Part shown: positions 1 to 64,000 of the stretch, piece by piece
How positions within the stretch are numbered: the first letter of the stretch is position 1
Layout: every line of letters begins with the position of its first letter
Origin: Acidobacteriota bacterium
GTDB lineage: Bacteria > Acidobacteriota > Vicinamibacteria > Vicinamibacterales > UBA8438
Direction: 5' to 3'
Length of the DNA: 64,000 bases
NCBI GenBank assembly: GCA_011523845.1
Contig: WTFV01000011.1
Location: forward strand, 68,871-132,870
Position numbers and translations under genes: made by a program
The notes under the pieces: model-generated
Seen by the model: the letters and a program-made list of their open reading frames with translations, nothing else
The model's database searches: none
What the model was told of the DNA's origin: nothing

Positions 1-1125
1 GCCCGCCGGCCTGAACTTCTGCACGCGGCGGCCGTTCAACGTCTCGCCGACGTACACGTTGCCGTGCGAGTCGACCGCCACCGAGTGCGTCGCCTCGAAC
101 TGGCCCGCCATCCGCCCGCGGCGCCCGGTGGTGCCGAGCGTCTCCAGCGAGTGGTGCCGCACCGTCCAGAGCAGGTGGTTGCCGCCGTCGGCGTTGTAGA
201 TGTACGTCTGGTCCGGGTCGGTCGAGAAGGCGATGTCCCACGTCGAGGCGCCGGCCGTCTCCTTGCCGATGAACCCCTCGCGGACGAACGTGCCGTCCTT
301 CTCGAATATCTGCAGGCGGTGGTTCATCCGGTCGCAGACGTAGACGAGCCCCTCGCTGGAGAGCTGCACGCAGTGGACGGTGTCGCCGAAGATGGGCGAC
401 GGGTCCGCGTCCTGGTCGTACGGCGCGAGCTCGCCGTCCACCGGGGACCGGCCGTAGGCGCCCCAGTGGCGCTTGTACTCGCCGCTGTCGGCGTCGAAGA
501 CGATGACCCGGCGGTTGCCGTAGCCGTCGGCCACGTAGACCTCGTTGGCCTCGGGGTCGACGCCGATGTCGGCCGCGCGGCCCAGCCGGGTGGTGTCGTG
601 GCTGCCGCTGAGCGGGCCGGCGCTGCCGATCTGCAGCAGGAACGTGCCGTCGCGGGAGAACTTCAGGACCTGCCCGTCGCCGTCGCCGTTGCCGCCGATC
701 CAGACGTTGTCCATGTGGTCGACGAAGATCCCGTGCTCCTCGTTGGGCCACTCGTAGCCGTCGCCGGGACCGCCCCAGGCCTGGACGACGCTGCCCTCCT
801 GGTCGAACTCGATGACCGCAGGCGCGGGGACGCAGCACTCCGAGGTGGGCGGATCGGCCGCGGCGCCGCGCTCGCTGTCGGTCAACGACCGGGGCCGGTG
901 CAGCACCCAGATGTGGTCGCGCGAGTCGACCGCCACGCCGATCACGTGGCCGAGCAGCCACTTGTCGGGCAGCTCCTGCGGCCAGAACGGGTCCACCTGG
1001 AGGGTGGCTCCCGGCACTTCGTCCTGCGCCGTCGCGGCGCCGTCCAGCGCACTGTGTCCCAGGCCGAACGCGATGCCGCACGCGATGAGGGACGCCGCCA
1101 TCCACGCCTGGTGTTTCCTCTGCAT
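1..1125 (-). CDS. Secreted NHL-repeat beta-propeller protein (C-terminus lies beyond the left edge)
   Basis: Absent from the ORF track because it is open to base 1. Hand translation starts at ATG 1125-1123, with a GAGGGAGG-type SD just upstream. MQRKHQAWMAASLIACGIAFG is a signal peptide. Repeated blade motifs follow (HVIGVAVDSRDHIWV, IGVDPEANEVYVADGYGNRRVIVF, VQLSSEGLVYVCDRMNHRLQIF, HSVAVDSHGNVYVGE). 1125 nt = 375 codons, in frame to base 1. Confidence 0.7.
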   Translation of the reverse strand, partial: MQRKHQAWMAASLIACGIAFGLGHSALDGAATAQDEVPGATLQVDPFWPQELPDKWLLGHVIGVAVDSRDHIWVLHRPRSLTDSERGAAADPPTSECCVPAPAVIEFDQEGSVVQAWGGPGDGYEWPNEEHGIFVDHMDNVWIGGNGDGDGQVLKFSRDGTFLLQIGSAGPLSGSHDTTRLGRAADIGVDPEANEVYVADGYGNRRVIVFDADSGEYKRHWGAYGRSPVDGELAPYDQDADPSPIFGDTVHCVQLSSEGLVYVCDRMNHRLQIFEKDGTFVREGFIGKETAGASTWDIAFSTDPDQTYIYNADGGNHLLWTVRHHSLETLGTTGRRGRMAGQFEATHSVAVDSHGNVYVGETLNGRRVQKFRPAG

Positions 1126-1349
1126 CGGTACCTCCCTCGCCCAGGAACCCACTGTCGTCCGCGCCGGCAATCTCCGCCGGGCACGGACTCCCGGCTCGAA
1201 TCCGAAACGCCGGCCGGCCGGCACGCTCGCGCCGCGCGTCCACTCCAGCACATGAGGTCTTTCGATGCAACCGATTCCGGTCCCTGGGTCCTCGCGATGC
1301 GAGGCCGGATCCGGTACGGCCAAGGGTGGGTTGGGCCGCGCGCCGGCAA

Positions 1350-1919
1350 TCAGCCCTGCGGCTCGCCCAGGCAGGCCGCGCACTCCTCCTCGGGCATTTC
1401 CGCGGTGCAGAGCACGCGCAACGACTCGAGCGGCACGCCCGGGCGGCGGCCGAGAAAGTGCTCGCAGGCCGGGCTCGGCGCCGCGGCCGGCGCCTGCGCC
1501 GGCGCGTAGGCCGCCAGCGGGTACTGGCAGCTCAGCTCCACGGCCTGGACCGCCGCCGCCAGCGCGCGGAAGACGTTGCCGGCCTGATCCACCTCCGACG
1601 CCAACCGTCTCTCGGTCGTCCGGTACGTCTGCACCTGCTGGTTGCACTCGTCCCGGATGACGGCGGCGCGGAGCGGGCTCGTATCGCGGTCTATCCGGAA
1701 GACGTCGAGATCCTGCCGGCAGCGCGTGTAGGCGTCCCGGGTCTCGAGCAGCGATGCCTCCAGCGACGCAACGGTGCCGCTCGCTTCGTGCGCCTGCTCG
1801 GCGGCCGCGCGCAACGCGTCGAGATCGGCGGCGCATTGCGGCCACTGCGCCTCCGCCGACTGGGCCGGGAGCCCGAGCAGTGCGGCGGCAGCGGCGACGG
1901 TGCGCAAGCGGAACGCCAT
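1350..1919 (-). CDS. Secreted hypothetical protein (Cys-containing, alpha-helical)
   Basis: 189-aa ORF. The N-terminus MAFRLRTVAAAAALLGLPAQSAEA looks like a signal peptide, and the composition is non-shadow. No family recognised. Confidence 0.5.
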   Translation of the reverse strand: MAFRLRTVAAAAALLGLPAQSAEAQWPQCAADLDALRAAAEQAHEASGTVASLEASLLETRDAYTRCRQDLDVFRIDRDTSPLRAAVIRDECNQQVQTYRTTERRLASEVDQAGNVFRALAAAVQAVELSCQYPLAAYAPAQAPAAAPSPACEHFLGRRPGVPLESLRVLCTAEMPEEECAACLGEPQG

Positions 1920-2003
1920 GGGCTTCCCCCCTCAATCCTCCGTCGTCGGGCTTGCGGTACGGTCAGGTACACCCGAATCGCGGTCGCATGTCAAGGGCGA
2001 CCG

Positions 2004-4811
2004 TCAGAAGTCGACATGCATCGACAGGCGCACGGTCCGGCCACGCAGAAAACCGGTCGGCTGACCGAACAGCGGCGACGACAGCACCCCGCTGTAGCCG
2101 CGCACGTTCGTGATGTTGAACACGTTGTAGAACCGCGCCTGGAAGCGGACCAGCCGCTCCGCGCCCCCGGCGCCGCCCGCCTGGGCGAGATCCGTCGCCC
2201 GCGGCCGGAACTCCTTCGTGAACGTCATGTCGAGATAGATGCGCGCGGGACCGGTCTCGGTGTTGCGTGCGACCCCCGGCGGCCGGTCCCGAGTCGACTG
2301 ATCGCCGTTCAGGTCGCGTCCGCTGCGGATGCTGTACGGCCGGCCCGACCAGGCGCGCAGATTGAAGTTGAAGGCCGTCCCCTCGTAGGTGGCGCGGGCG
2401 AGGGCCTGCAGCAACGGGTGCCGCAGTCCGGCATCGCGCGGGAGTCGGACCCGGAGCTGCGACTGCACCCGGTGCTGCAGCCGGGCGAGCCCCCAGGCCG
2501 GGAGGTACGGATTGTTGAAGTCGTCGTCGTCCTCGCCGCCGCGAAAGCTGTAGTTCAGGCTCCCGGACAGGCCGATCCCCGCCACCTGAATCGCTCGGCG
2601 GCGCTCTAGCCGGACCCGGAGCCTCCGGCCCACCGACCTGCCCGTCGATTCGATCTGGTAGATGTTGCCGACGTTGGGGTAGAACGGCCGCATCCTATCC
2701 ACCGTGTCCCGCCGCACGTCGCGCGGCAGCGCGAGGATTTCCGGCGGCAGGGGCGTGCCGGGAAACGGCGCGTTGACGTTCCGGATGCGCTGCTGGCGAT
2801 GCCCGTAGCTCATCCGATACGACACCGACAGCCGCAGCCCGCCCGCGAGTTGCTGCGTCACGTTGAACTGCGGATTGACGCTGTAGGGGGACCGGTAGTC
2901 GGGATCGAGCCGGTACAGGGACGTGCGCCGTTCGTCGATGAAGGCCCGGCCGCCCTGAAAGGGATCGGGGAACGACGGCGACGAGATGGAGAGCTGCTTC
3001 TGATACGTCGACCCGTCGTTGCGGATCAGCCGCACGTGGTCCCGGAAGTCCCGAAACCGCACCCGCGACCCGACGCTGACGATGGTGTCGTCGAACAGCC
3101 GGTACTGGAGATTGACGGTGGGATCGAAGCGCAGATAGTCGACCGAGTAGTTGGTCGCTTCGTAGCGCAGCCCCAGGCGCAGGCTCGCCCGCTCGCTGAA
3201 CTCCCGGTCCGCCTGGAAGTAGCTCTCGACGCCCAGCTCCGCGATGTCCAGCTCGCCGTTGCCCGACGTCAGCGTGAAGGTGGTCGGCAGCCCGGTGATC
3301 TCGACCGTCTCGCCGCGGCCGTTCAGATAGGTGGGGACGACGCCGCGGCCGAACGCCTCCTCGACGAGGCGCCGGGTCGGCGCGCAGTTGATGCCGGCGA
3401 ACCCGGTCGCGCCGCAGTAGTCGTGCAGGCTGGCGAAGTCGAACGTGCCGTTGTAGTTGTCCTCCGACAGGCTGTAGTCGCGGGCGTAGTACCCCTCGAA
3501 CCCGGCCTGGAAGCTCCAGCCCCGCCGTTGCCAGCGCAGCCGGTCCTCCACCTGGATGCGGGTCTCCTCGTCCCGGTTCCGCCGGGTCCCTCCGCCGCGG
3601 TTGAAGGCGTCCGCGACGTCGATCGCCACCCCTTCGGCCACCGGCGTCGCGCTCGATCCCCGCCGCCGCATCCGGACCCGCAGGTCGTTGACGAACGCTT
3701 CTCCGAGCCTTCGCTCGCTGACCTGGAACGACCAGTCGCGCCGCGCGTCGTTCGTGGCCCGCTCGGCCAGGGTGAAGCCGCCCACGCCGCTGTTCTCCGT
3801 GTGGCGGGTCTCGTAATCGAACCGGACTCCCATGCTGCGATTCGAGGCGACCTCGATATCCGCATTGAGTTCCAGCTCGTGCTCGCGCCGCGGTCGGACG
3901 ACGCCGTCGAACACGTTGCCGGCCGGCGTTATGGCCCGCAGCGAGTCGGCCGCGCGCTGCTGCCGGTCGGTCGACGCCTCGACGTCCACGGCGAGGCGGT
4001 CGGGGAGGACCGGGCCCCGCAGGTCGAGGGCGACGTTCCGCGTCTGCCGCGCCGGCTTCGTCCGCTCGCCCGGCGTCGTCGCGTCGAGCGCCTCGTCGGA
4101 GAAGTCGAAGCGCGCCGATCGCTGCCAGCGGCCCGTTCCCGGGCGCGTGATGATCTCGATGCGCGGCCCCTCGCCGCCGCCGTCGGCTCGGAGCGGCGTC
4201 GGATCGATGATGATCTGCGCGATCTCCTCCGGCCGCGGCAGCCGGCCCTCGTCGAAGCCGTCGATGATGAAGCCGGCCACGTCATCCTCGAAATCGTCGC
4301 TGGAATCCGCGCCGGCCAGCAGCATCAGGTAGAGCGCCAGGTCCTCCTCGTCGTCCGGCAATCCCAGCAGTTCGTCGCCCGACAGCGTGGTGGCCGTCAG
4401 GCTCGACAGCGCGTCCACGGCGAACTCCCCTACCCTGTCGACGACGTCGACGCGCTCCTCGAGCGCCTCCAGGGCCAGGGTCACCGCCAGCGGCTGCAGG
4501 TCGGGGACGGCGTCTACCGCGAGGTCGACGGTCCGAAACGCCGGCGCAGACACCTGGAGCCGATACGAGCCGGCGGGCACTTCCACGCTGAAGCGGCCGT
4601 TGCGATCCGTCGTGGTCTCCCGGACCGGCTCCGCGGATGCATCTCCGAAGACGCGCACGGTGGCGGCCCACATCACGCCGCCGATCTCGTCGGAAACCGT
4701 GCCGGATATGCGGGCAGCCGGCTCCCTGGGGCCCAGCGCGGTCTGGAGGGCGGCCGCGGGCTGGCTGCTCGCGAGCAGCAGGACGAGCGCCGTCGCCGGT
4801 CGAGCAGTCAT
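2004..4811 (-). CDS. TonB-dependent-receptor-like outer-membrane beta-barrel with N-terminal carboxypeptidase-regulatory-like domain
   Basis: 935 aa. Has a signal peptide and an ISGTV...TDRNGRFSVEVPAGSYRLQVSAPAF CarboxypepD_reg-like module. The long body is rich in beta-strand Y/R/F/D/N patterns and ends in ...RLSMHVDF (terminal Phe). Confidence 0.75.
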   Translation of the reverse strand: MTARPATALVLLLASSQPAAALQTALGPREPAARISGTVSDEIGGVMWAATVRVFGDASAEPVRETTTDRNGRFSVEVPAGSYRLQVSAPAFRTVDLAVDAVPDLQPLAVTLALEALEERVDVVDRVGEFAVDALSSLTATTLSGDELLGLPDDEEDLALYLMLLAGADSSDDFEDDVAGFIIDGFDEGRLPRPEEIAQIIIDPTPLRADGGGEGPRIEIITRPGTGRWQRSARFDFSDEALDATTPGERTKPARQTRNVALDLRGPVLPDRLAVDVEASTDRQQRAADSLRAITPAGNVFDGVVRPRREHELELNADIEVASNRSMGVRFDYETRHTENSGVGGFTLAERATNDARRDWSFQVSERRLGEAFVNDLRVRMRRRGSSATPVAEGVAIDVADAFNRGGGTRRNRDEETRIQVEDRLRWQRRGWSFQAGFEGYYARDYSLSEDNYNGTFDFASLHDYCGATGFAGINCAPTRRLVEEAFGRGVVPTYLNGRGETVEITGLPTTFTLTSGNGELDIAELGVESYFQADREFSERASLRLGLRYEATNYSVDYLRFDPTVNLQYRLFDDTIVSVGSRVRFRDFRDHVRLIRNDGSTYQKQLSISSPSFPDPFQGGRAFIDERRTSLYRLDPDYRSPYSVNPQFNVTQQLAGGLRLSVSYRMSYGHRQQRIRNVNAPFPGTPLPPEILALPRDVRRDTVDRMRPFYPNVGNIYQIESTGRSVGRRLRVRLERRRAIQVAGIGLSGSLNYSFRGGEDDDDFNNPYLPAWGLARLQHRVQSQLRVRLPRDAGLRHPLLQALARATYEGTAFNFNLRAWSGRPYSIRSGRDLNGDQSTRDRPPGVARNTETGPARIYLDMTFTKEFRPRATDLAQAGGAGGAERLVRFQARFYNVFNITNVRGYSGVLSSPLFGQPTGFLRGRTVRLSMHVDF

Positions 4812-4849
4812 CGGTACCGCTTATTGACGACGCGGACGACCGGGTCGCT

Positions 4850-6502
4850 TCACGGAGCTCCCTCGCCGTCCTCCCACAGCATCCGTTCGGCTCGGGCCAG
4901 CAGCCTTCGCAGGCCGGTGCGGCGGAGCGCGGACACCGGGACGCCGCCGTGCCGGCGCGCCAGCGCGTCGCCCTCGCCGTCCTCCATGCGGTCGATCTGG
5001 TTGAAGACGAGCAGCTCCGGCGCCTGCATGCCGATGTCGTTGAGCACGCGGCGGACGGCCTCGATGCGCCGCTCGCAGTCGGGCGTCGCCGCGTCGACGA
5101 CGTGCAGGAGCAGCGACGCGTCGGTCAGCTCCTCGAGGGTGGCGCGAAAGGCGGTGACCAGATCCGCGGGCAGGTCGCGGATGAACCCCACCGTGTCGGT
5201 GACGATGACCTCGCGCTCGCGGGGAAACCGCAGCCGCCGCGACGTGGGATCGAGGGTCGCGAACATCTGGTCGGCGACGTGCACCTCGGTGCGGGTCAGG
5301 GCCCGCAGCAGCGTGCTCTTGCCCGCGTTCGTGTAGCCGACGATGGACAGGACCGGCACCGCGCGGCGCCCCCGCCGCTGCCGCCGGTTCTCGCGTTGCG
5401 CGGCCAGCTTCTTCAATTCGCGTTCGAGCCGGGTCACGCGGTCCCGGGTGCGCCGGCGGTCGACCTCGAGCTGCGTCTCGCCCGGTCCCCGCCCGCCGAT
5501 GCCGCCGGCGAGCCGCGACAGCGAGACCTCGGCGCGCTGCGCGAGCCGCGGCAGCAGGTACTTGAGCTGCGCCAGCTCCACCTGCAGCTTGCCGTCGCGC
5601 GTGGTCGCATGTTGCGCGAAGATGTCCAGGATGAGCTGCGTGCGGTCGATCACCCGCAGCTCCATGCGCTCGCCCAGGTTGCGCGCCTGCGTCGGCGTCA
5701 GGTCCTGGTCGACGATCACCAGATCGACGTCGCTCTGGAAGGCGCGGATGACGAGATCGTCCAGCTTGCCGGAGCCCAGCACGGTCTTGGGGTCGACCCG
5801 CGGCCGGTTCTGCGTCACGACGTCGACGATGTCGACCCCCGCCGAGTGGGCCAGCTCGCGCAGCTCGGCGATGTGGATCTCGAGGTCCCCGGGGCTGCGG
5901 CCGGCGGTGACCGAAACGAGGATCGCGCCCTCGCGGTCTCCGATGCGCTGTGCGCCGGTGCGGCGCGCGAGCGCGGCCTCGCGGTCGCGGATCCACTCCT
6001 GGAAGTCGAAGGCGATCCGCGCCGGCGGCTGCGGGTCGAGGCATTCGATGCCCGCGTTGCGGTCGTCCGCGGTGCGCTCGCCGGTGGGCGCGAGCGCCGC
6101 GGTATGGGCGAGCGCGGGCAGGCCTTCGTCGTCCATGCCCACCGTCACCATGGCGTCGAGACGCAGGAGCAGCAGGTCGGTCCGGTCGTCCCGCGTCAGT
6201 CCCTCGTTCCCCAGATGGGTGTGGAGGCAGCGCAGGCCGCGCAGGCGCCCCCGGCCGGCCCGCAGGCGGCCCCAGTCGGGCAGGGTGATCGAGTGGGCAT
6301 CGCCCACCATCACGTGCTGGACCAGCCCGCGGCGGTCGAGCAGCACGCCGACCTGGCGGCGAATCTCGCGGCTGATCTCGGTCAGGTGCCGGGCGAGCTC
6401 CTGGGTGATCAGCCGGTCGGCCGGCACCCGGCGCCGGAACAGGCGCTCGAGCCGGCGGGTCTGATTGGCCTTGAGGCCGTGCGTATCGCCGAAGACCTCG
6501 AT
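4850..6502 (-). CDS. hflX: GTPase HflX (long N-terminal form); start codon uncertain
   Basis: This is the C-terminal part of track ORF 4850..8551. Motifs: G1 GYTNAGKSTL, DTVGF, NQID, and an HflX N-domain (LDIFAQHATTRDGKLQVELAQLKYLLPRL). The conserved N-terminus IEVFGDTHGLKANQ begins at 6502. No in-frame ATG/GTG/TTG lies between the upstream repeat and codon 26. Confidence 0.85.
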   Translation of the reverse strand: MEVFGDTHGLKANQTRRLERLFRRRVPADRLITQELARHLTEISREIRRQVGVLLDRRGLVQHVMVGDAHSITLPDWGRLRAGRGRLRGLRCLHTHLGNEGLTRDDRTDLLLLRLDAMVTVGMDDEGLPALAHTAALAPTGERTADDRNAGIECLDPQPPARIAFDFQEWIRDREAALARRTGAQRIGDREGAILVSVTAGRSPGDLEIHIAELRELAHSAGVDIVDVVTQNRPRVDPKTVLGSGKLDDLVIRAFQSDVDLVIVDQDLTPTQARNLGERMELRVIDRTQLILDIFAQHATTRDGKLQVELAQLKYLLPRLAQRAEVSLSRLAGGIGGRGPGETQLEVDRRRTRDRVTRLERELKKLAAQRENRRQRRGRRAVPVLSIVGYTNAGKSTLLRALTRTEVHVADQMFATLDPTSRRLRFPREREVIVTDTVGFIRDLPADLVTAFRATLEELTDASLLLHVVDAATPDCERRIEAVRRVLNDIGMQAPELLVFNQIDRMEDGEGDALARRHGGVPVSALRRTGLRRLLARAERMLWEDGEGAP

Positions 6503-6520
6503 GGGAGGTGCCTCCAGTCC

Positions 6521-6712
6521 TGGCGCCCCGAAACGCCTCGCAAGCTCGGCGTTCGGCCCATCCCCTCCGCTCCATGACCCTGCGTCGCAGAGCTTCGCTT
6601 CGCGGCGTTCTGCGGCGCAAGCTCCTGGCCCGACAATCGTCGCTACGGCTCCGCTTGCCGCCCGACCGGGCCTGCCCAGGAGTCTACGCCGTTCTACGGC
6701 GCAGACTCCCGG
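6521..6712. repeat. Composite REP-like intergenic element (modules B 6521-6629, C 6630-6668, hairpin A 6679-6709)
   Basis: Module B is about 85 % identical, inverted, to 62245-62354. Module C recurs inverted at 44641-44686 and 54053-54100. Hairpin GGAGTCTaCGCCGTTCTACGGCGcAGACTCC recurs at 44593, 54008 and 51157. Confidence 0.75.
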
Positions 6713-8595
6713 CGCAGCCGGCCGACCCCCTCTGGCACGCAGACCGCGCCCGAGTCCTCCCACTTGTTGTCGGTGAGCTGGCGGACGTCGGTGCCGTCGG
6801 CGCGCATCGCGAAGATCTCGCCGTAGGGCTGCGGCACCGAGTCGTAGAGGGCCATCTCGTCCTTGAAACCCGTGCGCGAGCTGCTGAAGACGACCCACTC
6901 GCCGCCCGCGCACCAGGCCGAGTGCGCGTCGTTGCCGGGCGCGTGGGTCAGTTGGCGGAGATCGGCGCCGTCGGGCCGGACGGTGTACAGATCGAAGTCG
7001 CCCCCGAGGTTCGACGTGAACATGATGCGCTCGCCGTCGGGCGACCACTGGGGGAAGTTGCTGTAGTAGTCGGGTCCGGTCAATGCCACGCGGGGGCCGC
7101 CGGCCGCGGGGACGACGTACAGACGTCGCCCGCCCTTGAACACCAGCCGCTCGCCGTCCGGCGACCAGCTCGGGAACCCGTTGTTCACCTCGTCGTCCAC
7201 CACCAGCCGCAGGTCCGACCCGTCCGGGTCGATGATCCCGATCGGCGCCGACGGCAGGCCGGCGGGCCGGAAGTAGCGCCCGAACGACAGCGCGATCGCA
7301 TCGCCGCCCGGCGACCAGACGGCGGAGAAGGCGCTGGCCCCCTCGCGGTGGAAGATGGTCCGCTGTCCGGTGCCGTCGAGCGACATGCTCTCGAGGCTGG
7401 CGTCCATCGGGTTCGACGACGCGAGCCCCGTGACGTTCGAGACCCGCTCGCCGTACTGGCTGAAGATCATCCGCGTGCCGTCCGGCGAGAACGACACGAA
7501 CGGCTCGTGCAGGAAGAGCTCGAACTCGGGGTCGGGGCTGAAGGTGGGGACCACGTGCTGCGTGGAGCCCAGCCGCTCGATACGCTCGTAAGCCACCTGC
7601 CGGCCGTCCGGCGACCAGCTCGGGCCGCGCACCGCGCCCGCGATCACCGTCTCGACCCGCCGGTCGGGATGCCGGATTCTGAGGCCGCCCTGGTCTCCGC
7701 CGGAGCGGCCGACGTAGCCGATGCGCCCCTCCGACAGCCACGCCGGCGAGAGCTTCGTCTCCTGCGACGCGGTGTACTGGACGCGTTCGCCGGTGGCGAC
7801 GTCGATGGAGACGAGCTCGGTGCGGGACCGGCCGCTCTTCGCCAGGTAGGCACCGACGGGGTCGGTCTCGTAGAACAGCACGCGCCGCCCGTCCGCCGAC
7901 CACGCCGGGCTCCCCGCCGCCCCGTCCGGCCCCGTCAGGCGCCGCAGCCCGGTGCCGTCGGGCCGGACGAGATAGACGCCCGTGGACTGCAGATGCTCCC
8001 ACATGCCGGGCTGGTCCCCGGGCTCGGCGTCCCGGTCCGACGTGAACGCGATCCACGCCCCGTCGGGCGACCAGCGGGGCCGGAAGTTGCCCGACGGGTG
8101 GTCGGTGAGATTCGAGGCGGACTGCGACGCGAGGTCGAGCAGCCAGACGTCCGCGGTGCCCCGCGCGCGCGTGGAGACGAAGGCCAGGGTCCGCCCGTCC
8201 GGCGACAGGGCGCCCTGGTCGTCGAACGCGGGGTGATCGGTGAGCTGCTCGCTCCCGGTGCCGTCCGGGCGGATCCGATAGATGTCCGCCTGCCCGTCCG
8301 GCTCGGCGGTGAAGACCACCCACTCCCCGTCGGGAGAGAAGGACGGGGAGTACTCCAGCCCCCAATCCGGAACCAGGGCCCGCGCATCGGCGCCGTCGGC
8401 GTCGGCGATGAACACGGTCATCACCGGGGTCTGATACCGGTTGAACAGCACCTGGTGCCGGGCCGGCGCCGCATCGGCGGCCGGCTCGGGCTGTGCGCCG
8501 CCGACGGCACCTGTCTCGGGAAGGGGCTGTGCGCTCGCCAGCGGAGCGCAACCCAGGATCATCGTCACGCCGATCGCCAATGTCTTGGTCATCAT
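6694..8595 (-). CDS. TolB-like periplasmic WD40/beta-propeller protein
   Basis: Part of track ORF 6694..9585. Start MMTKTLAIGVTMILGCAPLASA (signal peptide) at 8595. Many SPDG-type repeats are present (SFSPDGEWVVF, ALSPDGRTLAFVS, RWSPDGAWIAFTS, PSWSPDGRQVAY, PQWSPDGERIMFTS). The stop codon lies inside REP hairpin A. Confidence 0.8.
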   Translation of the reverse strand: MMTKTLAIGVTMILGCAPLASAQPLPETGAVGGAQPEPAADAAPARHQVLFNRYQTPVMTVFIADADGADARALVPDWGLEYSPSFSPDGEWVVFTAEPDGQADIYRIRPDGTGSEQLTDHPAFDDQGALSPDGRTLAFVSTRARGTADVWLLDLASQSASNLTDHPSGNFRPRWSPDGAWIAFTSDRDAEPGDQPGMWEHLQSTGVYLVRPDGTGLRRLTGPDGAAGSPAWSADGRRVLFYETDPVGAYLAKSGRSRTELVSIDVATGERVQYTASQETKLSPAWLSEGRIGYVGRSGGDQGGLRIRHPDRRVETVIAGAVRGPSWSPDGRQVAYERIERLGSTQHVVPTFSPDPEFELFLHEPFVSFSPDGTRMIFSQYGERVSNVTGLASSNPMDASLESMSLDGTGQRTIFHREGASAFSAVWSPGGDAIALSFGRYFRPAGLPSAPIGIIDPDGSDLRLVVDDEVNNGFPSWSPDGERLVFKGGRRLYVVPAAGGPRVALTGPDYYSNFPQWSPDGERIMFTSNLGGDFDLYTVRPDGADLRQLTHAPGNDAHSAWCAGGEWVVFSSSRTGFKDEMALYDSVPQPYGEIFAMRADGTDVRQLTDNKWEDSGAVCVPEGVGRLRRESAP

Positions 8596-8606
8596 TGCCG
8601 CACCCG

Positions 8607-9596
8607 TCAGAAGATCGCGATCGGATTGACCGGCGATCCCGTGCCGCCCGGGACTCGCAGCGGCGCGATCACCAGCATGAACTCCCAGCGATTGAGCCGG
8701 GCGGCGACCTCGGCCGCCGCGTCGAGGTCGATGTTGTCCAGCAGGTTCATCCCGCGGGCGACGATCGCGAACCGATGGATCGGGTTCACGCGCAGCCCCG
8801 GCACGCTGTTCGGCGCTTCGTGCACCGAGTCCGCCCCCAGCAGCGCGATGTCGCGCTCGGCCAGGAACGGAATCACCGACGCGTCCCAGCCCGCCATCTC
8901 GCGGGTCGGTCCCACCGCGTCGCGGTACGCCCAGCGACCGGTGCGCAGCAGCAGCGCGTCGCCCGGCCCCAGCCGGACCCCGGCGTACTCCTCCCACGCC
9001 TCGATATCCTCCCGGTACAGCCTGGTGCCCGGCTCCAGGTAGGGCACGCCCTTCAGCCGGGGCATGTCGACCAGGACGCCGCGCGTCACGAGGCCGTCCT
9101 TCATCTGCGTGGTATCCATCAGCGAGCAGCCGTTCTCGGTGACCACGTCCCGGTAATCGTGGCCGTTGTACAGCTTGTCCTTGTAGAAGACGTGGCACAG
9201 CCCGTCGAGGTGGGAGTAGGTCACCCCGTGGAAGTACACCTCCACCCGGTCGCCGGAGTTCTGTCCCTCGGGATTCACCCGCATCTGCAGCACGTAGGGC
9301 TCGGCGGCATCGACCGCCTCCTCGGTAAGGAAGTCGTGCGACAGCGACACGGTGGTGCCGGTCCGCACCAGCGCGGCGGCCTCCAGGCGCTTGGCCTCCG
9401 TCATCAGGTTGGCGGCACCGATCTGATCGGCGTCGCCCCACCGGCCCCAGTTCGACAGCTCCTCCATCCACCGGTCGAACTGTGCGATGCTGACCGGCTC
9501 GCGCGCACCCGACTGGGCCGACAGGTTCCCCGTCCACGCGGCCAGACCGACCCCCACGATGCTCGCCGCCGCCAGCCGCGTCCACGCGTTGCCCAT
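8607..9596 (-). CDS. Putative cyclase / kynurenine-formamidase-like family protein, exported
   Basis: 329 aa with a signal peptide. The HGVTYSHLDGLCH pattern resembles the HxGTHxDxPxH cyclase-family metal motif. Overall layout is typical of PF04199-like proteins (from memory). Confidence 0.7.
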   Translation of the reverse strand: MGNAWTRLAAASIVGVGLAAWTGNLSAQSGAREPVSIAQFDRWMEELSNWGRWGDADQIGAANLMTEAKRLEAAALVRTGTTVSLSHDFLTEEAVDAAEPYVLQMRVNPEGQNSGDRVEVYFHGVTYSHLDGLCHVFYKDKLYNGHDYRDVVTENGCSLMDTTQMKDGLVTRGVLVDMPRLKGVPYLEPGTRLYREDIEAWEEYAGVRLGPGDALLLRTGRWAYRDAVGPTREMAGWDASVIPFLAERDIALLGADSVHEAPNSVPGLRVNPIHRFAIVARGMNLLDNIDLDAAAEVAARLNRWEFMLVIAPLRVPGGTGSPVNPIAIF

Positions 9597-9666
9597 CGGT
9601 CTCCTCCCTGCTGCCGGCCGGCCGCCCCGCCGGCGACCGTCAACGCGAGTCTACTCCCGCACGCCG

Positions 9667-10323
9667 TCAGGGCGACGGGAACGCGTCTGCGACCCGGCGC
9701 GCATCGATCTGCTCCAGCCCGATCCCATCCGCCCGGCCCTTCCTGTACCAGTCGGCCGCGAACCGGGCCTTCGCGTAGGCGTCCCGTTTCTGCGGTCCGT
9801 TGATGTGTTTGAAGCCGATGAAGGCGCGGGCCCGCTCCCGATTCGCGACGAGATAGGCAGAAACCTCGTTGAGCGTCTGCCGGACCTCGTCGTCGAGCTT
9901 CGGAACGGTGATGCGGGTGCTCTCGGCGGCTGCGATCCTGCTCACCAGGGCCGGTTCCCGCAGCAGACGCAGCGTGGCGAGCCGCCGGTTGCCTTCCAGG
10001 ACGATGAGTCCGTCATCGTCGCCGTCGCTGTCGCGCATCACGACCAGCGGCTCGATGTCTAGGTACCCGTTGGCGGAGATCGACTGCAACAGCTCGTCGA
10101 GCTCGGCCCCGCGGTAGAGGCGCGCAATGATCCACTCGTCGGACGCATCGGCCGCCTCGCCGACGAGCCGCGGGTTTCCCCGGTCCAGCCGCAGCCGCTC
10201 GACCGGCACCTTCGTGGTCGCCTCGAGCTCCATCGTCATCCCGCTGCGCATCCTCTCCTCGGCAGCGAGCTTGTCGCGTATCGCACCCACCCCGGCCACG
10301 ATGGGATCGTCACGCATAGCCAT
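9667..10323 (-). CDS. ParB/Srx N-terminal-domain protein, probably C-terminally truncated
   Basis: Tail of track ORF 9667..11535. Start MAMRDDP at 10323. LDIEPLVV...LIVLEGNRRLATLRLL is the ParB-like GxxRxxA box. It ends only about 70 aa after FIGFKHINGPQKRDAYAKARF, whereas I remember homologues as longer. Confidence 0.55.
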   Translation of the reverse strand: MAMRDDPIVAGVGAIRDKLAAEERMRSGMTMELEATTKVPVERLRLDRGNPRLVGEAADASDEWIIARLYRGAELDELLQSISANGYLDIEPLVVMRDSDGDDDGLIVLEGNRRLATLRLLREPALVSRIAAAESTRITVPKLDDEVRQTLNEVSAYLVANRERARAFIGFKHINGPQKRDAYAKARFAADWYRKGRADGIGLEQIDARRVADAFPSP

Positions 10324-10361
10324 GTCACAAAGATAGCCGATGCCGTTCGCCGTGCACGGTT

Positions 10362-12467
10362 TCAGCGTGCACCGGAGCGCCGGAACCGTTCCAGCAGCTC
10401 CCGGTACCGCCGGTCGGCCTCCGCCACGCGGGGCTCGAGGCGGGGCCGCTGCTCTTGCCACCGCTCGACCAGCGTCGTGGCCGTTTCCCAGGTCTCCAGG
10501 TCCTGTTGCGGATCGATCGGGGCGGAGAGCAGCGCCTGCAACTGCGCGCGGTGGTGGGCCACCAGCTCCGGCACCGCCTCCCGCTTCCAGGTCGGCTCGT
10601 CGCCGACCACCACGTAGATCGGAGCGCTGTGGGCCACCGTCGTGTCGCGGGATGCCTGTCGCCCGCCCCAGGCGCGAACGGCGATCCACAGGCTGCCCTC
10701 CGCCGCCATCCGACGGCTCAGCGACACCGTGTCGGTCCCGTCGGCCGTTGCTGTCGCCGCAACGTCGCCGAGGGTGACCAGCTCCAGGCGGTCGAGCCGG
10801 TCGAATTCCGGGTTCAGGCGGGCCGACGCCTCGATGTCGAGCGGGGCCCCGCGCGCGACGCGCACCTCGTCCCCCATCGGCCGGCCGTTGACCGACAGCT
10901 CCAGGAAGGGACCGTTGGTGACGTAGGCGCGGCCCGCCCGGAACGCATCGAACCACGCGTCCGCCGAGAACGGTCCGTCCAGCCGGACGTAGGTGCGCTC
11001 GACGCCGGGCAGCGTGGGTCCGAAGTACGGGAAGTCGGCGCCGGCGACCGGCAGCACCCGGTAGCCGAGGTTGAGGAAGGTGTACCAGATCTCGGTGTTC
11101 AGCCGTCCGCCCTGCAGCACCTCGATGAAGTCGATCAAGCCGAACGGCACGTCGAGCGCGAGGCCGCGGCGCCCGTTGAACAGCTCGCCCAGATGCGCGT
11201 ATCCGGTAATCCCGCCCTGCCGGCGCGTGTTCTCGAAGATCTCGTGGTACTCGAAGAAGGAACCGGGCTCGTGCACGGGCCGCTCGATGTTCCAGTGCAT
11301 GGTGTGGCCCCGCTGCCCGGTCCGCGGGTCTTCCTGCCCCGACACCAGCACCCGGCCATCGCGCGCGTAGCGCCCCGCCCGGCCCCAGGCCGGCTGCCTG
11401 AAATGCGTGCCCGCGACGTTGCCCATCTCCAGGAGGTTGGCGACATACAGGTCCTCGGCGGCGATCTGGCCCCAGACGGCATCGTCGGCCGGCCGGTCGC
11501 GCATCAGGTGCACGTGCGAGTCGCCCGAGTACCACCCGGCGGCGGGCAGGTCGGCGTAGCGTTGCAGCGGGACGGTGACCGCGGTCGTCTCGTCGGGTCG
11601 AATCTCGATCGCGCCGCGGTGCGATCGGTACTCCGGCCCGCGCGTGACCACCAGCTCGTAGGCGCCGGCGGGAAGGCGGCTCTCGTAGCTGCTGTCGACA
11701 TAGAAGGCCAGGCGGTTGCTCGATGGCCAGGCCGTGCGCGCGTTGACGCGCAGCAGGCGGATCTCGTCGGTGAACCGGTGGATGCTGAGCGCCCGATCGG
11801 ACGGGAGGGGTGCGCGGCCGGTGGCGTCGTACAGGCCGACCCGCGCCGGGACCGCCGGTCCGCCGTCGCCGTCGCGCACGTCGAGGACGAGGCGCCCGGA
11901 CCGGGTTGGCGGCCGCGTCTCGCCGCTGCGCTCGACGGACACGTCACACAGGGCGATGCCTTCCCGCGCGCTCACGGCGAGGTCGGTGCCCCGGACGCCG
12001 CGGCCGGCGAAGCGGGCCCGGTCGAGGGTCAGCGTGGTGCTCGCGAAGGCGCCGCCCCGCGCCGGGGCGATCGCGTCGGTGACGCCGACCCCTTCGCCGC
12101 CGTTGCGATCCCACCCCACGACAAAGGGCGTCGTCGATTCGGTGGCGTAGGTCAACGTCAGCGTGACCGGCTCGTCGATGTCGAAGGCGTAGTCGTCGTC
12201 GACGTCGAGGGCGAAGAGCGCGCCGACGAGGCACGAGCGCCCTTCGACGTCCCGCACCTCCATCGTGCGCCGGGTGCCCGGGGTGCCCAGCTCGGATCGG
12301 CTCACCGCGAGCACGCGGGGAACGCGGTCCCGCTGCCACGGCGCCACCTCGACGTAGCGCGCCTCGCTGCCGTGCGCCACCACCGTCGTGTCGCCGGCGG
12401 CGAGCCAGACCGTCGCGGCCAGCAACAGCAGCGCCGCCACCGTCCGCCGGAAGTCATCGCGTGTCAT
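10362..12467 (-). CDS. CehA/McbA-like PHP-domain metallohydrolase, exported
   Basis: Real start MTRDDFRRTVAALLLLAATVWLAAG at 12467, with SD GGAAAGGAA upstream. Contains WYSGDSHVHL and later His/Asp-rich PHP-like blocks. 701 aa. Confidence 0.65.
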   Translation of the reverse strand: MTRDDFRRTVAALLLLAATVWLAAGDTTVVAHGSEARYVEVAPWQRDRVPRVLAVSRSELGTPGTRRTMEVRDVEGRSCLVGALFALDVDDDYAFDIDEPVTLTLTYATESTTPFVVGWDRNGGEGVGVTDAIAPARGGAFASTTLTLDRARFAGRGVRGTDLAVSAREGIALCDVSVERSGETRPPTRSGRLVLDVRDGDGGPAVPARVGLYDATGRAPLPSDRALSIHRFTDEIRLLRVNARTAWPSSNRLAFYVDSSYESRLPAGAYELVVTRGPEYRSHRGAIEIRPDETTAVTVPLQRYADLPAAGWYSGDSHVHLMRDRPADDAVWGQIAAEDLYVANLLEMGNVAGTHFRQPAWGRAGRYARDGRVLVSGQEDPRTGQRGHTMHWNIERPVHEPGSFFEYHEIFENTRRQGGITGYAHLGELFNGRRGLALDVPFGLIDFIEVLQGGRLNTEIWYTFLNLGYRVLPVAGADFPYFGPTLPGVERTYVRLDGPFSADAWFDAFRAGRAYVTNGPFLELSVNGRPMGDEVRVARGAPLDIEASARLNPEFDRLDRLELVTLGDVAATATADGTDTVSLSRRMAAEGSLWIAVRAWGGRQASRDTTVAHSAPIYVVVGDEPTWKREAVPELVAHHRAQLQALLSAPIDPQQDLETWETATTLVERWQEQRPRLEPRVAEADRRYRELLERFRRSGAR

Positions 12468-12499
12468 GTCGGCGTTCCTTTCCGTTGTGCGGTACCGGT

Positions 12500-12650
12500 T
12501 CGTCGTGCGTCCCATCGAGCCAGTTCTCGACGACCAGCGCGGGGAACCCGCCGGGATTCGTCGACCATTCGCCGTTACCACGGTCAGGTCCGCTGCCAGC
12601 GGCTGCGCGGCAATCAGCATGTCGTTCGGTCCGATCGGCGTAGCGCGACG
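12500..12650 (-). pseudogene. vapC (PIN) C-terminal remnant, frameshifted
   Basis: The 5' extension of track ORF 10362..12698 reads RATPIGPNDMLIAAQPLAADLTVVTANG. A shifted frame then reads EWSTNPGGFPALVVENWLD. Together they resemble the VapC C-terminus (G.piG.nDllIAA.A...ltLVT.N..eF..vpgL.veNW). No N-terminal half is present. Confidence 0.35.
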
Positions 12651-12822
12651 TTCACTTGCACACCCGCGACTCGCCGACTTCGGCAATGCTATTCGCAACC
12701 GCCCCAGGATGCCGTCACTTCAACGCCGGCGGACGCGGATGGCAGACGCGCATCGACAGGGCGCTTCGGAATGGATCGCGAAACACGAGGTCGCCGGCGC
12801 GCTCGACCGCGCGGACGATCAG

Positions 12823-12960
12823 CTACGGGCCAGCGTCCGTCCCCTCGCAACGATGCCGCGCGAGCACGTAGAACGCGGTACCGTGCTCGCCGTCATCCGT
12901 GGTTCGCGCGAGCGAGAAGCCGAGGCGCCGGAGCACGGCGCCGGAGGCCGCGTTCGGAAT
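12823..12960 (-). pseudogene. GNAT (RimJ/RimL-type) N-acetyltransferase, 3' fragment displaced by the transposon
   Basis: Hand translation: IPNAASGAVLRRLGFSLARTTDDGEHGTAFYVLARHRCEGTDAGP*. This is the missing C-terminus of the GNAT fragment at 20789-21186 and is in the same phase relative to the 8-bp duplication. Confidence 0.75.
12953..12960. repeat. Target-site duplication, left copy (TTCGGAAT)
   Basis: Identical 8-mer at 20789-20796. Each copy directly abuts a transposon end. Confidence 0.85.
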
Positions 12961-12990
12961 GGGGATTACATACATACATGATCACGCGCC
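12961..12990. repeat. Transposon left inverted repeat
   Basis: GGGGATTACATACATACATGATCACGCGCC. Contains a (CATA)3 microrepeat. Compare with the reverse complement of 20759-20788. Confidence 0.8.
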
Positions 12991-13454
12991 GGGATGCGGG
13001 CGCCGAAACGTCAATGTTTGCAGGAGTTTTCGGCGACTGACCGGCCTCGCGGAATGTTGACAACAAGCGGTCGATGACGGCAGGCACCGGCGCAGGATCA
13101 GAACAGCATCCCGGCCTCCGGATCTCCAGCCGCAGCCGACAAGACCGATCGGATCCCGGATCCGGTACGGCACTGGGTTCCGAGCCGTTCTGGCCTCTCG
13201 ATCGCTTGACCGCGGCGGCCGGTAGCAGCTACCCTGACCATCGTGCATGCGATCTTGCCTTCTGCGATCCTGAGCAGCGCGGCGTCGACCGTGGCAGGCT
13301 CCCGTCTGCCAGATTCTGACTGATCACCCCTGTACAGCCAGATGAACTGGACCGGCTCCATGCCTGGGCCAGGCACCAGTTTGTACGCCGCCTTGCACGG
13401 TCATGCGGCAGGAAGTAAATCTGCGTAAGTCCTGTATTTTCTAGAGTTTACGGC

Positions 13455-14519
13455 TTGTCATATGAAGTGCCTCTCGTTCAGGCTACTTCTATGCCCCAAC
13501 CGGGACCGGGCCGTTCTCACCGTCAAGGGATCACCTTGAAGAAACTGTTCAAACGGTTCCCGGACAACGCCGCAGCCGAGAAGTGGTTCCTCGAGAAACG
13601 CTGGCCGAACGGTATCGCCTGCCCTCGTTGCGGCTCGTTGAACGTCCTAACCAAGACCAAGCACAAGAACATGCCGTACCAGTGCCGAGACTGCCGAAAG
13701 TTCTTCTCGGTGCGGACCGGCATGCCGATGCAGTCCAGCAAGCTCGGGCTCCAGACCTGGCTGATCGCGATGTACCTCCACTCGACCTCGCTGAAGGGCG
13801 TGTCGAGCATGAAGCTGCACCGCGACCTGGGGATCACGCAGAAGAGCGCCTGGTTCCTAGCACATCGGGTCCGGGAGATGTGGCGCCGTGACGAGACGAA
13901 GGACGAAGTATTCGTCGGCCCGATCGAGGCCGACGAGGCGTTCATCGGCGGCAAGGTCAAGTCCATGAGTGCCAGCCGCCGCAAGCAGTTCAAGGGGCGG
14001 GGGCCGTTCGCGAACAAGGCCGCCGTGGCCGGCGTCAAGGATCGTTCGTCCAATCAGGTCAGGATCCGTGTCATCGGAACGGTGACCAGCGAGGCGCTTC
14101 GCGAGTTCGTCGAACGGTACCGAAACGAGCGCACACGCCTCTTCACCGACGAAGCTGCCGCCTACGAAGACCTCAAAAGGCACGATGCCGTAAAGCACAG
14201 CGCCAAGGAGTACGTCCGCGACGAGATCCACACAAATGGAATTGAGTCTTTCTGGTCCATGCTCAAGCGTGGTTACATCGGCACGTACCACCGAATGTCG
14301 TTCGAGCATCTGTTCAGGTACGCGACTGAGTTCGAAGCCCGGCATAACTGCCGCGACTTCGATACCGAGCAGCAGTTGATTCTGATGGTCAGAGGCGCCG
14401 AAGGCCAGGTGCTGCCCTACGCCAAACTCGTCGAGTACGGCGAACGCGCCGTCAAGATCGCCCTGGGCTGGAAGCCGCCGGTCCACTGGCGCCACCGGAA
14501 GACCGCCAAGTCCGATTGA
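13455..14519 (+). CDS. IS1595-family (ISXO2-like) DDE transposase with N-terminal zinc ribbon
   Basis: 354-aa ORF. Zinc ribbon CPRCGS...CRDCRKFFS. DDE-type blocks VFVGPIEADEAFIGG, RLFTDEAAAYEDL, IHTNGIESFWSMLKRG. Start ambiguous (TTG 13455, GTG 13467, ATG 13491). Confidence 0.9.
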   Translation: MSYEVPLVQATSMPQPGPGRSHRQGITLKKLFKRFPDNAAAEKWFLEKRWPNGIACPRCGSLNVLTKTKHKNMPYQCRDCRKFFSVRTGMPMQSSKLGLQTWLIAMYLHSTSLKGVSSMKLHRDLGITQKSAWFLAHRVREMWRRDETKDEVFVGPIEADEAFIGGKVKSMSASRRKQFKGRGPFANKAAVAGVKDRSSNQVRIRVIGTVTSEALREFVERYRNERTRLFTDEAAAYEDLKRHDAVKHSAKEYVRDEIHTNGIESFWSMLKRGYIGTYHRMSFEHLFRYATEFEARHNCRDFDTEQQLILMVRGAEGQVLPYAKLVEYGERAVKIALGWKPPVHWRHRKTAKSD

Positions 14520-14588
14520 CGTTTACACGAGGGGCGGAGCCCAAGGCGGAGCCCCGGCCCCTGGGCACCCGAGCTGTGTTGGTTGTCG

Positions 14589-14768
14589 CTACGCCTCGCA
14601 CTCCTTCGGCCGCGGCGATTGGTGACCGAAGCCGTCGCCGTGCGGCCTGATCGGCTCGCCGCAGCTTCCGCACCGGAACAGCTTGTTGGTATCGCCGCCG
14701 GCCTGCTTGACCAGCTTGGCGATGAGGATCGCAACCTCTCGATCGACGATGACCTGCCGCATCTCCAT
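14589..14768 (-). CDS. Small hypothetical protein with CxxC motif
   Basis: MEMRQVIVDREVAILIAKLVKQAGGDTNKLFRCGSCGEPIRPHGDGFGH... Its ATG overlaps the stop of the upstream gene (ATGA at 14766-14770). Confidence 0.4.
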   Translation of the reverse strand: MEMRQVIVDREVAILIAKLVKQAGGDTNKLFRCGSCGEPIRPHGDGFGHQSPRPKECEA

Positions 14769-15184
14769 CAGCCGATCTCCAGGCTGGTGACCCGGTAGCC
14801 GGCTAGGTCGGATCCCGAGCCGTTCACGACGCACCGGTAGTTGAGCCGCACGGCCGCACCGAAGGCGTTGGTCGTGTCGACGTACGACTCGAGGACGTGC
14901 TCCTGCGTCCCGATGTGCCGAACCTGAGACGCCATCGAGAACAGCGGAAAGTCGCCGCCCGCCGGGTCAGCGAGCCTCTGCCGGACCGCCGCCACGCACG
15001 CCCTGGCGGTGTTGGTCGCCGCGGCGCGGGTTGCGCGCTCGGTCGCGCGCTCCGCGGCAACGGTGGGGCTGACAGTCTCGTCGTTCCCGCCGTCGGGAAG
15101 GATCCAGACCAGCCCCAGGACAAGAAGAGATCCGACGATGACCTTGAACCAGACGGGCGGTTCCGACGACTTGTCGACCTGCAT
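14768..15184 (-). CDS. Membrane-anchored hypothetical protein
   Basis: Start MQVDKSSEPPVWFKVIVGSLLVLGLVWILP (one TM helix) at 15184, followed by a soluble domain of about 100 aa. No family recognised. Confidence 0.5.
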   Translation of the reverse strand: MQVDKSSEPPVWFKVIVGSLLVLGLVWILPDGGNDETVSPTVAAERATERATRAAATNTARACVAAVRQRLADPAGGDFPLFSMASQVRHIGTQEHVLESYVDTTNAFGAAVRLNYRCVVNGSGSDLAGYRVTSLEIG

Positions 15185-15652
15185 GGCTGTCCTCTTTCGG
15201 CCCCGACCTGAAGTGGTCACCGGGCCGGTTGCCAGACAGACCAGTACGCGATGCGGACAGGCTCCCGCGTGTTCCCTGCTGGCGCAGGTCTCGTATTCCG
15301 CGGGCGGCCCGGTGTCGGGCCGCGCCCCGGTCTGTCTGGCAAGAGGCAGCCTACGGGACGGCCGCCGCAGAATCAAGCGGTTGGGTACGGAAAAGTGCTA
15401 TGCTGGCGGTCATGGAGAACGAAGAACCGCACCGTCGGCCCTGCGGTTGACCGCCCGGCCTGAGCCGCAACTCGCAGATGTCGAAGGACGACTCCCGGTA
15501 CCAGCCGACCAGGACCGACATCGAGGAGGACATGCGGGTCGACGCCTCGTTCGAGGAGTTGGTCGACGCCATGTTTGGCCGACGCCGGCCGCGGCACGTG
15601 ATCCACTGACGGCGGAACCGTAGCCTTTGGTTGGTAAGAGGAGGACCGAATA

Positions 15653-15979
15653 ATGGTCGACATAGAAGAACTCAGCGAGAACGAAACTAAGGTGATGGCT
15701 ACGATCTTGGGGTCACGACGAAAGGATGATGGTCTAGGTGAAGCAGAGTTTTGTGCACTCACTGGTTTGTCTAACGTGGATTTCAATCTTGCGATTATAG
15801 ATTTAGAAAAACGCAAGATTCCAATCAAGGACCTTGGTGAGTTTCCTATGGTCTTCCGGTCTCAGGGCAAGATAAAGGCGAACTCGCACGCGTGGGAGTT
15901 TGTCAGTAAGCACAGGGAGCGGTTGGCCTCCGTCTGGTCGGAAATAGAAGCGACCAGAGACACATCCTTTGTGCCTTGA
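15653..15979 (+). CDS. Hypothetical protein, possible winged-helix DNA-binding fold
   Basis: 108 aa in a 35-50 % GC patch. LSENETKVMATILG...GEAEFCALTGLSNVDFNLAIIDLEKRK is MarR/wHTH-like in spacing only. Confidence 0.45.
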   Translation: MVDIEELSENETKVMATILGSRRKDDGLGEAEFCALTGLSNVDFNLAIIDLEKRKIPIKDLGEFPMVFRSQGKIKANSHAWEFVSKHRERLASVWSEIEATRDTSFVP

Positions 15980-16404
15980 CCGTGCTACCTTTCCGGGAAA
16001 AGGTAGTTGGCCACGTCGCCGTATGGAGAACGAAGTTGGATAAACTCATGTGGGGCACGTGTGGGCAAGAACCGCAGTGGTGCAGCTTTCAGCATCTCAA
16101 TTTGCAGAACCTCGAGTACGAGGGCGTCTATATCATCTGGCACGATGGAACAGCTCAAAACAACGTCGCCGAGACTGTCCGCATTGGACAAGGCATCATC
16201 AGCCAGCGGATCGCCACGCATCGAAACGACGACGTGATCACAGCGTACGCCGTTCGAGGGAGCCTTCGGGTTACCTGGGCGGCTGTTGCGGGACGGGCTC
16301 GACGACTCGGAATCGAGAGGTATCTCGCCGACGAACTGGACCCTCTCGTCGGGGAGTACCCTGACGTGCGTCCGATCCCAGTAAACCTTCCCTGGGCTCG
16401 TTGA
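15976..16404 (+). CDS. GIY-YIG-like domain protein
   Basis: 142 aa. YEGVYIIWHDG-x11-VRIGQG-x4-RIATH ... GIERYLADE matches the order GIY...YIG...R...E. The start (TTG 15976 or GTG 15982) overlaps the upstream stop. Confidence 0.45.
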   Translation: MTVLPFREKVVGHVAVWRTKLDKLMWGTCGQEPQWCSFQHLNLQNLEYEGVYIIWHDGTAQNNVAETVRIGQGIISQRIATHRNDDVITAYAVRGSLRVTWAAVAGRARRLGIERYLADELDPLVGEYPDVRPIPVNLPWAR

Positions 16405-16994
16405 GCAGGGCGTTGACAGCCTCGATCAGCTTCATCATCTGGTACTGCTGCCACGGCGGATCGCCGGCACCGCTTCGCTGGCGATCCTTGGCCCACGATC
16501 GCGCTGCGAGCAGTGCCGGCCGAATCTGCTCAACCCCAGCCATCGGGAGGTTCACCACAGTACCCATGCCGAAGTATACACGGGCGGGATCGAGCACCCG
16601 CCACTGCTACGTCCCGGAACCTGCACGCTGCAACCGAATGGAACCAGAAAGGCGTGCAGCACGGCGAGCACCTGCTGCTCGACTTCGGGCCGGGAAACGG
16701 CGGGCAGGTCTGGCTCGCCTGGACGGACGTGGCCGATTTCACCGACGTGCTTGCTCAGTAATCAGACTGAGATGCTACCCGAACAGCGGCCGACTGACGA
16801 CTCGTCTGTGCTTGTGATATGATCAAGTCGGCCGGTGGCCGGGTCGTGATTCATGTTCCGCACGGCCGCTGAGCGGAAAACGACCATGCATGACTCAACA
16901 CCAGCGCAACGGGACAGAGCGACAGTAGAGAACGCTGAATCGCGCTTGGCAGCCCCGGAGTTCGAGGTCGTCAGCCATGACCTGTCCCGACCCG

Positions 16995-17309
16995 TCATTC
17001 TCGATTCGTTGACCGTGTCAAGGCTTGAACGGCTCCTATCTCTTGTCCGAGTTCATGCACCACGTCCCGCAAGACCATCTCCCCTCGCTGGCCGTTTCTA
17101 TGCCGTAGCTTCACCGCCCCGTCGTCTGGATCGATAATCGCCTGCATCACTGTAGACAGCAAGCCGAGTCGACCCTCAAGTCGCCGGATCGCCTCTGTCA
17201 GATTCGCTTCGTCCACATCACCCTCCGTACCCGGCGCCGGACCCGCGCCGTGCGATGAATGGCGGATCGGATCGTAGCGCATTGGGTAAAATGAGTCCAT
17301 GCTGATCAC
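16995..17309 (-). CDS. Hypothetical protein (weak call)
   Basis: 104-aa ORF with plausible composition (EANLTEAIRRLEGRLGLLSTVMQAIIDPDDG) and no convincing SD. The competing plus-strand ORF 16853..17137 overlaps it. Confidence 0.3.
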   Translation of the reverse strand: MISMDSFYPMRYDPIRHSSHGAGPAPGTEGDVDEANLTEAIRRLEGRLGLLSTVMQAIIDPDDGAVKLRHRNGQRGEMVLRDVVHELGQEIGAVQALTRSTNRE

Positions 17310-17564
17310 GCGCGCTGGCTGCCCGCTCCCCGTTGCTGCTGCTGTCCTCCTCTCTCTGCTCGGATGTCAGTTCCAAGCTCACCATAATGCTGTCCTGCTC
17401 CTGTTCATCGGTGAAGAAAGTTGTTGGTCAGGAAATTGAACGTCTTGCCCGTGGACTCATCTGCCTGCGCGCACAGCGACAGAAGCTCTATCACCTGGGC
17501 ATTCGCAGCCCGGTGTCGCGGATTAGACGGCCCCGCTTCATGCCGGGCGTCTTCCGCGTACATT

Positions 17565-17957
17565 CTACTTCTGTTCACCTTGAGGCGTAGCGTCAGAACA
17601 TTCTCGGAGAGCAGCACATAGCTGCTTCGGAGATTCGGCAACCACCAGGATCTGGTGGGGATCTGCGGGTGAGTTGCGACGCAGTTCGATAGTGCCTTTG
17701 GTAGGGCGGACTCCACGAAGAGTCGCCACACGCTGGATCTCGCAGATTCTCAGGAAGGTTGGGCCTTCGAAGAAGGCATCCTCTCCCCGGAGAAACACCC
17801 ATTCATCTGCTGTTCTACCGCTCCAGAGTCGTTGCTCCAAAACTGTCACCAGCACCCACCGGGGGACACTGGAACACTCCTCCTGAGCTTTAGCAGTAGT
17901 GGAAATGACGGCGACGACGGCGACGACCGCGGCGACGACGCGAGGCAATGCGCGCAT
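17565..17957 (-). CDS. Secreted hypothetical protein
   Basis: 130 aa. SD GAGAGGAGA lies upstream of the ATG. Signal peptide MRALPRVVAAVVAVVAVISTTAKAQ. Confidence 0.55.
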   Translation of the reverse strand: MRALPRVVAAVVAVVAVISTTAKAQEECSSVPRWVLVTVLEQRLWSGRTADEWVFLRGEDAFFEGPTFLRICEIQRVATLRGVRPTKGTIELRRNSPADPHQILVVAESPKQLCAALRECSDATPQGEQK

Positions 17958-18180
17958 GGTGGTCTCCTCTCAGAGCGCAGGTTCCCCATCCGTGTCCCGA
18001 CACAGGAACGCCCCAGTTCGCACATGCGAACCGGAGCGGAAAGCCATCACCCAAGCGTGAGATCGAACGCCTTGGGATCGAGGACAAGGCTGACGATCCA
18101 TCGTCAAGTACGTGACGGCAAGTCCGGGCTGTCCACTCGTCGGGGGGAAGGGCCGACCAAGGCCGGCCCTTCGCCGTTGT

Positions 18181-18372
18181 CTATCGACGGCCGCCAGCCT
18201 TGTTGTCGCTGCGATCGACGAGAACGTAGGTGCGGTTCGATTCCGTCGTTGGCGGCAGGGTTTCACCCTGCTCGCTGGTGACTTCGCGACCGCCAACGTC
18301 GCCGCCGCGGGGGCCTCGCTCCTGGTACTGGCCAGAGAAAGGCGCCCTAGAGCCTGGACGTAGTCGCTCCAT
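18181..18372 (-). CDS. YjzC-like small protein
   Basis: 63 aa with a strong SD (GAAGGAGGGGGAC then ATG). PGSRAPFSGQYQERGPRGGDVGGREVTSEQGETLPPT resembles the YjzC-type small-protein pattern as I remember it. Confidence 0.45.
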   Translation of the reverse strand: MERLRPGSRAPFSGQYQERGPRGGDVGGREVTSEQGETLPPTTESNRTYVLVDRSDNKAGGRR

Positions 18373-18516
18373 GTCCCCCTCCTTCGGGGATCAGGCCACA
18401 CACCTTCCGGGGGTTGACTCGGCGACTCGATCCGAGCAAGACTGCGACAGCTATACCTCAGTGGTCACTCGGGCCGCTCGGTCAACGTGGGCCGGGTGGC
18501 CCGTTTGACCCAACGC

Positions 18517-18714
18517 CTACGCGCGTTCCCTTGGATCTTCTGTCGGCGTAGCTTGATTCCTCCTCTCCAGTTGGTCGAGTCTGTCCAGGATCGCCAGCCG
18601 AAGCACGGCCGACGGCGAGAGCCCGATTGCCGGCGGCAGTGCGTTCAGACGTTTTCTTGACCCCTCGGGGAGCCTGACGACCACCGTTTCCGGAAATCGT
18701 GTGTTTTGACTCAC
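18517..18714 (-). CDS. Ribbon-helix-helix (CopG/Arc-type) DNA-binding protein
   Basis: GTG at 18714 has GGAGG 9 nt upstream. TVVVRLPEGSRKRLNALPPAIGLSPSAVLRLAILDRLDQLERR is a beta-strand followed by two helices. The track ORF (18517..18771) probably over-extends the 5' end. Confidence 0.55.
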   Translation of the reverse strand: MSQNTRFPETVVVRLPEGSRKRLNALPPAIGLSPSAVLRLAILDRLDQLERRNQATPTEDPRERA

Positions 18715-18789
18715 TTCCCTGAACCTCCATTGCTGACCTGAAATACTCACATAAGCAGTCTGAATTGTCAACGAAATGGATACAGGTCA

Positions 18790-19179
18790 TCATGCGTTTC
18801 TCGATTTCTGCGACCCTGGCGGCATTCTGAGCTCCTTGGGTGTCGAGCGCGATGAAGGCGACGAGCAGGACTGGCGGGGCGGGGAACGACGAGAGGGCGA
18901 CGAGCGGTCGACGCCTGTCCAGGACGGTTGCAGGTGCTCGATCTGTTCTTCGATCTGGAGGTCGAGACGCTTATCGCGCGCGGCACCGTTCTTCCCGCAT
19001 CCCGATCGAGAAGTTGCCGCTGCCGGAGCCGGCTCCGGAGCACCCGAGCAAGACGGACCGACGAACCGGACACAGTCGACCGGATCATCGACGACGCGCG
19101 CCGGCCCCTCGCCGCAGCCATCGGCGTGCCTGCGGACCGGGTCAAGGTCGTCTTCCGGATCGAGGACCGGTAGGATCAT
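18790..19179 (-). CDS. Hypothetical acidic protein (weak call)
   Basis: Frame chosen by a hand third-position GC count (about 75 %). MILPVLDPEDDLDPV...RDKRLDLQIEEQIEHLQ. Stops 18 nt before the RHH gene region. Confidence 0.3.
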   Translation of the reverse strand: MILPVLDPEDDLDPVRRHADGCGEGPARVVDDPVDCVRFVGPSCSGAPEPAPAAATSRSGCGKNGAARDKRLDLQIEEQIEHLQPSWTGVDRSSPSRRSPPRQSCSSPSSRSTPKELRMPPGSQKSRNA

Positions 19180-19298
19180 CGATCCGGTCGCCAGGACGGT
19201 GCCCTGCGGCTGGCGTTGTGGAGCGGGGAATCGAGTCGGACATCGACAACACGTCTGATACATGATCAGTTCATGGTCAACATGATAGCATCTGCCAC

Positions 19299-20420
19299 AT
19301 GATTCAGTCGCTTGAGGGGATGGACCTGGCCGATCGGCTGCGCGAGATGTCGAGTCGGATCAGGCAGCGGGTCGACAGCGTGAAGACCGAGGAGGCCACC
19401 AAGACCGCCCTCGTGATGCCGTTCATCAACCATGTGCTCGGGTACAACGTCTTCGACCCGGACGAGGTCGTGCCCGAGTTCATCGCCGACGTGGGCACGA
19501 AGAAGGGCGAGAAGGTCGACTACGCGATCTTCCGGGACGGCCAGCCGATCATGCTGTTCGAGTGCAAGCACTACGGCGTCGACCTCGGCAAGGAGCCCGC
19601 AGCGCAGTTGTACCGGTACTTCAGCGTCGCCGAGGCCCGGTTCGGCGTCCTGACCGACGGCGTCGTCTACCGCTTCTACTCGGACATCGACGAACAGAAC
19701 AAGATGGACGCGCGGCCGTTCCTCGAGATCAACATGCTCGACGTGGACGCGATCGACGTGGACGAGTTGAAGCGCTTCACGAAGACCTCGTTCGACCTCG
19801 ACCAGATCCTGAGCACCGCCAAGGACCTGAAGTACACGCGCGAAGTCCTCCGGCTGTTGACGAACGAGTGGAACGATCCGTCCGAGGCGTTCGTCCGGCA
19901 CTTCGCTGCCCAGGTCTACGACGGCGTCAAGACGAAGGCGGTGATCGAGCAGTTCACGCGGGCGACGAAGAAAGCGCTGCACCAGTTCGTTGCACGCCGC
20001 ATCAGCGACCGCCTGAAGTCGGCGCTCGAGAGCACCCGAGACGAGGCGCCGAGCGCGGCGGACGACCCGGCCGACACGGGTGCCGAGACGGCCGGCGCGC
20101 CGGAAATCGTCACGACCGAAGACGAGTACCAGGCGTTCTATGCGGTCACCGCGATCCTGAGCCCGGAGATCCAGCCCGACCGGATCGTGCTCCGTAACGG
20201 GAAGAGCCAGTGCGCGGTCCTGCTCGACAACACGAACAGGCAGCCGATCTGTCGGCTGTACTTCAAGTCGCGCCAGAAGAAGCTCGGGATCCTGGGGATC
20301 CTGGGTGAACAGAAGACCGAGGAGCGAGTAACGATCGAGTCGATCGGCGACATCTTCGGTCACGCCGACCGGATCCGGGAAACCGTGCGTCGCTACGACG
20401 CCGAACGCAACAACGGATAG
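19299..20420 (+). CDS. Stand-alone HsdR_N-like PD-(D/E)xK nuclease-fold protein with C-terminal extension
   Basis: 373 aa. EEATKTALVMPFINHVLGYNVFDPDEVVPEF...KVDYAIFRDGQPIMLFECK (D-x13-ExK) is the pattern of type I restriction HsdR N-terminal / Mrr-cat-like domains. No helicase or methylase partner is nearby. Confidence 0.65.
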   Translation: MIQSLEGMDLADRLREMSSRIRQRVDSVKTEEATKTALVMPFINHVLGYNVFDPDEVVPEFIADVGTKKGEKVDYAIFRDGQPIMLFECKHYGVDLGKEPAAQLYRYFSVAEARFGVLTDGVVYRFYSDIDEQNKMDARPFLEINMLDVDAIDVDELKRFTKTSFDLDQILSTAKDLKYTREVLRLLTNEWNDPSEAFVRHFAAQVYDGVKTKAVIEQFTRATKKALHQFVARRISDRLKSALESTRDEAPSAADDPADTGAETAGAPEIVTTEDEYQAFYAVTAILSPEIQPDRIVLRNGKSQCAVLLDNTNRQPICRLYFKSRQKKLGILGILGEQKTEERVTIESIGDIFGHADRIRETVRRYDAERNNG

Positions 20421-20758
20421 TGCCTCACAGTCGGAGAGCCGGTCGCCAGATGGCTGCATGTGCCTGATCGTCAACCGGCGTCGCCCTAAGCGCCTGTTGC
20501 CTGGCGGCGATCGCATACACGCGACCGCATGAGCATGCAGATATGCACGTGCGAGGGCGCATCCGATCCACGCCGTAGACCCCCGGATCGCGCTGTGGCG
20601 AATCCTCGTCCGTCCTGAGCGATTTCGGCCCGGAGCCGGAATCCGGACTGCATATGCAGAAGTCGCCCGGCACCCGTTTTCTTTTGACGCCAAGCGCTTG
20701 AATACGTCATTGGACGTGCTCCGAAAAGTCCAATAAATACGGGCGTTTTCGGTCCGGC

Positions 20759-20788
20759 GCGGCGTGATCACCCACCGATATAATCCCC
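20759..20788. repeat. Transposon right inverted repeat
   Basis: The reverse complement reads GGGGATTATATCGGTGGGTGATCACGCCGC. It shares GGGGATTA.AT and TGATCACGC with the left end. Further CCGAAA and TTTTCGG blocks are shared within about 75 bp. Confidence 0.8.
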
Positions 20789-20796
20789 TTCGGAAT
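20789..20796. repeat. Target-site duplication, right copy (TTCGGAAT)
   Basis: Identical to 12953-12960. Confidence 0.85.
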
Positions 20797-21186
20797 ATCC
20801 GTCGCCGCCCGGATCTCGGCGCACCCGAGCGTCTCGAACGCGAACCCGCACGCCGTGGCCGCGGCCTCGGTGGCGAAGCCCCGGCCCCAGTATGTCGGCA
20901 GCAGTCCGTACAGCAGTTGCAGCTCGGGCGGGTCGAAGAACTCGCGGAAGCCGACGAACCCGATCACCAACGGGTCGTCACGCCGCCTGACGGCCCACAG
21001 GCCGACGGAGCCGGTTCGGAACCGCCGCTCGCTGGCCAGAATCTCCGCCTCGACCCACTCCGCGGATACCGCTTGGCCGTCGAGCAGATAGCGCCGCACA
21101 TCGGCGTCGCAAAAGAAGTGACGCAGCGACGCGGCGTCGGACATCGCGACCGGCGTCAGATCGAGACGTGCCGTGCGCCGTGTCAT
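20789..21186 (-). pseudogene. GNAT (RimJ/RimL-type) N-acetyltransferase, 5' fragment interrupted by the transposon
   Basis: MTRRTARLDLTPVAMSDAASLRHFF...LWAVRRRDDPLVIGFVGF...LLPTYWGRGFATEAAATACGFAFETLGCAEIRAATDIP. Track ORF 20707..21186 then reads into transposon-end sequence. Confidence 0.8.
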
Positions 21187-21191
21187 ACGCG

Positions 21192-21386
21192 AGCCGTCGT
21201 CGCCATGGCCGGTCGAAGTCTAGCGCACGCGGCAGGAATCGCCGGCGACGGCGTGACGATTCACGCTGTTGGACAGTTATGCTTGACGTAACGTGGATAC
21301 GTGCCGCTACGGCGGGCACGGTCCGATGGCAGCGGGAACCGAAGCGTCGTGATCGTCGACTACCACCGGTGAGGAGCACAGGCCCA
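21192..21386. repeat. Copy 1 of duplicated res-5'-end / higB-tail junction segment
   Basis: 21192-21240 is near-identical to 35428-35476, including res codons 1-5 on the minus strand. GGGAACCGAAGCGTCGTGATC...CTACCACC...ACAGGCCCA recurs at 35501-35566 and partly at 36520-36557. Confidence 0.8.
21292..21372 (+). pseudogene. higB (RelE/ParE-family) 3' remnant
   Basis: A short frame opens after a TAA and ends ...SGNRSVVIVDYHR*, 13 nt before higA. VEIVDYH is the usual HigB C-terminus as I remember it. No N-terminal part is present. Confidence 0.45.
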
Positions 21387-21724
21387 TGCGTGAGCCCATC
21401 CACCCAGGCGAGACGCTGCGCGAGGATCTCGACGCCCTCGGCATGAGCGCGTCGGAGCTTGCGCGGCGCATCGAGGTACCGGTGCACCGCATCACTCAGA
21501 TTCTCAACGGCCGGCGCGCGGTCACCGGCGACACGGCGCTGCGCCTCGGGCGCTTCTTCGGAACCTCGGGCGAGTTCTGGCTCAACCTCCAGAAGCTCTA
21601 CGAGCTGCGGCTTGCGGAGCGCGAGAACGGCGCGGCGATCGCCCGGCTGCCCACCCTGGACGACGCCAGGGACCTGCACGCGGCTGCCCCGCCCGGCGCT
21701 TCCTCGGCTCCGGGATCGGCGTGA
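21386..21724 (+). CDS. higA: HigA-family antitoxin (XRE-type HTH)
   Basis: MREPIHPGETLREDLDALGMSASELARRIEVPVHRITQILNGRRAVTGDTALRLGRFFGTSGEFWLNLQ is the classic HigA/VapI pattern. Confidence 0.85.
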   Translation: MREPIHPGETLREDLDALGMSASELARRIEVPVHRITQILNGRRAVTGDTALRLGRFFGTSGEFWLNLQKLYELRLAERENGAAIARLPTLDDARDLHAAAPPGASSAPGSA

Positions 21725-21764
21725 TGAACGCGGCCCTTCCGGGCCTCGGAGACCGACGCATGGC

Positions 21765-22010
21765 CTACGCTCGTGCCGCCGGCCCGACCCGGAAGTCACG
21801 TGCGTGCGTGATGTCCGCATCGGTCACTGCACGTACCTGTGACGACGACACGGTAACCAACGCCGCCGTGTAACCATCCAGGGTCAGAAACTCCACCTCG
21901 AGAGCTTCACCGTCCCGATGGACGTGAACAATCGTTCCAACATCTCCGGCCTTCAGGCCCGGCTCGGCAAGGTCGTCCGTGAGCACGATGCGATCATGTT
22001 CTTCCAGCAT
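21765..22010 (-). CDS. DUF4926-like small protein (paralogue 1)
   Basis: MLEEHDRIVLTDDLAEPGLKAGDVGTIVHVHRDGEALEVEFLTLDG. About 85 % DNA identity to 23022-23249. Confidence 0.65.
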   Translation of the reverse strand: MLEEHDRIVLTDDLAEPGLKAGDVGTIVHVHRDGEALEVEFLTLDGYTAALVTVSSSQVRAVTDADITHARDFRVGPAARA

Positions 22011-22121
22011 TCCGACTCCCCAGCCGTCGGACTCCGCCAGCGCTACAAGGACTCTACGAGCGCCGGTTCAATGCGTCGATCCGGCCTGCTTGCGGTTGGT
22101 CATCTCTATGCGCCGTCCTCG

Positions 22122-22412
22122 TCAGACATCTATCGCCTCGCGCTCGACGTAGGGGCGTATCTCCGCCCGCAACTCCCGGGTCGTCGTCATGTCCACGTGT
22201 CGGCCCAGCAGGTCCTCCAGATAAGCCTGCGCTCCGAAATAGCGCCTCCAGTCGTGCGGCGCGTCGAACCGGACCAGGATGTCCACGTCGCTGTCGTCAG
22301 AGCCTCGATCGCGGGCAAAGGACCCGTAGAGGGCCAACTCGATCACCCCGAAGCGCCGGGCGAGCGTCGCCTTGTGCCGTCGAAGCAGACGGAGCACGTC
22401 GTTCCTCGTCAT
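22122..22412 (-). CDS. MNT-type nucleotidyltransferase (HEPN/MNT antitoxin-like), no HEPN partner
   Basis: 96 aa. LYGSFARDRGSDDSDVDILV is the GS-x10-DxD minimal nucleotidyltransferase motif. Downstream there is only an 11-codon ORF. Confidence 0.8.
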   Translation of the reverse strand: MTRNDVLRLLRRHKATLARRFGVIELALYGSFARDRGSDDSDVDILVRFDAPHDWRRYFGAQAYLEDLLGRHVDMTTTRELRAEIRPYVEREAIDV

Positions 22413-22520
22413 GGCGTCCTCGGTCGGATCGAGCCCGACGGTCGGGCGTGTCCGGAGATCGATGTCGCGGCCGAGTCACGAGAGGGATCGAAATCGGGCT
22501 CGTGTCCATCTGTGCGCGCC

Positions 22521-22736
22521 TCATGACTCATTCGCACCGCGTCCCTCGCCCGGTGCACTCTCCGTCGCGGCATTCATTGCGGCGATGCTGCTCTGCGGAG
22601 GCTGCACGCAGGTGCGGCCCGATGCGGCTTCCATGCTCCGGATGTGCCGGACAATGGCGTCGATGTCATAGTTGAAACGCGCTGCGAGCCTGTCGCGCAC
22701 GGCGCGCACCTCGGCCACAATCGGATCAGGTTTCAT
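22521..22736 (-). CDS. Small antitoxin-like protein
   Basis: MKPDPIVAEVRAVRDRLAARFNYDIDAIVRHIRSME. Its start overlaps the end of the upstream PIN-like ORF. Confidence 0.45.
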   Translation of the reverse strand: MKPDPIVAEVRAVRDRLAARFNYDIDAIVRHIRSMEAASGRTCVQPPQSSIAAMNAATESAPGEGRGANES

Positions 22737-23031
22737 CGTCGTCCTCCGCTACGACAAGCTGCTCCGGCGTGCACAGGAGCGGCGGGTCGATACCGGCGTC
22801 TCGACACACGGCCTCGATCCGTGGCCGCGCCGCGGCGGCATCGCGATCTCCCACCGCCGCTTCTTCCCGAACCAGTTCCGAAATCACCAACTCGAACCGC
22901 TCCTTCGTACCCGCCCACCAGTCTCGCGTGCTCTGCTGCCGCCCAGCAATCACTATGTCACGCGCGGGCCGGGCCGTCAGATAGCTGACGACGCTGGTTT
23001 CGACGTAGACACGCGGCTTCATCATGACCAA
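22726..23031 (-). CDS. PIN-like toxin homologue, apparently lacking the central catalytic portion
   Basis: The N-terminus VYVETSVVSYLTARP...FELVISELVREEA and C-terminus IEAVCRDAGIDPPLLCTPEQL resemble the two ends of 150-170-aa PIN-type toxins I recall. This protein is only 101 aa. Confidence 0.4.
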   Translation of the reverse strand: MVMMKPRVYVETSVVSYLTARPARDIVIAGRQQSTRDWWAGTKERFELVISELVREEAAVGDRDAAAARPRIEAVCRDAGIDPPLLCTPEQLVVAEDDDET

Positions 23032-23249
23032 CCGTCACGTGCGTGCGTGATGTCCGCAGCGGTCACTGGACGCACCTGGGACGACGACACCGTGACCAGC
23101 GCCGCCGTGTGGCCATCCAGGGACAGGAACTCCACCTCGAAGGCTTCACCGTCCCGATGGACGTGAACAATCGTTCCGACATCTCCGGCCTTCGGGCCCG
23201 GATCGGCAGCGTCGTCCGTGAGCACCACGCGATCATGTTCTTCCAGCAT
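23022..23249 (-). CDS. DUF4926-like small protein (paralogue 2)
   Basis: MLEEHDRVVLTDDAADPGPKAGDVGTIVHVHRDGEAFEVEFLSLDG. Direct repeat of 21765-22010. Confidence 0.65.
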   Translation of the reverse strand: MLEEHDRVVLTDDAADPGPKAGDVGTIVHVHRDGEAFEVEFLSLDGHTAALVTVSSSQVRPVTAADITHARDGWS

Positions 23250-23440
23250 CCCGCCTCCTCAGCGGATGCGCGCGATGAGGCGCGGCTCCCCCGTACTCGT
23301 CAATGAGCCAGACGGTTCGCCCCGACGGTTGCGTGCGTCCGGAATCTCCAGGACGCCTCCACACTGTACCGCGTCGGTGTCCATCTCGGCCTTCAGCGTC
23401 TTGAGCGCGCTGCAGGGATCGCGACCATCTTGCGCGTCGC
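23250..23440 (-). pseudogene. Possible DUF6883-like remnant, frameshifted
   Basis: Two minus-strand frames read ...GRTVWLIDEYGG and ...GEPRLIARIR*, directly upstream of the DUF4926 gene. The pairing of these families and the C-terminal pattern are recalled from memory only. Confidence 0.25.
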
Positions 23441-23442
23441 GC

Positions 23443-23581
23443 GTCGAAGGGATTGACCACGGGGACGCCGAGACCTTCGATGTCCGGGCGTGTTGCGGGG
23501 GACGACGGTCATGTCGTGCACACGGGCGGTCGCGGCCAGGCGTTCCGTTGCGGTCCTGGAAACACCGGTCAGCTTGTTCAA
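23443..23581 (-). pseudogene. vapC (PIN) C-terminal remnant, frameshifted
   Basis: ...ERLAATARVHDMTVV in one frame continues as RPDIEGLGVPVVNPFDA in another. This resembles a VapC C-terminus (IAATA..H.ltlvTrN..Df....v.v.NPF). Confidence 0.4.
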
Positions 23582-23606
23582 CCGCGGCTTGGATGCGTGT
23601 GCACGG

Positions 23607-25719
23607 TCACTGCCCCGCCCGCAGGTCGTCGAGGAACTCCGAGCCGGGGTCCACGCCCGTCACCAGCAGCCGGTCGCGGGCGCGGGTGCAGGCGACGTAG
23701 AGCAAGTGCCGCTCGGTGCCGTAGACCTCCTCCAGATCGGCGTCATCGCCCACGCGTTCGATCCGGGTCTGCAGAGGAATGACCTCGTCGTCGCACGCTG
23801 CCACCGCGACCGCCCGGAACTCCAGCCCCTTGGCGAGGTGCATGGTGCCGACCGCGACCGACCCGGACACGCCGCCGGACCCGTCGTCGAGCTGCACGGC
23901 GCGCATGCCCGCGGCCCGTACAGCCGAAAGCGCCCGGTCGATCTGCTCCAGTGACCTGACGAACACGCCGATTGCCTGCGGCGCGCAGCCCTCGCGCTGT
24001 CGCGCGCGAAGCCAGTCCGCGATGGCCTTGGTCTCGTCCTCCGGCGAATCGAAGGTCCTGACCTCGGGTGCGGGTCCGTTGAACACCGAGACCGTTGCAC
24101 CTCGCTGCTCCGGGTTGCCGTCGACGTCGGCCAGCTCGGGCGGCAAGAGCCGGTCCGCCTGTCGCCGGATCTGATGCGACGTGCGGTAGTTGATGCGCAG
24201 CGTATGGGATCGCCCCCGCACGTCGACGCCGAGGGCCCGCCAGGAGAATGGTGTCTGGAAGATCCGCTGTCCAAGATCCCCGGCGAAGAACAGGCCGTTC
24301 GGCCGGCTCCCGCCCAGGCCCGCCAGAAACCGCAGTTCCGCGACGCCGATGTCCTGGGCTTCGTCGAGGACGCAGAAATCGAACGGTGGATGCGCAGCCC
24401 CCGCCATCGTCGCCGCCACCCGTCCGAACATGCCGGGCTCCGTCAACCTCCCCCGCTCGGCGAGCGCCGATTGGACCCGCGAGAAGATCGACCACAGCAA
24501 CTCCCGCTGCTTCTCGGCCAACCGGGTCTTGCGGCCGAGCCGCTGCACGTCGCGGTCGTCCTCCCAGCTCGCAAGTTGCCAGGCGTCGACCACCGTGCTC
24601 CATTCCGTCCGAAGGAAGTGCGCACCGAAACGATGACCTTCGACATCGGCAGCCGCCTGCCGGAGCAGCTCCCGGATGTCTTCGTCCGTCGCCAGCTTGA
24701 GGCGGCCGACGTTCGCCGTGTAGAGGCGACGCCCAATGGCGCTCATCGAAATGCACCTCGAGACGCTCGGCGATCTGCGGCTCGTTCCCGATGAGGCGTC
24801 TGAGACGCGTTCGCAGCGCGGTGGCCAGCGCATCGGAGAAGGTGGCCAGCAGCACGCGGCTCTCTGGATGTGCGCGCGCCAGATGCACCGCCCTGTGAAG
24901 CGCCACGATGGTCTTGCCGGTGCCGGCCGAGCCCGAGACACGCGCCGGACCGGTGTACTCGCGTTCGACGAGCTGCCGTTGGGCCGGGTGCAGGAAGACC
25001 GTCCACTTCTCCCAGGGGTAGTCCAGCGCCCGCTCCAGCGCCTCCACGTCCGCCATCACCCGGAAGCGGCGCTGCGCGTCCGGATGCGCGAACGGATCGG
25101 CGCCCGCCACGGCAGGCGCCGGGCGGTCAGGGGCACCGCCGGTCGCAAGCTGCAGCAGTGCCTCGGCGGCCTCGCCCGGCAGGTGGTCGGCGAGGTCGAG
25201 CAGCGTGTCCTCCGTCGCGGCCCGCACGTCGTTCAGCCACTCGACGGGCACGCCGTAGCCCAGCAGATCGTCGTCCGACGCGTGGGCGAAGAACGCCGTC
25301 CGCGACGCCGCCGGTCTGCCAGCCGCGGCCCCTTCGGTGGACGCGGGGACGTCCACCTCCACATACCGCGGCACCCGAATCTCGCGAACCGTCTCGCGGA
25401 TCTCGACGAGTTGCGCAGCGCCCGTCGTCGGATGCCGTTCCAGTCGCCGTCGTTCGGCCCACTGGTACGCCGCGTCGTGATGATCGACGTAGCAGAGCAG
25501 GAAGCTGGAAGCGGTCCGGTGGACGATCAGCCGGATGTCGCGACTGACCCGAACGGACCAGAAGTCCTTGTCCTTCGCCCGGTCGACCTGGTGCAGCTTC
25601 AGGCCCGGATGCGCCGGGTTCATCTGCAGGTCGAACGCCGCGGTCTTGACCGCCTTCTGCTCGTCGCCGGTCAGCTTCGCGAGGCTATCGGTGAAGGTGT
25701 CGGCGATTCGGAACTGCAT
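23607..25719 (-). pseudogene. UvrD/Rep-family helicase with N-terminal RelE/ParE-like domain, split by a +1 frameshift near 24749-24751
   Basis: The upstream frame starts at 25719 (MQFRIADTF...KLHQVDRAKDKDFWSVRVSRDIRLIVHR...VDHHDAAYQWA) and carries Walker A GSAGTGKT. The downstream frame (track ORF 23607..24941) carries VLDEAQD, INYRTS, TMHLAKGLEF and YVACTRARD. 2113 nt = 3n+1. Confidence 0.75.
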
Positions 25720-28223
25720 CAGGTCTCTATCTCGACCGGCACACCGATCTGGTTCGCGACTTCCGTCCGGAGATCCACGTCGACGTCCGGCGCCTTGATG
25801 CTGACGACGAGCGCGTATCGCGCGGTTTGGTCGTATCTCTCGAGGGCTTGGCGGGTCTTCCACCAACCTACCGCAGGGTAGACGGCGAGGCTCCCCCGGC
25901 TCGCGAGATCCGCCGCGCTGCCGCGCCAGATGTCCGCATGCAGTGAACCTCTGTGGCGAGTCTGCTTCCCAATCAACCACTCGGGATCGCTGCCCTGCGC
26001 GCGATGCGTTCCTTCTTCCTCGTCTCGCGCCGCTACGTTGATCCTGCTGCGAAACTCGTCGACCGACTCGAGGGGTCGCTTCACGTCGAAGCGGAGACCG
26101 TGGGACTCGTATCGGTACCGGGAACGGACCCCGCGCCGCGACGGGTTCGGCTCGATGAAGTAGGACAGCGTGACCCGCATCTCGACCTGCGTATCGCCCA
26201 GGCCCTCCAACTCATCGCGTGGCCAGGGCAGGTTGTAGAGATGCATGTCCCGAAGCGTGGGCGACTTCGATCCCTCGCGCTGGAATGGATGCAGACGCTC
26301 CTCGATCACCATCGTCAACGAGTTGTCGACACTCCAGAGCGCGCGATCGAGATCCGGCACGCCGAACCCGCAACGCTGGACCAGACGTCGGTAGTCCGTC
26401 TTCGTGGCCGCGCGGGTTGTGGGCAACGAGGCACGTCGCATGGCCTCGGTCCACTCCGCCGAATGCACGATGAGGGCACGGACAGTCTCCGGCCACAACG
26501 TCGGATAGACGACCATGATTCGAGCCGCGAGCCGCGCAGCCAGCGCCATCGCAGCACTCGTTGCGGTAGCAGTAGTGAAGATCCGTTCGTTGGGTCGATG
26601 ATGCGCTGTCAAGAGGCTGAGGCTGTCGGCCGTAACCGCGGAGAGCCCGTCCTTCGCCGCATTGCCGCCCTCAAGCACGATGTCCGGCTTCAGGCGCCAG
26701 TACTTCTCCCATGACAGTGAGGTCGTGCTGAACGGACTCAGACCGCCCCGCGGAGCAACGGGCGTGTAGTCGTCGGTGTCAGACTCCGTAATTCGCACCA
26801 GCTCCGTACAAGCACCCACCGCCAGCGCGTTCCATGCCTGCGCTGGATCGTGCACGCCATCGGTGTCGTTGGAATACGGGTAGTTGAACCACGCGTTGGG
26901 ATCCTGGATGTTCCCGGCCGACAGTACCAGCAGACGCGGGTGCTCACCAGCTCCGTCGACATCGGCCGCAAGTGCGTCCACGGCTGCCGACCACGCGGAC
27001 GGGCGGCCCCGGTCGCGGTCGTCGGGAGTCGTGACGGCCATGCCGAACACTCGAGGCCTCCTCGGAGCCGCGATTTCCGGACGGGCCACCGCCTCTCCCG
27101 TCACGTAACCATGGTGCCGCGAGTCTCCGTCGCCGCCGGGCCCGGGCAGCAGCTTCACCGATTCCAAACGGTGATCGAGCGCCACCGGGTCGGTGCCTTC
27201 AACAAGCGGCGTCAGATCGCCGGCGAGCGCCACGCCGGCCATCTGGGTCCCGTGGCCGTGCGCATCGTCGGGGCCCCAGCCGGGCTCGACGGTGTGCTGA
27301 TCGGCCGGCTCGAGTGCCGGGCTCAAGAACGGATGTCCCCGGTTGACGCCCGTGTCAAGGAGACAGACGCGCGGAACCTCATCCGTGTCGGCTGGGAATT
27401 GAGTCCGTGCAAGCAACTCGTCAAGCCATTCCTGCTGCTCTTCCGGCGGTAGGGAGCCAAAGAAATCAGCGGTCTCCTTGGCTCGCCGAAGCTCCGCGAT
27501 GCTGTTGAGCGTCAGCATCGAGTGCTCCATCTGTTCCAGTGAAGCCGACACCAACACCACCGTCCGCTCAGGAAACACCAACTCGCCAGGCGCAAGCCGC
27601 ATCCCCTGCGCTTCGGCTCGCTTCCGAAAGGACGCGATGATTGTCCGTCGATCCCTCCGGACCGGGAGCCAAACTTCCCACCAGAGTGCGCCTTCATCCC
27701 CCGTCGGGAACTCCGTCGCCGTGTCGGTCCAGAGGGCACGCAGGCTCGCCGCGCGAATCTCGCGAATCGCATCGACGAGTTTCCTGTTGTCGCGTACGCG
27801 TCCGATGCGATCCCGCCTCTCCTCCAGGTAGTCCCGGATGAGCCGCTCGAAGTGATCGAGCCTTCCGTCGGGCACGAAGACTGTCGCGAGCGTTCGATCA
27901 CGCTCCTGCCGGACGTTCAGCAGCTCCATTCCGGACCGCTCGCGCGCCAGGCTCTCGAAGGCCAACTCGATGTCAGGAAAGCTCTCGAACTCGATCCGCA
28001 ACCCCAACTCGTCCAGGCCGGCAGCCTGCTGAGCGTCTCGGGCGGCGTCAGCCTGCGGCCGCAACGCTTCGAACTGTCGCTGCAGTGCTCGGGCGTGGCG
28101 GGCGCGGTGGCGCTCAGGTACGACAGCGGAAGCTCCGAACTGCTGTGGCGACCTATACGGCTGCGTTTCTGCGAAGCCTTCGATGATGAAGTGTCGACTT
28201 CTTCGGTCCGTCCCGTTCGCCAT
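25719..28223 (-). CDS. ietS: S8 subtilase-family serine peptidase (IetS-like)
   Basis: 834 aa. Catalytic-type motifs CLLDTGV (Asp), HGHGTQMAG (His), LSAGN (Asn), ATATSAAMA (Ser). There is a long N-terminal non-protease region. The stop overlaps the helicase ATG (ATGA at 25717-25721). Confidence 0.8.
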   Translation of the reverse strand: MANGTDRRSRHFIIEGFAETQPYRSPQQFGASAVVPERHRARHARALQRQFEALRPQADAARDAQQAAGLDELGLRIEFESFPDIELAFESLARERSGMELLNVRQERDRTLATVFVPDGRLDHFERLIRDYLEERRDRIGRVRDNRKLVDAIREIRAASLRALWTDTATEFPTGDEGALWWEVWLPVRRDRRTIIASFRKRAEAQGMRLAPGELVFPERTVVLVSASLEQMEHSMLTLNSIAELRRAKETADFFGSLPPEEQQEWLDELLARTQFPADTDEVPRVCLLDTGVNRGHPFLSPALEPADQHTVEPGWGPDDAHGHGTQMAGVALAGDLTPLVEGTDPVALDHRLESVKLLPGPGGDGDSRHHGYVTGEAVARPEIAAPRRPRVFGMAVTTPDDRDRGRPSAWSAAVDALAADVDGAGEHPRLLVLSAGNIQDPNAWFNYPYSNDTDGVHDPAQAWNALAVGACTELVRITESDTDDYTPVAPRGGLSPFSTTSLSWEKYWRLKPDIVLEGGNAAKDGLSAVTADSLSLLTAHHRPNERIFTTATATSAAMALAARLAARIMVVYPTLWPETVRALIVHSAEWTEAMRRASLPTTRAATKTDYRRLVQRCGFGVPDLDRALWSVDNSLTMVIEERLHPFQREGSKSPTLRDMHLYNLPWPRDELEGLGDTQVEMRVTLSYFIEPNPSRRGVRSRYRYESHGLRFDVKRPLESVDEFRSRINVAARDEEEGTHRAQGSDPEWLIGKQTRHRGSLHADIWRGSAADLASRGSLAVYPAVGWWKTRQALERYDQTARYALVVSIKAPDVDVDLRTEVANQIGVPVEIET

Positions 28224-28237
28224 GCTGCGCCTTGCCG

Positions 28238-29227
28238 CTACACTCCTCTCGCAGCCAGCTTATCGGCGATGGTCTGGCGCTCCTTCAGCATCGTCCGGAT
28301 ATCCGCTTCGCGAACCAGAGACCGATCGTGAATCAACGCATCCTTCAGCACCTCGTCGGCGGCGCGAACGACCTCCGCGTAGCTCAGGCCCGCCGCGAGG
28401 TTGGCGAGGCTGCGCCAGCGGATCCGCTTCACGGCCTGTGAGGCGAGCCGTGCCCTCAGAACCTGCACAATCTGCGTCCTGTCGGGCAACTCGTAGTGCA
28501 GGATGTCGTCGAAGCGACGGAAGAGCGCGGGATCGAGAATGCCTGGATGGTTGGTCGCGGCAATGACGAGGCTGTGGGAGCGATCCTGCTCGATCATCTG
28601 GAGAAAACTGTTGAGGACACGTCGGATCTCGCCGACGTCGTTCGCGAGCCCACGCTGCGAGCCAATCGCGTCGAACTCGTCGAAGAAGTACACCCCCCGC
28701 GTGCGTCCCGTCGCCTCGAAGATCTGCCGCAGCTTGGCCGCCGTCTCTCCCATGTACTTGGTGATCAACCCATCGAGGCGGACCTGAAGAAGCGGAAGCC
28801 CCAGCTCTCCAGCCAGTACCGACGCGGTCAGCGTCTTGCCGGTTCCGGGTGGCCCCGTCAACAACAACTTGCGCCGCGGCGCGAGACCTCGCTCCAGGAT
28901 GCGCCCGGCGTGGCGCTGCTCCCGAATCACGCGCCGAATCTGGTCCCGGAGCTCCTCTCCCAGCACCATCTGTCCCAGTCGTGCGCCCGGATAGGACGCT
29001 TCCAGCAGATTCGCCAGCTCGCCGCGCGGCCGCCCGATCGGAACCGGCGCTCCGGCCCCCGTTTGGCTCTTGGCGCGATCGATCAGCGTGCGCAGCTCCT
29101 CGGCTAGTCTGCCATGCCCGAGCCTCGCCTCGTGGGCGGCCACCTGCATGGCGACGGAGAAGAAGCGGTCGTCATCGCCCTCCGCGTGCGACTTCAGCAG
29201 CGCCTTGAGCTGTTCACCGCTGGCCAT
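28238..29227 (-). CDS. ietA: AAA+ ATPase (IetA-like)
   Basis: Walker A GPPGTGKT, Walker B VYFFDEFD, sensor VIAATN, PALFRRFD. The ATG at 29227 has GGGAGA 7 nt upstream, so the track start at 29242 is less likely. 14-nt gap to the peptidase gene. Confidence 0.8.
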   Translation of the reverse strand: MASGEQLKALLKSHAEGDDDRFFSVAMQVAAHEARLGHGRLAEELRTLIDRAKSQTGAGAPVPIGRPRGELANLLEASYPGARLGQMVLGEELRDQIRRVIREQRHAGRILERGLAPRRKLLLTGPPGTGKTLTASVLAGELGLPLLQVRLDGLITKYMGETAAKLRQIFEATGRTRGVYFFDEFDAIGSQRGLANDVGEIRRVLNSFLQMIEQDRSHSLVIAATNHPGILDPALFRRFDDILHYELPDRTQIVQVLRARLASQAVKRIRWRSLANLAAGLSYAEVVRAADEVLKDALIHDRSLVREADIRTMLKERQTIADKLAARGV

Positions 29228-29258
29228 CAAGCATTCTCCCACGTGGGTTCGCGGCGAT

Positions 29259-32078
29259 TCACACCCGGAACACCTTCATCACCTCGTCGCCGAGGTGGTT
29301 GATGACCTTGACGGCGATGCGGCCCGACGCGGGGCGGTCGAACGGGCGCGAGAGGTCGCTGTGGAGCGACGCCCACGCGTCGGCGTCGATCTCGGCCTTC
29401 AGCGTCGTCTTCAGCGCCTTGTAGGGGTCGTTCGCGCCGAGGAAGTAGGCCTGCCGGACGAAGAAGCTCTCCTCGTTGTAGTCGGTGTCGACGAACCAGC
29501 AGGCGATGCCGTCGGCGCCGTCGCTGCGGACCTCGCCGGTGGTCGGGTGGAAGACGTCCACGCCGTTGATCCGCACCTGGATCCGCGTGCCGCCGTCGCC
29601 TTCGCCGCCAACCGGAAGGATGTCGATGTCCGGCTCGCCGAAGATGACGAACAGGTTGCCCTTGCCGGTGTTCTTCAGCTCGTCCGCCATGTGGAGGTCG
29701 GCGTTCATGCGCGCCTTCAGGACCGGGATGCGGCCGAGGCGGTTGAACTCCGACGCGTGCGCTTCGTAGTTGAACGCGCAGGCGATCAGGACGTCGAAGC
29801 CGGCGTCGCCCGCCTCGCGCGCGGCCGCCACCAGGTCCGGACGGGCCACGGTGCCGAACTCGGGGCCGACGAAGATCCCGGCGCGCTTGTCCGGGCCGGC
29901 ATCCCCATCGCCTTCGCGGTAGCGTCCCTCCGCGCAGATGTACTCGCCCGGCCAGGGCGTAACGGCGGCGAAGGCGATGCGATCCTCCTTGTGCACCTGC
30001 TGCACGCCGGCAGTCGCGAGCTGCTCCAGGATCATGGTCGCGAAGTCCTGTTGCGGCCCGTAGTCGGCCCTCGGCTCGGCGGCGCGGTCGATGAGCTCGT
30101 CGTCCTCGTCGACCGCCAGCACGCGATGCGGCGACAGGCTCTCCACCGTGAACGGTCCCGCCACCCGGACCTTCCGGTTGTCCTCGTAGGGCTTGTCGTA
30201 GAGGTACTCGTAGTCGGCCCGGGCCGCGATGGAAGCGTCGATCTCCTGTTGCCGGGCGATGCGCGCCTCCCACCACAGTCGATGCGTCTCGGCCGCCTCC
30301 GCCGGCCAGTCCTCGGACGCCTCGCGGGGAACCTGCCACTCCTCCCAGTCGGCATCGAGCCGGGCGTTCAGGTCGTCGCGCAACGGCTCCAGCGTCTCCT
30401 GCCAGCGCTCCCAGATGCCGTCGATCTCCGCGTTGTTGGCGATCGACTTGAGCGTGATGTGCGGGACACACTCGTAGACGAACCCCTGCCGGACGTCGCC
30501 GCGCGTCGGAGCGTCCGATGGCGCCTTTCGCGTGATCTCGGCCTCCTTGCGCTGCCCTTCCGGACTGTCAGCGAGAAGGTAGTACGGGTAGCGCGCGCCC
30601 ATGATGCGGGCACGGGCGAGGGCCAGCGCTACTCGGGAGGTGTCGATGGTGATCCAGCGGCGACCCCATTGCTCGGCGACGTATGCTGTGGTCCCGGACC
30701 CACAGGTCGGATCAAGTACCAGATCCCCGGGGTCGGTTGTCATGAGGATGCAGCGTTCAGCAACCGAACGGTTAGTCTGAACAACATACACCTTGGGGTC
30801 ATCAAATCCGGACGTAGTTGTGTCAGTCCACAAATTGGAGTAAGGAAAAATGCGGAAATCATCCAAGAACCTAACATAACGAAGTGTGTTTCCAATGAAG
30901 ATCATGCGCTTTGCGCAGGCGAGCCTCTGCAGTCCAGCCGCATCAGTCTTGAAAGTACCCTTATTGACGCCGAATGACTTTCCTTCGTAAGTGAACTCCC
31001 GAACATCCCCGCCCTGCGCCGGCCTCTGACTGGTAATGTTGTCGTGCGAGAAAATCCTGAGAGCCTTTGGATCTACGCCAGACCCTATCCATTCTGATGT
31101 GGTGCGCCTTTCACCACTTGCGTTCTCTCCGAACGAATACTGACTCGCACCAGCGGTACCAGGTTCTTTGAGCTGAAAAATCGGCCGGTACTTAGGAGCT
31201 TCAGACTTACTAAACCACAATAGAAGATCAAAAACACCTGATAGAGAGTCTGATGAGGTCGACGATGTCTTCTGGAACGCAATCTCGGCAATGAACCGCC
31301 CATCCCCGAACACCTCATCCATCAACGCCCGCACGCGGTGCACATTCTCATCCCCGATCTGCACGAAGATCGAACCGCTCTCCGCCAGCAGCTCGCGTGC
31401 CACAACCAACCGGTCCCGCAGATACGTCAGATACGAGTGAATCCCGTCGCGCCAGGTATCCCGGAACGCCCGGACCTGTTCCGGCTCCCGGCTGATGTGC
31501 TCCGCCTTGCCGTCCTTCACGTCGCGACTGGTCGTCGACCACTGGAAGTTCGAGTTGAACTTGATGCCGTAGGGCGGGTCCAGGTAGATACACTGCACCT
31601 TGCCGCGCAACCCTTCGCGCTCGGCGAGGGACGCCATCACCTGCAGGCTGTCGCCGAGGATCATCCGGTTCGACCAGTTGGCGTCGTGCTGGTAGAACTC
31701 GGTCCGGGCGTTATCGCTCGGCAGCCCGTTGAAGTCGGCGAACAGATCCGGCTGGGCCTCCGCGCCGTCACCGCCCTGCCCGGCCCGTCCGTTCCTGCGC
31801 TGCCGGCGGAGGTCGTCGACGAGCACCTTCGGGTGGACCTTCTCCTGGATGAACAGAGGCGGCGCCTGCACGACGAGGTCGGACCAGTCCTGCGCGTCCT
31901 TGCCGCGCCAGACGAGCTGTGGATCAAGGTCGCGGTTGCGGCGCTCATAGGCGACCTGGACGGGGCTCTGCTCGGCGCGTTCCATCACGGACCGGAATTC
32001 GGCCGTGGGGATGTTCTTGCGCGACGCCTCCTGGTGCCTGAACGTCTCGACGGCCTTCCTGGATCGGTTCTTCGGCAT
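29259..32078 (-). CDS. mod: Type III-like DNA methyltransferase (Mod), beta-class N6A/N4C
   Basis: Start MPKNRSRK at 32078. Motif IV IYLDPPYG lies upstream of motif I DPTCGSGTT (beta-class order), with a low-GC presumed target-recognition region between them. Long C-terminal domain. Confidence 0.85.
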   Translation of the reverse strand: MPKNRSRKAVETFRHQEASRKNIPTAEFRSVMERAEQSPVQVAYERRNRDLDPQLVWRGKDAQDWSDLVVQAPPLFIQEKVHPKVLVDDLRRQRRNGRAGQGGDGAEAQPDLFADFNGLPSDNARTEFYQHDANWSNRMILGDSLQVMASLAEREGLRGKVQCIYLDPPYGIKFNSNFQWSTTSRDVKDGKAEHISREPEQVRAFRDTWRDGIHSYLTYLRDRLVVARELLAESGSIFVQIGDENVHRVRALMDEVFGDGRFIAEIAFQKTSSTSSDSLSGVFDLLLWFSKSEAPKYRPIFQLKEPGTAGASQYSFGENASGERRTTSEWIGSGVDPKALRIFSHDNITSQRPAQGGDVREFTYEGKSFGVNKGTFKTDAAGLQRLACAKRMIFIGNTLRYVRFLDDFRIFPYSNLWTDTTTSGFDDPKVYVVQTNRSVAERCILMTTDPGDLVLDPTCGSGTTAYVAEQWGRRWITIDTSRVALALARARIMGARYPYYLLADSPEGQRKEAEITRKAPSDAPTRGDVRQGFVYECVPHITLKSIANNAEIDGIWERWQETLEPLRDDLNARLDADWEEWQVPREASEDWPAEAAETHRLWWEARIARQQEIDASIAARADYEYLYDKPYEDNRKVRVAGPFTVESLSPHRVLAVDEDDELIDRAAEPRADYGPQQDFATMILEQLATAGVQQVHKEDRIAFAAVTPWPGEYICAEGRYREGDGDAGPDKRAGIFVGPEFGTVARPDLVAAAREAGDAGFDVLIACAFNYEAHASEFNRLGRIPVLKARMNADLHMADELKNTGKGNLFVIFGEPDIDILPVGGEGDGGTRIQVRINGVDVFHPTTGEVRSDGADGIACWFVDTDYNEESFFVRQAYFLGANDPYKALKTTLKAEIDADAWASLHSDLSRPFDRPASGRIAVKVINHLGDEVMKVFRV

Positions 32079-32098
32079 GGGACACACCCGCGGTCGGC

Positions 32099-32314
32099 TC
32101 ACCCGGCCTTGTACGACGCCACTGGCAAGGCTCGGGTCTCGAGCGTAGCCAGATCGAGCTTCCTCGAAGCGTGGTCTATATCGAAACCGACCGGATTGCC
32201 GTCGGCGTCGAGGTCGACGTTGAGTCCGGTCACAACCTCGCGGGCTTCCACGCCTGGGCCGGCTCTCAGTTCCACGTACAGGCTGTCGGTGTCCGGGTAG
32301 TAGTGGAGCTTCAT
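32099..32314 (-). CDS. DUF2283-like small protein
   Basis: MKLHYYPDTDSLYVELRAGPG...VGFDIDHAS. An alternative upstream ATG at 32389 overlaps the res stop (ATGA) and would add 25 aa. Confidence 0.6.
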   Translation of the reverse strand: MKLHYYPDTDSLYVELRAGPGVEAREVVTGLNVDLDADGNPVGFDIDHASRKLDLATLETRALPVASYKAG

Positions 32315-32385
32315 GACGAGTCCCTTCCAAAACCCGCAGTCGAAGAAGGCATCGTGGATTGTCTCACCGTCGGCCAGCGTCACGG

Positions 32386-35300
32386 TCATCGTGTCACCCG
32401 CTCGACCAACGCCTGGAACTGCGCCCTCAGCGCGCCCTCGAAGTCCTCCTCCATCGTGTAGACGTCGGTCAGCTCGGCGAAGGCCCAACGGCCGTAGGCG
32501 CCGAGGTTGTTGACGCCGGGGACCCAGTAGGTGTCCATCGTCGTCTTCTTGTCCTTGGCGTCCTCGCCCCGGTAGCCCTTCACCTCGACCACGAGGCGGA
32601 GCAGGTCCTCGTCGCCGCGGCCGTCGTCGACGAGCACGACGAAATCGGGGAGGTAGCGGCGCGTCCGGGAACCGTAGCGGTAGGGCACCTCGAGGCCGAG
32701 GGCGTGGTTCTTGACGTAGGCGCGCACCCGCGGATGCGATTCGACCACGAGGCAGAACTGGGCCTCCCAGTCGCTGTCGCACACGACCCAGTTGACGTGG
32801 CAGCGGCCGGGGTCGGTCTCCCAGCGGAGCTTCTTCGAGGTCGTGAAGCGCACGTGGAGCGTCGAGCCGACGGGGTTGTAGGGGTCCAGCATGGCCTTGA
32901 TCGGACGCTCGCCCAGCAGATTGGAGACGATCCCGGCCGTGATACGTTCGCACGCCATGTCGGCCAGCTCCTGGTACATGAGCTGGGCCGGATACGTCCC
33001 GCCCTTGCAGTCGAGATGACCGTCGAGCCACTGGCGCGTGATCCGCTTGAGCTGGCCGAACAGGTGCAGCTTCGGCTCCTCGCCGGGATCCCGCCACCTG
33101 GTCTCCAGCAGCCGCTTCGTCAGATGAAAGAGCAGGGTCGACTTCCGCAGGTCGCGGGTGTGAATCAGGTTCAGATCGACCCCTTCACCGATGATGCCCT
33201 CGACGCGCGTGATGGACGGCCCGACCAGCGCGGGGGTGAGCTCCAGCGTCGAGTCGTCGTTGAAGCGGGCGGTCAGGCGCTCTTCGGGGAGCTCGACGCG
33301 GTAGCCCGCCACCCGCGGGAAACGGATCTCGCAGGCGTCGCGTTCCGGCGTGATCGCCCGCACCAGCACCGTCTCCCGCGGCGGCGGCGGCTTGACCGGC
33401 ACCGGCTTGGCGGTGAAGTCGAACGGGATGCCGAGCACGTCGGCGTACTCGACGTCGAAGAGGCCGTCCTCGTTCGGGTCGTAGGACTGGCGGCGCAGCG
33501 CGCGCCCGACGACCTGCTCGCAGAGGAGCTGCGTCCCGAAGGCGCGGACGCCCAGGATGTGGGTGACGGTGCGGGCGTCCCAGCCCTCGGTCAGCATCGA
33601 GACGGAGACGACGCAGCGGACCGATCCGCCGAGGGTGTCCGGCTTGCCGACCGTGTTCATCACCTCGCGGAGCAGATCCTGGTCCGACAGGTGCTCGGCC
33701 TGCTTGCGGTCACCCGTCCGGGCGACGATCTCCCGCCGGAAGCGCTCGATCTCGTCGCCGGCCGCGGCGCGGAAGTTCTTGTCGAGCGCCTCGCCCGAGT
33801 CGAGCTGCTCGCTGTCGATGAGCAGCGTGCGGGGACGGGGGTGCGGGTTGCCGTGCTCGTCGAAGTTGCGAAACAGCTTCAGGCGTCCGTTGACCAGCGT
33901 CGTGGCGCCGTACTCGTTCTCGCGGAAGAAGCCGGAGACGAAGTCGTAGACGAGCTTCGAGGTCGAGGTGTTGTTGCAGACGATGATGAAGCAGGGCGGC
34001 ACGGCGATGCCGGCCTTCTCCCACAGCTCGAACGTCTGCTCGTAGTGGCCGTAGAGCGCCTGGAGCGCGGTCTGCAACTCCACCGGCAGGCTGAGCGGGT
34101 CGAGTCCGCCCGCCTTGCCGCGGCCCCGCTTCGGCATCTTCGGGCGGATGTGCTCCCACAGGTTCCGGAACTTCGGCATCTCGCCGCCGGGGATGTTGTC
34201 GGCCACCGGCACGCGCGGCAGCTTCACGATGCCGCACTCGATGGCGTCCATCAGCGAGAAGTCGCTCGCCGTCCAGGGGAACAGCGTCCCCTCCGCGTAG
34301 CCGGAGCCGCGCAGGAAGAAGGGCGTGGCCGAGAGATCGATCACGCGCTGCAGGCCAAGCTTCCGCTGCACCGCCTCGAGCCCGGAGATCCAGACCCGCG
34401 CCGCCTCGCGGTTCCGCTCGGCCTCCTTGCGGTCGTCGCCCTTGAGCGGGCCTTCTTCGTCCTCCCCGGCCGGCTTCTCGCGGTAGCAGTGGTGCGCCTC
34501 GTCGTTCAGGGCCAGGATGCGCTTCATGCCCATCAGGCCCGGCATGACGCGCTGCAGCATCTGCCCTTCGGTCTCCTTCGTCCGCAGCTCGGGCCCGGGC
34601 CCCTGCAGCAGGGCGCGACCGCCCTTCGACAGTTCCAGCGTCTCGCGCCGCAGGAACGCGTGGTAGTTGGTGACGACGATCTTCGCCCGCTCCAGGTCGC
34701 GGAGCATGTCGTTCGGCACCAGCTCGCGGCTCGCGTAGTAGCTGTCCGGATCGTTGGGCTGGAGCACCCGCAACCGGTCGCGGATCGTCACGCCGGGGGT
34801 CACCACCAGGAAGCCGCGCGTGAACCGCCGGCTGCCCGGCCGGCGCACCGCGTTGATCGTCTGCCAGGCGATGATCATCGCCATGACGGTGGTCTTGCCG
34901 GCGCCGGTGGCGAGCTTCAGCGCCAGCCGCGCGAGGCCGGGATTGGCCCCTTCGCTGGCGGCGTCGATCTGATCGAGAAACCGGCGGCCCTCCTTGCCGA
35001 GGCTCGGCGCCACCTCGGTCAGCCAGATCGCGGTCTCCACCGCCTCGACCTGGCAGAAGAACGGCCGGATGTCGCCGAACCGATGGCTGCGCCAGTGGGT
35101 CAGGAGCCGTGCGGTCTCCGGCGTCACGCTCCAGGCGTTCGGATCCGGCAGCTCGCGCCAGCGATCCACATGGTGGCGGACGCCGCCGATGAACGCCGTC
35201 AGGTCGTACTGCTGCGCCTCGGTCCCGAGCGCCTGCGCGGCCGCGTCGAAGAGGATCTCCTCCTGCTGGATGCCCTTCTGCTTCTTCGGCTTCGGGATCG

Positions 35301-35442
35301 GCGTGATGAAGGCGACCTTGCGGCGCTCGGAGAGGATCCGGTTCGTCGGCTGGCCGCTCGGGTCGAGCTCCCAGTGGCGGGACGGGTACTCGTACGGCGA
35401 GTTCAGGATCGGTTGCTCGAAGAATGCAGCCGTCGTCGCCAT
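32386..35442 (-). CDS. res: Type III restriction enzyme Res subunit (SF2 helicase-nuclease)
   Basis: 1018 aa. MATTAAFFEQPILNSPYEYP. Motif I KLATGAGKT, motif II ALNDEAHHC, SVSMLTEGWD, QVVGRALRR. The C-terminal region has endonuclease-like EVKG. Confidence 0.85.
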   Translation of the reverse strand: MATTAAFFEQPILNSPYEYPSRHWELDPSGQPTNRILSERRKVAFITPIPKPKKQKGIQQEEILFDAAAQALGTEAQQYDLTAFIGGVRHHVDRWRELPDPNAWSVTPETARLLTHWRSHRFGDIRPFFCQVEAVETAIWLTEVAPSLGKEGRRFLDQIDAASEGANPGLARLALKLATGAGKTTVMAMIIAWQTINAVRRPGSRRFTRGFLVVTPGVTIRDRLRVLQPNDPDSYYASRELVPNDMLRDLERAKIVVTNYHAFLRRETLELSKGGRALLQGPGPELRTKETEGQMLQRVMPGLMGMKRILALNDEAHHCYREKPAGEDEEGPLKGDDRKEAERNREAARVWISGLEAVQRKLGLQRVIDLSATPFFLRGSGYAEGTLFPWTASDFSLMDAIECGIVKLPRVPVADNIPGGEMPKFRNLWEHIRPKMPKRGRGKAGGLDPLSLPVELQTALQALYGHYEQTFELWEKAGIAVPPCFIIVCNNTSTSKLVYDFVSGFFRENEYGATTLVNGRLKLFRNFDEHGNPHPRPRTLLIDSEQLDSGEALDKNFRAAAGDEIERFRREIVARTGDRKQAEHLSDQDLLREVMNTVGKPDTLGGSVRCVVSVSMLTEGWDARTVTHILGVRAFGTQLLCEQVVGRALRRQSYDPNEDGLFDVEYADVLGIPFDFTAKPVPVKPPPPRETVLVRAITPERDACEIRFPRVAGYRVELPEERLTARFNDDSTLELTPALVGPSITRVEGIIGEGVDLNLIHTRDLRKSTLLFHLTKRLLETRWRDPGEEPKLHLFGQLKRITRQWLDGHLDCKGGTYPAQLMYQELADMACERITAGIVSNLLGERPIKAMLDPYNPVGSTLHVRFTTSKKLRWETDPGRCHVNWVVCDSDWEAQFCLVVESHPRVRAYVKNHALGLEVPYRYGSRTRRYLPDFVVLVDDGRGDEDLLRLVVEVKGYRGEDAKDKKTTMDTYWVPGVNNLGAYGRWAFAELTDVYTMEEDFEGALRAQFQALVERVTR

Positions 35443-35566
35443 GGCCGGTCGAAGTCTAGCGCACGCGCCAGGAATCCCGTGCGACGGTGGACACGGTGGG
35501 GCTTGCCGCGGGAACCGAAGCGTCGTGATCCGTCGGAGCTACCACCAATGAAGAGGTACAGGCCCA
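35428..35566. repeat. Copy 2 of res-5'-end / higB-tail junction segment
   Basis: Aligns with 21192-21386 but has an internal deletion. Ends at ACAGGCCCA, exactly where higA would start. Confidence 0.8.
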
Positions 35567-35570
35567 CCCT

Positions 35571-35706
35571 GGGATCGGCATCATCGCCAATGCGTTCGAT
35601 CCGGATCTGCAGTGGAATGACCTCATCGTAGCAGGCGGCCACCGCGACCGCCGGAACTCCAGCCCCTTCGCGAGGTGCATGGTGCCGACCGCGACCGATC
35701 CGGACC
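35571..35706 (-). pseudogene. Fragment of a paralogous UvrD-like helicase (C-terminal region)
   Basis: About 85 % identical to 23733-23868 in direct orientation. Encodes ...VAVGTMHLAKGLEF... and ...CYDEVIPLQIRIERIGDDAD. Confidence 0.75.
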
Positions 35707-35868
35707 CGCTCGAAGCGCTGAGGGACCGGCGCCGGGGGCAGTGGAGCATCCGATCAACGACCAGTGGCGGATCTGCGTATGGCCCGAGGGGGCTCGGGCT
35801 CATTGAGCCAAGCGTCAAGGTATATAATGCCCGATATCCGTCCGCTGGCCTTTGGGACAGCGGGGCGC

Positions 35869-36033
35869 ATGGCGGATGAACAGCTTGGAGCCCGATTCGA
35901 CGAGACTCTCGACGCGCTCCGTAACACCAACGGACGAATCGGCCGGCTCGAAGACACGGTGGACCTGCTCAAGGCCACGGGCTTGAGAACAGGGCACGCG
36001 TCCGGTGGCGACTCCGACGCGCGCGTGACATGA
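35869..36033 (+). CDS. Small hypothetical coiled-coil protein
   Basis: MADEQLGARFDETLDALRNTNGRIGRLEDTVDLLKATG. GTATATAAT lies at 35819-35828 upstream. The stop overlaps the next ATG (ATGA). Confidence 0.35.
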   Translation: MADEQLGARFDETLDALRNTNGRIGRLEDTVDLLKATGLRTGHASGGDSDARVT

Positions 36034-36542
36034 GGCCCAAGATGGAGAACAAGGAGTACGTTCTTCGAGGATTCATCAGGCTCCGTCCAAGTGGGCGCTT
36101 TGTCGGAGTCTGTCTGAGGCCCAACCTCGTTGTCGAAGCCGACTCGAGAGAGGAAGCGCTCGAAAAGTTGAAGGACCTTATCGGTGCGTATCGTGCAGAT
36201 GCGGTCAGGGATGGCGAGCTCGATCACTTCATGAAGCAACGTGCGCCGCTTGCGTTCTATCTGGAATGGTTCAGCCTGCGGATCGCGCAATTCGGCCACG
36301 AGAACTGGCGTAACATTCGGGACGTCGTTCGCAGGCTCCTGCACGAGCAGCCGAACAGTTCGGGACCCGTCCCGGACGCGGTCGGGCGGCCGTTCCGGAC
36401 GTTTACCGAAAGTCGAAACGCATCTCGCAGCATGCTTGATGCCCTTCTGTTTTTTCGGCTTCGGGATCGGCGTGATGAACGCGACTGGCCCGCGGCGAGC
36501 TCCGGCCCGGCCGGGGTGGAGATCGGCGACCACCACCGATGA
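36030..36542 (+). CDS. Hypothetical protein with HicB/UPF0150-like N-terminus; 3' end runs into gene fragments
   Basis: EYVLRGFIRLRPSGRFVGVCLRPNLVVEADSREEALEKLKDLIGAYRADAV is HicB-like by pattern only. After about 36435 the frame is antisense to a res fragment, so the native C-terminus is unknown. Confidence 0.35.
   Translation: MRPKMENKEYVLRGFIRLRPSGRFVGVCLRPNLVVEADSREEALEKLKDLIGAYRADAVRDGELDHFMKQRAPLAFYLEWFSLRIAQFGHENWRNIRDVVRRLLHEQPNSSGPVPDAVGRPFRTFTESRNASRSMLDALLFFRLRDRRDERDWPAASSGPAGVEIGDHHR
36436..36485 (-). pseudogene. Fragment of a paralogous res gene (codons about 45-60)
   Basis: Near-identical to 35268-35317. Encodes VAFITPIPKPKKQKGI. Confidence 0.7.
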
Positions 36543-36556
36543 GGAGGCACAGGCCC

Positions 36557-36705
36557 ATGCGCGAACCTATCCACCCCGGCGAGACGCTGCGCGAGGACCT
36601 CGACGCGCTCGGCATGAGCGCGGCGGAGCTTGCGCGGCGCATCGAGATACCTGTGAACCGCATTTCCCGGATTCTCAACGGCCAGCGAGCGGTTACCGGC
36701 GACCG
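36557..36705 (+). pseudogene. Truncated higA paralogue (first about 50 codons), preceded by a higB tail ...VEIGDHHR*
   Basis: MREPIHPGETLREDLDALGMSAAELARRIEIPVNRISRILNGQRAVTGD. Similarity then switches abruptly to mod. Confidence 0.75.
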
Positions 36706-36712
36706 AACTCCG

Positions 36713-36955
36713 GGCCAAAGAAGATCCCGGCGCACTTCCTCCGGGGCCGGCATCCCCCTCGCCTCCGCGGTAGCGTCCCTCCGCGCAGGTGTACTCCCCC
36801 GGCCACTGCGTGACGCCCACGAAGGCAATGCGACTCTCCTTGTGCGCCTGCTGCACGCCGGCGGTCGCCGGCTGCTCCACGACCACCGCCGCGAAGTACT
36901 GCTGCGGCCCGTAGTTGGCCCGCTCGCGGCGCGCTCGATGAGGACGCCTCGCCAT
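36713..36955 (-). pseudogene. Fragment of a paralogous mod gene
   Basis: About 80 % identical to 29862-30110 in direct orientation. Encodes ANYGPQQYFAAVVVEQPATAGVQQAHKESRIAFVGVTQWPGEYTCAEGRY, compared with ADYGPQQDFATMILEQLATAGVQQVHKEDRIAFAAVTPWPGEYICAEGRY in mod. Confidence 0.75.
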
Positions 36956-37071
36956 GTACACCCTCGCTCCGCTCGCCCTCTCCAAAGGAGCTCCGCCACC
37001 GCACCCTCGACGCCTGATGTCTGCTAGGCTGTACAGGTTCGCTCAAAACACGCCTTGATGGTAGTGCTACA

Positions 37072-38895
37072 ATGAGGATACGCCGACTTAAGCTCGCAAA
37101 CTTTCGCGCCGTCGTCGACGGTGAAGTTGTCTTTCCGGGCCACACAGTCATTATTGGCGGAAACAGTGTCGGCAAGTCGACCCTCTGCGACGCCTTGGAC
37201 CTCGTGCTCGGGCCGGACCGTCTATCCCGAACCACCGCGATAGACGAACATGACTTCCTCGAGCGCCGCTATCTCGACGCCGACGGAACTCCCATTCGCA
37301 TCGAGTTGGAAGTCGTGATAACCGATCTAACGGAGGACGTCTTCACCAAGTTTCGGACCCACCTCGAGTACTGGAACACCTCGACAAACCAACTCTTGGA
37401 CGAAATGGCCTCGCCGGAAGATGTCGACAGCGACAACGTCGTGCCCAGCCTTCGCATTAAGTTCGAAGGCGCATACGACATTGAGGAGGACGAATTCAGC
37501 GCGGAGACCTACTTCGCCAGCCCTCCGGTAGAAGACGGAGAACGCCGGGAACGGGTCTCGCGCGCGGCCAAGCGACAATTCGGGTTCATTTATCTCCGGG
37601 CGCTGCGGACCGGCGCCCGGGCGCTTAGCTTGGAACGCGGCTCCCTGCTTGATGTCATCTTGAAGCTCAAGGAAGATGATCGATCCGCTATGTGGGAACA
37701 GACGCTTGCTTCGATGGAGGACCTGGATCCCGCGATTGATGCCATTCCGCAGCTCAGAGCGATACTTGATCAAATCGACCGCCGCGTTCGACGCTTCGTT
37801 GGTTTGTCCGCTGACGACCGCACATTTCGTCTCTATCCGTCGGCGCTGACGCGAGAAAGCCTCCGCCGGTCAATTACCCTCTTTGGCTCTTCCGAGCGCT
37901 CGAATACACCGGTGCCGTATTGGCGGCTCGGGTCAGGCGTTATCAATTCCATGGTGTTCTCCTTGCTGACCTTCATTGCCGAACTCAAGTCGAACGTGAT
38001 CTTCGCCATGGAAGAACCCGAGATCGCGATTCCGCCACACACCCAGCGCCGCATCGTTCAGTTCCTTCAGGGAAGAATGGACCAGTCGATCCTCACGACG
38101 CACTCCCCGTTTGTTCTGGAGCAGTACGCTCCGGCCGACGTCGTCCTTCTCGAAAGGGCAGATGACGGCGTCGTCTCCGGTCGCCGGATTGAGGTAACTG
38201 GAATTAAGGCCAAGACCTACAAAGGTAATCTTCGTCGAGTGTTAGCGGAGGCCATGCTCGGTAATGCTGTGATCTGCGTTGAAGGGATCTCCGATGCCGA
38301 AGTGGTCCACACCGCGTCGGCCGTTCTCGAGAAAAGTACGCAGGAAGGAACCTACACGCCGCTCGACCTATCCGGCGTTACGGTTGTGCACTGTGAGGGA
38401 GACGGTGCGTTGTTGCCCTACGGCCAGTTTTTTTCGGGCATCGGTCTCAAAACCTATGCTTTCTATGATAGACAGAAAAACGCTGCCATCCGCGACCAGA
38501 TCGAAGACGCTTTCGATTCAGTGTGGGGCCTCGAACAGACGGGGATCGAGTATCTGCTTGCGGAAGAAGTTTCTATCGATGTCATCCGCAACTTCCTGTC
38601 AACGGCATCCGGATGGGACAACTATCCGCATAATGCAATGACGCCCGGATTGTACACGTACGAGCCGGACGCTGACGACGACGCGGTTCGTGAGCTTTGT
38701 AAACGCGTTCTCAAGAGGAGGAAAGGGTCCGGCTACGCGCAGGCCTTGGTCGAGCTTTGTTCCAATGACGACCTGCCGGGAATTGTTGTGGAGGGTTTGG
38801 AGCGCATCAGCGAGGACATGCCGAGCGAACTCTCGACCGTCGTTGAGGACGGCAGTCACGAGGTCGACGACGAGCTGACCGCTCCCGTGAGTTGA
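37072..38895 (+). CDS. gajA: OLD-family ATPase/Toprim nuclease (GajA-like)
   Basis: 607 aa. MRIRRLKLANFRA, Walker A GGNSVGKST, FAMEEPEIAIPPHTQR, and a C-terminal Toprim-like AVICVEGISDAEV ... VVHCEGDG. Confidence 0.85.
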   Translation: MRIRRLKLANFRAVVDGEVVFPGHTVIIGGNSVGKSTLCDALDLVLGPDRLSRTTAIDEHDFLERRYLDADGTPIRIELEVVITDLTEDVFTKFRTHLEYWNTSTNQLLDEMASPEDVDSDNVVPSLRIKFEGAYDIEEDEFSAETYFASPPVEDGERRERVSRAAKRQFGFIYLRALRTGARALSLERGSLLDVILKLKEDDRSAMWEQTLASMEDLDPAIDAIPQLRAILDQIDRRVRRFVGLSADDRTFRLYPSALTRESLRRSITLFGSSERSNTPVPYWRLGSGVINSMVFSLLTFIAELKSNVIFAMEEPEIAIPPHTQRRIVQFLQGRMDQSILTTHSPFVLEQYAPADVVLLERADDGVVSGRRIEVTGIKAKTYKGNLRRVLAEAMLGNAVICVEGISDAEVVHTASAVLEKSTQEGTYTPLDLSGVTVVHCEGDGALLPYGQFFSGIGLKTYAFYDRQKNAAIRDQIEDAFDSVWGLEQTGIEYLLAEEVSIDVIRNFLSTASGWDNYPHNAMTPGLYTYEPDADDDAVRELCKRVLKRRKGSGYAQALVELCSNDDLPGIVVEGLERISEDMPSELSTVVEDGSHEVDDELTAPVS

Positions 38896-38897
38896 AC

Positions 38898-40637
38898 ATG
38901 CCCAGCCCAGAGGACCACTTCGAAATCTGCGAACAACGGCGTGCCATTCTGGAAGGCGCCGGCCATATGCTGATACTCGGCGGCCCGGGGTCGGGAAAGA
39001 CCACAATTGCGCTTCTGAAGGCCCGCCGTGCCGTTCTTGCAAGCCTTCAGCCGGAGCAGTCCGTGCTCTTTCTCAGCTTCTCCAATTCCGCGATTAGGCG
39101 GATCCTGGAGAGCACCGGAGATATTCTGACCACGAGAATCGCGCGCAATGTGGAAATCAAGACCTACCATTCTTTTGCCTGGGGCATTCTAAGGTCTCAT
39201 GGCTACCTCCTGTCATCACAACGACAACTAGCGATTGTCGCGGCGCAAGATGCGGCGGTTATCCGTGCTGGATTGAAGGACGAAGAATGGGCTACAGAAG
39301 AAGATCGTCTTTTTTTGGCAGACGGACGCTTGACATATGACCAGTTTGCGCCCCGCGCAGCGGACCTTCTTGAACGATCCGGCGTGATTCGTAGACGCTT
39401 CGGTCATGCTTATCCTTTGATCCTCGTGGACGAATTTCAGGACACGGACGAGGATCAGTGGCGCCTAATTCGGACGCTATCGCACGACTCTGACGTCATT
39501 GCTCTAGGAGATACCGAGCAGCGCATCTACGCGTGGCGTAAGGGAGTGAGCACAACTCGGCTTCAGGACTTCGCTGAGACTTTGGGCGCAACGGTATTTG
39601 ATTTTCGAAATGAGAACAATCGAAGCCCGGCCACCGGCATTGCCGGATACGCGCGCAGCCTATTGTCGCCAGATGTGCAGCTAGAGCCTCCCGACGACAT
39701 CGAGTTTCGGCACTTTCGGGCCGGGATGTTCGCAGTTGGATTGCGCTTTGCCTTGAACAATACATGGAAGCAAGCGGTCAAGCGGACCAGCCGCAGCGAC
39801 CCGTCGGTTGTCGTGGCGGCGCGAAGTCGCACAATGGTCCGCTTGATTTCGGATACGTTGGCGCGGAAGCTGACAGTGAACGGAAAGGAGCATCGCCCGA
39901 TCAGGCACGACGTCATGTTTGACCAGATGCAGATAACCCTTGCGGCGAGGGTCATTGCGTTCGTCATGGCATCACAAACTGCTCCACCGCACGAAAGGCT
40001 CGCAAACGCCTTGGACAGGATCAGTGCGGTGTACCGATGTTCAGGAACAAAGACCGGGATCAAGACATCGGATCGATTGTTGCGCTGGGCCGAAGGTTGC
40101 CGCAACGAGAAGGTGCCAAACACAAAGTGCGTGAGGGCCCTGACTGCGGTATTCGAGAAGGTGAATGCAAGCGGTTTCGTTGGCTCGCCGACAGCGGATT
40201 GGCTCACCGTTCGGCGAGCTCTTGAAGGCGCCGATGCGGAGGAGCTCCAACGCGCCGGTGACCATGCCCGATATCTGCGCCTGCTACGCCGTGGCTCGGC
40301 CATTGAGGCACAACTTGGTGACCTGTGGAAACAATGGGGCAATTACGGGGGTGCCGAGGCCGCTTTGAACCGGGCGATCGTTCAGGATCAACTTATGGAC
40401 AATCACCGGGAGGCATTCAGCATCAGCGTCATGACCATGCATCAGCTCAAGGCGCGAGAATATGACGCTGTTCTTCTCGTCGAAGACCAGCATCGGACCT
40501 TTCGCGGGAGAGACAACGAGGCACCCTTCATGGAAACGCGACGCCTATTGCAGGTTTCCCTGACGCGGGCGCGTCACTTTGCGTGCATTCTAGCGGAACG
40601 GAGAAGCGCCACATTGAATGTCATTTTCCAAAGTTGA
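38898..40637 (+). CDS. gajB: UvrD-like helicase (GajB-like)
   Basis: Walker A GGPGSGKTT, LILVDEFQDT, VMTMHQLKAREYD, VSLTRAR. The ATG at 38898 is 3 nt after the gajA stop (the track uses TTG 38892). Confidence 0.85.
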   Translation: MPSPEDHFEICEQRRAILEGAGHMLILGGPGSGKTTIALLKARRAVLASLQPEQSVLFLSFSNSAIRRILESTGDILTTRIARNVEIKTYHSFAWGILRSHGYLLSSQRQLAIVAAQDAAVIRAGLKDEEWATEEDRLFLADGRLTYDQFAPRAADLLERSGVIRRRFGHAYPLILVDEFQDTDEDQWRLIRTLSHDSDVIALGDTEQRIYAWRKGVSTTRLQDFAETLGATVFDFRNENNRSPATGIAGYARSLLSPDVQLEPPDDIEFRHFRAGMFAVGLRFALNNTWKQAVKRTSRSDPSVVVAARSRTMVRLISDTLARKLTVNGKEHRPIRHDVMFDQMQITLAARVIAFVMASQTAPPHERLANALDRISAVYRCSGTKTGIKTSDRLLRWAEGCRNEKVPNTKCVRALTAVFEKVNASGFVGSPTADWLTVRRALEGADAEELQRAGDHARYLRLLRRGSAIEAQLGDLWKQWGNYGGAEAALNRAIVQDQLMDNHREAFSISVMTMHQLKAREYDAVLLVEDQHRTFRGRDNEAPFMETRRLLQVSLTRARHFACILAERRSATLNVIFQS

Positions 40638-40855
40638 GACTGTGTCTCAGCCTAATAGACGAGACTAACCTGCACTATTCTTGGGGCCTCGAGAATCGGC
40701 GACATGAAGCGTGCAGGGTTCCTCCAGAGAGCGCATTCCGAGGCGGCCTGATTGGCGATAGTACTGCTCTTCGCACTCGGTCGGAGGGACGTACCGATCC
40801 AGGGTGAGGAGTCGCCCGTTTTGAACGAAAGGAATCACTTTGCCGGCTCCATTTG

Positions 40856-41167
40856 CTAGCGCCAAGCGTTTCGCAGCGGCTCGTAGAGTTCCGGAAACGC
40901 CGCCTCGCAGCGGATGGCGTCGAGCAACGGCTGCCATGCCCAGGGGCCGCCGTCGTAGTGCCTGCGCCACCACTCGGCGGCGTAGACGGCGAAGACCCGA
41001 CCGCCCGCGCCGGGGTCACGCTGGGGTCTCCACCCGGTGAGCGCGTTACGCGCCTCCTCGAAGCGCTCGGTGGAACACCGGTACGCATAAAGGGGCCGCC
41101 CGTCGGGAACGGAGAGTCCCGCAGACCCCAACAGACTGGACAACCACGCAGTGGACGTGACAGGCAT
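40856..41167 (-). pseudogene. N-terminal fragment (103 aa) of a probably much larger defence-island protein
   Basis: Good SD (GGGGAGGAGC then ATG). MPVTSTAWLSSLLGSAGL...GRPLYAYRCSTERFEEA...FAVYAAEWWRRHYDGGPWAWQPLLDAI recalls the N-terminus of STY4851/ECs_5259-type large proteins (memory only). It ends at a stop with protein-like sequence continuing in another frame. Confidence 0.35.
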
Positions 41168-41494
41168 GCTCCTCCCCAGAACCGCAGGCCGGGCCGCGGC
41201 CAATCATCCGGTCCGACGTGCTATTCGGACCTCGCTACGGGTACTACGCTGGACCCGCCTGGACGCCAGAGATGTCGCTGTAGAGGCTCCAAGTTTCGCT
41301 CTCGGCGCGGAGCATATCAGGTACGGCATGTTCCCCGGGGCTCGGGGGCTCCTCTGTCGAATCACGTGGAACCTGACCGTTCTCCGTGGCAAGCCGATCA
41401 CGAAAAACGCCGGCACGCCGTCCAGCATCAGCGCCCCGGACGCCGCATCTGGTCGGGGGGTCTGGAGGTCCGGTATAGTACAGTGATGGGATAA

Positions 41495-41740
41495 CCTCTA
41501 TCAGGGAGGGTACAGACGCCGCGCAAGAGTCAACATGTCGTTCCCAGAGACGGCAAGTGGGCTGTGCGTAGAACTGGCGCTGTTCGCGTCTCGCGGAAGT
41601 TCGACACGCAGCGTGAGGCCATCGAGGCTGCGCGTGACATCGCTCGAAGGCAGGGAACCGATTTGTACATCTACGGGCAGGATGGTCGAATTCGCGAACG
41701 CAACTCTTATGGCAAGGATTCGTTTCCACCGAAGGGATAG
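41495..41740 (+). pseudogene. DUF2188-like small protein lacking a canonical start codon
   Basis: Hand translation: ...RKSQHVVPRDGKWAVRRTGAVRVSRKFDTQREAIEAARDIARRQGTDLYIYGQDGRIRERNSYGKDSFPPKG*. The frame opens after a TAA at 41492. The first in-frame start-type codon is GTG at 41564, inside the conserved core. Confidence 0.5.
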
Positions 41741-42008
41741 ACGTCGAGTTGATGAGCTCCGAATTCGACAGAAACGTATTCCTGAATTGCCCGCTCGACA
41801 AGGAAATACGAACCTATCCTTCAGGCCGTTCTGTTCGATCTCATCAAGTCGTCTCGGTACTCAATCCATGACCTCAGCAGATGTCAAGCCCGCAAGGCTG
41901 GGAAATGTTATAGACTCAACATGCCCTGTCGCTACCAGGCGGCGATCTCGGACTTGGCGGGAAGTGACATAGAAGCACATCGCGGCAATTGTTGCGACGA
42001 GGATTCGA

Positions 42009-42749
42009 ATGGCCTACAGCGACTACGTGATCTTCGTCGACGAGAGCGGTGACCATAGTCTCACATCGATAGACCATGACTACCCGATCTTCGTCCTGGA
42101 GTTCTGCATACTGCGCACTGATCACTACATACAAGGCATCCTCCCCAAGGTTCATGCATTCAAGTTCGAGCATTTCGGACACGATCTCGTCGTGCTGCAC
42201 GAACATGAGATCCGAAAGCAGAAGAGACCTTTCGGTTTTCTCAAGAACCAGCAACGACGTCAAGGCTTCTTTGACGGGCTGAATCGACTAATCCAGGACG
42301 CGGATTTCACGATAATAGCGACTGTGATTCAAAAGCACAGGCTGGCGCAGGCCTACCGATACCCCGCTAATCCGTACGAGTTGGCGCTCCAATTCTGCAT
42401 GGAGCGGGCCTACGGTCTGCTGGAGGCAGAGGAGCAGCATATGGCCAAGACTCATCTCATTGTAGAGAAGCGTGGCAAACGGGAGGACGACCAGCTTGAA
42501 CTCGCTTTTCGGCGAATTCGTGACGGCGAGAACTACCGGGAACTGGCGATGCCAGGCTTTGAGATCTTCTTCGCTGACAAGCGGTCGAACTCGGCTGGAT
42601 TGCAGTTGGCAGACTTGACCGTGCGGCCGATAGGTGCACACGTCTTGAACCGGACACAACCGAATCGGGCTTGGGACATCATCCAAACGAAGCTATACAG
42701 CCGAAACGGACGTACTGACGGATGGGGACTGAATGTCTTCCCGCGCTGA
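42009..42749 (+). CDS. DUF3800 domain protein
   Basis: 246 aa at about 50 % GC. YVIFVDESGDHS at the N-terminus and ...SAGLQLADL... later, typical of DUF3800 as I remember it. Confidence 0.75.
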   Translation: MAYSDYVIFVDESGDHSLTSIDHDYPIFVLEFCILRTDHYIQGILPKVHAFKFEHFGHDLVVLHEHEIRKQKRPFGFLKNQQRRQGFFDGLNRLIQDADFTIIATVIQKHRLAQAYRYPANPYELALQFCMERAYGLLEAEEQHMAKTHLIVEKRGKREDDQLELAFRRIRDGENYRELAMPGFEIFFADKRSNSAGLQLADLTVRPIGAHVLNRTQPNRAWDIIQTKLYSRNGRTDGWGLNVFPR

Positions 42750-42956
42750 GAAACGAAAGGCCCCGGGAAAAACCGAGGCCAATCGCCGACCGGGTACAAC
42801 CCCCAATCCAGCTATCAATACAGCACATGTGCCGATTCGCTGTCAAGTGTTGCGTCAGTGCAAACTGCCACAACACGGACTTGGCCACACAATCCACGTC
42901 GCGGATGGGAGTCCGGCGGGGGGACCTGCTGCCGGCGCGCGCACGACTCCCGGTCA

Positions 42957-44549
42957 TCACTTGAGGGAGCGGCAAGCGTCCAACCATCCCTGGCGACAGG
43001 CCCGAGCGTCCAGCGCCGCCGGCTCTCGGTGCGTGATCTCCCCCTTGCTGCCGCGGAGCACTATCGGATAGTCCTCGACAGTCGGCGGCGCACGCTCGAA
43101 CGAACCGATCCCGCCTCCGTCGAACATCGCCCGATAGTTCCCGCACGCCACCTCGAAGCCGAGCTCACACCCACGCTGAAACGCGAACAACGCCTCGATC
43201 TGCCCATCACCTTCGCGATCCTCCCCAACCCCTCCAGTCCCTGAGAGCGTCGCCTGCAGCACCCCCGCCTCGTTGCACGCCCAGCCCGAACCCATATTGC
43301 AGAGCCCGGACTGCTTCGCGACGAGGAAGCTGCACGCGTGGGGTCGCCCTTCCTCGCACGCCTGCTGCCAGAACGGCACCCACTGCCCGGGATGCCGGTC
43401 GCCGACGCCTCCGGCCGCGCTGATCGCCGTAAACACGACGGCCCACACCCCGATGTACGCCAAGTACCGCCGCCGCGGCGCCAGCGCGCGTCCGAGAGCC
43501 GCCGGATCGAACCGCTGCAGCACATCCGACCGCGCCGCCCGGTCGATCACGATCACCGACAGGTTGAGCAACGGCACCTGCAGCAGCTTGTCGTAGAACG
43601 TCGGCGCCCCGACCCGGCCCAGCACCACGTACAGCACGACCGTGCTCAACCCGTAGAGCACCCCGAACGCAATGCGCCCCAGCTCCGTGCGCGGCGAGGT
43701 CGACGGATCCGTGAACAGCAGGTGCATCCCCAAGAAGACGGCGATCGGGATGTACGAGTCGTAGAAGAAGTAGACGCCGGTCACCGCGAAGTAGAGCAGG
43801 CCGAAGAGATACGTCGAGACCACCGCGGCCATGGTCATCGTCGTCACGCCGAAGAGGTACTGGCCGGGCAGCGCGATCAGGAAGATCCACAGGTACATCT
43901 GCGGCGGATAGAACTGCGAGATGGCGATGTCCTGCGCCCGCGTGACGTCGCTCATCCCGGTGACGATGAGCGCCAGCGCGAAGACGGCGAGCGGGAACGA
44001 CGCGGGGTTGAAGATGTGGACGAGGCGGCCGTCCCGCTCCCAGCGGATCAGCTCCTTGGCCGCGAAGCCGATCGCCACCAGCAGGAACTGGAAGTGGAAC
44101 CAGTCGTCGGTGAACCAGAGGAACAGGTTGATGCTGAAGATGACGGGGACGGGGCCGAAGCCGAGCCGGTGCGCGTCGCGCCGCGACCAGCCGAGCAGCA
44201 GGTCGAACCCGTAGGCGAAGACGAGCTGGCCGGCGATGAGCGGGACGGCGTCGTAGACGGGGGCCCAGTGCCAGCCCCAGTAGAGGAGGACCGACGCCTG
44301 CGCGCAGGCCTGTACGTAGTGCTGCGCGCGCGGGGCGATCTCCAGCGTCCGGCGGCGGCCGCCGCGCTGCGACGTAACGAGCAGGACGACGTTCCAGGCG
44401 CCGAGCGCGAGCGCGGCGCCGAGGAACGCGCGGAAGAGCGTGGGGTTGTCGTGGACGCGGTCGACGAGAAGGAACGTCGCCAGGGCGAGCGCGGGAACCA
44501 GCGCCGCCGCGAAGGCGCCGGCCGGCGAGAGGGCGATTGCGCGTCCCAC
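42957..44549 (-). CDS. Polytopic membrane protein with Cys-rich C-terminal domain
   Basis: 530 aa with at least 10 hydrophobic segments. LLFTDPSTSPRT is an NqrB/RnfD-like motif. The C-terminal roughly 130 aa have paired Cys (ACEEGRPHAC, GLCNMGSGWAC, GCELGFEVAC). Confidence 0.7.
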   Translation of the reverse strand: MGRAIALSPAGAFAAALVPALALATFLLVDRVHDNPTLFRAFLGAALALGAWNVVLLVTSQRGGRRRTLEIAPRAQHYVQACAQASVLLYWGWHWAPVYDAVPLIAGQLVFAYGFDLLLGWSRRDAHRLGFGPVPVIFSINLFLWFTDDWFHFQFLLVAIGFAAKELIRWERDGRLVHIFNPASFPLAVFALALIVTGMSDVTRAQDIAISQFYPPQMYLWIFLIALPGQYLFGVTTMTMAAVVSTYLFGLLYFAVTGVYFFYDSYIPIAVFLGMHLLFTDPSTSPRTELGRIAFGVLYGLSTVVLYVVLGRVGAPTFYDKLLQVPLLNLSVIVIDRAARSDVLQRFDPAALGRALAPRRRYLAYIGVWAVVFTAISAAGGVGDRHPGQWVPFWQQACEEGRPHACSFLVAKQSGLCNMGSGWACNEAGVLQATLSGTGGVGEDREGDGQIEALFAFQRGCELGFEVACGNYRAMFDGGGIGSFERAPPTVEDYPIVLRGSKGEITHREPAALDARACRQGWLDACRSLK

Positions 44550-44592
44550 GACGAACAGTCTCCCCTCCCGTCAGCCGTTGCCGCAACCCGCG

Positions 44593-44686
44593 CTATGCGT
44601 CTGCGCCGTAGAACGGCACAGACGCATAGTCAGGCCCGGTTGGGGCGCCAAGCGGAGCCGCAGGCGACGATTGTCGGGCTACCGGC
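44593..44686. repeat. REP-like element (hairpin A + module C)
   Basis: CTATGCGTCTGCGCCGTAGAACGGCACAGACGCATAG, then GGGGCGCCAAGCGGAGCCGCAGGCGACGATTGTCGGGCTAC. This is the inverse orientation of 6630-6709. Confidence 0.75.
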
Positions 44687-44755
44687 CGGGCTGGTCCGGC
44701 CGCGCACCGCCCGCGGGTCGACCGGCGCCGGCCGGCACGCCGCCCTGACCGCGGC

Positions 44756-45733
44756 TCACTTGCGATACCAGTCGTAGAACGCGTCCCCCTCCGGCACCTT
44801 GCGCCGGATGTCGACGATGATCGTCTCCCCCTCCCAGGTGGTGACGAGCTGCTCCTTGCGCACGTGCCCGTAGAGGAACTCCTCGACGAACTCGATGCAG
44901 CGGTACTCCAGGAGCTGCATGTTGTCCTCCAGCCGGCGGTAGAGCGGCATGGAGATCGTCCAGGGCTCGGTGAAGGTGTTCGGATCCGTAATCGTCACCT
45001 CGTAGTGGATGGCGTCGGGCGAGATCGGCGTGAAGCGCTCCTCCAGCCGCAGCGCCTCGCTGTGGAAGTTGCCGGCCCGGTCGAACCAGTTCTTGCCGTT
45101 GAACTCGGTGACCTCGACCACCAGCGTGTCGCCCTCCCAGCGGCCCACCGAATGCCCCATGTAGGTCCAGTCGGGCGGCAGCTCCACGTCGTCCAGGTGG
45201 ATGGTCCGCGCCGTGCTGGTGAACGCGAACGCCATCTGGATCTTGTTCGTGCTCTGCACGATCTGGAACGGGTAGGGCATGTACATCGCCCGCGGGATCC
45301 CCGGCAGATAGCACTTGAGCTCGGGGTCGCGGTCGATCCAGTTGGCCGCGTTCTCGTCCTTGATGGCCCGCGCCTCCGGCGTGTACGGGATCCCGCCGTC
45401 GCCCTCGACGACGCCGAGCGAGCCGGGGACGCCGCCGGCCGCGCCCAGCGCGAGCACCGGCGCCGCCGGGACCTCGACGAAGTCGAACGGATACGCACCC
45501 TGCTGCGTGACCATGCCGGGACGCGCGGCGTGGGCCTCCAGGTCCCAGTGGGCCTCGTTGTTCGCCTGCCAGATGCCGCTGAAGTCCGGCCGGCCATCGA
45601 CGGTCCGCACCGCGTCGGCCGCCTCGTCCTGACCGGCCGCGCCGGTCATCGACGCGGTGATGACGGCGGTCACGGCCGCCGTCACGAGCACCGCGGTGAC
45701 TATCGAGCCTCCGTATATCACTCGGTTTCGCAC
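44756..45733 (-). CDS. Exported protein of an uncharacterised family (WEGDTLVV motif), paralogue A
   Basis: 325 aa. N-terminal TM/signal segment, CYLPGIPRAM, HLDD..., GHSVGRWEGDTLVVEVTEFN, EYRCIEF. Confidence 0.7.
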   Translation of the reverse strand: MRNRVIYGGSIVTAVLVTAAVTAVITASMTGAAGQDEAADAVRTVDGRPDFSGIWQANNEAHWDLEAHAARPGMVTQQGAYPFDFVEVPAAPVLALGAAGGVPGSLGVVEGDGGIPYTPEARAIKDENAANWIDRDPELKCYLPGIPRAMYMPYPFQIVQSTNKIQMAFAFTSTARTIHLDDVELPPDWTYMGHSVGRWEGDTLVVEVTEFNGKNWFDRAGNFHSEALRLEERFTPISPDAIHYEVTITDPNTFTEPWTISMPLYRRLEDNMQLLEYRCIEFVEEFLYGHVRKEQLVTTWEGETIIVDIRRKVPEGDAFYDWYRK

Positions 45734-45883
45734 GTTGAACCCCCTGCGTCATTCGTCGCCCGCGGCGCCGCTCGCCGCCCAACCAATCCTCGCCGGCGGT
45801 TCGCACCGTTAGACGGCACAGCCCCCTGGCCGCCGCCTTCCCGGTACGCCGCCGGCTCCCGGCAAGGCCCGGTCACCCGCCGG

Positions 45884-47137
45884 TCACCGCTGCAGCGGAT
45901 TGACCTCGTCGCCCGAGTCGGCGAAGCCCGCGGCGAACCCGCCGCACCCGGCGCTGCACAGCGTGGCCGGATCCGGACCGGTGCCCTCGGCGAACGCCTG
46001 CTCCTCGGCGCGCGAGCCCCTCAGCAGGGCGGGCATGCCGTAGTTGCCCTCGTGGCAGCGGGGCTCCTTGTAGATGCGGTTGAGCTGGTCGCTCTGCCGG
46101 CTCAGCTCCAGCGCGACGGTCCAGGGCGCCGTCCACGTCGTCGGGTCGTTCATCGTGACGACGTACTCCAGCGTGTCGGCGTCGACGCGGCGCCAGCGCT
46201 CCACCAGGTGCAGGTTCTCGCGCGAGCCCTGGTAGTCGGTCTTCGGGCTGAAGTTGGTGACGTCGACCACCAGCGTGTCGCCCTCCCAGCGGCCGCGCGA
46301 ATCGCCCCACCACTGGCGGATGTGCGGCGGCAGGTGCGGTCGGTCGGTCACGGGGATGACCCGCTGCCAGCCCTGGCCCTGCCCGGTGTCGTAGAAGATC
46401 GAGACGGTCTCGGGCGACTGCACGATCTGCAGGAAGTAGCCGGCCGCACCCCCGAAGTCGGGCAGCCTGGCCGACATGCACCGCTCGCCGAGGCCGCGAT
46501 CCTCCGGGCCGTCGGAACGGTTGAACGACCCGCCCGCCGCGGCGCCCGTCGCCGGATAGAACGGCGGCGGCTCGTTCCGGCGCGGCGACGGCGGCCCGTA
46601 GGTGCCGCCTGCGCAGGACGGCAGGTTGTCGCGGCAGACCGCGGTGGCCTGCAGCAGCGCGAGCTGGTACTCGCGGATGGCGTCGCGCCGCGCCTGCGCC
46701 TCCGGCGTCAGCGGCGGAATCCGGCCGTCGGGCGGATCGATGATCAGCGACGTCCGCCGGCCCATGTACTTGTGCGACAGGTAGATCGCGGCGCTGTAGG
46801 CGCCGCCCACGTCCTGCTCGCTGCCGCGCTCGGCGTACCGGGTGTCCTGGTAGATGATGCGCGCCCGCTCCTCGTCCAGCTCGGCCCGCTGCTCGTCGGT
46901 CAGGAACTCCTGGTCGGCGAAGCGGGCGGGCCGCTCCAGCGGGATCAGGTAGTCGGTGGTCCAGATGCCCTGCAGGTCCGGCTCGCCCCACGGGGTGGGG
47001 GTGGCTGGCTCCGCGTCCGACTGGTCGGGCGGCTGCTGCGCCTGCCCTTCCACGGGCACCGGGGCCAACTGGAGAAGCACGATGACGCCGGCGACCGCCG
47101 CCGCCACGCCGAACAGCTCGAGTACGCGTCGTCTCAT
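45884..47137 (-). CDS. Exported protein of the same family, paralogue B
   Basis: 417 aa. Signal peptide, ERCMSARLP, GDSRGRWEGDTLVVDVTNFS, EPRCHEGNYG. Confidence 0.7.
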   Translation of the reverse strand: MRRRVLELFGVAAAVAGVIVLLQLAPVPVEGQAQQPPDQSDAEPATPTPWGEPDLQGIWTTDYLIPLERPARFADQEFLTDEQRAELDEERARIIYQDTRYAERGSEQDVGGAYSAAIYLSHKYMGRRTSLIIDPPDGRIPPLTPEAQARRDAIREYQLALLQATAVCRDNLPSCAGGTYGPPSPRRNEPPPFYPATGAAAGGSFNRSDGPEDRGLGERCMSARLPDFGGAAGYFLQIVQSPETVSIFYDTGQGQGWQRVIPVTDRPHLPPHIRQWWGDSRGRWEGDTLVVDVTNFSPKTDYQGSRENLHLVERWRRVDADTLEYVVTMNDPTTWTAPWTVALELSRQSDQLNRIYKEPRCHEGNYGMPALLRGSRAEEQAFAEGTGPDPATLCSAGCGGFAAGFADSGDEVNPLQR

Positions 47138-47223
47138 GTCGAACCTCCCGTCCCGATACGGGAGCCCGCCCCGGGGACTCCCTTCCGCCGCCGTCCGGTC
47201 ACGCCGCTACGAACAGCGGCGCA

Positions 47224-49077
47224 TCACTTCGCCCAGGCCACCCCCTCCGTCCGGGGGTCGACGCCGGCCGCCAGCACGCCGTGCTCGTGGTCCACGACGA
47301 TGGCGGCGTTCGAGCCCATCGACCACTCCGGCCGGACCCGCAGCGCGTGCCCCTTCGCCTCCAGCACCGCGCGCACCTCGGCCGAGACGCCCCGCTCCAC
47401 CGACAGGTCGCCCGGATACATGGTGTGCGGGAACGGCGAGGCGGGGAAGCTGCGCGTCGACCAGCGCGGCGCCTCTATCGCCTGCTGCACGTTCATGTCG
47501 AACTCCACCATGTTCAGCAGGGTCTGCATGGTCCGCATGATCTGGTCGTCGCCGCCGGGGCTGCCCAGGATGCCCCACGGCGCGCCGTCCTTCATGACCA
47601 GGGTGCTCTGCAGGGTGCTGCGCGGGCGCTTGCCGGGCGCCAGGGCGTTGGCCTCGCCGGGAACCAGCGAGTAGTAGTCGCCCCGGCACGTGAAGCTGAA
47701 CCCGAGGTCGCCGACGACCACCCCGGTCCCGAAGCCGCTGTGGAGGCTCGGCTCGAAGCTCACCATGTTGCGGTCGCCGTCGACCACCGCGATGTAGCTG
47801 GTGTCGCCCTCGTGATCGGCCTCCCCCGCGAAGGTGACGCGCGGGTGGGCCGGGGTCGGAGGCGGGTTCTCCATGAACCGCTCGGGGCTGCCCGGCCGGA
47901 ACTCCAGCGACGCCTCGTCCGGGTCGACCAGCGCGCGGCGCTCCGCGGCGTAGTCCTTCGACAGCAGCCCCTCGTAGGGAATGGGGACGACGTCCTGGTC
48001 GCCGAGATACTTCTCGCGGTCGGCGAAGGCCAGCTTCAGCGCCTCGGCGCTCGTATGGATGTAGTCGGCGCTGTTGTGGCGCATGGCCGCGAGGTCGAAG
48101 CCCTCCAGGATGTTCAGGGTGAACAGCTCGGCCGGCCCCTGGCTGGCCGACGGGTTCTTGTAGACGTCGTAGCCGCGGTAGTTGGTCGAGACCGGCGTCT
48201 CCACCTGGGCGGTGAAGGCGGCGAAGTCCTCGTAGCGATACAGGCCGCCGTTCTCCTCGAAGAACCTGGCCATGTCGCGGGCGATGTCGCCCTTGTAGAA
48301 GCGGTCGCGCCCCGCCTTCAGCGCGGCCGACCGGCCCAGGTGGGCGTTCTCTCGCTCGGCCTCGACGATCTTCTCCAGCACGCGGGCGGCGTCGGGATTG
48401 CGGAAGATCTCGCCCGGCGCGGGCGCGCGGCCGTCCGGGAAGTAGACGTCCATGGTCGTGGGGTACTGCCGGATCTTCTGCGAGCGGGAGATGCTCCGGC
48501 TCAGGGCCTCGCTGACCGGGAATCCCTCGGCCGCGACGGCGATGGCCCGCCGCAGCGTCTGCTCGAAGGTCATCGTCCCCCAGCGGTCCAGCAGGATGTA
48601 CCAGGCGTCGACCACGCCCGGGGTGGACGCGGCCAGCAGCCCGTCGCTGCGCGGCAGCTCGCCGTTGTTGTTCTCTTCGTACCACTCGATGGTGGCGAGC
48701 GCCGGCGCCATCCCCTCCGCGTTGATCGAGTAGACCTGTTCGGCCTCGGCGTCGTAGACCAGCAGCACGGCGTCGGCGCCGATGCCGTTGTTCCCCGGAT
48801 CGACCAGGGCCAGCACCGCCTGTCCCGCCACCGCGGCGTCGAAGGCGTTGCCGCCCGCGTCGAGAATCTCGACCGCGGCGGCCGTCGCCTGCGCCTTCAT
48901 CGAGCTGACCGCGTAGTCCTGCCCGCGGATGACCGGGCGGACCGTGCGGAAGTCCGGCGCCGCACGCATCGTCCCCGAGCCGGCGCCCCCCTGCTGCGCG
49001 GCCAAGTCGAGCGGGAAGCCGAACGCCATGAGAGCCATCAGGAACGTCACGCCGAGCACGAGGCGGCTTGCAGCCAT
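47224..49077 (-). CDS. ggt: Gamma-glutamyltransferase
   Basis: Start MAASRLVLGVTFLMAL at 49077 with AGGAGG upstream. GGNAFDAAVA, and the autoprocessing and nucleophile region HEGDTSYIAVVD, LGSPGGDDQI. Confidence 0.9.
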   Translation of the reverse strand: MAASRLVLGVTFLMALMAFGFPLDLAAQQGGAGSGTMRAAPDFRTVRPVIRGQDYAVSSMKAQATAAAVEILDAGGNAFDAAVAGQAVLALVDPGNNGIGADAVLLVYDAEAEQVYSINAEGMAPALATIEWYEENNNGELPRSDGLLAASTPGVVDAWYILLDRWGTMTFEQTLRRAIAVAAEGFPVSEALSRSISRSQKIRQYPTTMDVYFPDGRAPAPGEIFRNPDAARVLEKIVEAERENAHLGRSAALKAGRDRFYKGDIARDMARFFEENGGLYRYEDFAAFTAQVETPVSTNYRGYDVYKNPSASQGPAELFTLNILEGFDLAAMRHNSADYIHTSAEALKLAFADREKYLGDQDVVPIPYEGLLSKDYAAERRALVDPDEASLEFRPGSPERFMENPPPTPAHPRVTFAGEADHEGDTSYIAVVDGDRNMVSFEPSLHSGFGTGVVVGDLGFSFTCRGDYYSLVPGEANALAPGKRPRSTLQSTLVMKDGAPWGILGSPGGDDQIMRTMQTLLNMVEFDMNVQQAIEAPRWSTRSFPASPFPHTMYPGDLSVERGVSAEVRAVLEAKGHALRVRPEWSMGSNAAIVVDHEHGVLAAGVDPRTEGVAWAK

Positions 49078-49137
49078 GGCTGCCTCCTTCAGATGCAGGT
49101 ACCGACAGAGCCGGCTACCGAAAACCGGGAGCCCGCG

Positions 49138-49191
49138 GTGCGAACCCCTCTGCATTCGAACGGCGATGCATCCCGCGCCGGCGGTTCGCAC
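49138..49191. repeat. Nested palindrome upstream of ggt
   Basis: Outer stem GTGCGAACC / GGTTCGCAC encloses TGCAT-N10-ATGCA (49151-49170). The inner core is related to the TGCATTCGAGCGGCG repeats at 52312-52489. Confidence 0.6.
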
Positions 49192-49294
49192 GTCGAAGAC
49201 GCCAGCGCCGCGCAACCAGCCCAGTCTACTCCCGCGCCGCCCCGATGTCGTGCGTCAATCGGCCGCGTCGCCGACTTGGCTCCCCCCGGGGCTG

Positions 49295-49441
49295 CTACCG
49301 GACCGGCGCCGCGGACAACACGCCGACAGGCGTGCTCGTTGAAGCCACATTCGACGGCGTCCCCGACTCGGAGATCTTCCAGGACGGCTGCCGGACCGAC
49401 GCCGCGGACAAGGCGCCGGCCGGCGTGGTCGATGAAGCCAC
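49295..49441. repeat. Two direct copies (period 93 bp) of a 54-bp GC-rich palindrome-containing unit
   Basis: CTaCCGGACCgGCGCCGCGGACAAcacGCCGacaGGCGTGcTCGtTGAAGCCAC at 49295 and CTgCCGGACCgaCGCCGCGGACAAggcGCCGgccGGCGTGgTCGaTGAAGCCAC at 49388. Confidence 0.7.
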
Positions 49442-49561
49442 GCGCGAACAGCCGACTTGGTGCGCCTGCCTGGCGTCGTCTGCGCGGTTTCTGCGGCGCA
49501 GACACCCAGGATGCGACAATACGGGTTGCGACGGGATGCGACCACGATCCGTGTGCGTGCC

Positions 49562-51109
49562 ATGACGCGACGCAAGCTGCCCATCGGCGTGCAGACCTTC
49601 CGAGAGATCCGGGAAGACCACTGCTACTACGTGGACAAGACCGCCTACATCCGGCGGTTGCTCGACGAGGCCAAGCACTACTTCCTGTCGCGTCCGCGGC
49701 GGTTCGGCAAGAGCCTGTTCCTCGACACCTGCAAGGATCTGTTCGAGGGCCACGAGCCGCTGTTCGAGGGGCTCGCCATCCACAGCCGGTGGGACTGGTC
49801 GGTGCGCCATCCGGTGCTGCGCCTCAGCTTCGGCAGCGGCAACTTCAAGGAACCGGGCTACCTGCACATCAACCTGATGGCCCAGCTCGATGTCCTGGAG
49901 GAACAGCTCGGCGTCGCTTCCCGCTACGACACGGCCGCGGAGCGCTTCGGGCATCTGATCCGGATGTCGAGCGCGCAGGCCGGGCGGCGGGCCGTCGTCC
50001 TGGTCGACGAGTACGACAAGCCGATTCTGGACGCGCTGGACGCGCCGGAGCTCGCCCGCGCCAACCGCGACTTCCTGCGCGGCCTCTACGCGGTCATCAA
50101 GGACAGCGACGCTGACATCCGCTTCAGCTTCATCACCGGGGTGAGCAAGTTCTCCAAGGTCAGCCTGTTTTCCGGCCTCAACAACCTCAAGGACATCACT
50201 CTGCACCCGCGCTACTCGGCCCTCTGCGGCTACACCGAGGCCGATCTCGACACCGTGTTCGCGCCGGAGCTCGGCGGCCTGGACCGTGATCAGATCCGCG
50301 ACTGGTACAACGGCTACAGTTGGCGCGGCGACGAGAAGGTCTACAACCCGTTCGACATCCTGCTGCTGTTCGACACGCGCGAGTTCGCCGCCCACTGGTT
50401 CGAGACCGGCACGCCGACGTTTCTCGTGGACACGCTGTTCGCCCGGCGCGTGAGCTCGCTGGCGCTGGACGGGATGGTGGGCAGCGCCGAGCTGCTGTCG
50501 ACCTTCGACGTCGGCGACATGCCGACCGAGGCGCTGCTGTTCCAGACCGGCTACCTGACCATCGAGCGCCCCGAGCCGCGGGGCGGAGAGATGTTCTACC
50601 GGCTGGGGTATCCGAACCGGGAGGTGCGGCAGAGCCTGAACCGGAGCCTGCTGAACCGGATGACGGGCGACGCGTCCCGGCGGGCCGCGCACAGCGCACG
50701 GCTCTACGACCTGCTGCTGGTCAACGACTTTGCGGGTCTGGCGGCGCTGTTCGAGGCGTTCTTCGCGAGCATTCCCCACCAGTGGTACACGAACAACGAC
50801 ATCGCGCACTACGAGGGCTTCTACGCCAGCGTGTGCTACTCGTACTTCGCGGGGCTGGGTCTGGACGTCACGGTGGAGGACAGCAGCAGCCACGGCCGGC
50901 TGGACATGGCGGTGCGCTTCAACGGCCAGGTGTACCTGTTCGAGTTCAAGGTGGTGGAGCTGGCGCCCGAGGGCGCCGCGATGGCGCAGTTGAAGGCGAA
51001 GGGCTACGCGGACAAGTACCGCGGCCGGGGCGAGCCGATCCACCTGATCGCGGTGGAGTTCAGCAAGGAGGCCCGCAACCTGGCGGCGTTCGACGTAGAG
51101 CAGGCCTGA
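49562..51109 (+). CDS. AAA-ATPase-like domain protein with C-terminal PD-(D/E)xK nuclease-like domain
   Basis: Start MTRRKLPIGVQTFREIREDHCYYVDKTAYIRRLL...FLSRPRRFGKSLFLDT (PF09820-type N-terminus as remembered). C-terminal GRLDMAVRFNGQVYLFEFK (PDDEXK_9-like). Confidence 0.75.
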   Translation: MTRRKLPIGVQTFREIREDHCYYVDKTAYIRRLLDEAKHYFLSRPRRFGKSLFLDTCKDLFEGHEPLFEGLAIHSRWDWSVRHPVLRLSFGSGNFKEPGYLHINLMAQLDVLEEQLGVASRYDTAAERFGHLIRMSSAQAGRRAVVLVDEYDKPILDALDAPELARANRDFLRGLYAVIKDSDADIRFSFITGVSKFSKVSLFSGLNNLKDITLHPRYSALCGYTEADLDTVFAPELGGLDRDQIRDWYNGYSWRGDEKVYNPFDILLLFDTREFAAHWFETGTPTFLVDTLFARRVSSLALDGMVGSAELLSTFDVGDMPTEALLFQTGYLTIERPEPRGGEMFYRLGYPNREVRQSLNRSLLNRMTGDASRRAAHSARLYDLLLVNDFAGLAALFEAFFASIPHQWYTNNDIAHYEGFYASVCYSYFAGLGLDVTVEDSSSHGRLDMAVRFNGQVYLFEFKVVELAPEGAAMAQLKAKGYADKYRGRGEPIHLIAVEFSKEARNLAAFDVEQA

Positions 51110-51156
51110 TCGGCATCGATGCCTTGCCAAGGGTCCGGCCGGAGGGTCGCCGGGGA

Positions 51157-51181
51157 GTCCGTACCGCAGAACGCTGCAGAC
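51157..51181. repeat. REP hairpin variant
   Basis: GTCCGTACCGCAGAACGCTGCAGAC, related to GTCTGCGCCGTAGAACGGCGCAGAC. Confidence 0.55.
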
Positions 51182-51302
51182 AAGGCCCCCAGCGAACCCG
51201 CACGGCGTGCGACGGCGGAAGTCCAGCCGGCGCACCCTTTGCCGCAAGGCCCGGGAGGCGGCCATCGACGCACCTCACCCTGAGCCGGCGGCAGCGCCCG
51301 TC

Positions 51303-52265
51303 CTACTGCTCCGTGGCGCGGGCGCCCACCAGTATGTTCTCCAAGCCGTAGTTCCCCTCGTGACACGCGTACTCGTAGAGCAATCCGTCGAGGCTCGTCA
51401 TGGGGATCGACGCGGTCCACGGTCTCGTGTACTCGATGGGATCGCTGACGGTGAACTCGTAGTCGATCGTGTCGTCGTCGACCCGCGTGAAGCGCTCGAC
51501 GAGCAGCGTGGTCGCGTTGGCGCCGAAGACGGTCAGCGCGCGCCCGTTCACGGGGATGAAGTTGGTGGTCTCGACGACCAGCGTGTCGCCTTCCCACCGG
51601 CCGCGCGAGTCGCCCAGCCACTGGCGAATCCCCTCGTCCACATGGGAGCGTCCATCGAGGGGGATGATGCGGGCGTCGTGGATCATCTCGACCAGGATCA
51701 CGACGTATCCCGGCGCCTGGAAGATCTGGTAGTTGTGGTTGTAGAAGCCGGGCATCATCGTGCCGGGCATCCCGCGCGAGATGCACCGCTCGTAGAGGTT
51801 GCGATCCTCCGGTCCGGCCGGGACGCGGGTCCGATAGCTCTCGCGCGCCGGCCGGCGCGCGGCTTCGAAGGGCGTGAACGGCGGCAGCCGGCCGTCCGGC
51901 GGGTCGACGATGAGCGACGTGCGCGCCATCCGGACGCCGCGCTCGACCCAGAAGTTGTTGTACGAGCCGGTCTCGCCGGTTCCCGCGGTGACGCCGCGCT
52001 GCTCCCGGGCCACATCTCCCGCCTCGTCGAGCCCCGCCCGCTCTTCTTCCGTCAGAAGCTCCCGTCCCGCCAGGTCCGCGGGCCGCTCCAGCGGGGTGGT
52101 CGTGGTGTTGGTCCAGCGTCCCTGCAGGTCGGGGTCGCCCCACGCGGTGCGGGGTGAGGTCCAAGCGCTGCTCTCGCCCGCCTGCGTCTGGCCGCCCGCG
52201 CCGGCCGGGGCCAGCGCCGCGACCGCCATCAGCGTAATCGCCGCCGCGAGATATCGATGGGTCAT
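51303..52265 (-). CDS. Exported protein of the WEGDTLVV family, paralogue C
   Basis: Start MTHRYLAAAITLMAVAALAPAGA at 52265 with GGGAGGAAG upstream. ERCISRGMPG, GDSRGRWEGDTLVVETTNF, EYACHEGNYG. Confidence 0.7.
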   Translation of the reverse strand: MTHRYLAAAITLMAVAALAPAGAGGQTQAGESSAWTSPRTAWGDPDLQGRWTNTTTTPLERPADLAGRELLTEEERAGLDEAGDVAREQRGVTAGTGETGSYNNFWVERGVRMARTSLIVDPPDGRLPPFTPFEAARRPARESYRTRVPAGPEDRNLYERCISRGMPGTMMPGFYNHNYQIFQAPGYVVILVEMIHDARIIPLDGRSHVDEGIRQWLGDSRGRWEGDTLVVETTNFIPVNGRALTVFGANATTLLVERFTRVDDDTIDYEFTVSDPIEYTRPWTASIPMTSLDGLLYEYACHEGNYGLENILVGARATEQ

Positions 52266-52311
52266 CTCTTCCTCCCTGCTTCCCGCTCGCCAGGCTGCGT
52301 CGTGGGAGCCC

Positions 52312-52489
52312 GTGGCAAGGCCCCGCTGCATTCGAGCGGCGTTGCTCCACTGCGCCGCGTCGACGAGCTGCCGTACAGCGTGGCAAACGGCGCCGCATTC
52401 GAGCGGCGTCTTCTCCCGGCCGGCCTGCCGCAGCCCGGACAGCGGACGGGCGGTGGCAAGCTCGCTGCATTCGAGCGGCGTTGCTCCAC
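52312..52489. repeat. Three spaced copies of GTGGCAA-N-GC(T/C)GCATTCGAGCGGCGT motif in a divergent intergenic region
   Basis: Copies at 52312-52350, 52380-52416 and 52453-52489 (period 68-73 bp). They lie between the paralogue C start (52265, minus) and the padR start (52598, plus). Confidence 0.7.
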
Positions 52490-52597
52490 CGGCTCCTGGG
52501 ATCCGCATGATGAATCAGGAGCCGACCGCGCGCAACAGAACTCTTGGACGGACGGGCTCTTGATCCGCACCCGCATTTCTGCGTATATTGTGAATAA

Positions 52598-52930
52598 ATG
52601 CCTCGTGACCTGCTGACCGACTTCGAGTTGATGATCCTGCTCGCGATCCTCAGGGTCGGGGACGATGCGTACGGCGTGCGCATCGCTCGCGAGATCGAGC
52701 GCACCGGCGGGCGACGCGCCGTGCTGGGGGCGGTGTACGCCGCACTCGATCGGCTGGAGCGGAACGGGTTCGTTTCCTCGTCGATCGGCGATCCCACGCC
52801 GACGCGCGGAGGCCGCGCCAAACGCTTCTTCCAAGTGACTCCCGCCGGCGTCGACGCCGTCAAGAGCACGCAGTCCGCCCTCGTCTCGTTGTGGACCGGC
52901 ATTCCCGAACTGGAAGGAGCAGCGCCATGA
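52598..52930 (+). CDS. PadR-family transcriptional regulator
   Basis: DFELMILLAILRVGDDAYGVRIAREIE...LGAVYAALDRLERNGFVSS. Confidence 0.85.
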   Translation: MPRDLLTDFELMILLAILRVGDDAYGVRIAREIERTGGRRAVLGAVYAALDRLERNGFVSSSIGDPTPTRGGRAKRFFQVTPAGVDAVKSTQSALVSLWTGIPELEGAAP

Positions 52931-53415
52931 CCGGCCCCCGTCCGCCACGGCTCGCCCTGTATGTCCTGCGCGCGTTTCGCGTGGACGACGAATCGCTGGT
53001 CGGCGACCTCGTCGAGGAATTCGGCGCTCGACGGTCGCGCCTGTGGTTGTGGCGCCAGGTCCTGGGCGCGGTGCTCGCCGGACCGGAAGCGCGTCGCCGC
53101 ACGGGTCCGCTGGGCCTCTGCGACGCCCGCTTCGCGCAGTCCGTCCTCCGCCCGACCCCGCGCAGGGAACCCCGGATCAACCTGAGCGGCGGACCCGTTG
53201 CCGGCATCGGGGGGCTGAGCATCGTCGCTCTGGTATTCCACGTCGCACTGGTGAGTCCGCAGGTCATGTGGCTGCCGGTGCTCGGCCTGGCGGCGGGGAC
53301 TCTCGCAGGCGTAGCGCTCGTCGTGCGGCGTCGACGCCATCCTTACGGGATGACGATACGCGGACTAAGGCGATCGATTCCGGCAGACCTGCCTGGCGCG
53401 GCGCTGCGTGGTTGA
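52927..53415 (+). CDS. PadR-linked membrane protein
   Basis: ATG at 52927 overlaps the padR stop (ATGA). MTGPRPPRLALYVLRAFRVDDESLVGDLVEEF, then two hydrophobic segments. Confidence 0.5.
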   Translation: MTGPRPPRLALYVLRAFRVDDESLVGDLVEEFGARRSRLWLWRQVLGAVLAGPEARRRTGPLGLCDARFAQSVLRPTPRREPRINLSGGPVAGIGGLSIVALVFHVALVSPQVMWLPVLGLAAGTLAGVALVVRRRRHPYGMTIRGLRRSIPADLPGAALRG

Positions 53416-53433
53416 CGACGCGACCGGACTGCT

Positions 53434-53904
53434 TCACGTCCCGACAATCTGGACCGGTATCCCCTCCGGGTCCCGGACGTAGAAGCCGTAGTCCAGGTTC
53501 CGGTCCGGGGTCAGTCCGCGCTGCTCGAGGGCGCGGGTGACCGCCTCCCGGTCGAACCCTTCGATGGCGATCGCGTAGTGGTCGACGATGCCCGTGGGCG
53601 GCTTGCGGTGGAGCGACACCAGGATGCTGTCCGTGCCCATGCGCACGATCTCGTTCTCGCGATCCTCGTTCAGGATTGACAGCCCGAAGACTTCCCGGTA
53701 GAAGGCGATCGAGCGCGGCAGGTCCGTCACCTGAATGCTGATGTGATCGATCCGTGTCGAGGTGAACGGCGTCTGCTGCCGTGCCGACGCGGCGGCCGCG
53801 CCGCCCCCGGCCGTGGCCAGCATCGTCAGGCTCTTCACGAGTTCCCGCCGGGAGACCCGGCCCTGTTCGAAGCGGCTCACGAGATCGGAAATGACGCCTT
53901 CCAT
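53434..53904 (-). CDS. VOC (glyoxalase/bleomycin-resistance/dioxygenase) family protein with Tat-like leader
   Basis: GRVSRRELVKSLTMLATAGGGAAAASA, then IDHISIQVTDLPRSIAFYREVFGL. Confidence 0.75.
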   Translation of the reverse strand: MEGVISDLVSRFEQGRVSRRELVKSLTMLATAGGGAAAASARQQTPFTSTRIDHISIQVTDLPRSIAFYREVFGLSILNEDRENEIVRMGTDSILVSLHRKPPTGIVDHYAIAIEGFDREAVTRALEQRGLTPDRNLDYGFYVRDPEGIPVQIVGT

Positions 53905-54007
53905 GGCAGCCTCCTTGTGGCTGGCGCAGGCTCACGGTCGTCTGCGCGATTCTCCGCACCGCAAGATGCTCGGCGCGACAACCGCGATTCTATTCGTCGG
54001 ACGTGCG

Positions 54008-54100
54008 CCATGAGTCTGTGCCGTAGAACGGTGCAGACTCATGGCGAGGCGTGGTTGGGCGGAGAGCAGAGCCGCAGGCGACGATTTCCGGGCTATAGTC
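54008..54100. repeat. REP-like element (hairpin A + module C)
   Basis: CCATGAGTCTGTGCCGTAGAACGGTGCAGACTCATGG, then GGTTGGGCGGAGAGCAGAGCCGCAGGCGACGATTTCCGGGCTAT. Confidence 0.7.
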
Positions 54101-54242
54101 CCCATCAACTTCGCGCCGCCAGGCGGGGGCAGCGGCCGGGTAGCGGCCCCCGCATGCCGCGCGGGGCGGGGGAGGGCGCAGCGGTTGTGAAACGCGCCCT
54201 CGCCACCGACAGTCTTCGGGACCGTAAAGGAGGGAAACCCCA

Positions 54243-54818
54243 ATGACGCACTGCTGTTCGACAGGACGCGGACGCACCATCGTGATCGCCGCCCTGGCCG
54301 CCCTGCTGCTGGCCGGCGCGCCGGCCGCCCAGGCGCAAGACCTGACCCCGGAGTCGGCCGCCGCGATGAAGGCCGCCTACCTCGCCGACATGGAGGTGAT
54401 GCGCGAGAAGTACCTCGGCCTCGCCGACGCGTTCCCGCAGGACCTCTACACGTGGCGCCCCATGGAAGGCGTGCGCTCGGTCTCGGAAGTGCTGATGCTG
54501 ATCGCCAGCGAGGGATACGGCTTCGCGCCGATGGCGCTCGGCGCCCCGACGGCGCTGAGCCGGGAAGAATCGCAGGGTCTGGCGGAGATCACCGACAAGG
54601 CCGCGGTCATCGACCACGTGACCAGGGGCTTCGCGTACGCGCAGGAGACGATCGAGGCCATCGACCCGGCAACGCTGACCGGCTCGCGCTCGCTGTTCGG
54701 GCGGGAGCGGACCTCGCCGGAGTTGATGCTGTTCGTGGCCGGCGACATGCACGAGCATCTCGGCCAGCTCATCGCCTACGCGCGCATGAACCGCATCGTC
54801 CCGCCGTGGAGCCGGTAG
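54243..54818 (+). CDS. DinB-family protein, exported
   Basis: Signal peptide, then SVSEVLMLIASEGY and FVAGDMHEHLGQLIAYARM, consistent with a DinB four-helix metal site. Confidence 0.75.
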   Translation: MTHCCSTGRGRTIVIAALAALLLAGAPAAQAQDLTPESAAAMKAAYLADMEVMREKYLGLADAFPQDLYTWRPMEGVRSVSEVLMLIASEGYGFAPMALGAPTALSREESQGLAEITDKAAVIDHVTRGFAYAQETIEAIDPATLTGSRSLFGRERTSPELMLFVAGDMHEHLGQLIAYARMNRIVPPWSR

Positions 54819-54896
54819 GCGCAACGCACGCCCCCGGGTCGTCAACGCAGTCGGACAACGGCTGGCGGGTGTCTCCTTCTCGGGGGCATCCGCCGG

Positions 54897-55142
54897 TTGT
54901 CTGATTGCTCTCTCGAATCCTGCGTTGTACTCGGGCGCGAGCTCCCGCAGATCAGCGTTCCCTGTCACCGTCAGGTCGATATCGAAGCTCAGCCGGTGCG
55001 CCCAGCGCAAGGCCAGTATCGTTCCGCCCCCGAAACGCCACTCGTGCGGCCCGTCCTGTAGTGCTTCCAACGCCTGCTCGATGGTGGGCCCGGCCATCCG
55101 CCAGAGGCTGGCCGCCGGTTCGACCAGCTTCAGGCGTTCCAT
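54897..55142 (-). pseudogene. AbiEii/nucleotidyltransferase toxin N-terminal fragment
   Basis: MERLKLVEPAASLWRMAG...WRFGGGTILALRWAHRLSFDIDLTV (GGTAL...HR.S.DIDl pattern). After about 82 aa the open frame (track ORF 54105..55397) runs antisense through dinB. Confidence 0.45.
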
Positions 55143-55546
55143 ATCTCCTGACCGTTGTAGCGCCCCACCTCCGCCCACTGGTTGATCTCCCGGATCCGGT
55201 CGGGGTAGTCGAAGCGCGCCAGGCGCATAGCGCGCACGAGTTGCCGGAACGTGTACGCGCGTTGCGCCCATGCCTCCAGGATCTCCCAGAGCGTGGCCTC
55301 GGTGGCCCACATCAGGACGATCGCCCTCTGGCGTCGGGTCGGATTGCCCGCGCGCACTGCTTCGTAGAACTCCTCTGTGGTCGGCCGCGTCTCCCAACCC
55401 GCGCAGCTACTGACGATGCGCCACCGGACAGCGTCGGCCCGAGGGCCCGTCAGCGCCGGATCCACGCCGTTGCACAAGCGCCGGAAGTCGCGGTCGGTTG
55501 CGAGCTGGTCACTGAAAGCTTCGGGTGGCCCCAGCTTGCAGAACAT
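55130..55546 (-). CDS. Hypothetical protein, possible partner of the truncated nucleotidyltransferase
   Basis: 138 aa from ATG 55546. Its stop overlaps the downstream ATG by 13 nt. No family recognised. Confidence 0.4.
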   Translation of the reverse strand: MFCKLGPPEAFSDQLATDRDFRRLCNGVDPALTGPRADAVRWRIVSSCAGWETRPTTEEFYEAVRAGNPTRRQRAIVLMWATEATLWEILEAWAQRAYTFRQLVRAMRLARFDYPDRIREINQWAEVGRYNGQEIWNA

Positions 55547-55611
55547 CGGCCGGTCTTCGAGCAGCCTGCGATGCTGCCTTACCGCGATGGCCGCTTCGAC
55601 CAGACTCGCGC

Positions 55612-55863
55612 TTACAGGGCATCTCTGGCGGCATCGTAGTCGTCGTAGCTCGCCATCTCCGGGCTGTTCCACTCGTCGGCGAAAGCCTTCAGTTGCATCC
55701 TGAGTCGTGCCGCCTGCTCCTCGTCGATACCCCGTGCGCGAAGGTCGACCTGCCCGCTATCGAGGAACGTGACGATGACCCGCGCGTCCTCGGCGACGTT
55801 CCCGGGAGTCTCGAACAACTCGATTTTCCCGTCACGATAAACGCCTTCGATCGTCTTGAGCAT
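55612..55863 (-). CDS. Antitoxin-like small protein (DUF104-type N-terminus)
   Basis: MLKTIEGVYRDGKIELFETPGNVAEDARVIVTFL. Confidence 0.45.
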   Translation of the reverse strand: MLKTIEGVYRDGKIELFETPGNVAEDARVIVTFLDSGQVDLRARGIDEEQAARLRMQLKAFADEWNSPEMASYDDYDAARDAL

Positions 55864-55966
55864 GGTCTTGCCAGCGTACCGCAACGGGGCGCCGGGAGTC
55901 GAAATGCACCGGCCACGCGACGGAGACCGTTGTGTCCGCATCCGATTCCGGCGCGTGTTCGGGCAC

Positions 55967-57427
55967 CTATTGCACACCCTCCGTGAACCTCGCCCGCAGG
56001 GCCTCCCGGTCCACCTCTTCGCCGCGCAGATAGACGCTGTCGATCCGCCGCGTATTGGTGATGTCGTCCAGCGGGTTCGCCTCCAGCACCACGAACGACG
56101 CGCTCTTGCCCTCGGCCACGGTGCCGAGATCGTCCAGGCTCAGGATCTCGGCGTTGATGCGCGTCGCCGACTCGATCGCCTCCATCGGCGTGAGCCCGCA
56201 GCCGGCCATGTCGCGGATCTCGGTGTGCGTGGTCCAGGCGACGCTGACGCCCGAGTCCGTGCCCATGCCGATGATCATCCCCGCCTCGCGGTTGCGGGCC
56301 AGGTTCCGGCACTGCAGCGCGAAGAACGCGCCGGGCCCCTCGGCCTCGAGGCGCTCGGCCTGCCGGCGCAGGTTGTCGATCTCGAACGGCGGCAGCGTCT
56401 CGCCGAGCCACGACAGGTCGTCGAGCCTCACCGGCGAGCCGGGCAGGTTCGGGATGGTCCACACGTCCGGATGCTCGCGGACGAGCGTCATGAACTCCTC
56501 GTCGATGTCGCGGTCGCGGACGGTGTGCGCGAAGCCGTCGACGCCCGCCCGGATCAGGTCCTTCGCATCGGCCAGCCCGCTGGTCGAGCCGAGATGCGAC
56601 GCCACCCGCATGCCCCGGGCGTGCGCCTCGTCGATGATCGCCCGGTAGACCTCCGGCTCCAGCTTCGGCACCGTGCCGCCCCGGTCGTCGACCCAGATCT
56701 TGATGATGTCGACCCCGTGACCGTCCAGCTCCGCGACCGCCGCGCGACCCTCCGCCTCGGTCCGCGCGCCGCGCGGGATGCCCAGCCGGTACTCCTGCTG
56801 CGGGCCGGCCGTCGGCGTGGCGGCGATCCCCCGGCCGGACGTCAGGAAGCGCGCCGCGTCGGGCAACACCTCGTTGCGCAGCTCGAAGGCGAGCGCCTCG
56901 TCGAACTCCAGCCCCAAGCTCATGGTGGCGGCGACGCCGTGGTAGGCGGAGCGCTCCAGGTGCTCGACCAGGTTGGACAGCGTGTAGTTGTCCTTGCTGT
57001 GCGTGCCGTCCTTAACGTTCGTCAACCCGATGTGCTGATGCGCGTCGATCAGCGCCGGGATGACCGTCTTGCCCGTCAGGTCCACCCGCGCGGCGCCGTC
57101 GGGGGCCTCCCTCTCGCCCTGGCGGCCGACCCAGGCGAACATGCCGTCCTCGACCAGGAACGCCGACGTCTCGATCGGTGCGCCGCCGTTGCCGTCGATG
57201 AGCCTGGCGCCCTCGAACCACGTGGCATCTTCCGCCGGCTCCCGCTCCTGCGCGGAGACGCACCCGACATCGATCAGCGAGGACGCGCAGACGTCGCAAT
57301 CCCGGCACGTCGTTGCGCAGCCCAGGCCGCTGACCGCGAGGACGCCGACGGCCAGCCAGCCCGGCAAGGTCATGCCCGACCGGGTCCTGGCGAGCGATTC
57401 GGAATCCGGCATCGGTGTTACCTCCAT
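55967..57427 (-). CDS. Amidohydrolase-family metallohydrolase, exported
   Basis: VIPALIDAHQHIG, IKIWVDD, ASHLGS, DGFAHT, GTDSG. The start may be an internal Met (MTLPGWLAVGVLAVSG). Confidence 0.85.
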   Translation of the reverse strand: MEVTPMPDSESLARTRSGMTLPGWLAVGVLAVSGLGCATTCRDCDVCASSLIDVGCVSAQEREPAEDATWFEGARLIDGNGGAPIETSAFLVEDGMFAWVGRQGEREAPDGAARVDLTGKTVIPALIDAHQHIGLTNVKDGTHSKDNYTLSNLVEHLERSAYHGVAATMSLGLEFDEALAFELRNEVLPDAARFLTSGRGIAATPTAGPQQEYRLGIPRGARTEAEGRAAVAELDGHGVDIIKIWVDDRGGTVPKLEPEVYRAIIDEAHARGMRVASHLGSTSGLADAKDLIRAGVDGFAHTVRDRDIDEEFMTLVREHPDVWTIPNLPGSPVRLDDLSWLGETLPPFEIDNLRRQAERLEAEGPGAFFALQCRNLARNREAGMIIGMGTDSGVSVAWTTHTEIRDMAGCGLTPMEAIESATRINAEILSLDDLGTVAEGKSASFVVLEANPLDDITNTRRIDSVYLRGEEVDREALRARFTEGVQ

Positions 57428-57734
57428 CCAGCGGATACCTGCAAGTTCAGCGTGCGGCCCCGATCGCCGGCCCGTGGGGTCTTGAACGTGGTCTCGCCAG
57501 CGTTACCGCAACGTAACGCCGGAAGTCGAAATGCATCGCGTCGGACGACCGAAACCGCCGCCGATATCGGCGAGCTTGCCGGCGAGGTGCGGATCATCCG
57601 GCGGATGCTCGCCTCGTTGCTGGGCGTGGTGCTTGCCGGATTCGGGCTGCTGGGCGCGGCCGTGATCCAGATCCCGGTGCGCCTACCCTAGAGTCTCCAG
57701 ATTCTCCAGCCGGACCTGCCCTCGTCTACCGCTC

Positions 57735-59921
57735 CTACAGCGCGTCGCGCGACATCAGGAAGGCATGCACCTGCCATATCTCGTCGCGCGACAGCAGCTC
57801 CTCGAACGCGGGCATGTTCGTGCCCGGCCGTCCCCGGTTCACCGCGTCCAGGAACCGGCCGAGCGGGAGATTGTTCCGGAACAGGCTCGGACCCGCGCCG
57901 CCGCCGGACCGGTGGCAGACGACGCACCGCGCGCGGTAGATGCGTTCGCCGGCGGCGATCGCCGCCTCGTCGTCCAGCAGGGGATTGGCCGCGTCGCTCG
58001 CGTCCGGTGCGGACGGTGGATCCCGCTCGGCAGGAGCGTCCGGCGGCGATGGGGCATCCGGCTCGCCAGGAGCACCGGACGCGATCGGCTCGCTCCCTTC
58101 GGTGGGCTCGAAGCCGTAGCCCGGCAGAACCCGGCCGCCCAGGGTGTGGCCCGGCTCGCCGACCCGCGGCAGGCCGCCCGGCAGCGGCGTCAGGTTCGAG
58201 CCCGCCTGCACCTCCCGGGGACCGCCGTCGAGCGCGAAGACCCAGAGGTTCCCCGCCTTCGGCTCCGTGTAGTAGAAGGTCATGTCCCCGCCGATGCCGC
58301 CGGACGGCACCGCGACGTACTGCGTCCCGTCGAGCTCGTAGGTGATGGGGCTGCCGATGATGCCCGAGCCGGTCTGGAACTGCCACAGCACGTCGCCGTT
58401 GCGGGCGTCGATGGCCATGAAGTAGCCGCGCATGTCGCCGGTGAAGACCAGCCCGCTGGAGGTGGCCACCGCACCGGCCCAGAAGGGCGCCGGGCTCACC
58501 ACCCGCCACAGGACCTCCTGCTCGACCACGTCGAAGCCGACGAAGTTGCCGGGGTTGTCGCTGATCAGGTACTGCTGGTAGTCCCCGCCGAGGTAGGCCT
58601 CGCCGTTGGTCGGCGGCTCGAACTGGTCCTCCGCCCAGAACCGGTAGCCCATGGCCCACTGGTTCGACATGAAGTAGAGCGCGCCCAGATCCGGGTTGAA
58701 GGCGAGCGGCTGCCAGTCGATGGCCCCCTCCAGGCTGGGGATGATCGGCCCCACCTCGGGGCCGCCGGACTGCGCGAGCATGTCGGGATTGACTTCAGGC
58801 CGACCCGTTACCGGATCGAGGCCGAAGGCCCAGTTGATGCCCGGCACGATCGGCTCGCCGTAGAGGAAGCGGCCGTCCGTGCGGTCGAGGGCGTAGAAGA
58901 AGCCGTTCTTGTCGTGGTGGAAAAGCGCCTTGACCGGCCCGTGATCGCGCAGGGTCACGTCGGCCAGCACCGGCGTGCTGACCGCGTCGTAGTCCCAGCA
59001 GTCCCACGGGGTGTACTGGAATCCCCAGCGGATGTCGCCCGTGTCGGCGTCGATGGCGACGGTGGCGGCCGACCACTGGTTGTCGCCCTTCCGCACGTGG
59101 CAGTTCCAGGGGGCGGCGTTGCCGGTGTTCCAGTAGACGAGGTTCAACTCGGGATCGAAGGCGCCCGTCGTCCACGTCGGGGCGCCGCCGTTCCTCCAGG
59201 TGTCGCCGGGCCAGGTCTCGTTGCCCGGCTCGCCCGGCCCGGGGATGGTGTAGGCGGTCCAGCGCGGCTCGCCGGTCAACGCGTCGTAGGCCTTCACGAA
59301 GCCGCGAATGCCGTACTCGCCGCCGGCCACCCCGGTCAGGACCATGCCGTTCACCACCAGCGGCGCGCCGGTGATGCTGTAGCCCTGCCGCCAGTCGACG
59401 ACCACGGTCTCCCACGCGACGGCGCCGGTGTCCTTGTGGAGCGCGATCAGCCGCGCGTCCATCGTCCCGACGTAGACCAGCTCGCCGAACAACGCCACGC
59501 CGCGGTTGTTCGACCCGCAGCAGTAGACCCGCTCGACCTCGTCCGACATCTCCGGCTCGAAGCCCCACTTCTTCGCGCCCGTCCGGGCGTCGATGGCGAA
59601 CACGCGCGACTCGTCCGCCGAGAGGTAGATGACGCCCTCGTGCACCAGCGGCGTCGCCTCCAGGCCGCGGTTCTCGCCGCCGGTGGCGAACACCCACGCC
59701 GGGTGCAGGCGGTCCACGTTGTCCGGCGTGATCTGGTCCAGCTCCACGAAGCGCTGGCCGTGGTAGTCGCGGCCGTACATCAGCCACGACGAGGTGTCCG
59801 ACGCGGCCTGCTCCAGGTCGGCCGTGGTGACCTCCTGCCCCTGCGCCGCCGGCCAGGAGAGGCCGGCAGTCACGAGGAGGATCGCTGCGAGCGCTGTCAG
59901 AAAACGCGAAGAGGGCATCAC
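57735..59921 (-). CDS. PQQ-dependent (quinohemoprotein-type) alcohol dehydrogenase with C-terminal cytochrome c domain
   Basis: Signal peptide. WLMYGRDYHGQRF, vicinal CC (VYCCGSNNRG), repeated W-motif propeller blades, and a C-terminal CVVCH heme-binding site. Confidence 0.85.
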   Translation of the reverse strand: MMPSSRFLTALAAILLVTAGLSWPAAQGQEVTTADLEQAASDTSSWLMYGRDYHGQRFVELDQITPDNVDRLHPAWVFATGGENRGLEATPLVHEGVIYLSADESRVFAIDARTGAKKWGFEPEMSDEVERVYCCGSNNRGVALFGELVYVGTMDARLIALHKDTGAVAWETVVVDWRQGYSITGAPLVVNGMVLTGVAGGEYGIRGFVKAYDALTGEPRWTAYTIPGPGEPGNETWPGDTWRNGGAPTWTTGAFDPELNLVYWNTGNAAPWNCHVRKGDNQWSAATVAIDADTGDIRWGFQYTPWDCWDYDAVSTPVLADVTLRDHGPVKALFHHDKNGFFYALDRTDGRFLYGEPIVPGINWAFGLDPVTGRPEVNPDMLAQSGGPEVGPIIPSLEGAIDWQPLAFNPDLGALYFMSNQWAMGYRFWAEDQFEPPTNGEAYLGGDYQQYLISDNPGNFVGFDVVEQEVLWRVVSPAPFWAGAVATSSGLVFTGDMRGYFMAIDARNGDVLWQFQTGSGIIGSPITYELDGTQYVAVPSGGIGGDMTFYYTEPKAGNLWVFALDGGPREVQAGSNLTPLPGGLPRVGEPGHTLGGRVLPGYGFEPTEGSEPIASGAPGEPDAPSPPDAPAERDPPSAPDASDAANPLLDDEAAIAAGERIYRARCVVCHRSGGGAGPSLFRNNLPLGRFLDAVNRGRPGTNMPAFEELLSRDEIWQVHAFLMSRDAL

Positions 59922-59939
59922 TGGTTTCTGCCTCGAGGA

Positions 59940-60152
59940 TCACAGCAGCTTGCGAAACTGCTGCTCGTTCAGGCCGGCGTCGCGAACGATACCGCCCATG
60001 GTGTATGCGTTGACGGGATTGTGCCTGGGAATCGTCAGGATTCTGCTGCCGTCCGTCATGACGACGTGCTTGCCCTGGCGAACTACGCGAAACCCTGCCT
60101 TCTCGAGTGCGCGAACCGCGTCCTGGTGGTTTACGCCAGGAATCTTCGGCAT
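59940..60152 (-). CDS. hicA: HicA toxin
   Basis: 70 aa. AVRALEKAGFRVVRQGKHVVMT...LTIPRHNPVNAYTMGGIVRDAGL. Confidence 0.85.
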   Translation of the reverse strand: MPKIPGVNHQDAVRALEKAGFRVVRQGKHVVMTDGSRILTIPRHNPVNAYTMGGIVRDAGLNEQQFRKLL

Positions 60153-60155
60153 TTC

Positions 60156-60353
60156 TCAGACGGCAACTTCTATCTCCCGGCTGGTCGTTCCCCGGAGCAT
60201 TTCATCACGGGCCGCGAGGTACTCCCGGATCGCTGCCCGGATGTTCTCGACGGCCTCCTGTTCCGTCGTTCCCTGGGACCAGCAGCCAGGAAGACCGGGA
60301 ACCGACACGCTGTAGCCCTCTTCGCTTTGCAGAATTGCGACCCGGTACTTCAT
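60156..60353 (-). CDS. hicB: HicB antitoxin (short form)
   Basis: Tail of track ORF 60156..62237. MKYRVAILQSEEGYSVSVPGLPGCWSQGTTEQEAVENIRAAIREYL. 3-nt gap to hicA. Confidence 0.8.
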   Translation of the reverse strand: MKYRVAILQSEEGYSVSVPGLPGCWSQGTTEQEAVENIRAAIREYLAARDEMLRGTTSREIEVAV

Positions 60354-60391
60354 TGCCCTCGAGTGCCTCCGAAGCGCTGCTGCCCGCCAGC

Positions 60392-62119
60392 CTACTCCGG
60401 CAACGCGAACACCCAGATCACCCCGCTGCCCTGCGGCAGCGTGATGCCGGTCAGCCGCGCGTAGGAGGTGGTCTGGCCGATGCGGCCGCCGGCGCCGACC
60501 GCGAGGTACTGGCGGCCGTCGACCTCGAAGGTGACCGGGGCGCCCGAGATGTCGCCGTTCAGGCGCGTCTCCCAGAGCATCTCGCCGTTCTCGGCGTCGA
60601 GCGCGAAGAGCCGCCGGTCCGCCGTGCCGCCGAAGACGAGGCCGCCCGCGGTGGAGAGCGCCGCGGCGGTCATCGGGGCGCCGCTCTCGGGGCGGTACTC
60701 CCACGCCCGCTCGCCGGTGACCGGGTTGAACGCCACGAACTCCCCGATGTAGTCGTAGCCGGGGACCATCTTCACGCGGCTGCCCATGCCCCGGAAGACG
60801 CGTCCCGGGACGTACTCCTCGGAGACGAACGTGACGTCCATGCAGGCGTTGTTGATGCCGACGTAGTAGAGGCCGGTCTCGGGGCTGTAGCTGGCCGAGT
60901 TCAGGTTGCGCGCGCCGTGCAGGTGGGGGCAGACCTCGAAGATCCTGTCCGAGTCGACGTCGTCCAGCGTGGGGATCTGGTCGGGGTTGTAGATGGGGCT
61001 GCCGGTGTCGGTCCAGCCGGTGATGATGTTGTCGTAGCCGGTCCGGAACGCGTCGATGAACCGCCCGGTCTCGCGGTCGAGCACCACGCCCCAGCCGATC
61101 TTGCTCGTCTCGATGAGCGCCTTGTGCTCGACGCCGCCGATCTCCAGGTCCACCAGCATGCTCTCGGCGGTGGCGTCGAGGTCCCAGTTGTCGGCCGGCA
61201 CGACCTGGAAGTACCACTCGATCTCGCCGGTGTCGATGTCCAGGGCCAGGATGCAGTTGGTGTAGAGTGCGTCGCCCGGACCCCGCAGGGTGGACGCCCA
61301 CGGCGTCGGCTGCCCGGTGCCCATGTAGATGAGGCCCAGTTCCGGATCGTAGCTGATGGTGCTCCAGGCCAGGCCGCCCAGCGGCGGGATCTCGCGCTCG
61401 GTCCAGGTGTCGTAGCCCGGCTCGCCGGGCATCGGCACCGTGTAGGTGGTCCAGATGTGCTCGCCGGTCTCGGCGTCGTGCGCCACGATGGTGCCGCGGC
61501 CGCTGCGGTCGCCGCCGGCGAACCCGAGCACGACCTTCCCGTCGGCAATGAGCGGCGGGTGGCTGTGGCCCAGGCCGGTGGTGTAGTCGCCGGTGCTCAC
61601 CTCCCAGCGTTGCTCGCCGGTCTGCGCGTCGAGGGCGACCAGCACGGCGTCGGCCGCGCCGAAGTAGACCGTGTCGCCGAGCACCGAGACGCCCCGGTGC
61701 CGGCCGAGCGCCTGCGACTTCTGGATGTCCTCGGGGTAGCTGCGCGTGTACACCCAGGCGACGTCGCCCGACAGCACGTCGAAGGCGGTGACGCGGCCGC
61801 TCCCCTCCGAGACGTACATCAGCCCGTTGGCGACGATCGGCGTCGGCACCCAGCGGCTGTTGTCGCGCATCGACCAGGACCAGACGAGGCGCAGGTCGGA
61901 GACGTTGTCGCGGTCGATCTGGTCGAGCGGGCTGAACCCGGTCACGTCGTAGGTCCGCCGGTAGCTCATCCAGTCGCCGTCCTGCGGGTCGAGCAGACGC
62001 TCCTCGGTGATCGGCTCCCACTCGGCGTCGCCGGACTGCCCGCGCGCGGCGCCGGCCGAGAGCATCAGGAAGGTGGTCAGGCACACCAGCACGAATCGTC
62101 CGCGTCCCATCTCTCGCAT
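60392..62119 (-). CDS. PQQ-dependent dehydrogenase family protein (no vicinal Cys, no heme domain)
   Basis: Start MREMGRGRFVLVCLTTFLMLSAGAARG at 62119 with GGAGA upstream. WMSYRRTYDVTGFSPL and eight-blade-like repeats (LVALDAQTGEQRWE, ILALDIDTGEIEWY, LFALDAENGEMLWE). Confidence 0.8.
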   Translation of the reverse strand: MREMGRGRFVLVCLTTFLMLSAGAARGQSGDAEWEPITEERLLDPQDGDWMSYRRTYDVTGFSPLDQIDRDNVSDLRLVWSWSMRDNSRWVPTPIVANGLMYVSEGSGRVTAFDVLSGDVAWVYTRSYPEDIQKSQALGRHRGVSVLGDTVYFGAADAVLVALDAQTGEQRWEVSTGDYTTGLGHSHPPLIADGKVVLGFAGGDRSGRGTIVAHDAETGEHIWTTYTVPMPGEPGYDTWTEREIPPLGGLAWSTISYDPELGLIYMGTGQPTPWASTLRGPGDALYTNCILALDIDTGEIEWYFQVVPADNWDLDATAESMLVDLEIGGVEHKALIETSKIGWGVVLDRETGRFIDAFRTGYDNIITGWTDTGSPIYNPDQIPTLDDVDSDRIFEVCPHLHGARNLNSASYSPETGLYYVGINNACMDVTFVSEEYVPGRVFRGMGSRVKMVPGYDYIGEFVAFNPVTGERAWEYRPESGAPMTAAALSTAGGLVFGGTADRRLFALDAENGEMLWETRLNGDISGAPVTFEVDGRQYLAVGAGGRIGQTTSYARLTGITLPQGSGVIWVFALPE

Positions 62120-62244
62120 CGTCTGTCTCCTTCCGTGCCCCGTGCCGCAGCGTCGGGGCGCCGGCGTCGCAATCCGTGAACCCTCGCGCATCATCGCCCA
62201 TGCGGGCGACCGGCGCAACAGCCGGATGCGGCTCCACACGCCCT

Positions 62245-62354
62245 CTGCCAGGAGCCTGCGGCGCAGAACGCAGCGAAGCGAAGTGCCGCGACGCAGGGTC
62301 ATGGAGCGGGGGGATGGGCCGAAACGCCGAGCCGGCGAGGCGTCTCGGGGCGCT
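62245..62354. repeat. REP-like element (module B, inverted relative to 6521-6629)
   Basis: CTGCCAGGAGCCTGCGGCGCAGAACGCAGCGAAGCGAAG...GACGCAGGGTCATGGAGCGGGGGGATGGGCCGAAACGCCGAGC...GGGGCGCT aligns over about 110 bp with the reverse complement of 6521-6629. Confidence 0.75.
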
Positions 62355-62361
62355 AGCGACG

Positions 62362-64000
62362 CTAGCGCGAGCCCGCGACCTTCACGGTGACGATCTCGAT
62401 GCCGTGGTACTGGCGGTGCCGCACGGACGAGGCGTAGTGCCGCAGCAGGCGGAACGACAGCTCGCTCTCCTCCGGGGTGTCCGCGCGCTCGCTCAGATAC
62501 GTCAGGTGGTCCTCGATGTTCTCCTTCTCGAAGACGACCAGGAACTCCAGCTCCACGACCGCGCGGCCTGGGCGCCCGATGAGGATGAGGCGCGGCGCCC
62601 GGTCGGCGGCAGGGTCCTCGCGGAGCTGCAGGAGGCATTCGAGCGCCTCGTGACCGGCGGCGCGCAACCGTTCACGGGAAGTCTCGTTCCAGCCGACGCG
62701 ACCCGCGAGCCCGCGCAGGAAGGCATCGATCCCCGCCGCCGCGGAGGCGTCCAGCTCCACGTCCAGCCGCCGGCGCCGCGGGCTCGTCAGCTCCAGGAAC
62801 GCGGTCAGCAGAACCGTGGCCAGCACCCCGATCGTCATGCCGTTGCCGATCGATGCGCTCCACGTCGCGCCCAGCACGCCCTCGAAGACGCTCCCGCTCT
62901 CCAACCCGACGCCCAGGGCCAGGGCGACGCCCACCACGAGCCCCTTCTGCGGATCGAGGCCGTCCTGGAACACGGTCCGGATGCCCTCCACGAAGAGCAG
63001 TCCCATGATGATCAGCAGAAAGGCCCCCATGACGGGGCTCGGCACCGAGAGCAGGACGGCCGTCAGCCTGGGCAGGAACGCCAGCGCGAACAGGATGCCT
63101 CCGATGGCGTACCCGACGCGGCGCGCCGCCACGCCGGTGAGGTTGATGAGCGACACGCTCGACGGCAGATAGATGATGACGGGCGGCGTCACGGCGAGGC
63201 CGGACAGGAGGATGCCGACCCCGCTCGCGTTGAGCGCGCCCTGCACCAGGCGGAAGTCGGTCGCGCGCGGCTTGCGCGCCGAGGCCTGCTGGATGACCGC
63301 GCCGTCGCTGCTGGTCTTGATGGCGGCCACCACGGACACGATCACGAACACCGGCAGCAGCGCCCAGAACCGCGCGTCCGGCGCGAGGTCCACGCCGGGC
63401 CAGGCCGCGATGTCCGGCAGGTCGAACCAGGATGCCTCGGCCATCGGCCGCAGGTCGTACAGCCCGAAGAACAGGGCCGCGGCGCAGCCGGCCAGGATGC
63501 CGCCGAGCGGCGCCCACAGCCGCCAGACGCCCGTGGCGCGCAGCACCATGCCGGTGGTGACGGCAAGCGTCACGCCGGCGGCGATCAGCCCGCCGCCTTC
63601 CGGCGCGCCCGCGGGCACGTCCGTCAGCCGGCCGACCGCTATCGGCATCACCGCGACGGCAATGAGCATGAGTGCCGTGCCGGCCACGATCGGAGTGACT
63701 ATCCGGCGCAGGAACGGAAGCCACGCCGCCATGGCGAATTGGAACAGCGACGACACGACGATGAGGCTCGCCAGCGTCGCGAGATCCGCTTCCGTCAGGG
63801 CGACGACCGAGATCGCGATGAAGTGGGGGCCGGCCCCCGTCATCAGGATGTGCCCGGCGCCGACCCGCCCCACGTGCGCCGCCTGCAGGGCCGTGGTGAC
63901 CCCGGCGATGACGAGCGCCGCGAAGACCGCCCACGCCAGGTACGCCTCGCCCTCCCCGGCCGCCCGGACGATGATGGTCACCATCAGGACGGTGTTCGCG
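62362..64000 (-). CDS. NCS2 (xanthine/uracil/vitamin C permease)-like transporter with about 150-aa soluble C-terminal domain (N-terminus beyond right edge)
   Basis: Multiple TM segments with NCS2-like blocks (ILMTGAGPHFIAISV, VVAAIKTSSDGAVIQQ, SLINLTGVAARRVGY). The frame stays open past the track start at 63984 to the window end. Confidence 0.6.
   Translation of the reverse strand, partial: ANTVLMVTIIVRAAGEGEAYLAWAVFAALVIAGVTTALQAAHVGRVGAGHILMTGAGPHFIAISVVALTEADLATLASLIVVSSLFQFAMAAWLPFLRRIVTPIVAGTALMLIAVAVMPIAVGRLTDVPAGAPEGGGLIAAGVTLAVTTGMVLRATGVWRLWAPLGGILAGCAAALFFGLYDLRPMAEASWFDLPDIAAWPGVDLAPDARFWALLPVFVIVSVVAAIKTSSDGAVIQQASARKPRATDFRLVQGALNASGVGILLSGLAVTPPVIIYLPSSVSLINLTGVAARRVGYAIGGILFALAFLPRLTAVLLSVPSPVMGAFLLIIMGLLFVEGIRTVFQDGLDPQKGLVVGVALALGVGLESGSVFEGVLGATWSASIGNGMTIGVLATVLLTAFLELTSPRRRRLDVELDASAAAGIDAFLRGLAGRVGWNETSRERLRAAGHEALECLLQLREDPAADRAPRLILIGRPGRAVVELEFLVVFEKENIEDHLTYLSERADTPEESELSFRLLRHYASSVRHRQYHGIEIVTVKVAGSR

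Follow-up and report, generated by a model that had tools for sequence, protein, structure and literature searches.

The low-GC block inside mod, a Type III-like methyltransferase gene, is very probably its hypervariable target-recognition domain (TRD), exchanged between genes as cassettes, with low GC as a standing property of the TRD. The mod gene (29259..32078, minus strand) encodes a 939-residue beta-class N6/N4 DNA methyltransferase of a restriction-modification (R-M) system. It lies within a stretch of 64 kb, referred to here as the window. The gene appears to belong to a very widespread family paired with a Res of the BPTD_3080 type, in which a TRD of many divergent versions is enclosed by two near-constant arms, the location of the catalytic motifs and of a long C-terminal extension. 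These versions would be swapped as cassettes through homologous recombination in the conserved flanks that encode the motifs. The TRD would determine the sequence methylated by Mod and hence the sequence restricted by Res-Mod, so that a different cassette should mean a different specificity. Low GC would be a lasting feature of the cassettes, with GC3 approximately 0.28 below that of the arms of the same gene, whatever the GC content of the host.

The mod gene and its neighbours

The mod product matches PF01555 at 121 bits (cut-off 26.7), and the PADLOC profile MTase_III (PDLC03632) covers almost its whole length at 1384 bits. Sequence matches in the PDB include the Mod subunits of EcoP15I (4zcf) and H. 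pylori (6k0w). The positions given in the initial annotation for the two signature motifs are correct by translation. Motif IV, IYLDPPYG, occupies residues 164-171 (31566..31589, minus strand), with DPPY at 167-170. Motif I, DPTCGSGTT, occupies residues 456-464 (30687..30713, minus strand). Across 74 family members, I164, D167, P168, P169, Y170 and G171 of motif IV are invariant and Y165 is nearly so. The columns of motif I are also invariant or nearly invariant, and the motif aligns with the FxGSGTT of 4zcf and 6k0w. The order of parts is the permutation of the beta class, with DPPY N-terminal to DPTCGSGTT and the TRD between motif VIII and motif X.

The full-length AlphaFold model of Mod has a pLDDT of <50 in the catalytic core. 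It is confident mainly in the TRD, predicted as a mixed beta/alpha domain (pLDDT 76-89), and in part of the C-terminal extension, probably because diversity in the underlying alignment is confined to the TRD. The best Foldseek matches were 4zcf (E 4e-10), 6k0w and 7dsu, at low TM-scores and from a query model of mean pLDDT 53, and the fold search offers supportive evidence only.

The adjacent res gene (32386..35442, minus strand) encodes a protein of 1018 residues with a helicase and a C-terminal nuclease, the superfamily-2 helicase and PD-(D/E)XK nuclease expected beside a Type III mod. Its product matches PF04851 (ResIII) at 32.4 bits (cut-off 22.5) and the NCBIfam model NF046055, ‘BPTD_3080 family restriction endonuclease’, at 1325 bits (cut-off 800). 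PF19778 (RE_endonuc) reaches 21.2 bits, just under its cut-off of 23.4, and the PADLOC REase_III profiles match weakly (E 1e-4). The GC3 of res is 0.95. Between res and mod is a small gene with a DUF2283 domain (32099..32314, minus strand; PF10049, 50 bits). Directly downstream of mod lies ietA (28238-29242, minus strand; PADLOC IetA, 238 bits), followed by ietS (25719-28223, minus strand; PADLOC IetS, 128 bits), the two having Pfam matches to AAA and Peptidase_S8. The res-mod pair is kept in the related loci L081 and L084-L087, the small DUF2283 gene sits between the two in L085 and L086 as well, and the linkage of ietA/ietS to mod recurs in L085-L087. The backbone genes and the best matches point to a soil bacterium of high GC as the host, and two of the closest named matches in the genome contig scan are Acidobacteria MAGs.

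The system shares its layout with those of EcoP15I (4zcf), H. pylori (6k0w) and Mbo45V (7dsu), in which DPPY likewise precedes FxGxG, motif VIII and motifs X/I bracket the inserted TRD, and Res, with its helicase and C-terminal nuclease, is adjacent. Identity to these Mods is only ~15-20% and is limited to the catalytic core. The 939-residue product described here also differs from them in a C-terminal extension of ~440 residues without a Pfam match. Unlike the Res of those systems, the Res here falls in the BPTD_3080 family, with its weak match to REase_III. The usual gene order of Type III systems is mod then res, whereas the order here is res-DUF2283-mod.

A low-GC block over the target-recognition domain

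A sharp low-GC block within mod had been noted by hand count, and the discontinuity is real in both a sliding-window GC profile and a change-point fit to GC3. In 120-nt sliding windows, GC is 0.41-0.57 over positions 30720-31319, against 0.61-0.75 in the remainder of mod and in res. The backbone of the 64 kb window stands at ~0.70-0.72, and its lowest-GC 600-nt stretch begins at 30701, inside mod. Measured in windows of 30 codons, GC3 is 0.37-0.63 inside the block and 0.80-1.00 outside. A two-change-point likelihood fit delimits the block at codons 259-472 (30663..31304, minus strand), a segment holding motif VIII, the TRD, motif X and motif I, with a GC3 of 0.537 inside and 0.920 outside (2*dLL = 148; Fisher p = 6.6e-34 for inside versus outside). 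The arms, at a GC3 of 0.90-0.93, are host-like in composition, as had also been proposed. When the amino acids of the block were recoded with the codon preferences of the mod arms and res, the expected GC3 was 0.944 (simulated sd 0.016) compared with 0.531 observed, and the dip is therefore a shift in synonymous codon usage. Amino-acid composition was rejected as its cause, the simulated GC3 being far above that observed.

The TRD proper, the hypervariable segment of the family, spans approximately residues 271-435 (30774..31268, minus strand). The mod product aligns with 4zcf and 6k0w over residues 130-292 and 440-468, and the TRD stretch is left essentially unmatched. The assignment of the block between motif IV and motif I to the TRD holds on this basis, as the EcoP15I and H. 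pylori structures can be aligned with the flanks and not with the block itself. Mean pairwise identity within the family is 0.19-0.53 in the TRD against 0.8-0.98 in the neighbouring segments, which are conserved and carry motifs. These alignments support the reading of the low-GC patch as the segment of this beta-class, Type III-like Mod that varies and carries the TRD.

Conserved arms around a hypervariable centre, the arrangement associated with mobile TRD cassettes, are found throughout this family. The 61 proteins with arms at least 88% identical to those of this mod (median 91%) hold 40 TRD clusters at 60% identity, and their median TRD identity is 31%. Over 3486 locus pairs, median identity is 33% in the TRD and 77% in the arms, with no positive correlation between the two (rho -0.14). 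Every TRD version is homologous to the others from end to end (35-45% identity, E 1e-20 to 1e-40), and fast divergence in place, rather than exchange, could explain part of their diversity.

Mosaic genealogy of mod

Comparison with homologues supports a mosaic mod, in which the genealogy of the block differs from that of the arms. The C arm is 96, 95 and 94% identical in nucleotides to those of L084, L085 and L086, respectively, and the N arm 89, 91 and 90%, whereas TRD identity to L085 and L086 is 42-46%. The TRD is instead 90 and 89% identical in nucleotides to those of L081 and L082, the arms of which are 76-86% identical to this mod (76-79% in L081). Informative sites that group this mod with L085 or with L081 number 385:43 in the arms and 18:284 in the TRD (p 3e-129). 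In the triplet of this mod, L084 and L082, which is alignable throughout, the same test gives p 4e-32.

A breakpoint was sought by alignment on each side of the block and was found on both, the nearest-neighbour map of mod switching at residues ~250 and ~450. The mod-5′ zone, the putative first junction of exchange, lies at codons ~236-252 (31325..31371, minus strand). Informative-site scans of four triplets place this switch at codons 236, 242, 252 and 207, the last being an outlier, and the nearest-neighbour map places it at residues 241-260. The mod-3′ zone, at codons ~450-466 (30681..30732, minus strand), spans the codons of motif I. Here the four scans give codons 449, 450, 466 and 466 and the map residues 441-470. 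TRD and arms are thus phylogenetically incongruent with junctions in the conserved flanks, and such mosaic patterns suggest recombination as the mechanism.

It is highly improbable that the block simply diverged in place, as a fast-evolving segment under diversifying selection that drifted toward AT with no exchange. Homology over the full length of all TRD versions would agree with this, as would the positive correlation of TRD and arm identity among loci with this TRD type (rho 0.58). However, a TRD near L081 joined to arms near L085/L086 is incompatible with a single tree in the triplet tests. The 40 TRD clusters on arms of median 91% identity also argue for exchange, and other poorly conserved segments of the arms keep their GC3. 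An artefact of assembly, in which two co-occurring members of the family were joined into a chimera across their conserved arms, is scarcely credible. Members of the family are plentiful in metagenomes from soil and sediment, and assemblers could be misled by arms as conserved as these, but the reading frame is unbroken through both junctions and L082 has both arms and TRD at similar divergence. The same arms-plus-trough architecture occurs in >85 independent loci, some on whole-chromosome records, which makes a chimera unlikely as a general explanation.

The GC3 trough across the family

The TRD lies in a GC3 trough in 77/77 usable genome loci, drawn from numerous phylum-level groups (mean dGC3 -0.278), in 8/8 metagenome loci and in all six loci that were fetched individually, whatever the TRD type. 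Across the 77 genome loci, TRD GC3 follows host GC (slope 1.36, r 0.70). In this mod dGC3 is -0.41, the 8th in rank of the 77, and its residual from the family trend is -0.1 against an sd of 0.11, which is within 1 SD. The family mean GC3 profile falls only across 256-435, with shoulders, and high GC3 is retained where the arms are otherwise poorly conserved. Low GC is not evidence of recent import here, as every relative checked has the same dip.

The initial annotation had interpreted the block as a recently imported specificity cassette. Exchange of the TRD and its separate genealogy are borne out by the mosaic; recency is not, given the family-wide trough and the lack of a close donor. It is unlikely that a mod already resident and host-adapted recently received a foreign, lower-GC cassette by recombination and that the dip is the footprint of that event, not yet ameliorated. 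Such an event would account for a compositional break that is sharp and coincident with the recombination junctions, and for the other TRDs held by the closest relatives of the arms (94-96% nucleotide identity in the C arm). Against it stands a trough found in every family member checked, its size here being typical, and the TRD is already low in GC in its nearest relatives despite their GC-rich arms (GC3 of 0.49 against 0.79 in L081, and 0.54 against 0.82-0.85 in L082). No near-identical TRD cassette was found in a different backbone; the best, those of L081 and L082, share 89-90% of nucleotides and 74-77% of third positions. The closest relatives of the arms, with 87-92% third-position identity in the C arm, are less diverged than this. 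A TRD-only scan of metagenome contigs returned 8 loci at 71-79% amino-acid identity, none nearer than L081/L082. The TRD-only search of a set of 5.8 billion proteins returned only gene fragments of <=330 residues, which are uninformative on donors.

A homologue sharing the block at host-like divergence would also argue against import, and L082 is in part such a case, its arms being about as diverged as its TRD. Nucleotide identity of the N arm, C arm and TRD is 86/86/89% (L082/P0007), and third-position identity is 71/73/74%. This pattern allows that the present TRD is the older resident and that sister lineages swapped theirs. On the branch of this TRD, the polarised substitutions are 3 AT-to-GC, 7 GC-to-AT and 1 other (only 11 sites), and in these small numbers the AT-to-GC excess of amelioration is not seen.

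With the block taken as an exchanged TRD of standing low GC, the trough itself may, as a tentative proposal, be a persistent family-wide state, set below the arms by ~0.28 in every host, and not a scar of transfer. The TRDs may circulate independently as a pool of gene segments and show the AT offset that is typical of mobile DNA. Alternatively, hypervariable segments unable to pair with homologues may escape a GC-raising force that acts on the recombining arms, for which GC-biased gene conversion may serve as an example. If the trough is persistent, an intragenic GC dip would be unreliable for dating or inferring single domain swaps, and the family would provide a natural within-gene system in which to measure what maintains high GC in bacteria.

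Exchange of TRD cassettes and a recognition domain of lower GC have both been published for Type III mod genes. Movement of TRDs through recombination at conserved flanks has been described (PMC3467074), as has a mod with a hypervariable centre (PMC1557822), and the recognition domain of modA12 has a GC of 28% compared with 40% in its flanks (PMC3311624, Table 2). The modA/modB genes of Haemophilus and Neisseria and the mod of H. pylori resemble the present family in their conserved 5′ and 3′ arms around a hypervariable recognition domain (PMC1557822, PMC3311624, PMC3467074). They also show incongruent TRD and arm phylogenies, and recombination in the conserved flanks was deduced for them. The lower GC of the recognition domain is shared with modA12, whereas the trough here is family-wide and independent of host GC, a modest generalisation of the published cases. 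Diversity is much larger than in modA/modB and H. pylori mod, the sampled set having 40 TRD clusters on near-identical arms. The bacteria that carry the present family are environmental and of high GC, in contrast to the host-adapted pathogens that carry modA/modB. Unlike the modA/modB phasevarions, this mod has no phase-variation repeat tract, none having been found within the gene by TRF; the two arrays reported by TRF are trivial 2-copy arrays inside res. Type I HsdS likewise has modular, hypervariable TRDs that recombine at conserved spacers and yield new specificities on a constant scaffold (PMC1557822, PMC3077401). HsdS is a subunit of its own, contains two TRDs and lacks catalytic motifs, whereas the single TRD here is inside the methyltransferase polypeptide. 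The literature search returned nothing usable on BPTD_3080 or on the GC content of hsdS.

A low-GC recognition domain has been taken, in the literature included, as a sign of a particular horizontal acquisition. This is unsafe in the present family because every member checked has the trough, which weakens the published use of a GC dip as evidence for a specific transfer. The closest full-length homologues have arms 94-96% identical to those of this mod and unrelated TRD versions. As the specificity cassette has its own history, the recognition sequence of this Res-Mod would not be inferable from such homologues, only from relatives with the same TRD. The family, in which dozens of TRD versions sit between near-constant arms and which is spread widely over bacterial phyla, lends itself to matching TRD sequences with methylation motifs. 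No second TRD, silent TRD copies or shufflon-like repeats were found within the 64 kb window. Apart from a 55-nt fragment, the search recovered only a 244-nt relic of the region encoding the C-terminal part of Mod.

Composition and position of the low-GC block

The mod gene (32078..29259, minus strand, 939 aa) starts at an ATG at 32078 according to the family alignment; the long ORF call opens at an upstream TTG. The low-GC block described within the gene by the initial annotation was confirmed, with GC of 0.41-0.57 over 30720-31319 in 120-nt windows versus 0.61-0.75 in the remainder of mod and in its partner gene, res. The drop is carried by synonymous positions, as in-frame GC at third codon positions (GC3) is 0.37-0.63 within the block and 0.80-1.00 outside. 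A two-change-point fit places the block at codons 259-472 (window 30663-31304), with a GC3 of 0.537 vs 0.920 outside (Fisher p 6.6e-34), and the 600-nt stretch of lowest GC in the entire 64-kb window begins within mod, at 30701. An amino-acid effect was ruled out as the source of the dip, since the block's residues, if encoded with the codon usage of res and the mod arms, would have a GC3 of 0.944 (sd 0.016) against the 0.531 observed.

Mod matches PF01555 (121 bits) and, over nearly its whole length, PADLOC MTase_III PDLC03632 (1384 bits). Its motifs follow the beta-class order, with motif IV (DPPY, residues 167-170) ahead of motif I (DPTCGSGTT, residues 456-464). The protein aligns to the EcoP15I (4zcf) and H. 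pylori (6k0w) Mods only at residues 130-292 and 440-468, and the unmatched segment between 292 and 440 is as expected of a target-recognition domain (TRD). Motif order and alignment gap support the earlier placement of the block at a predicted TRD between motifs IV and I. Residues ~500-939 (window 29259-30578, minus) form a highly conserved C-terminal extension of ~440 aa. This has no match in Pfam and no counterpart was seen in the EcoP15I Mod chain (644 aa), whose alignment is confined to residues 130-292 and a weak match at 440-467.

The AlphaFold model of Mod has an overall pLDDT of 53, with Type III Mods 4zcf, 6k0w and 7dsu as its best fold matches. It is confident at residues ~230-420, with a pLDDT of 76-89 in the TRD and <50 in the catalytic core. 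In our reading, diversity in the Mod alignment is limited to the TRD, a practical warning when modelling families with near-constant arms.

Mosaic structure of mod

The Mod family is large and strikingly conserved, with at least 8000 matches at E <= 0.001, the best 120 of which are 70-90% identical. Per-segment identity sorts the relatives into two kinds, those with arms 88-97% and TRD 21-47% identical to Mod, and those with arms 71-86% and TRD 70-90% identical. At the nucleotide level, identities to mod over the C arm, N arm and TRD are 96%, 89% and 75% for locus L084, 95%, 91% and 42% for L085, and 94%, 90% and 46% for L086; those of L081 are 76%, 79% and 90%, and those of L082 86%, 86% and 89%. 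In a 20-codon map, the nearest neighbour belongs to the L085/L084/L086 group up to residues ~250, is L081 or L082 from there to ~450, and belongs to the first group again beyond that. Informative sites joining mod to L085 vs L081 number 385:43 in the arms and 18:284 in the TRD (p 3e-129), and the triplet of mod, L084 and L082, alignable throughout, gives p 4e-32. These tests are decisive for the mosaic structure. A chimeric assembly joined at conserved arms on this contig is a very unlikely source of the mosaic, as the same pattern across the family argues against it.

The comparison with homologues, proposed as a check in the initial annotation, located switches on each side of the block at codons 236-252 and 449-466 (window ~31325-31371 and ~30681-30732), in agreement with the GC3 change points and the block limits first noted. 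The second junction zone covers the motif I codons, which fits the model of recombination at conserved motifs proposed for H. pylori, where recombination at conserved flanks has been shown to move TRDs among non-orthologous Type III mod genes (PMC3467074). A hypervariable centre, proposed as the TRD, has been described in Haemophilus and Neisseria Type III mod genes (PMC1557822). Recognition domains transferred en bloc have been taken as evidence of horizontal transfer, as has the 28% GC of the modA12 recognition domain against flanks of 40% (PMC3311624). The present locus is a further example, but in an environmental, high-GC setting, and no phase-variation repeat was found for mod.

Among 61 proteins with arms at least 88% identical to Mod (median pairwise 91%), the TRDs fall into 40 clusters at 60% identity, with a median TRD identity of 31%. 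Across 3486 locus pairs the medians are 33% (TRD) vs 77% (arms), without positive correlation. All TRD versions are homologous along their full length (35-45% identity), and similar ones are found across phyla. For example, one Latescibacterota MAG shares 85% TRD identity with a Cyanobacteria MAG, as does one Candidatus Didemnitutus MAG with another labelled Dichelobacter nodosus.

Age and cause of the trough

The block had been read as a recently imported specificity cassette. The differing genealogies of arms and TRD uphold an exchange; its recency is not supported. TRD GC3 is below arm GC3 in 77/77 usable genome loci from many phylum-level groups (mean difference -0.278, range -0.04 to -0.56), in 8/8 metagenome loci and in six loci fetched individually. 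The offset in mod (-0.41, 8th of 77) is ordinary, within 1 SD of the family trend. TRD GC3 still follows host GC (slope 1.36, r 0.70; arms 1.67, 0.87), so the trough is an offset and not a fixed foreign composition. The family mean profile falls only between residues 256 and 435 and has shoulders over the conserved flanks, and GC3 stays at 0.72-0.76 in other poorly conserved arm segments. The TRD type of mod is already low in GC in its nearest relatives, on GC-rich arms (GC3 0.49 vs 0.79 in L081; 0.54 vs 0.82-0.85 in L082). These nearest TRDs are only 89-90% identical in nucleotides, with nothing closer in a metagenome scan, and their third-position identity of 74-77% is below the 87-92% between the C arm and the arms' nearest relatives. 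As the divergence of L082 from mod is equal in the arms and the TRD, the TRD of mod may be the older resident, with swaps in sister lineages. The few polarisable changes on its branch comprise 3 AT-to-GC vs 7 GC-to-AT. The trough belongs to the whole family, which is the addition of the present analysis, and by itself it should not be taken as a sign of an individual swap or of a recent one.

Mobile DNA tends to exceed its host in AT, yet tracks host GC. The TRD offset may resemble this, which would fit TRDs being the part of the gene exchanged most often; the shoulders would then reflect variable junctions. Alternatively, the arms might pair with homologues and undergo GC-raising conversion bias, which an unpairable TRD would escape.

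Neighbouring genes and the surrounding island

The locus has the order res-DUF2283-mod-ietA-ietS-uvrD (window 23607-35442, minus), with res upstream of mod on the same strand and the DUF2283 gene between them. Res (1018 aa) has a ResIII helicase match, an RE_endonuc match below threshold and the NCBIfam assignment 'BPTD_3080 family restriction endonuclease' (1325 bits). The order res, mod, AAA ATPase (IetA), S8 peptidase (IetS) is repeated in L085, L086 and L087 from other organisms. A UvrD helicase comes next in L085 and L087, with no UvrD call in L086, and the small gene ahead of mod is DUF2283 in L085 and L086 and different in L087. From this recurrence, the restriction-modification system seems to travel as one module with the Iet-type defence pair and helicase. 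The UvrD-like gene 3' of ietS (23607-25719, minus) is split across two reading frames, with the N-terminal domain encoded by ORF 23743-25980 and the C-terminal ones by ORF 23607-25055 (both minus). Its relatives are single proteins of ~690-700 aa, and the split reflects either a frameshift in a pseudogene or an error in sequencing.

A second mod copy has left a 244-nt relic ~1.3 kb upstream of res (36702-36942, minus), which corresponds to Mod residues 672-742 and has 85% nucleotide identity to the intact gene. Just past uvrD (23370-23421), 55 nt match the mod 3' end (82%). These fragments on either side of the res-to-uvrD genes suggest that the site once carried another cassette, since replaced or rearranged.

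Window 13000-43000 is a lower-GC island (0.56-0.69 vs a backbone of ~0.71) that holds defence and mobile genes; no tRNA genes were found in the 64-kb window. The island includes an IS1595-family transposase (13419-14519), an HSDR_N-domain protein (19266-20420), a GNAT (20707-21219), an HTH protein (21353-21724), an OLD-family AAA_15 and TOPRIM ATPase (37018-38895) and a DUF3800 protein (41973-42749). The sole stretches of the window comparable in GC to the mod TRD block, 15551-15700 and 41601-41950 (~0.51-0.53 in 600-nt windows), are both within this island.

What the first reader, a model, noticed from the sequence alone, without database searches (positions are those of the whole stretch)
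35428..37050. 1.6-kb patchwork of diverged fragments of res, higB/higA, mod and the helicase between the R-M operon and Gabija
Reading left to right:
- 35428-35566 repeats 21192-21386 (res 5' end, upstream region and higB tail).
- 35571-35706 repeats 23733-23868 (helicase C-terminal region).
- 35707-36435 is unique sequence with two small genes.
- 36436-36485 repeats 35268-35317 (res codons about 45-60).
- About 36520-36705 repeats 21350-21534 (higB tail and the first 50 codons of higA).
- 36713-36955 repeats 29862-30110 (internal mod).

All fragments are in direct orientation. By eye they are roughly 80-90 % identical rather than identical. They look like relics of a second, paralogous copy of the higBA...mod-res island that was eroded by deletions, not a recent duplication or misassembly.
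Basis: seen in the sequence. Interest (0 to 1): 0.65.

Follow-up and report, generated by a model that had tools for sequence, protein, structure and literature searches.

The report
Gene-fragment graveyard in a defence island
The 1.6 kb between a restriction-modification operon and a Gabija system is a real but non-functional mosaic of broken pieces of older, diverged copies of neighbouring defence and toxin-antitoxin genes, an ordinary by-product of defence-island turnover.

Summary
Three assemblies are 100% identical across the region, and the junctions share at most 8 nt, so an assembly chimera is very unlikely. The pieces are relics of diverged copies, not a recent duplication, but one second copy is not enough. 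The window holds three hig loci and three res N-terminal relics besides the intact res. Segment 35428-35566 is the native upstream region of the resident res, contiguous in relative L084. The "unique" 35704-35794 is an internal higB fragment, recognisable only against a near-intact higB in relative L088. That higB half is split by a 694-bp insertion carrying an orf54-orf132 cassette (frameshifted) plus a res relic. Mismatches favour third codon positions (36/64, p=1e-4). The mod and helicase relics are outgroups to the resident genes and their L084 orthologues. Related Vicinamibacterales genomes carry different mosaics of the same modules, and distant phyla show res/mod relics beside this R-M family. 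Best reading: serial acquisition or duplication of hig-flanked island variants, then microhomology-mediated deletions. Ordinary; low interest.

The parts
35428..35487 (-). Res codons 1-5 (35428-35442) plus 45 bp of native res upstream region. A paralogous copy lies at 21192-21251.
   Evidence: 93% identity over 60 bp. Contiguous with res in L084 (17225-18681 ~ W34100-35566, 90%).
35481..35566 (+). Internally deleted higB (mini-ORF, L084-type junction GTCGGAGCTACC) plus the hig ribosome-binding region, ending at the first base of the lost higA start codon.
   Evidence: 79% to 21306-21386 and 89% to L084. Deletion junction compared with the full higB of L088.
35573..35709 (-). Helicase relic: residues about 625-661 of the 703-aa UvrD-like helicase, with one frameshift.
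   Evidence: 91% to 23735-23872. Matches the helicase in two frames. tblastn with the L085 helicase. Mismatches by codon position 2/2/8.
35704..35794 (+). higB internal fragment (HigB residues 52-81, L088 type) with a 1-nt deletion near 35750.
   Evidence: 86% to L088 7092-7183. Alignment and translation. tblastn with L088 HigB, 87% aa. L088 HigB matches PF05015 at E 1.6e-13.
35803..36435 (+). orf54-orf132 cassette: orf54 at 35869-36033 and the orf132 homologue from 36042. A 1-nt deletion at 36409/36410 makes it read on to 36542 as 'orf170'.
   Evidence: Homologues are 132 aa at 88-91% identity. 91.5-92% nt identity to L084, L088 and L089 over exactly 35803-36435. Frameshift seen in the alignment.
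36433..36485 (-). Res relic, codons 43-60 (motif VAFITPIPKPKKQKGI). Part of the 694-bp insertion 35792-36485.
   Evidence: 92% to 35264-35316 and 97% to 21704-21732. Protein alignment.
36486..36542 (+). higB C-terminal fragment (residues 77-94 plus stop). It continues 35704-35794 across the insertion. TGGCCCG is present at both insertion edges (35780 and 36486).
   Evidence: L088 7172-7389 ~ W36486-36703 at 91%, abutting the 35704-35791-like segment with a 12-bp overlap. tblastn.
36557..36703 (+). higA relic, codons 1-49 (HTH truncated). It forms the 5' part of the chimeric ORF 36539-37027.
   Evidence: 88.5% to 21351-21532 and 91.8% to L088. TIGR02607 46.6 bits, below the 47.7 cutoff, covering profile positions 1-50 only. 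Mismatches by codon position 4/2/11.
36703..36942 (-). Mod relic (residues about 662-742 of the 939-aa Mod) with a frameshift. It is joined to higA' with a 1-nt overlap.
   Evidence: 85% to 29854-30095, E 4e-71. 71% aa over 65 residues, then a frame change. Outgroup to resident/L084.
36943..37071 (.). Unassigned spacer upstream of gajA. G+C drops here towards the Gabija module.
   Evidence: No similarity found in the window or in any locus. GC profile.
21192..21386 (.). Displaced paralogue of the res start, its upstream region and the internally deleted higB (resident-type junction, with a 54-bp extra segment at 21252-21305). The res' mini-ORF MATTARV* overlaps the GNAT start codon (ATGA).
21386..21724 (+). 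Only intact higA (112 aa). Its last ~12 codons are replaced by antisense of a res-like relic.
   Evidence: TIGR02607 93.6 bits. Homology to L088 higA ends at 21684.
21698..21752 (-). Third res N-terminal relic (codons 37-55), abutting the higA 3' end.
   Evidence: 85% to 35280-35333, E 8e-11. Protein alignment.

Best explanation
The segment is a non-functional scar field. The genome is a Vicinamibacterales-like (Acidobacteriota) organism.

The genes involved form an operon: a BPTD_3080-family res, a type III mod, the IetA/IetS pair and a UvrD-like helicase. A higBA toxin-antitoxin locus sits upstream of res and is transcribed divergently from it.

Inferred history: diverged variants of this hig-flanked island came to lie next to each other more than once. 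The route was probably homologous single-crossover (Campbell-type) integration, unequal exchange, or homology-facilitated illegitimate recombination, with the shared res-5'/hig region as the anchor.

Shown: the redundant copies were then cut down by deletions whose junctions carry 1-8 nt of microhomology, and one 694-bp insertion occurred.

What remains to the right of the intact res, in order:
1. Its native upstream region, with a toxin-deleted higB.
2. A helicase C-terminal relic.
3. The 3' half of a second higB, interrupted by an orf54-orf132 cassette that brought along a res relic.
4. The first 49 codons of higA.
5. An internal mod relic.
Gabija follows.

A sister copy of the res start, its upstream region and the deleted higB lies 14.2 kb to the left, followed by the only intact higA. 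The whole operon is therefore bracketed by direct repeats.

Shown: the repeats, their orientation, the breakpoints, the frameshifts, the divergence pattern and the alternative mosaics in relatives. Inferred: the order of events and the recombination route.
For: - Repeats are significant and all direct.
- Identity collapses to background within 40 nt of each edge. Junction microhomologies are 7 nt (GCGACGG/GCTACGG), 1 nt (higA'|mod'), 3-4 nt (orf132|res') and 8 nt (GATCGTCG, flanking the higB-body deletion). TGGCCCG flanks the 694-bp insertion.
- The relics carry frameshifts.
- 36 of 64 mismatches are at codon position 3 (p=1.4e-4). There is no adenine bias.
- Resident and L084 copies are 94.2-94.6% identical, while patch copies are 85-91% identical to both.
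- Patch-2 hig shares the short form and junction type with L084. Patch-3 hig shares a retained higB body with L088.
- In L084 the res, its upstream region, the deleted higB and higA are contiguous.
- L084/L085/L086, L088 and L089 hold different mosaics of the same modules. L084-L086 carry long-read-style contig names.
- res/mod relics lie beside intact operons in L039 and L082, and a res 3' duplicate detected at the DNA level only lies in L042.
- Fragment order is colinear with the island in two passes. At most one descent with all fragments direct has a chance probability of about 1e-3.
- Three assemblies are identical.
- No Rfam, promoter, terminator or inverted-repeat signal.
Against: - No genome with two intact tandem units, or with an intact allele matching the relics, was found. 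The metagenome scan also missed the window's own JGI contig, so its power is limited.
- With enough hypothetical units, any fragment order can be made colinear.
- The mod relic shows only a weak third-position excess (14/31, p=0.12). Part of its divergence may be neutral decay, which also inflates its outgroup position.
- The three identical assemblies may derive from one sample.
- No recombinase or integrase that could explain serial integration was seen among the ORFs I scanned. Only an IS1595 transposase was found, at 13455-14519.
Confidence: 0.78

Rival explanations
1. Purely in-situ history. One ancient tandem duplication (or triplication) of the resident island occurred in this lineage, followed by long neutral decay and deletions, with no input of foreign alleles.
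For: The window's own copies are the best or near-best match for most fragments. All fragments are in direct orientation and colinear. The mod relic's mismatches are spread almost evenly over codon positions.
Against: The third-position excess in the hel, higA and res relics implies divergence while the genes were still functional. Long, initially identical tandem repeats would be expected to collapse by homologous recombination before reaching 10-15% divergence; this is established knowledge and was not tested here. Patch hig alleles share indel and junction states with alleles in other genomes (L084 type, L088 type) rather than with the resident copy. The mod and hel relics are outgroups to resident plus L084.
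Confidence: 0.14
2. Assembly artefact: a metagenome contig that chimerically joins reads from co-occurring strain variants.
For: The source is a short-read metagenome assembly (k141 contig name). The fragments resemble strain-level variants (85-93%).
Against: Three contigs from at least two pipelines are 100% identical over 9 kb spanning the patch. Junctions share only 1-8 nt, far below any assembler k-mer. The relics carry frameshifts and truncations, not clean allelic swaps. Contigs of relatives with long-read-style names show comparable mosaics.
Confidence: 0.03
3. Functional element. The relics serve as silent cassettes for recombinational variation of mod/res. Alternatively, + strand transcripts running from the orf54 promoter towards gajA act as antisense regulators of res and mod mRNAs.
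For: The fragments are direct repeats of genes on the opposite strand, so + strand transcripts would be 85-92% complementary to res/mod mRNA (shown directly by the sequence). Relics recur near this R-M family in other phyla.
Against: The mod relic lies C-terminal to the N6_N4_Mtase domain match, Mod-939 residues about 161-486 versus relic 662-742. Divergence is uniform, not a flank-conserved, core-variable pattern. No recombinase, inverted repeats, RNA family or promoter signal was found. Relic content and positions differ completely between related genomes, so nothing is conserved as a unit.
Confidence: 0.04

Closest known systems
[quoted passage not shown]
   Same: A block under 20 kb containing both R and M genes (21387-35427, 14.2 kb) is bracketed by direct repeats longer than 30 bp (21192-21386 and 35428-35566). 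No integrase or transposase was found among the ORFs I scanned inside the block. Related genomes show substitution and partial homology at the locus.
   Different: The repeats are 79-93% identical rather than near-identical. They include the first five codons of res itself. No empty-site genome was available to show a single target copy. In addition, further relics (hel', higB', higA', mod', res') lie beyond the right repeat, which that model does not predict.
Pseudogene and gene-remnant accumulation in defence islands and TA-rich hotspots (general knowledge, not tested against a specific paper)
   Same: Truncated, frameshifted fragments of defence and TA genes are packed between intact systems (type III-like R-M, IetAS, Gabija). 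There are sharp microhomology junctions and the region has lower G+C than the flanks.
   Different: Here several relics can be traced to intact paralogues in the same 64-kb window, and to alternative alleles in other genomes, so the order of loss events can be partly reconstructed.
HigBA type II toxin-antitoxin loci
   Same: The resident HigA matches TIGR02607 (93.6 bits). The relative L088 has a HigB matching PF05015. higB lies upstream of higA, as in canonical hig loci.
   Different: No copy in the window has a functional toxin gene. Two have the higB body deleted between 8-bp repeats, and the third is a split, frameshifted 3' half. Only one higA is intact, so it is an orphan antitoxin.
Diversity-generating retroelement template/variable repeats
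   Same: Pairs of 50-240-bp direct repeats at 85-93% identity, one member inside a coding gene.
   Different: Mismatches show no adenine specificity. No reverse transcriptase was found among the ORFs scanned. The repeats map to five different genes.

Membership tests
Decayed gene relics (pseudogene fragments) | Significant nucleotide similarity to intact genes | tested here: met
   blastn E 1e-5 to 1e-69, 79-97% identity.
Decayed gene relics (pseudogene fragments) | Truncation and/or frameshifts that preclude the parental product | tested here: met
   hel', mod', higB' and orf132 each carry a frameshift. All are 17-81-codon pieces of 94-1018-aa proteins.
Decayed gene relics (pseudogene fragments) | Discrete breakpoints rather than fading similarity | tested here: met
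   Flank identity is 20-42% within 40 nt of every edge.
R-M insertion with long target duplication (Furuta 2010) | Inserted segment contains both R and M genes and is under 20 kb | tested here: met
   21387-35427 (14.2 kb) holds res and mod.
R-M insertion with long target duplication (Furuta 2010) | Flanking direct repeats longer than 30 bp | tested here: met
   21192-21251/35428-35487 (60 bp, 93%) and 21306-21386/35481-35566 (about 85 bp, 79%).
R-M insertion with long target duplication (Furuta 2010) | A related genome with an empty site carrying one copy of the target | tested here: inconclusive
   L084 has the res, its upstream region, the deleted higB and higA contiguous. L088 has hig without res. 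Neither is an orthologous empty site, because their flanks are not homologous to the window.
Diversity-generating retroelement | Adenine-specific TR to VR mismatches | tested here: not met
   The substitution spectra are mixed, for example C>G 10 and A>G 6 in mod.
Diversity-generating retroelement | Reverse transcriptase gene nearby | tested here: not met
   No RT domain in any of the roughly 40 island ORFs scanned with Pfam. Not every small ORF was scanned.
Invertible / shufflon-type phase-variable R-M | Inverted repeats between expressed and silent copies, plus a site-specific recombinase | tested here: not met
   All repeats are direct. Only one overlapping palindrome was found in the patch. 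No recombinase was found among the scanned ORFs.
HigBA toxin-antitoxin | HigA-family antitoxin (TIGR02607) above cutoff | tested here: met
   Resident 21386-21724: 93.6 bits against a cutoff of 47.7. The patch copy scores 46.6 bits, below the cutoff, and is truncated at profile position 50.
HigBA toxin-antitoxin | Intact HigB toxin (PF05015) adjacent to higA | tested here: not met
   There is no Pfam hit for the window's ORF at 21168-21446. The body is deleted in two copies and the third is split and frameshifted. L088's higB matches PF05015 at E 1.6e-13.
Integron cassette array | intI integrase and attC sites at cassette boundaries | not tested
   No integrase was seen in the scanned ORFs. 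attC models were not run. The orf54-orf132 cassette boundaries (cattgagc / gcatgc) do not show a GTTRRRY core by eye.

The most novel reading that the evidence does not exclude
The degenerate hig locus together with the res 5' end acts as a reusable recombination anchor (landing pad). Through it, variants of the res-mod(-IetAS)-helicase island, and unrelated cargo such as the orf54-orf132 cassette and Gabija, are serially captured and displaced in Vicinamibacterales. The recurrence of res N-terminal pieces at three independent junctions, and of res/mod relics beside this R-M family in other phyla, would then reflect a family-specific, recombination-prone site rather than chance.
Probability: 0.12. 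Interest if true: 0.55.

Novelty: new member of a known kind. Interest (0 to 1): 0.25.

Why it matters
The main value is for annotation and for reading defence-island history.
- The ORFs called by gene finders in 35.4-37.1 kb (120, 170, 162, 198 and 242 aa) are chimeras of relics and should not be treated as new defence genes.
- The locus gives a fairly clear record of how a defence island turns over. Redundant R-M copies were removed by microhomology deletions. The higB toxin was lost, leaving an orphan antitoxin. Small cassettes were inserted, and a res upstream/leader copy ended up in front of a GNAT gene.
- If res/mod relics next to this widely transferred R-M family prove general, it would point to frequent allelic replacement through homologous anchors. 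That would be of modest interest to people studying R-M mobility.

Tried and rejected
- tblastx of the patch against the window and the relatives was swamped by GC-rich low-complexity hits and was abandoned. Targeted tblastn with defined proteins replaced it.
- The idea that W35704-35791 plus 36486-36520 was a small mobile element (MITE-like, with an 8-bp target duplication in L088) was rejected. Translation showed that L088 6944-7228 is simply an intact-length higB.
- DGR was rejected: no A-bias and no RT.
- Shufflon or silent-cassette variation was rejected: all repeats are direct, there is no recombinase, and the relic lies outside the methylase/TRD region.
- Known RNA families: none found.
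- Promoter, terminator and inverted-repeat scans were uninformative.
- The search for an intact allele of the relic-type Mod in metagenome contigs returned only 49-61% aa hits.
- The search for the hig, orf170, GNAT or Gabija genes beside Res homologues in 80 genome loci found none.
- No tRNA genes, and so no tRNA-type integration site, were found in the window.
Full report
**Setting.** The window is 67% G+C. A lower-G+C stretch (56-69%) runs from about 13 to 43 kb, and the flanks are at 70-72%. Res homologues at 84-89% aa identity come from Vicinamibacterales (Acidobacteriota) MAGs, so the host is probably of that order.

The gene map around the finding comes:

| Coordinates | Strand | Gene |
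|---|---|---|
| 13455-14519 | + | IS1595 transposase |
| 20707-21186 | - | GNAT acetyltransferase |
| 21306-21724 | + | hig locus |
| 21765-22010, 23022-23249 | - | two DUF4926 genes |
| 22122-22412 | - | MNT-type nucleotidyltransferase |
| 23607-25719 | - | UvrD-like helicase, frameshifted |
| 25719-28223 | - | S8 peptidase, PADLOC IetS |
| 28238-29242 | - | AAA ATPase, PADLOC IetA |
| 29259-32078 | - | type III Mod, PDLC03632, 1383 bits |
| 32386-35442 | - | Res, NCBIfam NF046055 BPTD_3080 family, 1325 bits |
| 35443-37071 | | the patchwork |
| 37072-40637 | + | GajA and GajB (Gabija) |

**Observation.** All are plus/plus.

| Patch copy | Source copy | Identity | E-value |
|---|---|---|---|
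| 35428-35487 | 21192-21251 | 93% | 5e-20 |
| 35481-35566 | 21306-21386 | 79% | 8e-11 |
| 35573-35709 | 23735-23872 | 91% | 8e-49 |
| 36433-36485 | 35264-35316 | 92% | 3e-16 |
| 36521-36703 | 21351-21532 | 88.5% | 2e-62 |
| 36703-36942 | 29854-30095 | 85% | 4e-71 |

Two further island-internal repeats exist. 21698-21752 matches 35280-35333 (85%) and, over 29 bp, matches 36455-36483 (97%). 21795-22024 matches 23034-23263 (90%; these are the two DUF4926 genes). Outside each fragment, ungapped identity drops to 20-42% within 40 nt, so the edges are breakpoints rather than fading similarity.

**Artefact check.** Three metagenome contigs are 100% identical to the window over their whole lengths, including the patch. 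They are ERZ27234776 k141_109360 (69.7 kb), ERZ23488010 scaffold_2282 and JGI Ga0326862_10002354. I could not establish whether the underlying samples are independent. The junctions share only 1-8 nt, so they could not have been created by a k-mer-graph assembler. Contigs of relatives with long-read-style names contain comparable mosaics. I put the chimera explanation at about 3%.

**Refined anatomy.** The key came from homologues of the 'unique' ORF 36030-36542. These are 132-aa proteins that match only its first 126 residues, and I fetched their contigs.

Locus L088 contains a near full-length higB at 6944-7228. It translates as VIVGFADRR...GNRLEALRGRRKGQWSIRINDQWRICFV*PEG...VEIVDYHR*, with an in-frame TGA at a Trp position. 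With that codon read as Trp, it matches PF05015 at E 1.6e-13, 51 bits against a cutoff of 27.

Against this reference:

1. The window's 'higB tails' at 21345-21371 and 35520-35551 are higB genes whose bodies were deleted between two 8-bp direct repeats (GATCGTCG). What is left is a 7-8-codon mini-ORF. The junction differs between the resident copy (GTCG|ACTACC) and the patch-2 copy, which shares GTCGGAGCTACC with L084.
3. 36486-36542 encodes HigB residues 77-94 plus the stop.

In L088 these two pieces are contiguous. In the window they are separated by 694 bp (35792-36485), and TGGCCCG is present at both edges. That insert consists of the orf54-orf132 cassette and a res relic. The cassette spans 35803-36435 and is 91.5-92% identical to L084, L088 and L089 over exactly that span. 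The res relic covers codons 43-60 (36433-36485).

The window's orf132 copy has a 1-nt deletion at 36409/36410. Because of it, the ORF reads through the res relic, antisense, to the higB stop, giving the 170-aa chimera.

The helicase relic corresponds to residues about 625-661 of the 703-aa protein and has one frameshift. The mod relic corresponds to residues about 662-742 of 939. It shows 71% aa identity over 65 residues and then changes frame.

The higA relic stops at codon 49 and joins mod' with a 1-nt overlap at 36703. The resulting 162-aa ORF (36539-37027) is a truncated HTH fused to antisense mod'. Its TIGR02607 score is 46.6 bits, below the 47.7 cutoff.

**What is native and what is displaced.** In L084 the sequence homologous to W34100-35566 (res 5' part, upstream region, deleted higB) is contiguous and runs straight on into higA (L084 18598-18859 ~ W21306-21564). 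So 35428-35566 is the resident res's own upstream region, not a relic of another copy. The true scar begins at 35567, where higA has been removed from the second base of its start codon and a 6-nt filler joins the helicase relic.

The copy at 21192-21386 is the displaced one. It retains res codons 1-5, which form a mini-ORF, MATTARV*. The stop of that mini-ORF overlaps the GNAT start codon (ATGA), so GNAT now sits behind a duplicated res upstream/leader region. This copy also carries a 54-bp segment (21252-21305) that is absent from patch-2 and L084 but present in L088. The indel is flanked by GCGACGG/GCTACGG.

The intact higA (112 aa) loses homology to L088's 101-aa higA at 21684. It ends in antisense of a third res relic, codons 37-55 at 21698-21752.

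**How many copies.** The window holds three hig loci and three res N-terminal relics in addition to res. Codons 1-5 (21192-21206) and 37-55 (21698-21752) are in the wrong relative order to be remains of one minus-strand gene. A single 'second copy' therefore cannot account for the data.

That is two ascending passes with all fragments direct. At most one descent with uniform orientation has a chance probability of about 1e-3. With the res relic reassigned to the insertion, the patch reduces to two partial units plus one insertion:

- Unit 2: res upstream region, deleted higB, hel'.
- Unit 3: higB', higA', mod'.

**Age and origin of the relics.** Mismatches fall at codon positions 1/2/3 as follows:

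| Relic | Pos 1 | Pos 2 | Pos 3 |
|---|---|---|---|
| hel | 2 | 2 | 8 |
| higA | 4 | 2 | 11 |
| res | 1 | 0 | 3 |
| mod | 9 | 8 | 14 |

Pooled, 36 of 64 are at position 3 (binomial p=1.4e-4). Without mod it is 22 of 33 (p=9e-5), and mod alone gives p=0.12. Much of the divergence therefore arose while both homologues were still coding, with extra neutral decay in mod'. There is no adenine-specific pattern.

In three-way comparisons, the resident and L084 copies are 94.2% (hel) and 94.6% (mod) identical. The patch copies are 89-91% (hel) and 85% (mod) identical to both. The relics are thus at least as old as the split between these two genomes, or they come from outside it.

Patch-2 hig is closer to L084 (89%) than to the resident copy (83%). 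Patch-3 hig is closest to L088 (92%) and shares its retained higB body. These shared indel states argue for exchange of island variants between genomes rather than a purely in-situ history, although the latter is not excluded (I give it 0.14).

**Relatives.** Among 80 genome loci with Res homologues, the helicase C-part is present in 40 and the IetA/IetS pair in 10-12, across several phyla. None has hig, orf132, GNAT or Gabija nearby. No relative contains a better match to any relic than the window itself.

L084, L085 and L086 show a different erosion of the same island. In order, the locus holds:

1. McrBC.
2. A helicase 3' relic.
3. orf54-orf132.
4. A full helicase.
5. Only the C-terminal 447 aa of Mod.
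6. DUF4926 and DUF6883.
7. A res broken into two pieces.
8. The res upstream region, the deleted higB and higA.

Self-comparison of all loci, plus tblastn, shows relics beside intact operons in distant taxa. L039 (Pseudomonadota) has mod' and res' pieces between res and mod. L082 (Deltaproteobacteria) has a mod N-terminal relic upstream of the full mod. L042 (Latescibacterota) has a res 3' duplicate, detected at the DNA level only.

A metagenome scan with the relic's own Mod peptide found nothing closer than 61% aa. It also missed the window's own JGI contig, so this negative result is weak.

**Mechanism.** Shown: direct diverged repeats bracket the operon, the relics are truncated and frameshifted, the junctions have short microhomologies, and related genomes hold alternative mosaics.

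Inferred: island variants were brought side by side by recombination through the shared res-5'/hig region. Possible routes are Campbell-type integration of a circular copy, unequal crossing-over, or homology-facilitated illegitimate recombination. Redundant copies were then removed by microhomology-mediated deletions. The higB toxin was lost at least once, by deletion between 8-bp repeats. The orf54-orf132 cassette and the Gabija module were added.

The closest published frame is Furuta et al. 2010 (PMC2853133). They report R-M systems flanked by direct repeats at significantly high frequency, insertion with long target duplication for types I-IV, and allelic substitution at R-M loci. The window meets their size, content and repeat-length criteria. 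It lacks an empty-site comparison, and its repeats are much more diverged.

**Functional readings.** No Rfam family, sigma-70-like promoter, terminator or notable inverted repeat lies in 35.0-37.3 kb. The mod relic lies C-terminal to the methyltransferase domain match, and nothing is conserved as a unit between genomes. I therefore give silent-cassette or antisense roles about 4%.

**Verdict.** This is a real feature. It is well explained as a scar field from repeated gain and erosion of hig-flanked defence-island variants. It is an instance of a known phenomenon and of low general interest. Its practical value is in annotation: the ORFs in this interval are chimeras. It is also a readable example of defence-island turnover.

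Noticed in passing
window 23607-25719 (-): The resident UvrD-like helicase is split into two frames by a 1-nt insertion near 24750 (CATCGAAATGCAC, against CATCGAA-TGCAC in L085, whose homologue is an intact 703-aa ORF). It is a likely pseudogene in an otherwise intact operon.
   Followed up: partly
window 25719-29242 (-); loci L005, L009, L010, L014, L017, L029, L036, L045, L047, L048, L063: An IetA/IetS (AAA ATPase + S8 peptidase) pair is embedded between mod and the helicase of a BPTD_3080-family type III-like R-M operon. The same res-mod-IetA-IetS-helicase order recurs in 10-12 of 80 relatives from several phyla. The helicase C-part follows res-mod in 40 of 80.
   Followed up: partly
window 21187-21206 (-) and 20707-21186 (-): A 7-codon res-derived mini-ORF (MATTARV*) ends in an ATGA overlap with the GNAT acetyltransferase start codon. 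GNAT appears to have captured a duplicated res upstream/leader region.
   Followed up: no
window 35803-36435; L084 9763-10395; L088 9784-10395; L089 442-1053: The orf54-orf132 module is 91-92% conserved across at least four genomes, but substitutions show no third-codon-position bias. In L089 and L090 it is followed by a weak HicA-like 92-aa gene (PF07927, E 2e-4, below cutoff). The N-terminus of orf132 looks HicB-like by eye only. Its coding status and function are unresolved.
   Followed up: partly
window 21765-22010 (-) and 23022-23249 (-): Two DUF4926 paralogues (90% nt, 87.5% aa) bracket an MNT-type nucleotidyltransferase and small ORFs. In L084 a DUF4926-DUF6883 pair sits between the truncated mod and the broken res.
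   Followed up: no
window 23370-23421 vs 29376-29430: A further small direct repeat (82%, 55 bp): a probable relic of the mod 3' end lying between DUF4926 and the helicase. L084 13915-13969 matches it at 85%.
   Followed up: no
L039 11916-12367; L082 6255-6685; L042 14866-15088 and 15760-15834: Diverged mod and/or res fragments lie next to intact copies of the same R-M family in Pseudomonadota, Deltaproteobacteria and Latescibacterota MAGs. The L042 case was seen at the DNA level only.
   Followed up: partly
L004 16277-22671: Several 0.5-1.6-kb repeats at 99.5-100% identity, direct and inverted, lie downstream of res, where mod normally sits. They look like multiple IS copies or an invertible arrangement. 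Mod-like sequence in this locus was seen at about 20.1-20.4 kb.
   Followed up: no
L088 7162-7164: The otherwise intact-length higB of L088 has an in-frame TGA where other HigB proteins have Trp (RICFV*PEG). This is either a nonsense mutation or read-through.
   Followed up: no
window 13000-43000: A low-G+C island (56-69% against 70-72% in the flanks). It opens near an IS1595-family transposase (13455-14519). It also contains many small ORFs without Pfam hits, an HSDR_N-domain protein (19299-20420), a YjiT_N-like fragment (40856-41167) and DUF3800 (42009-42749). No tRNA or integrase was found.
   Followed up: partly
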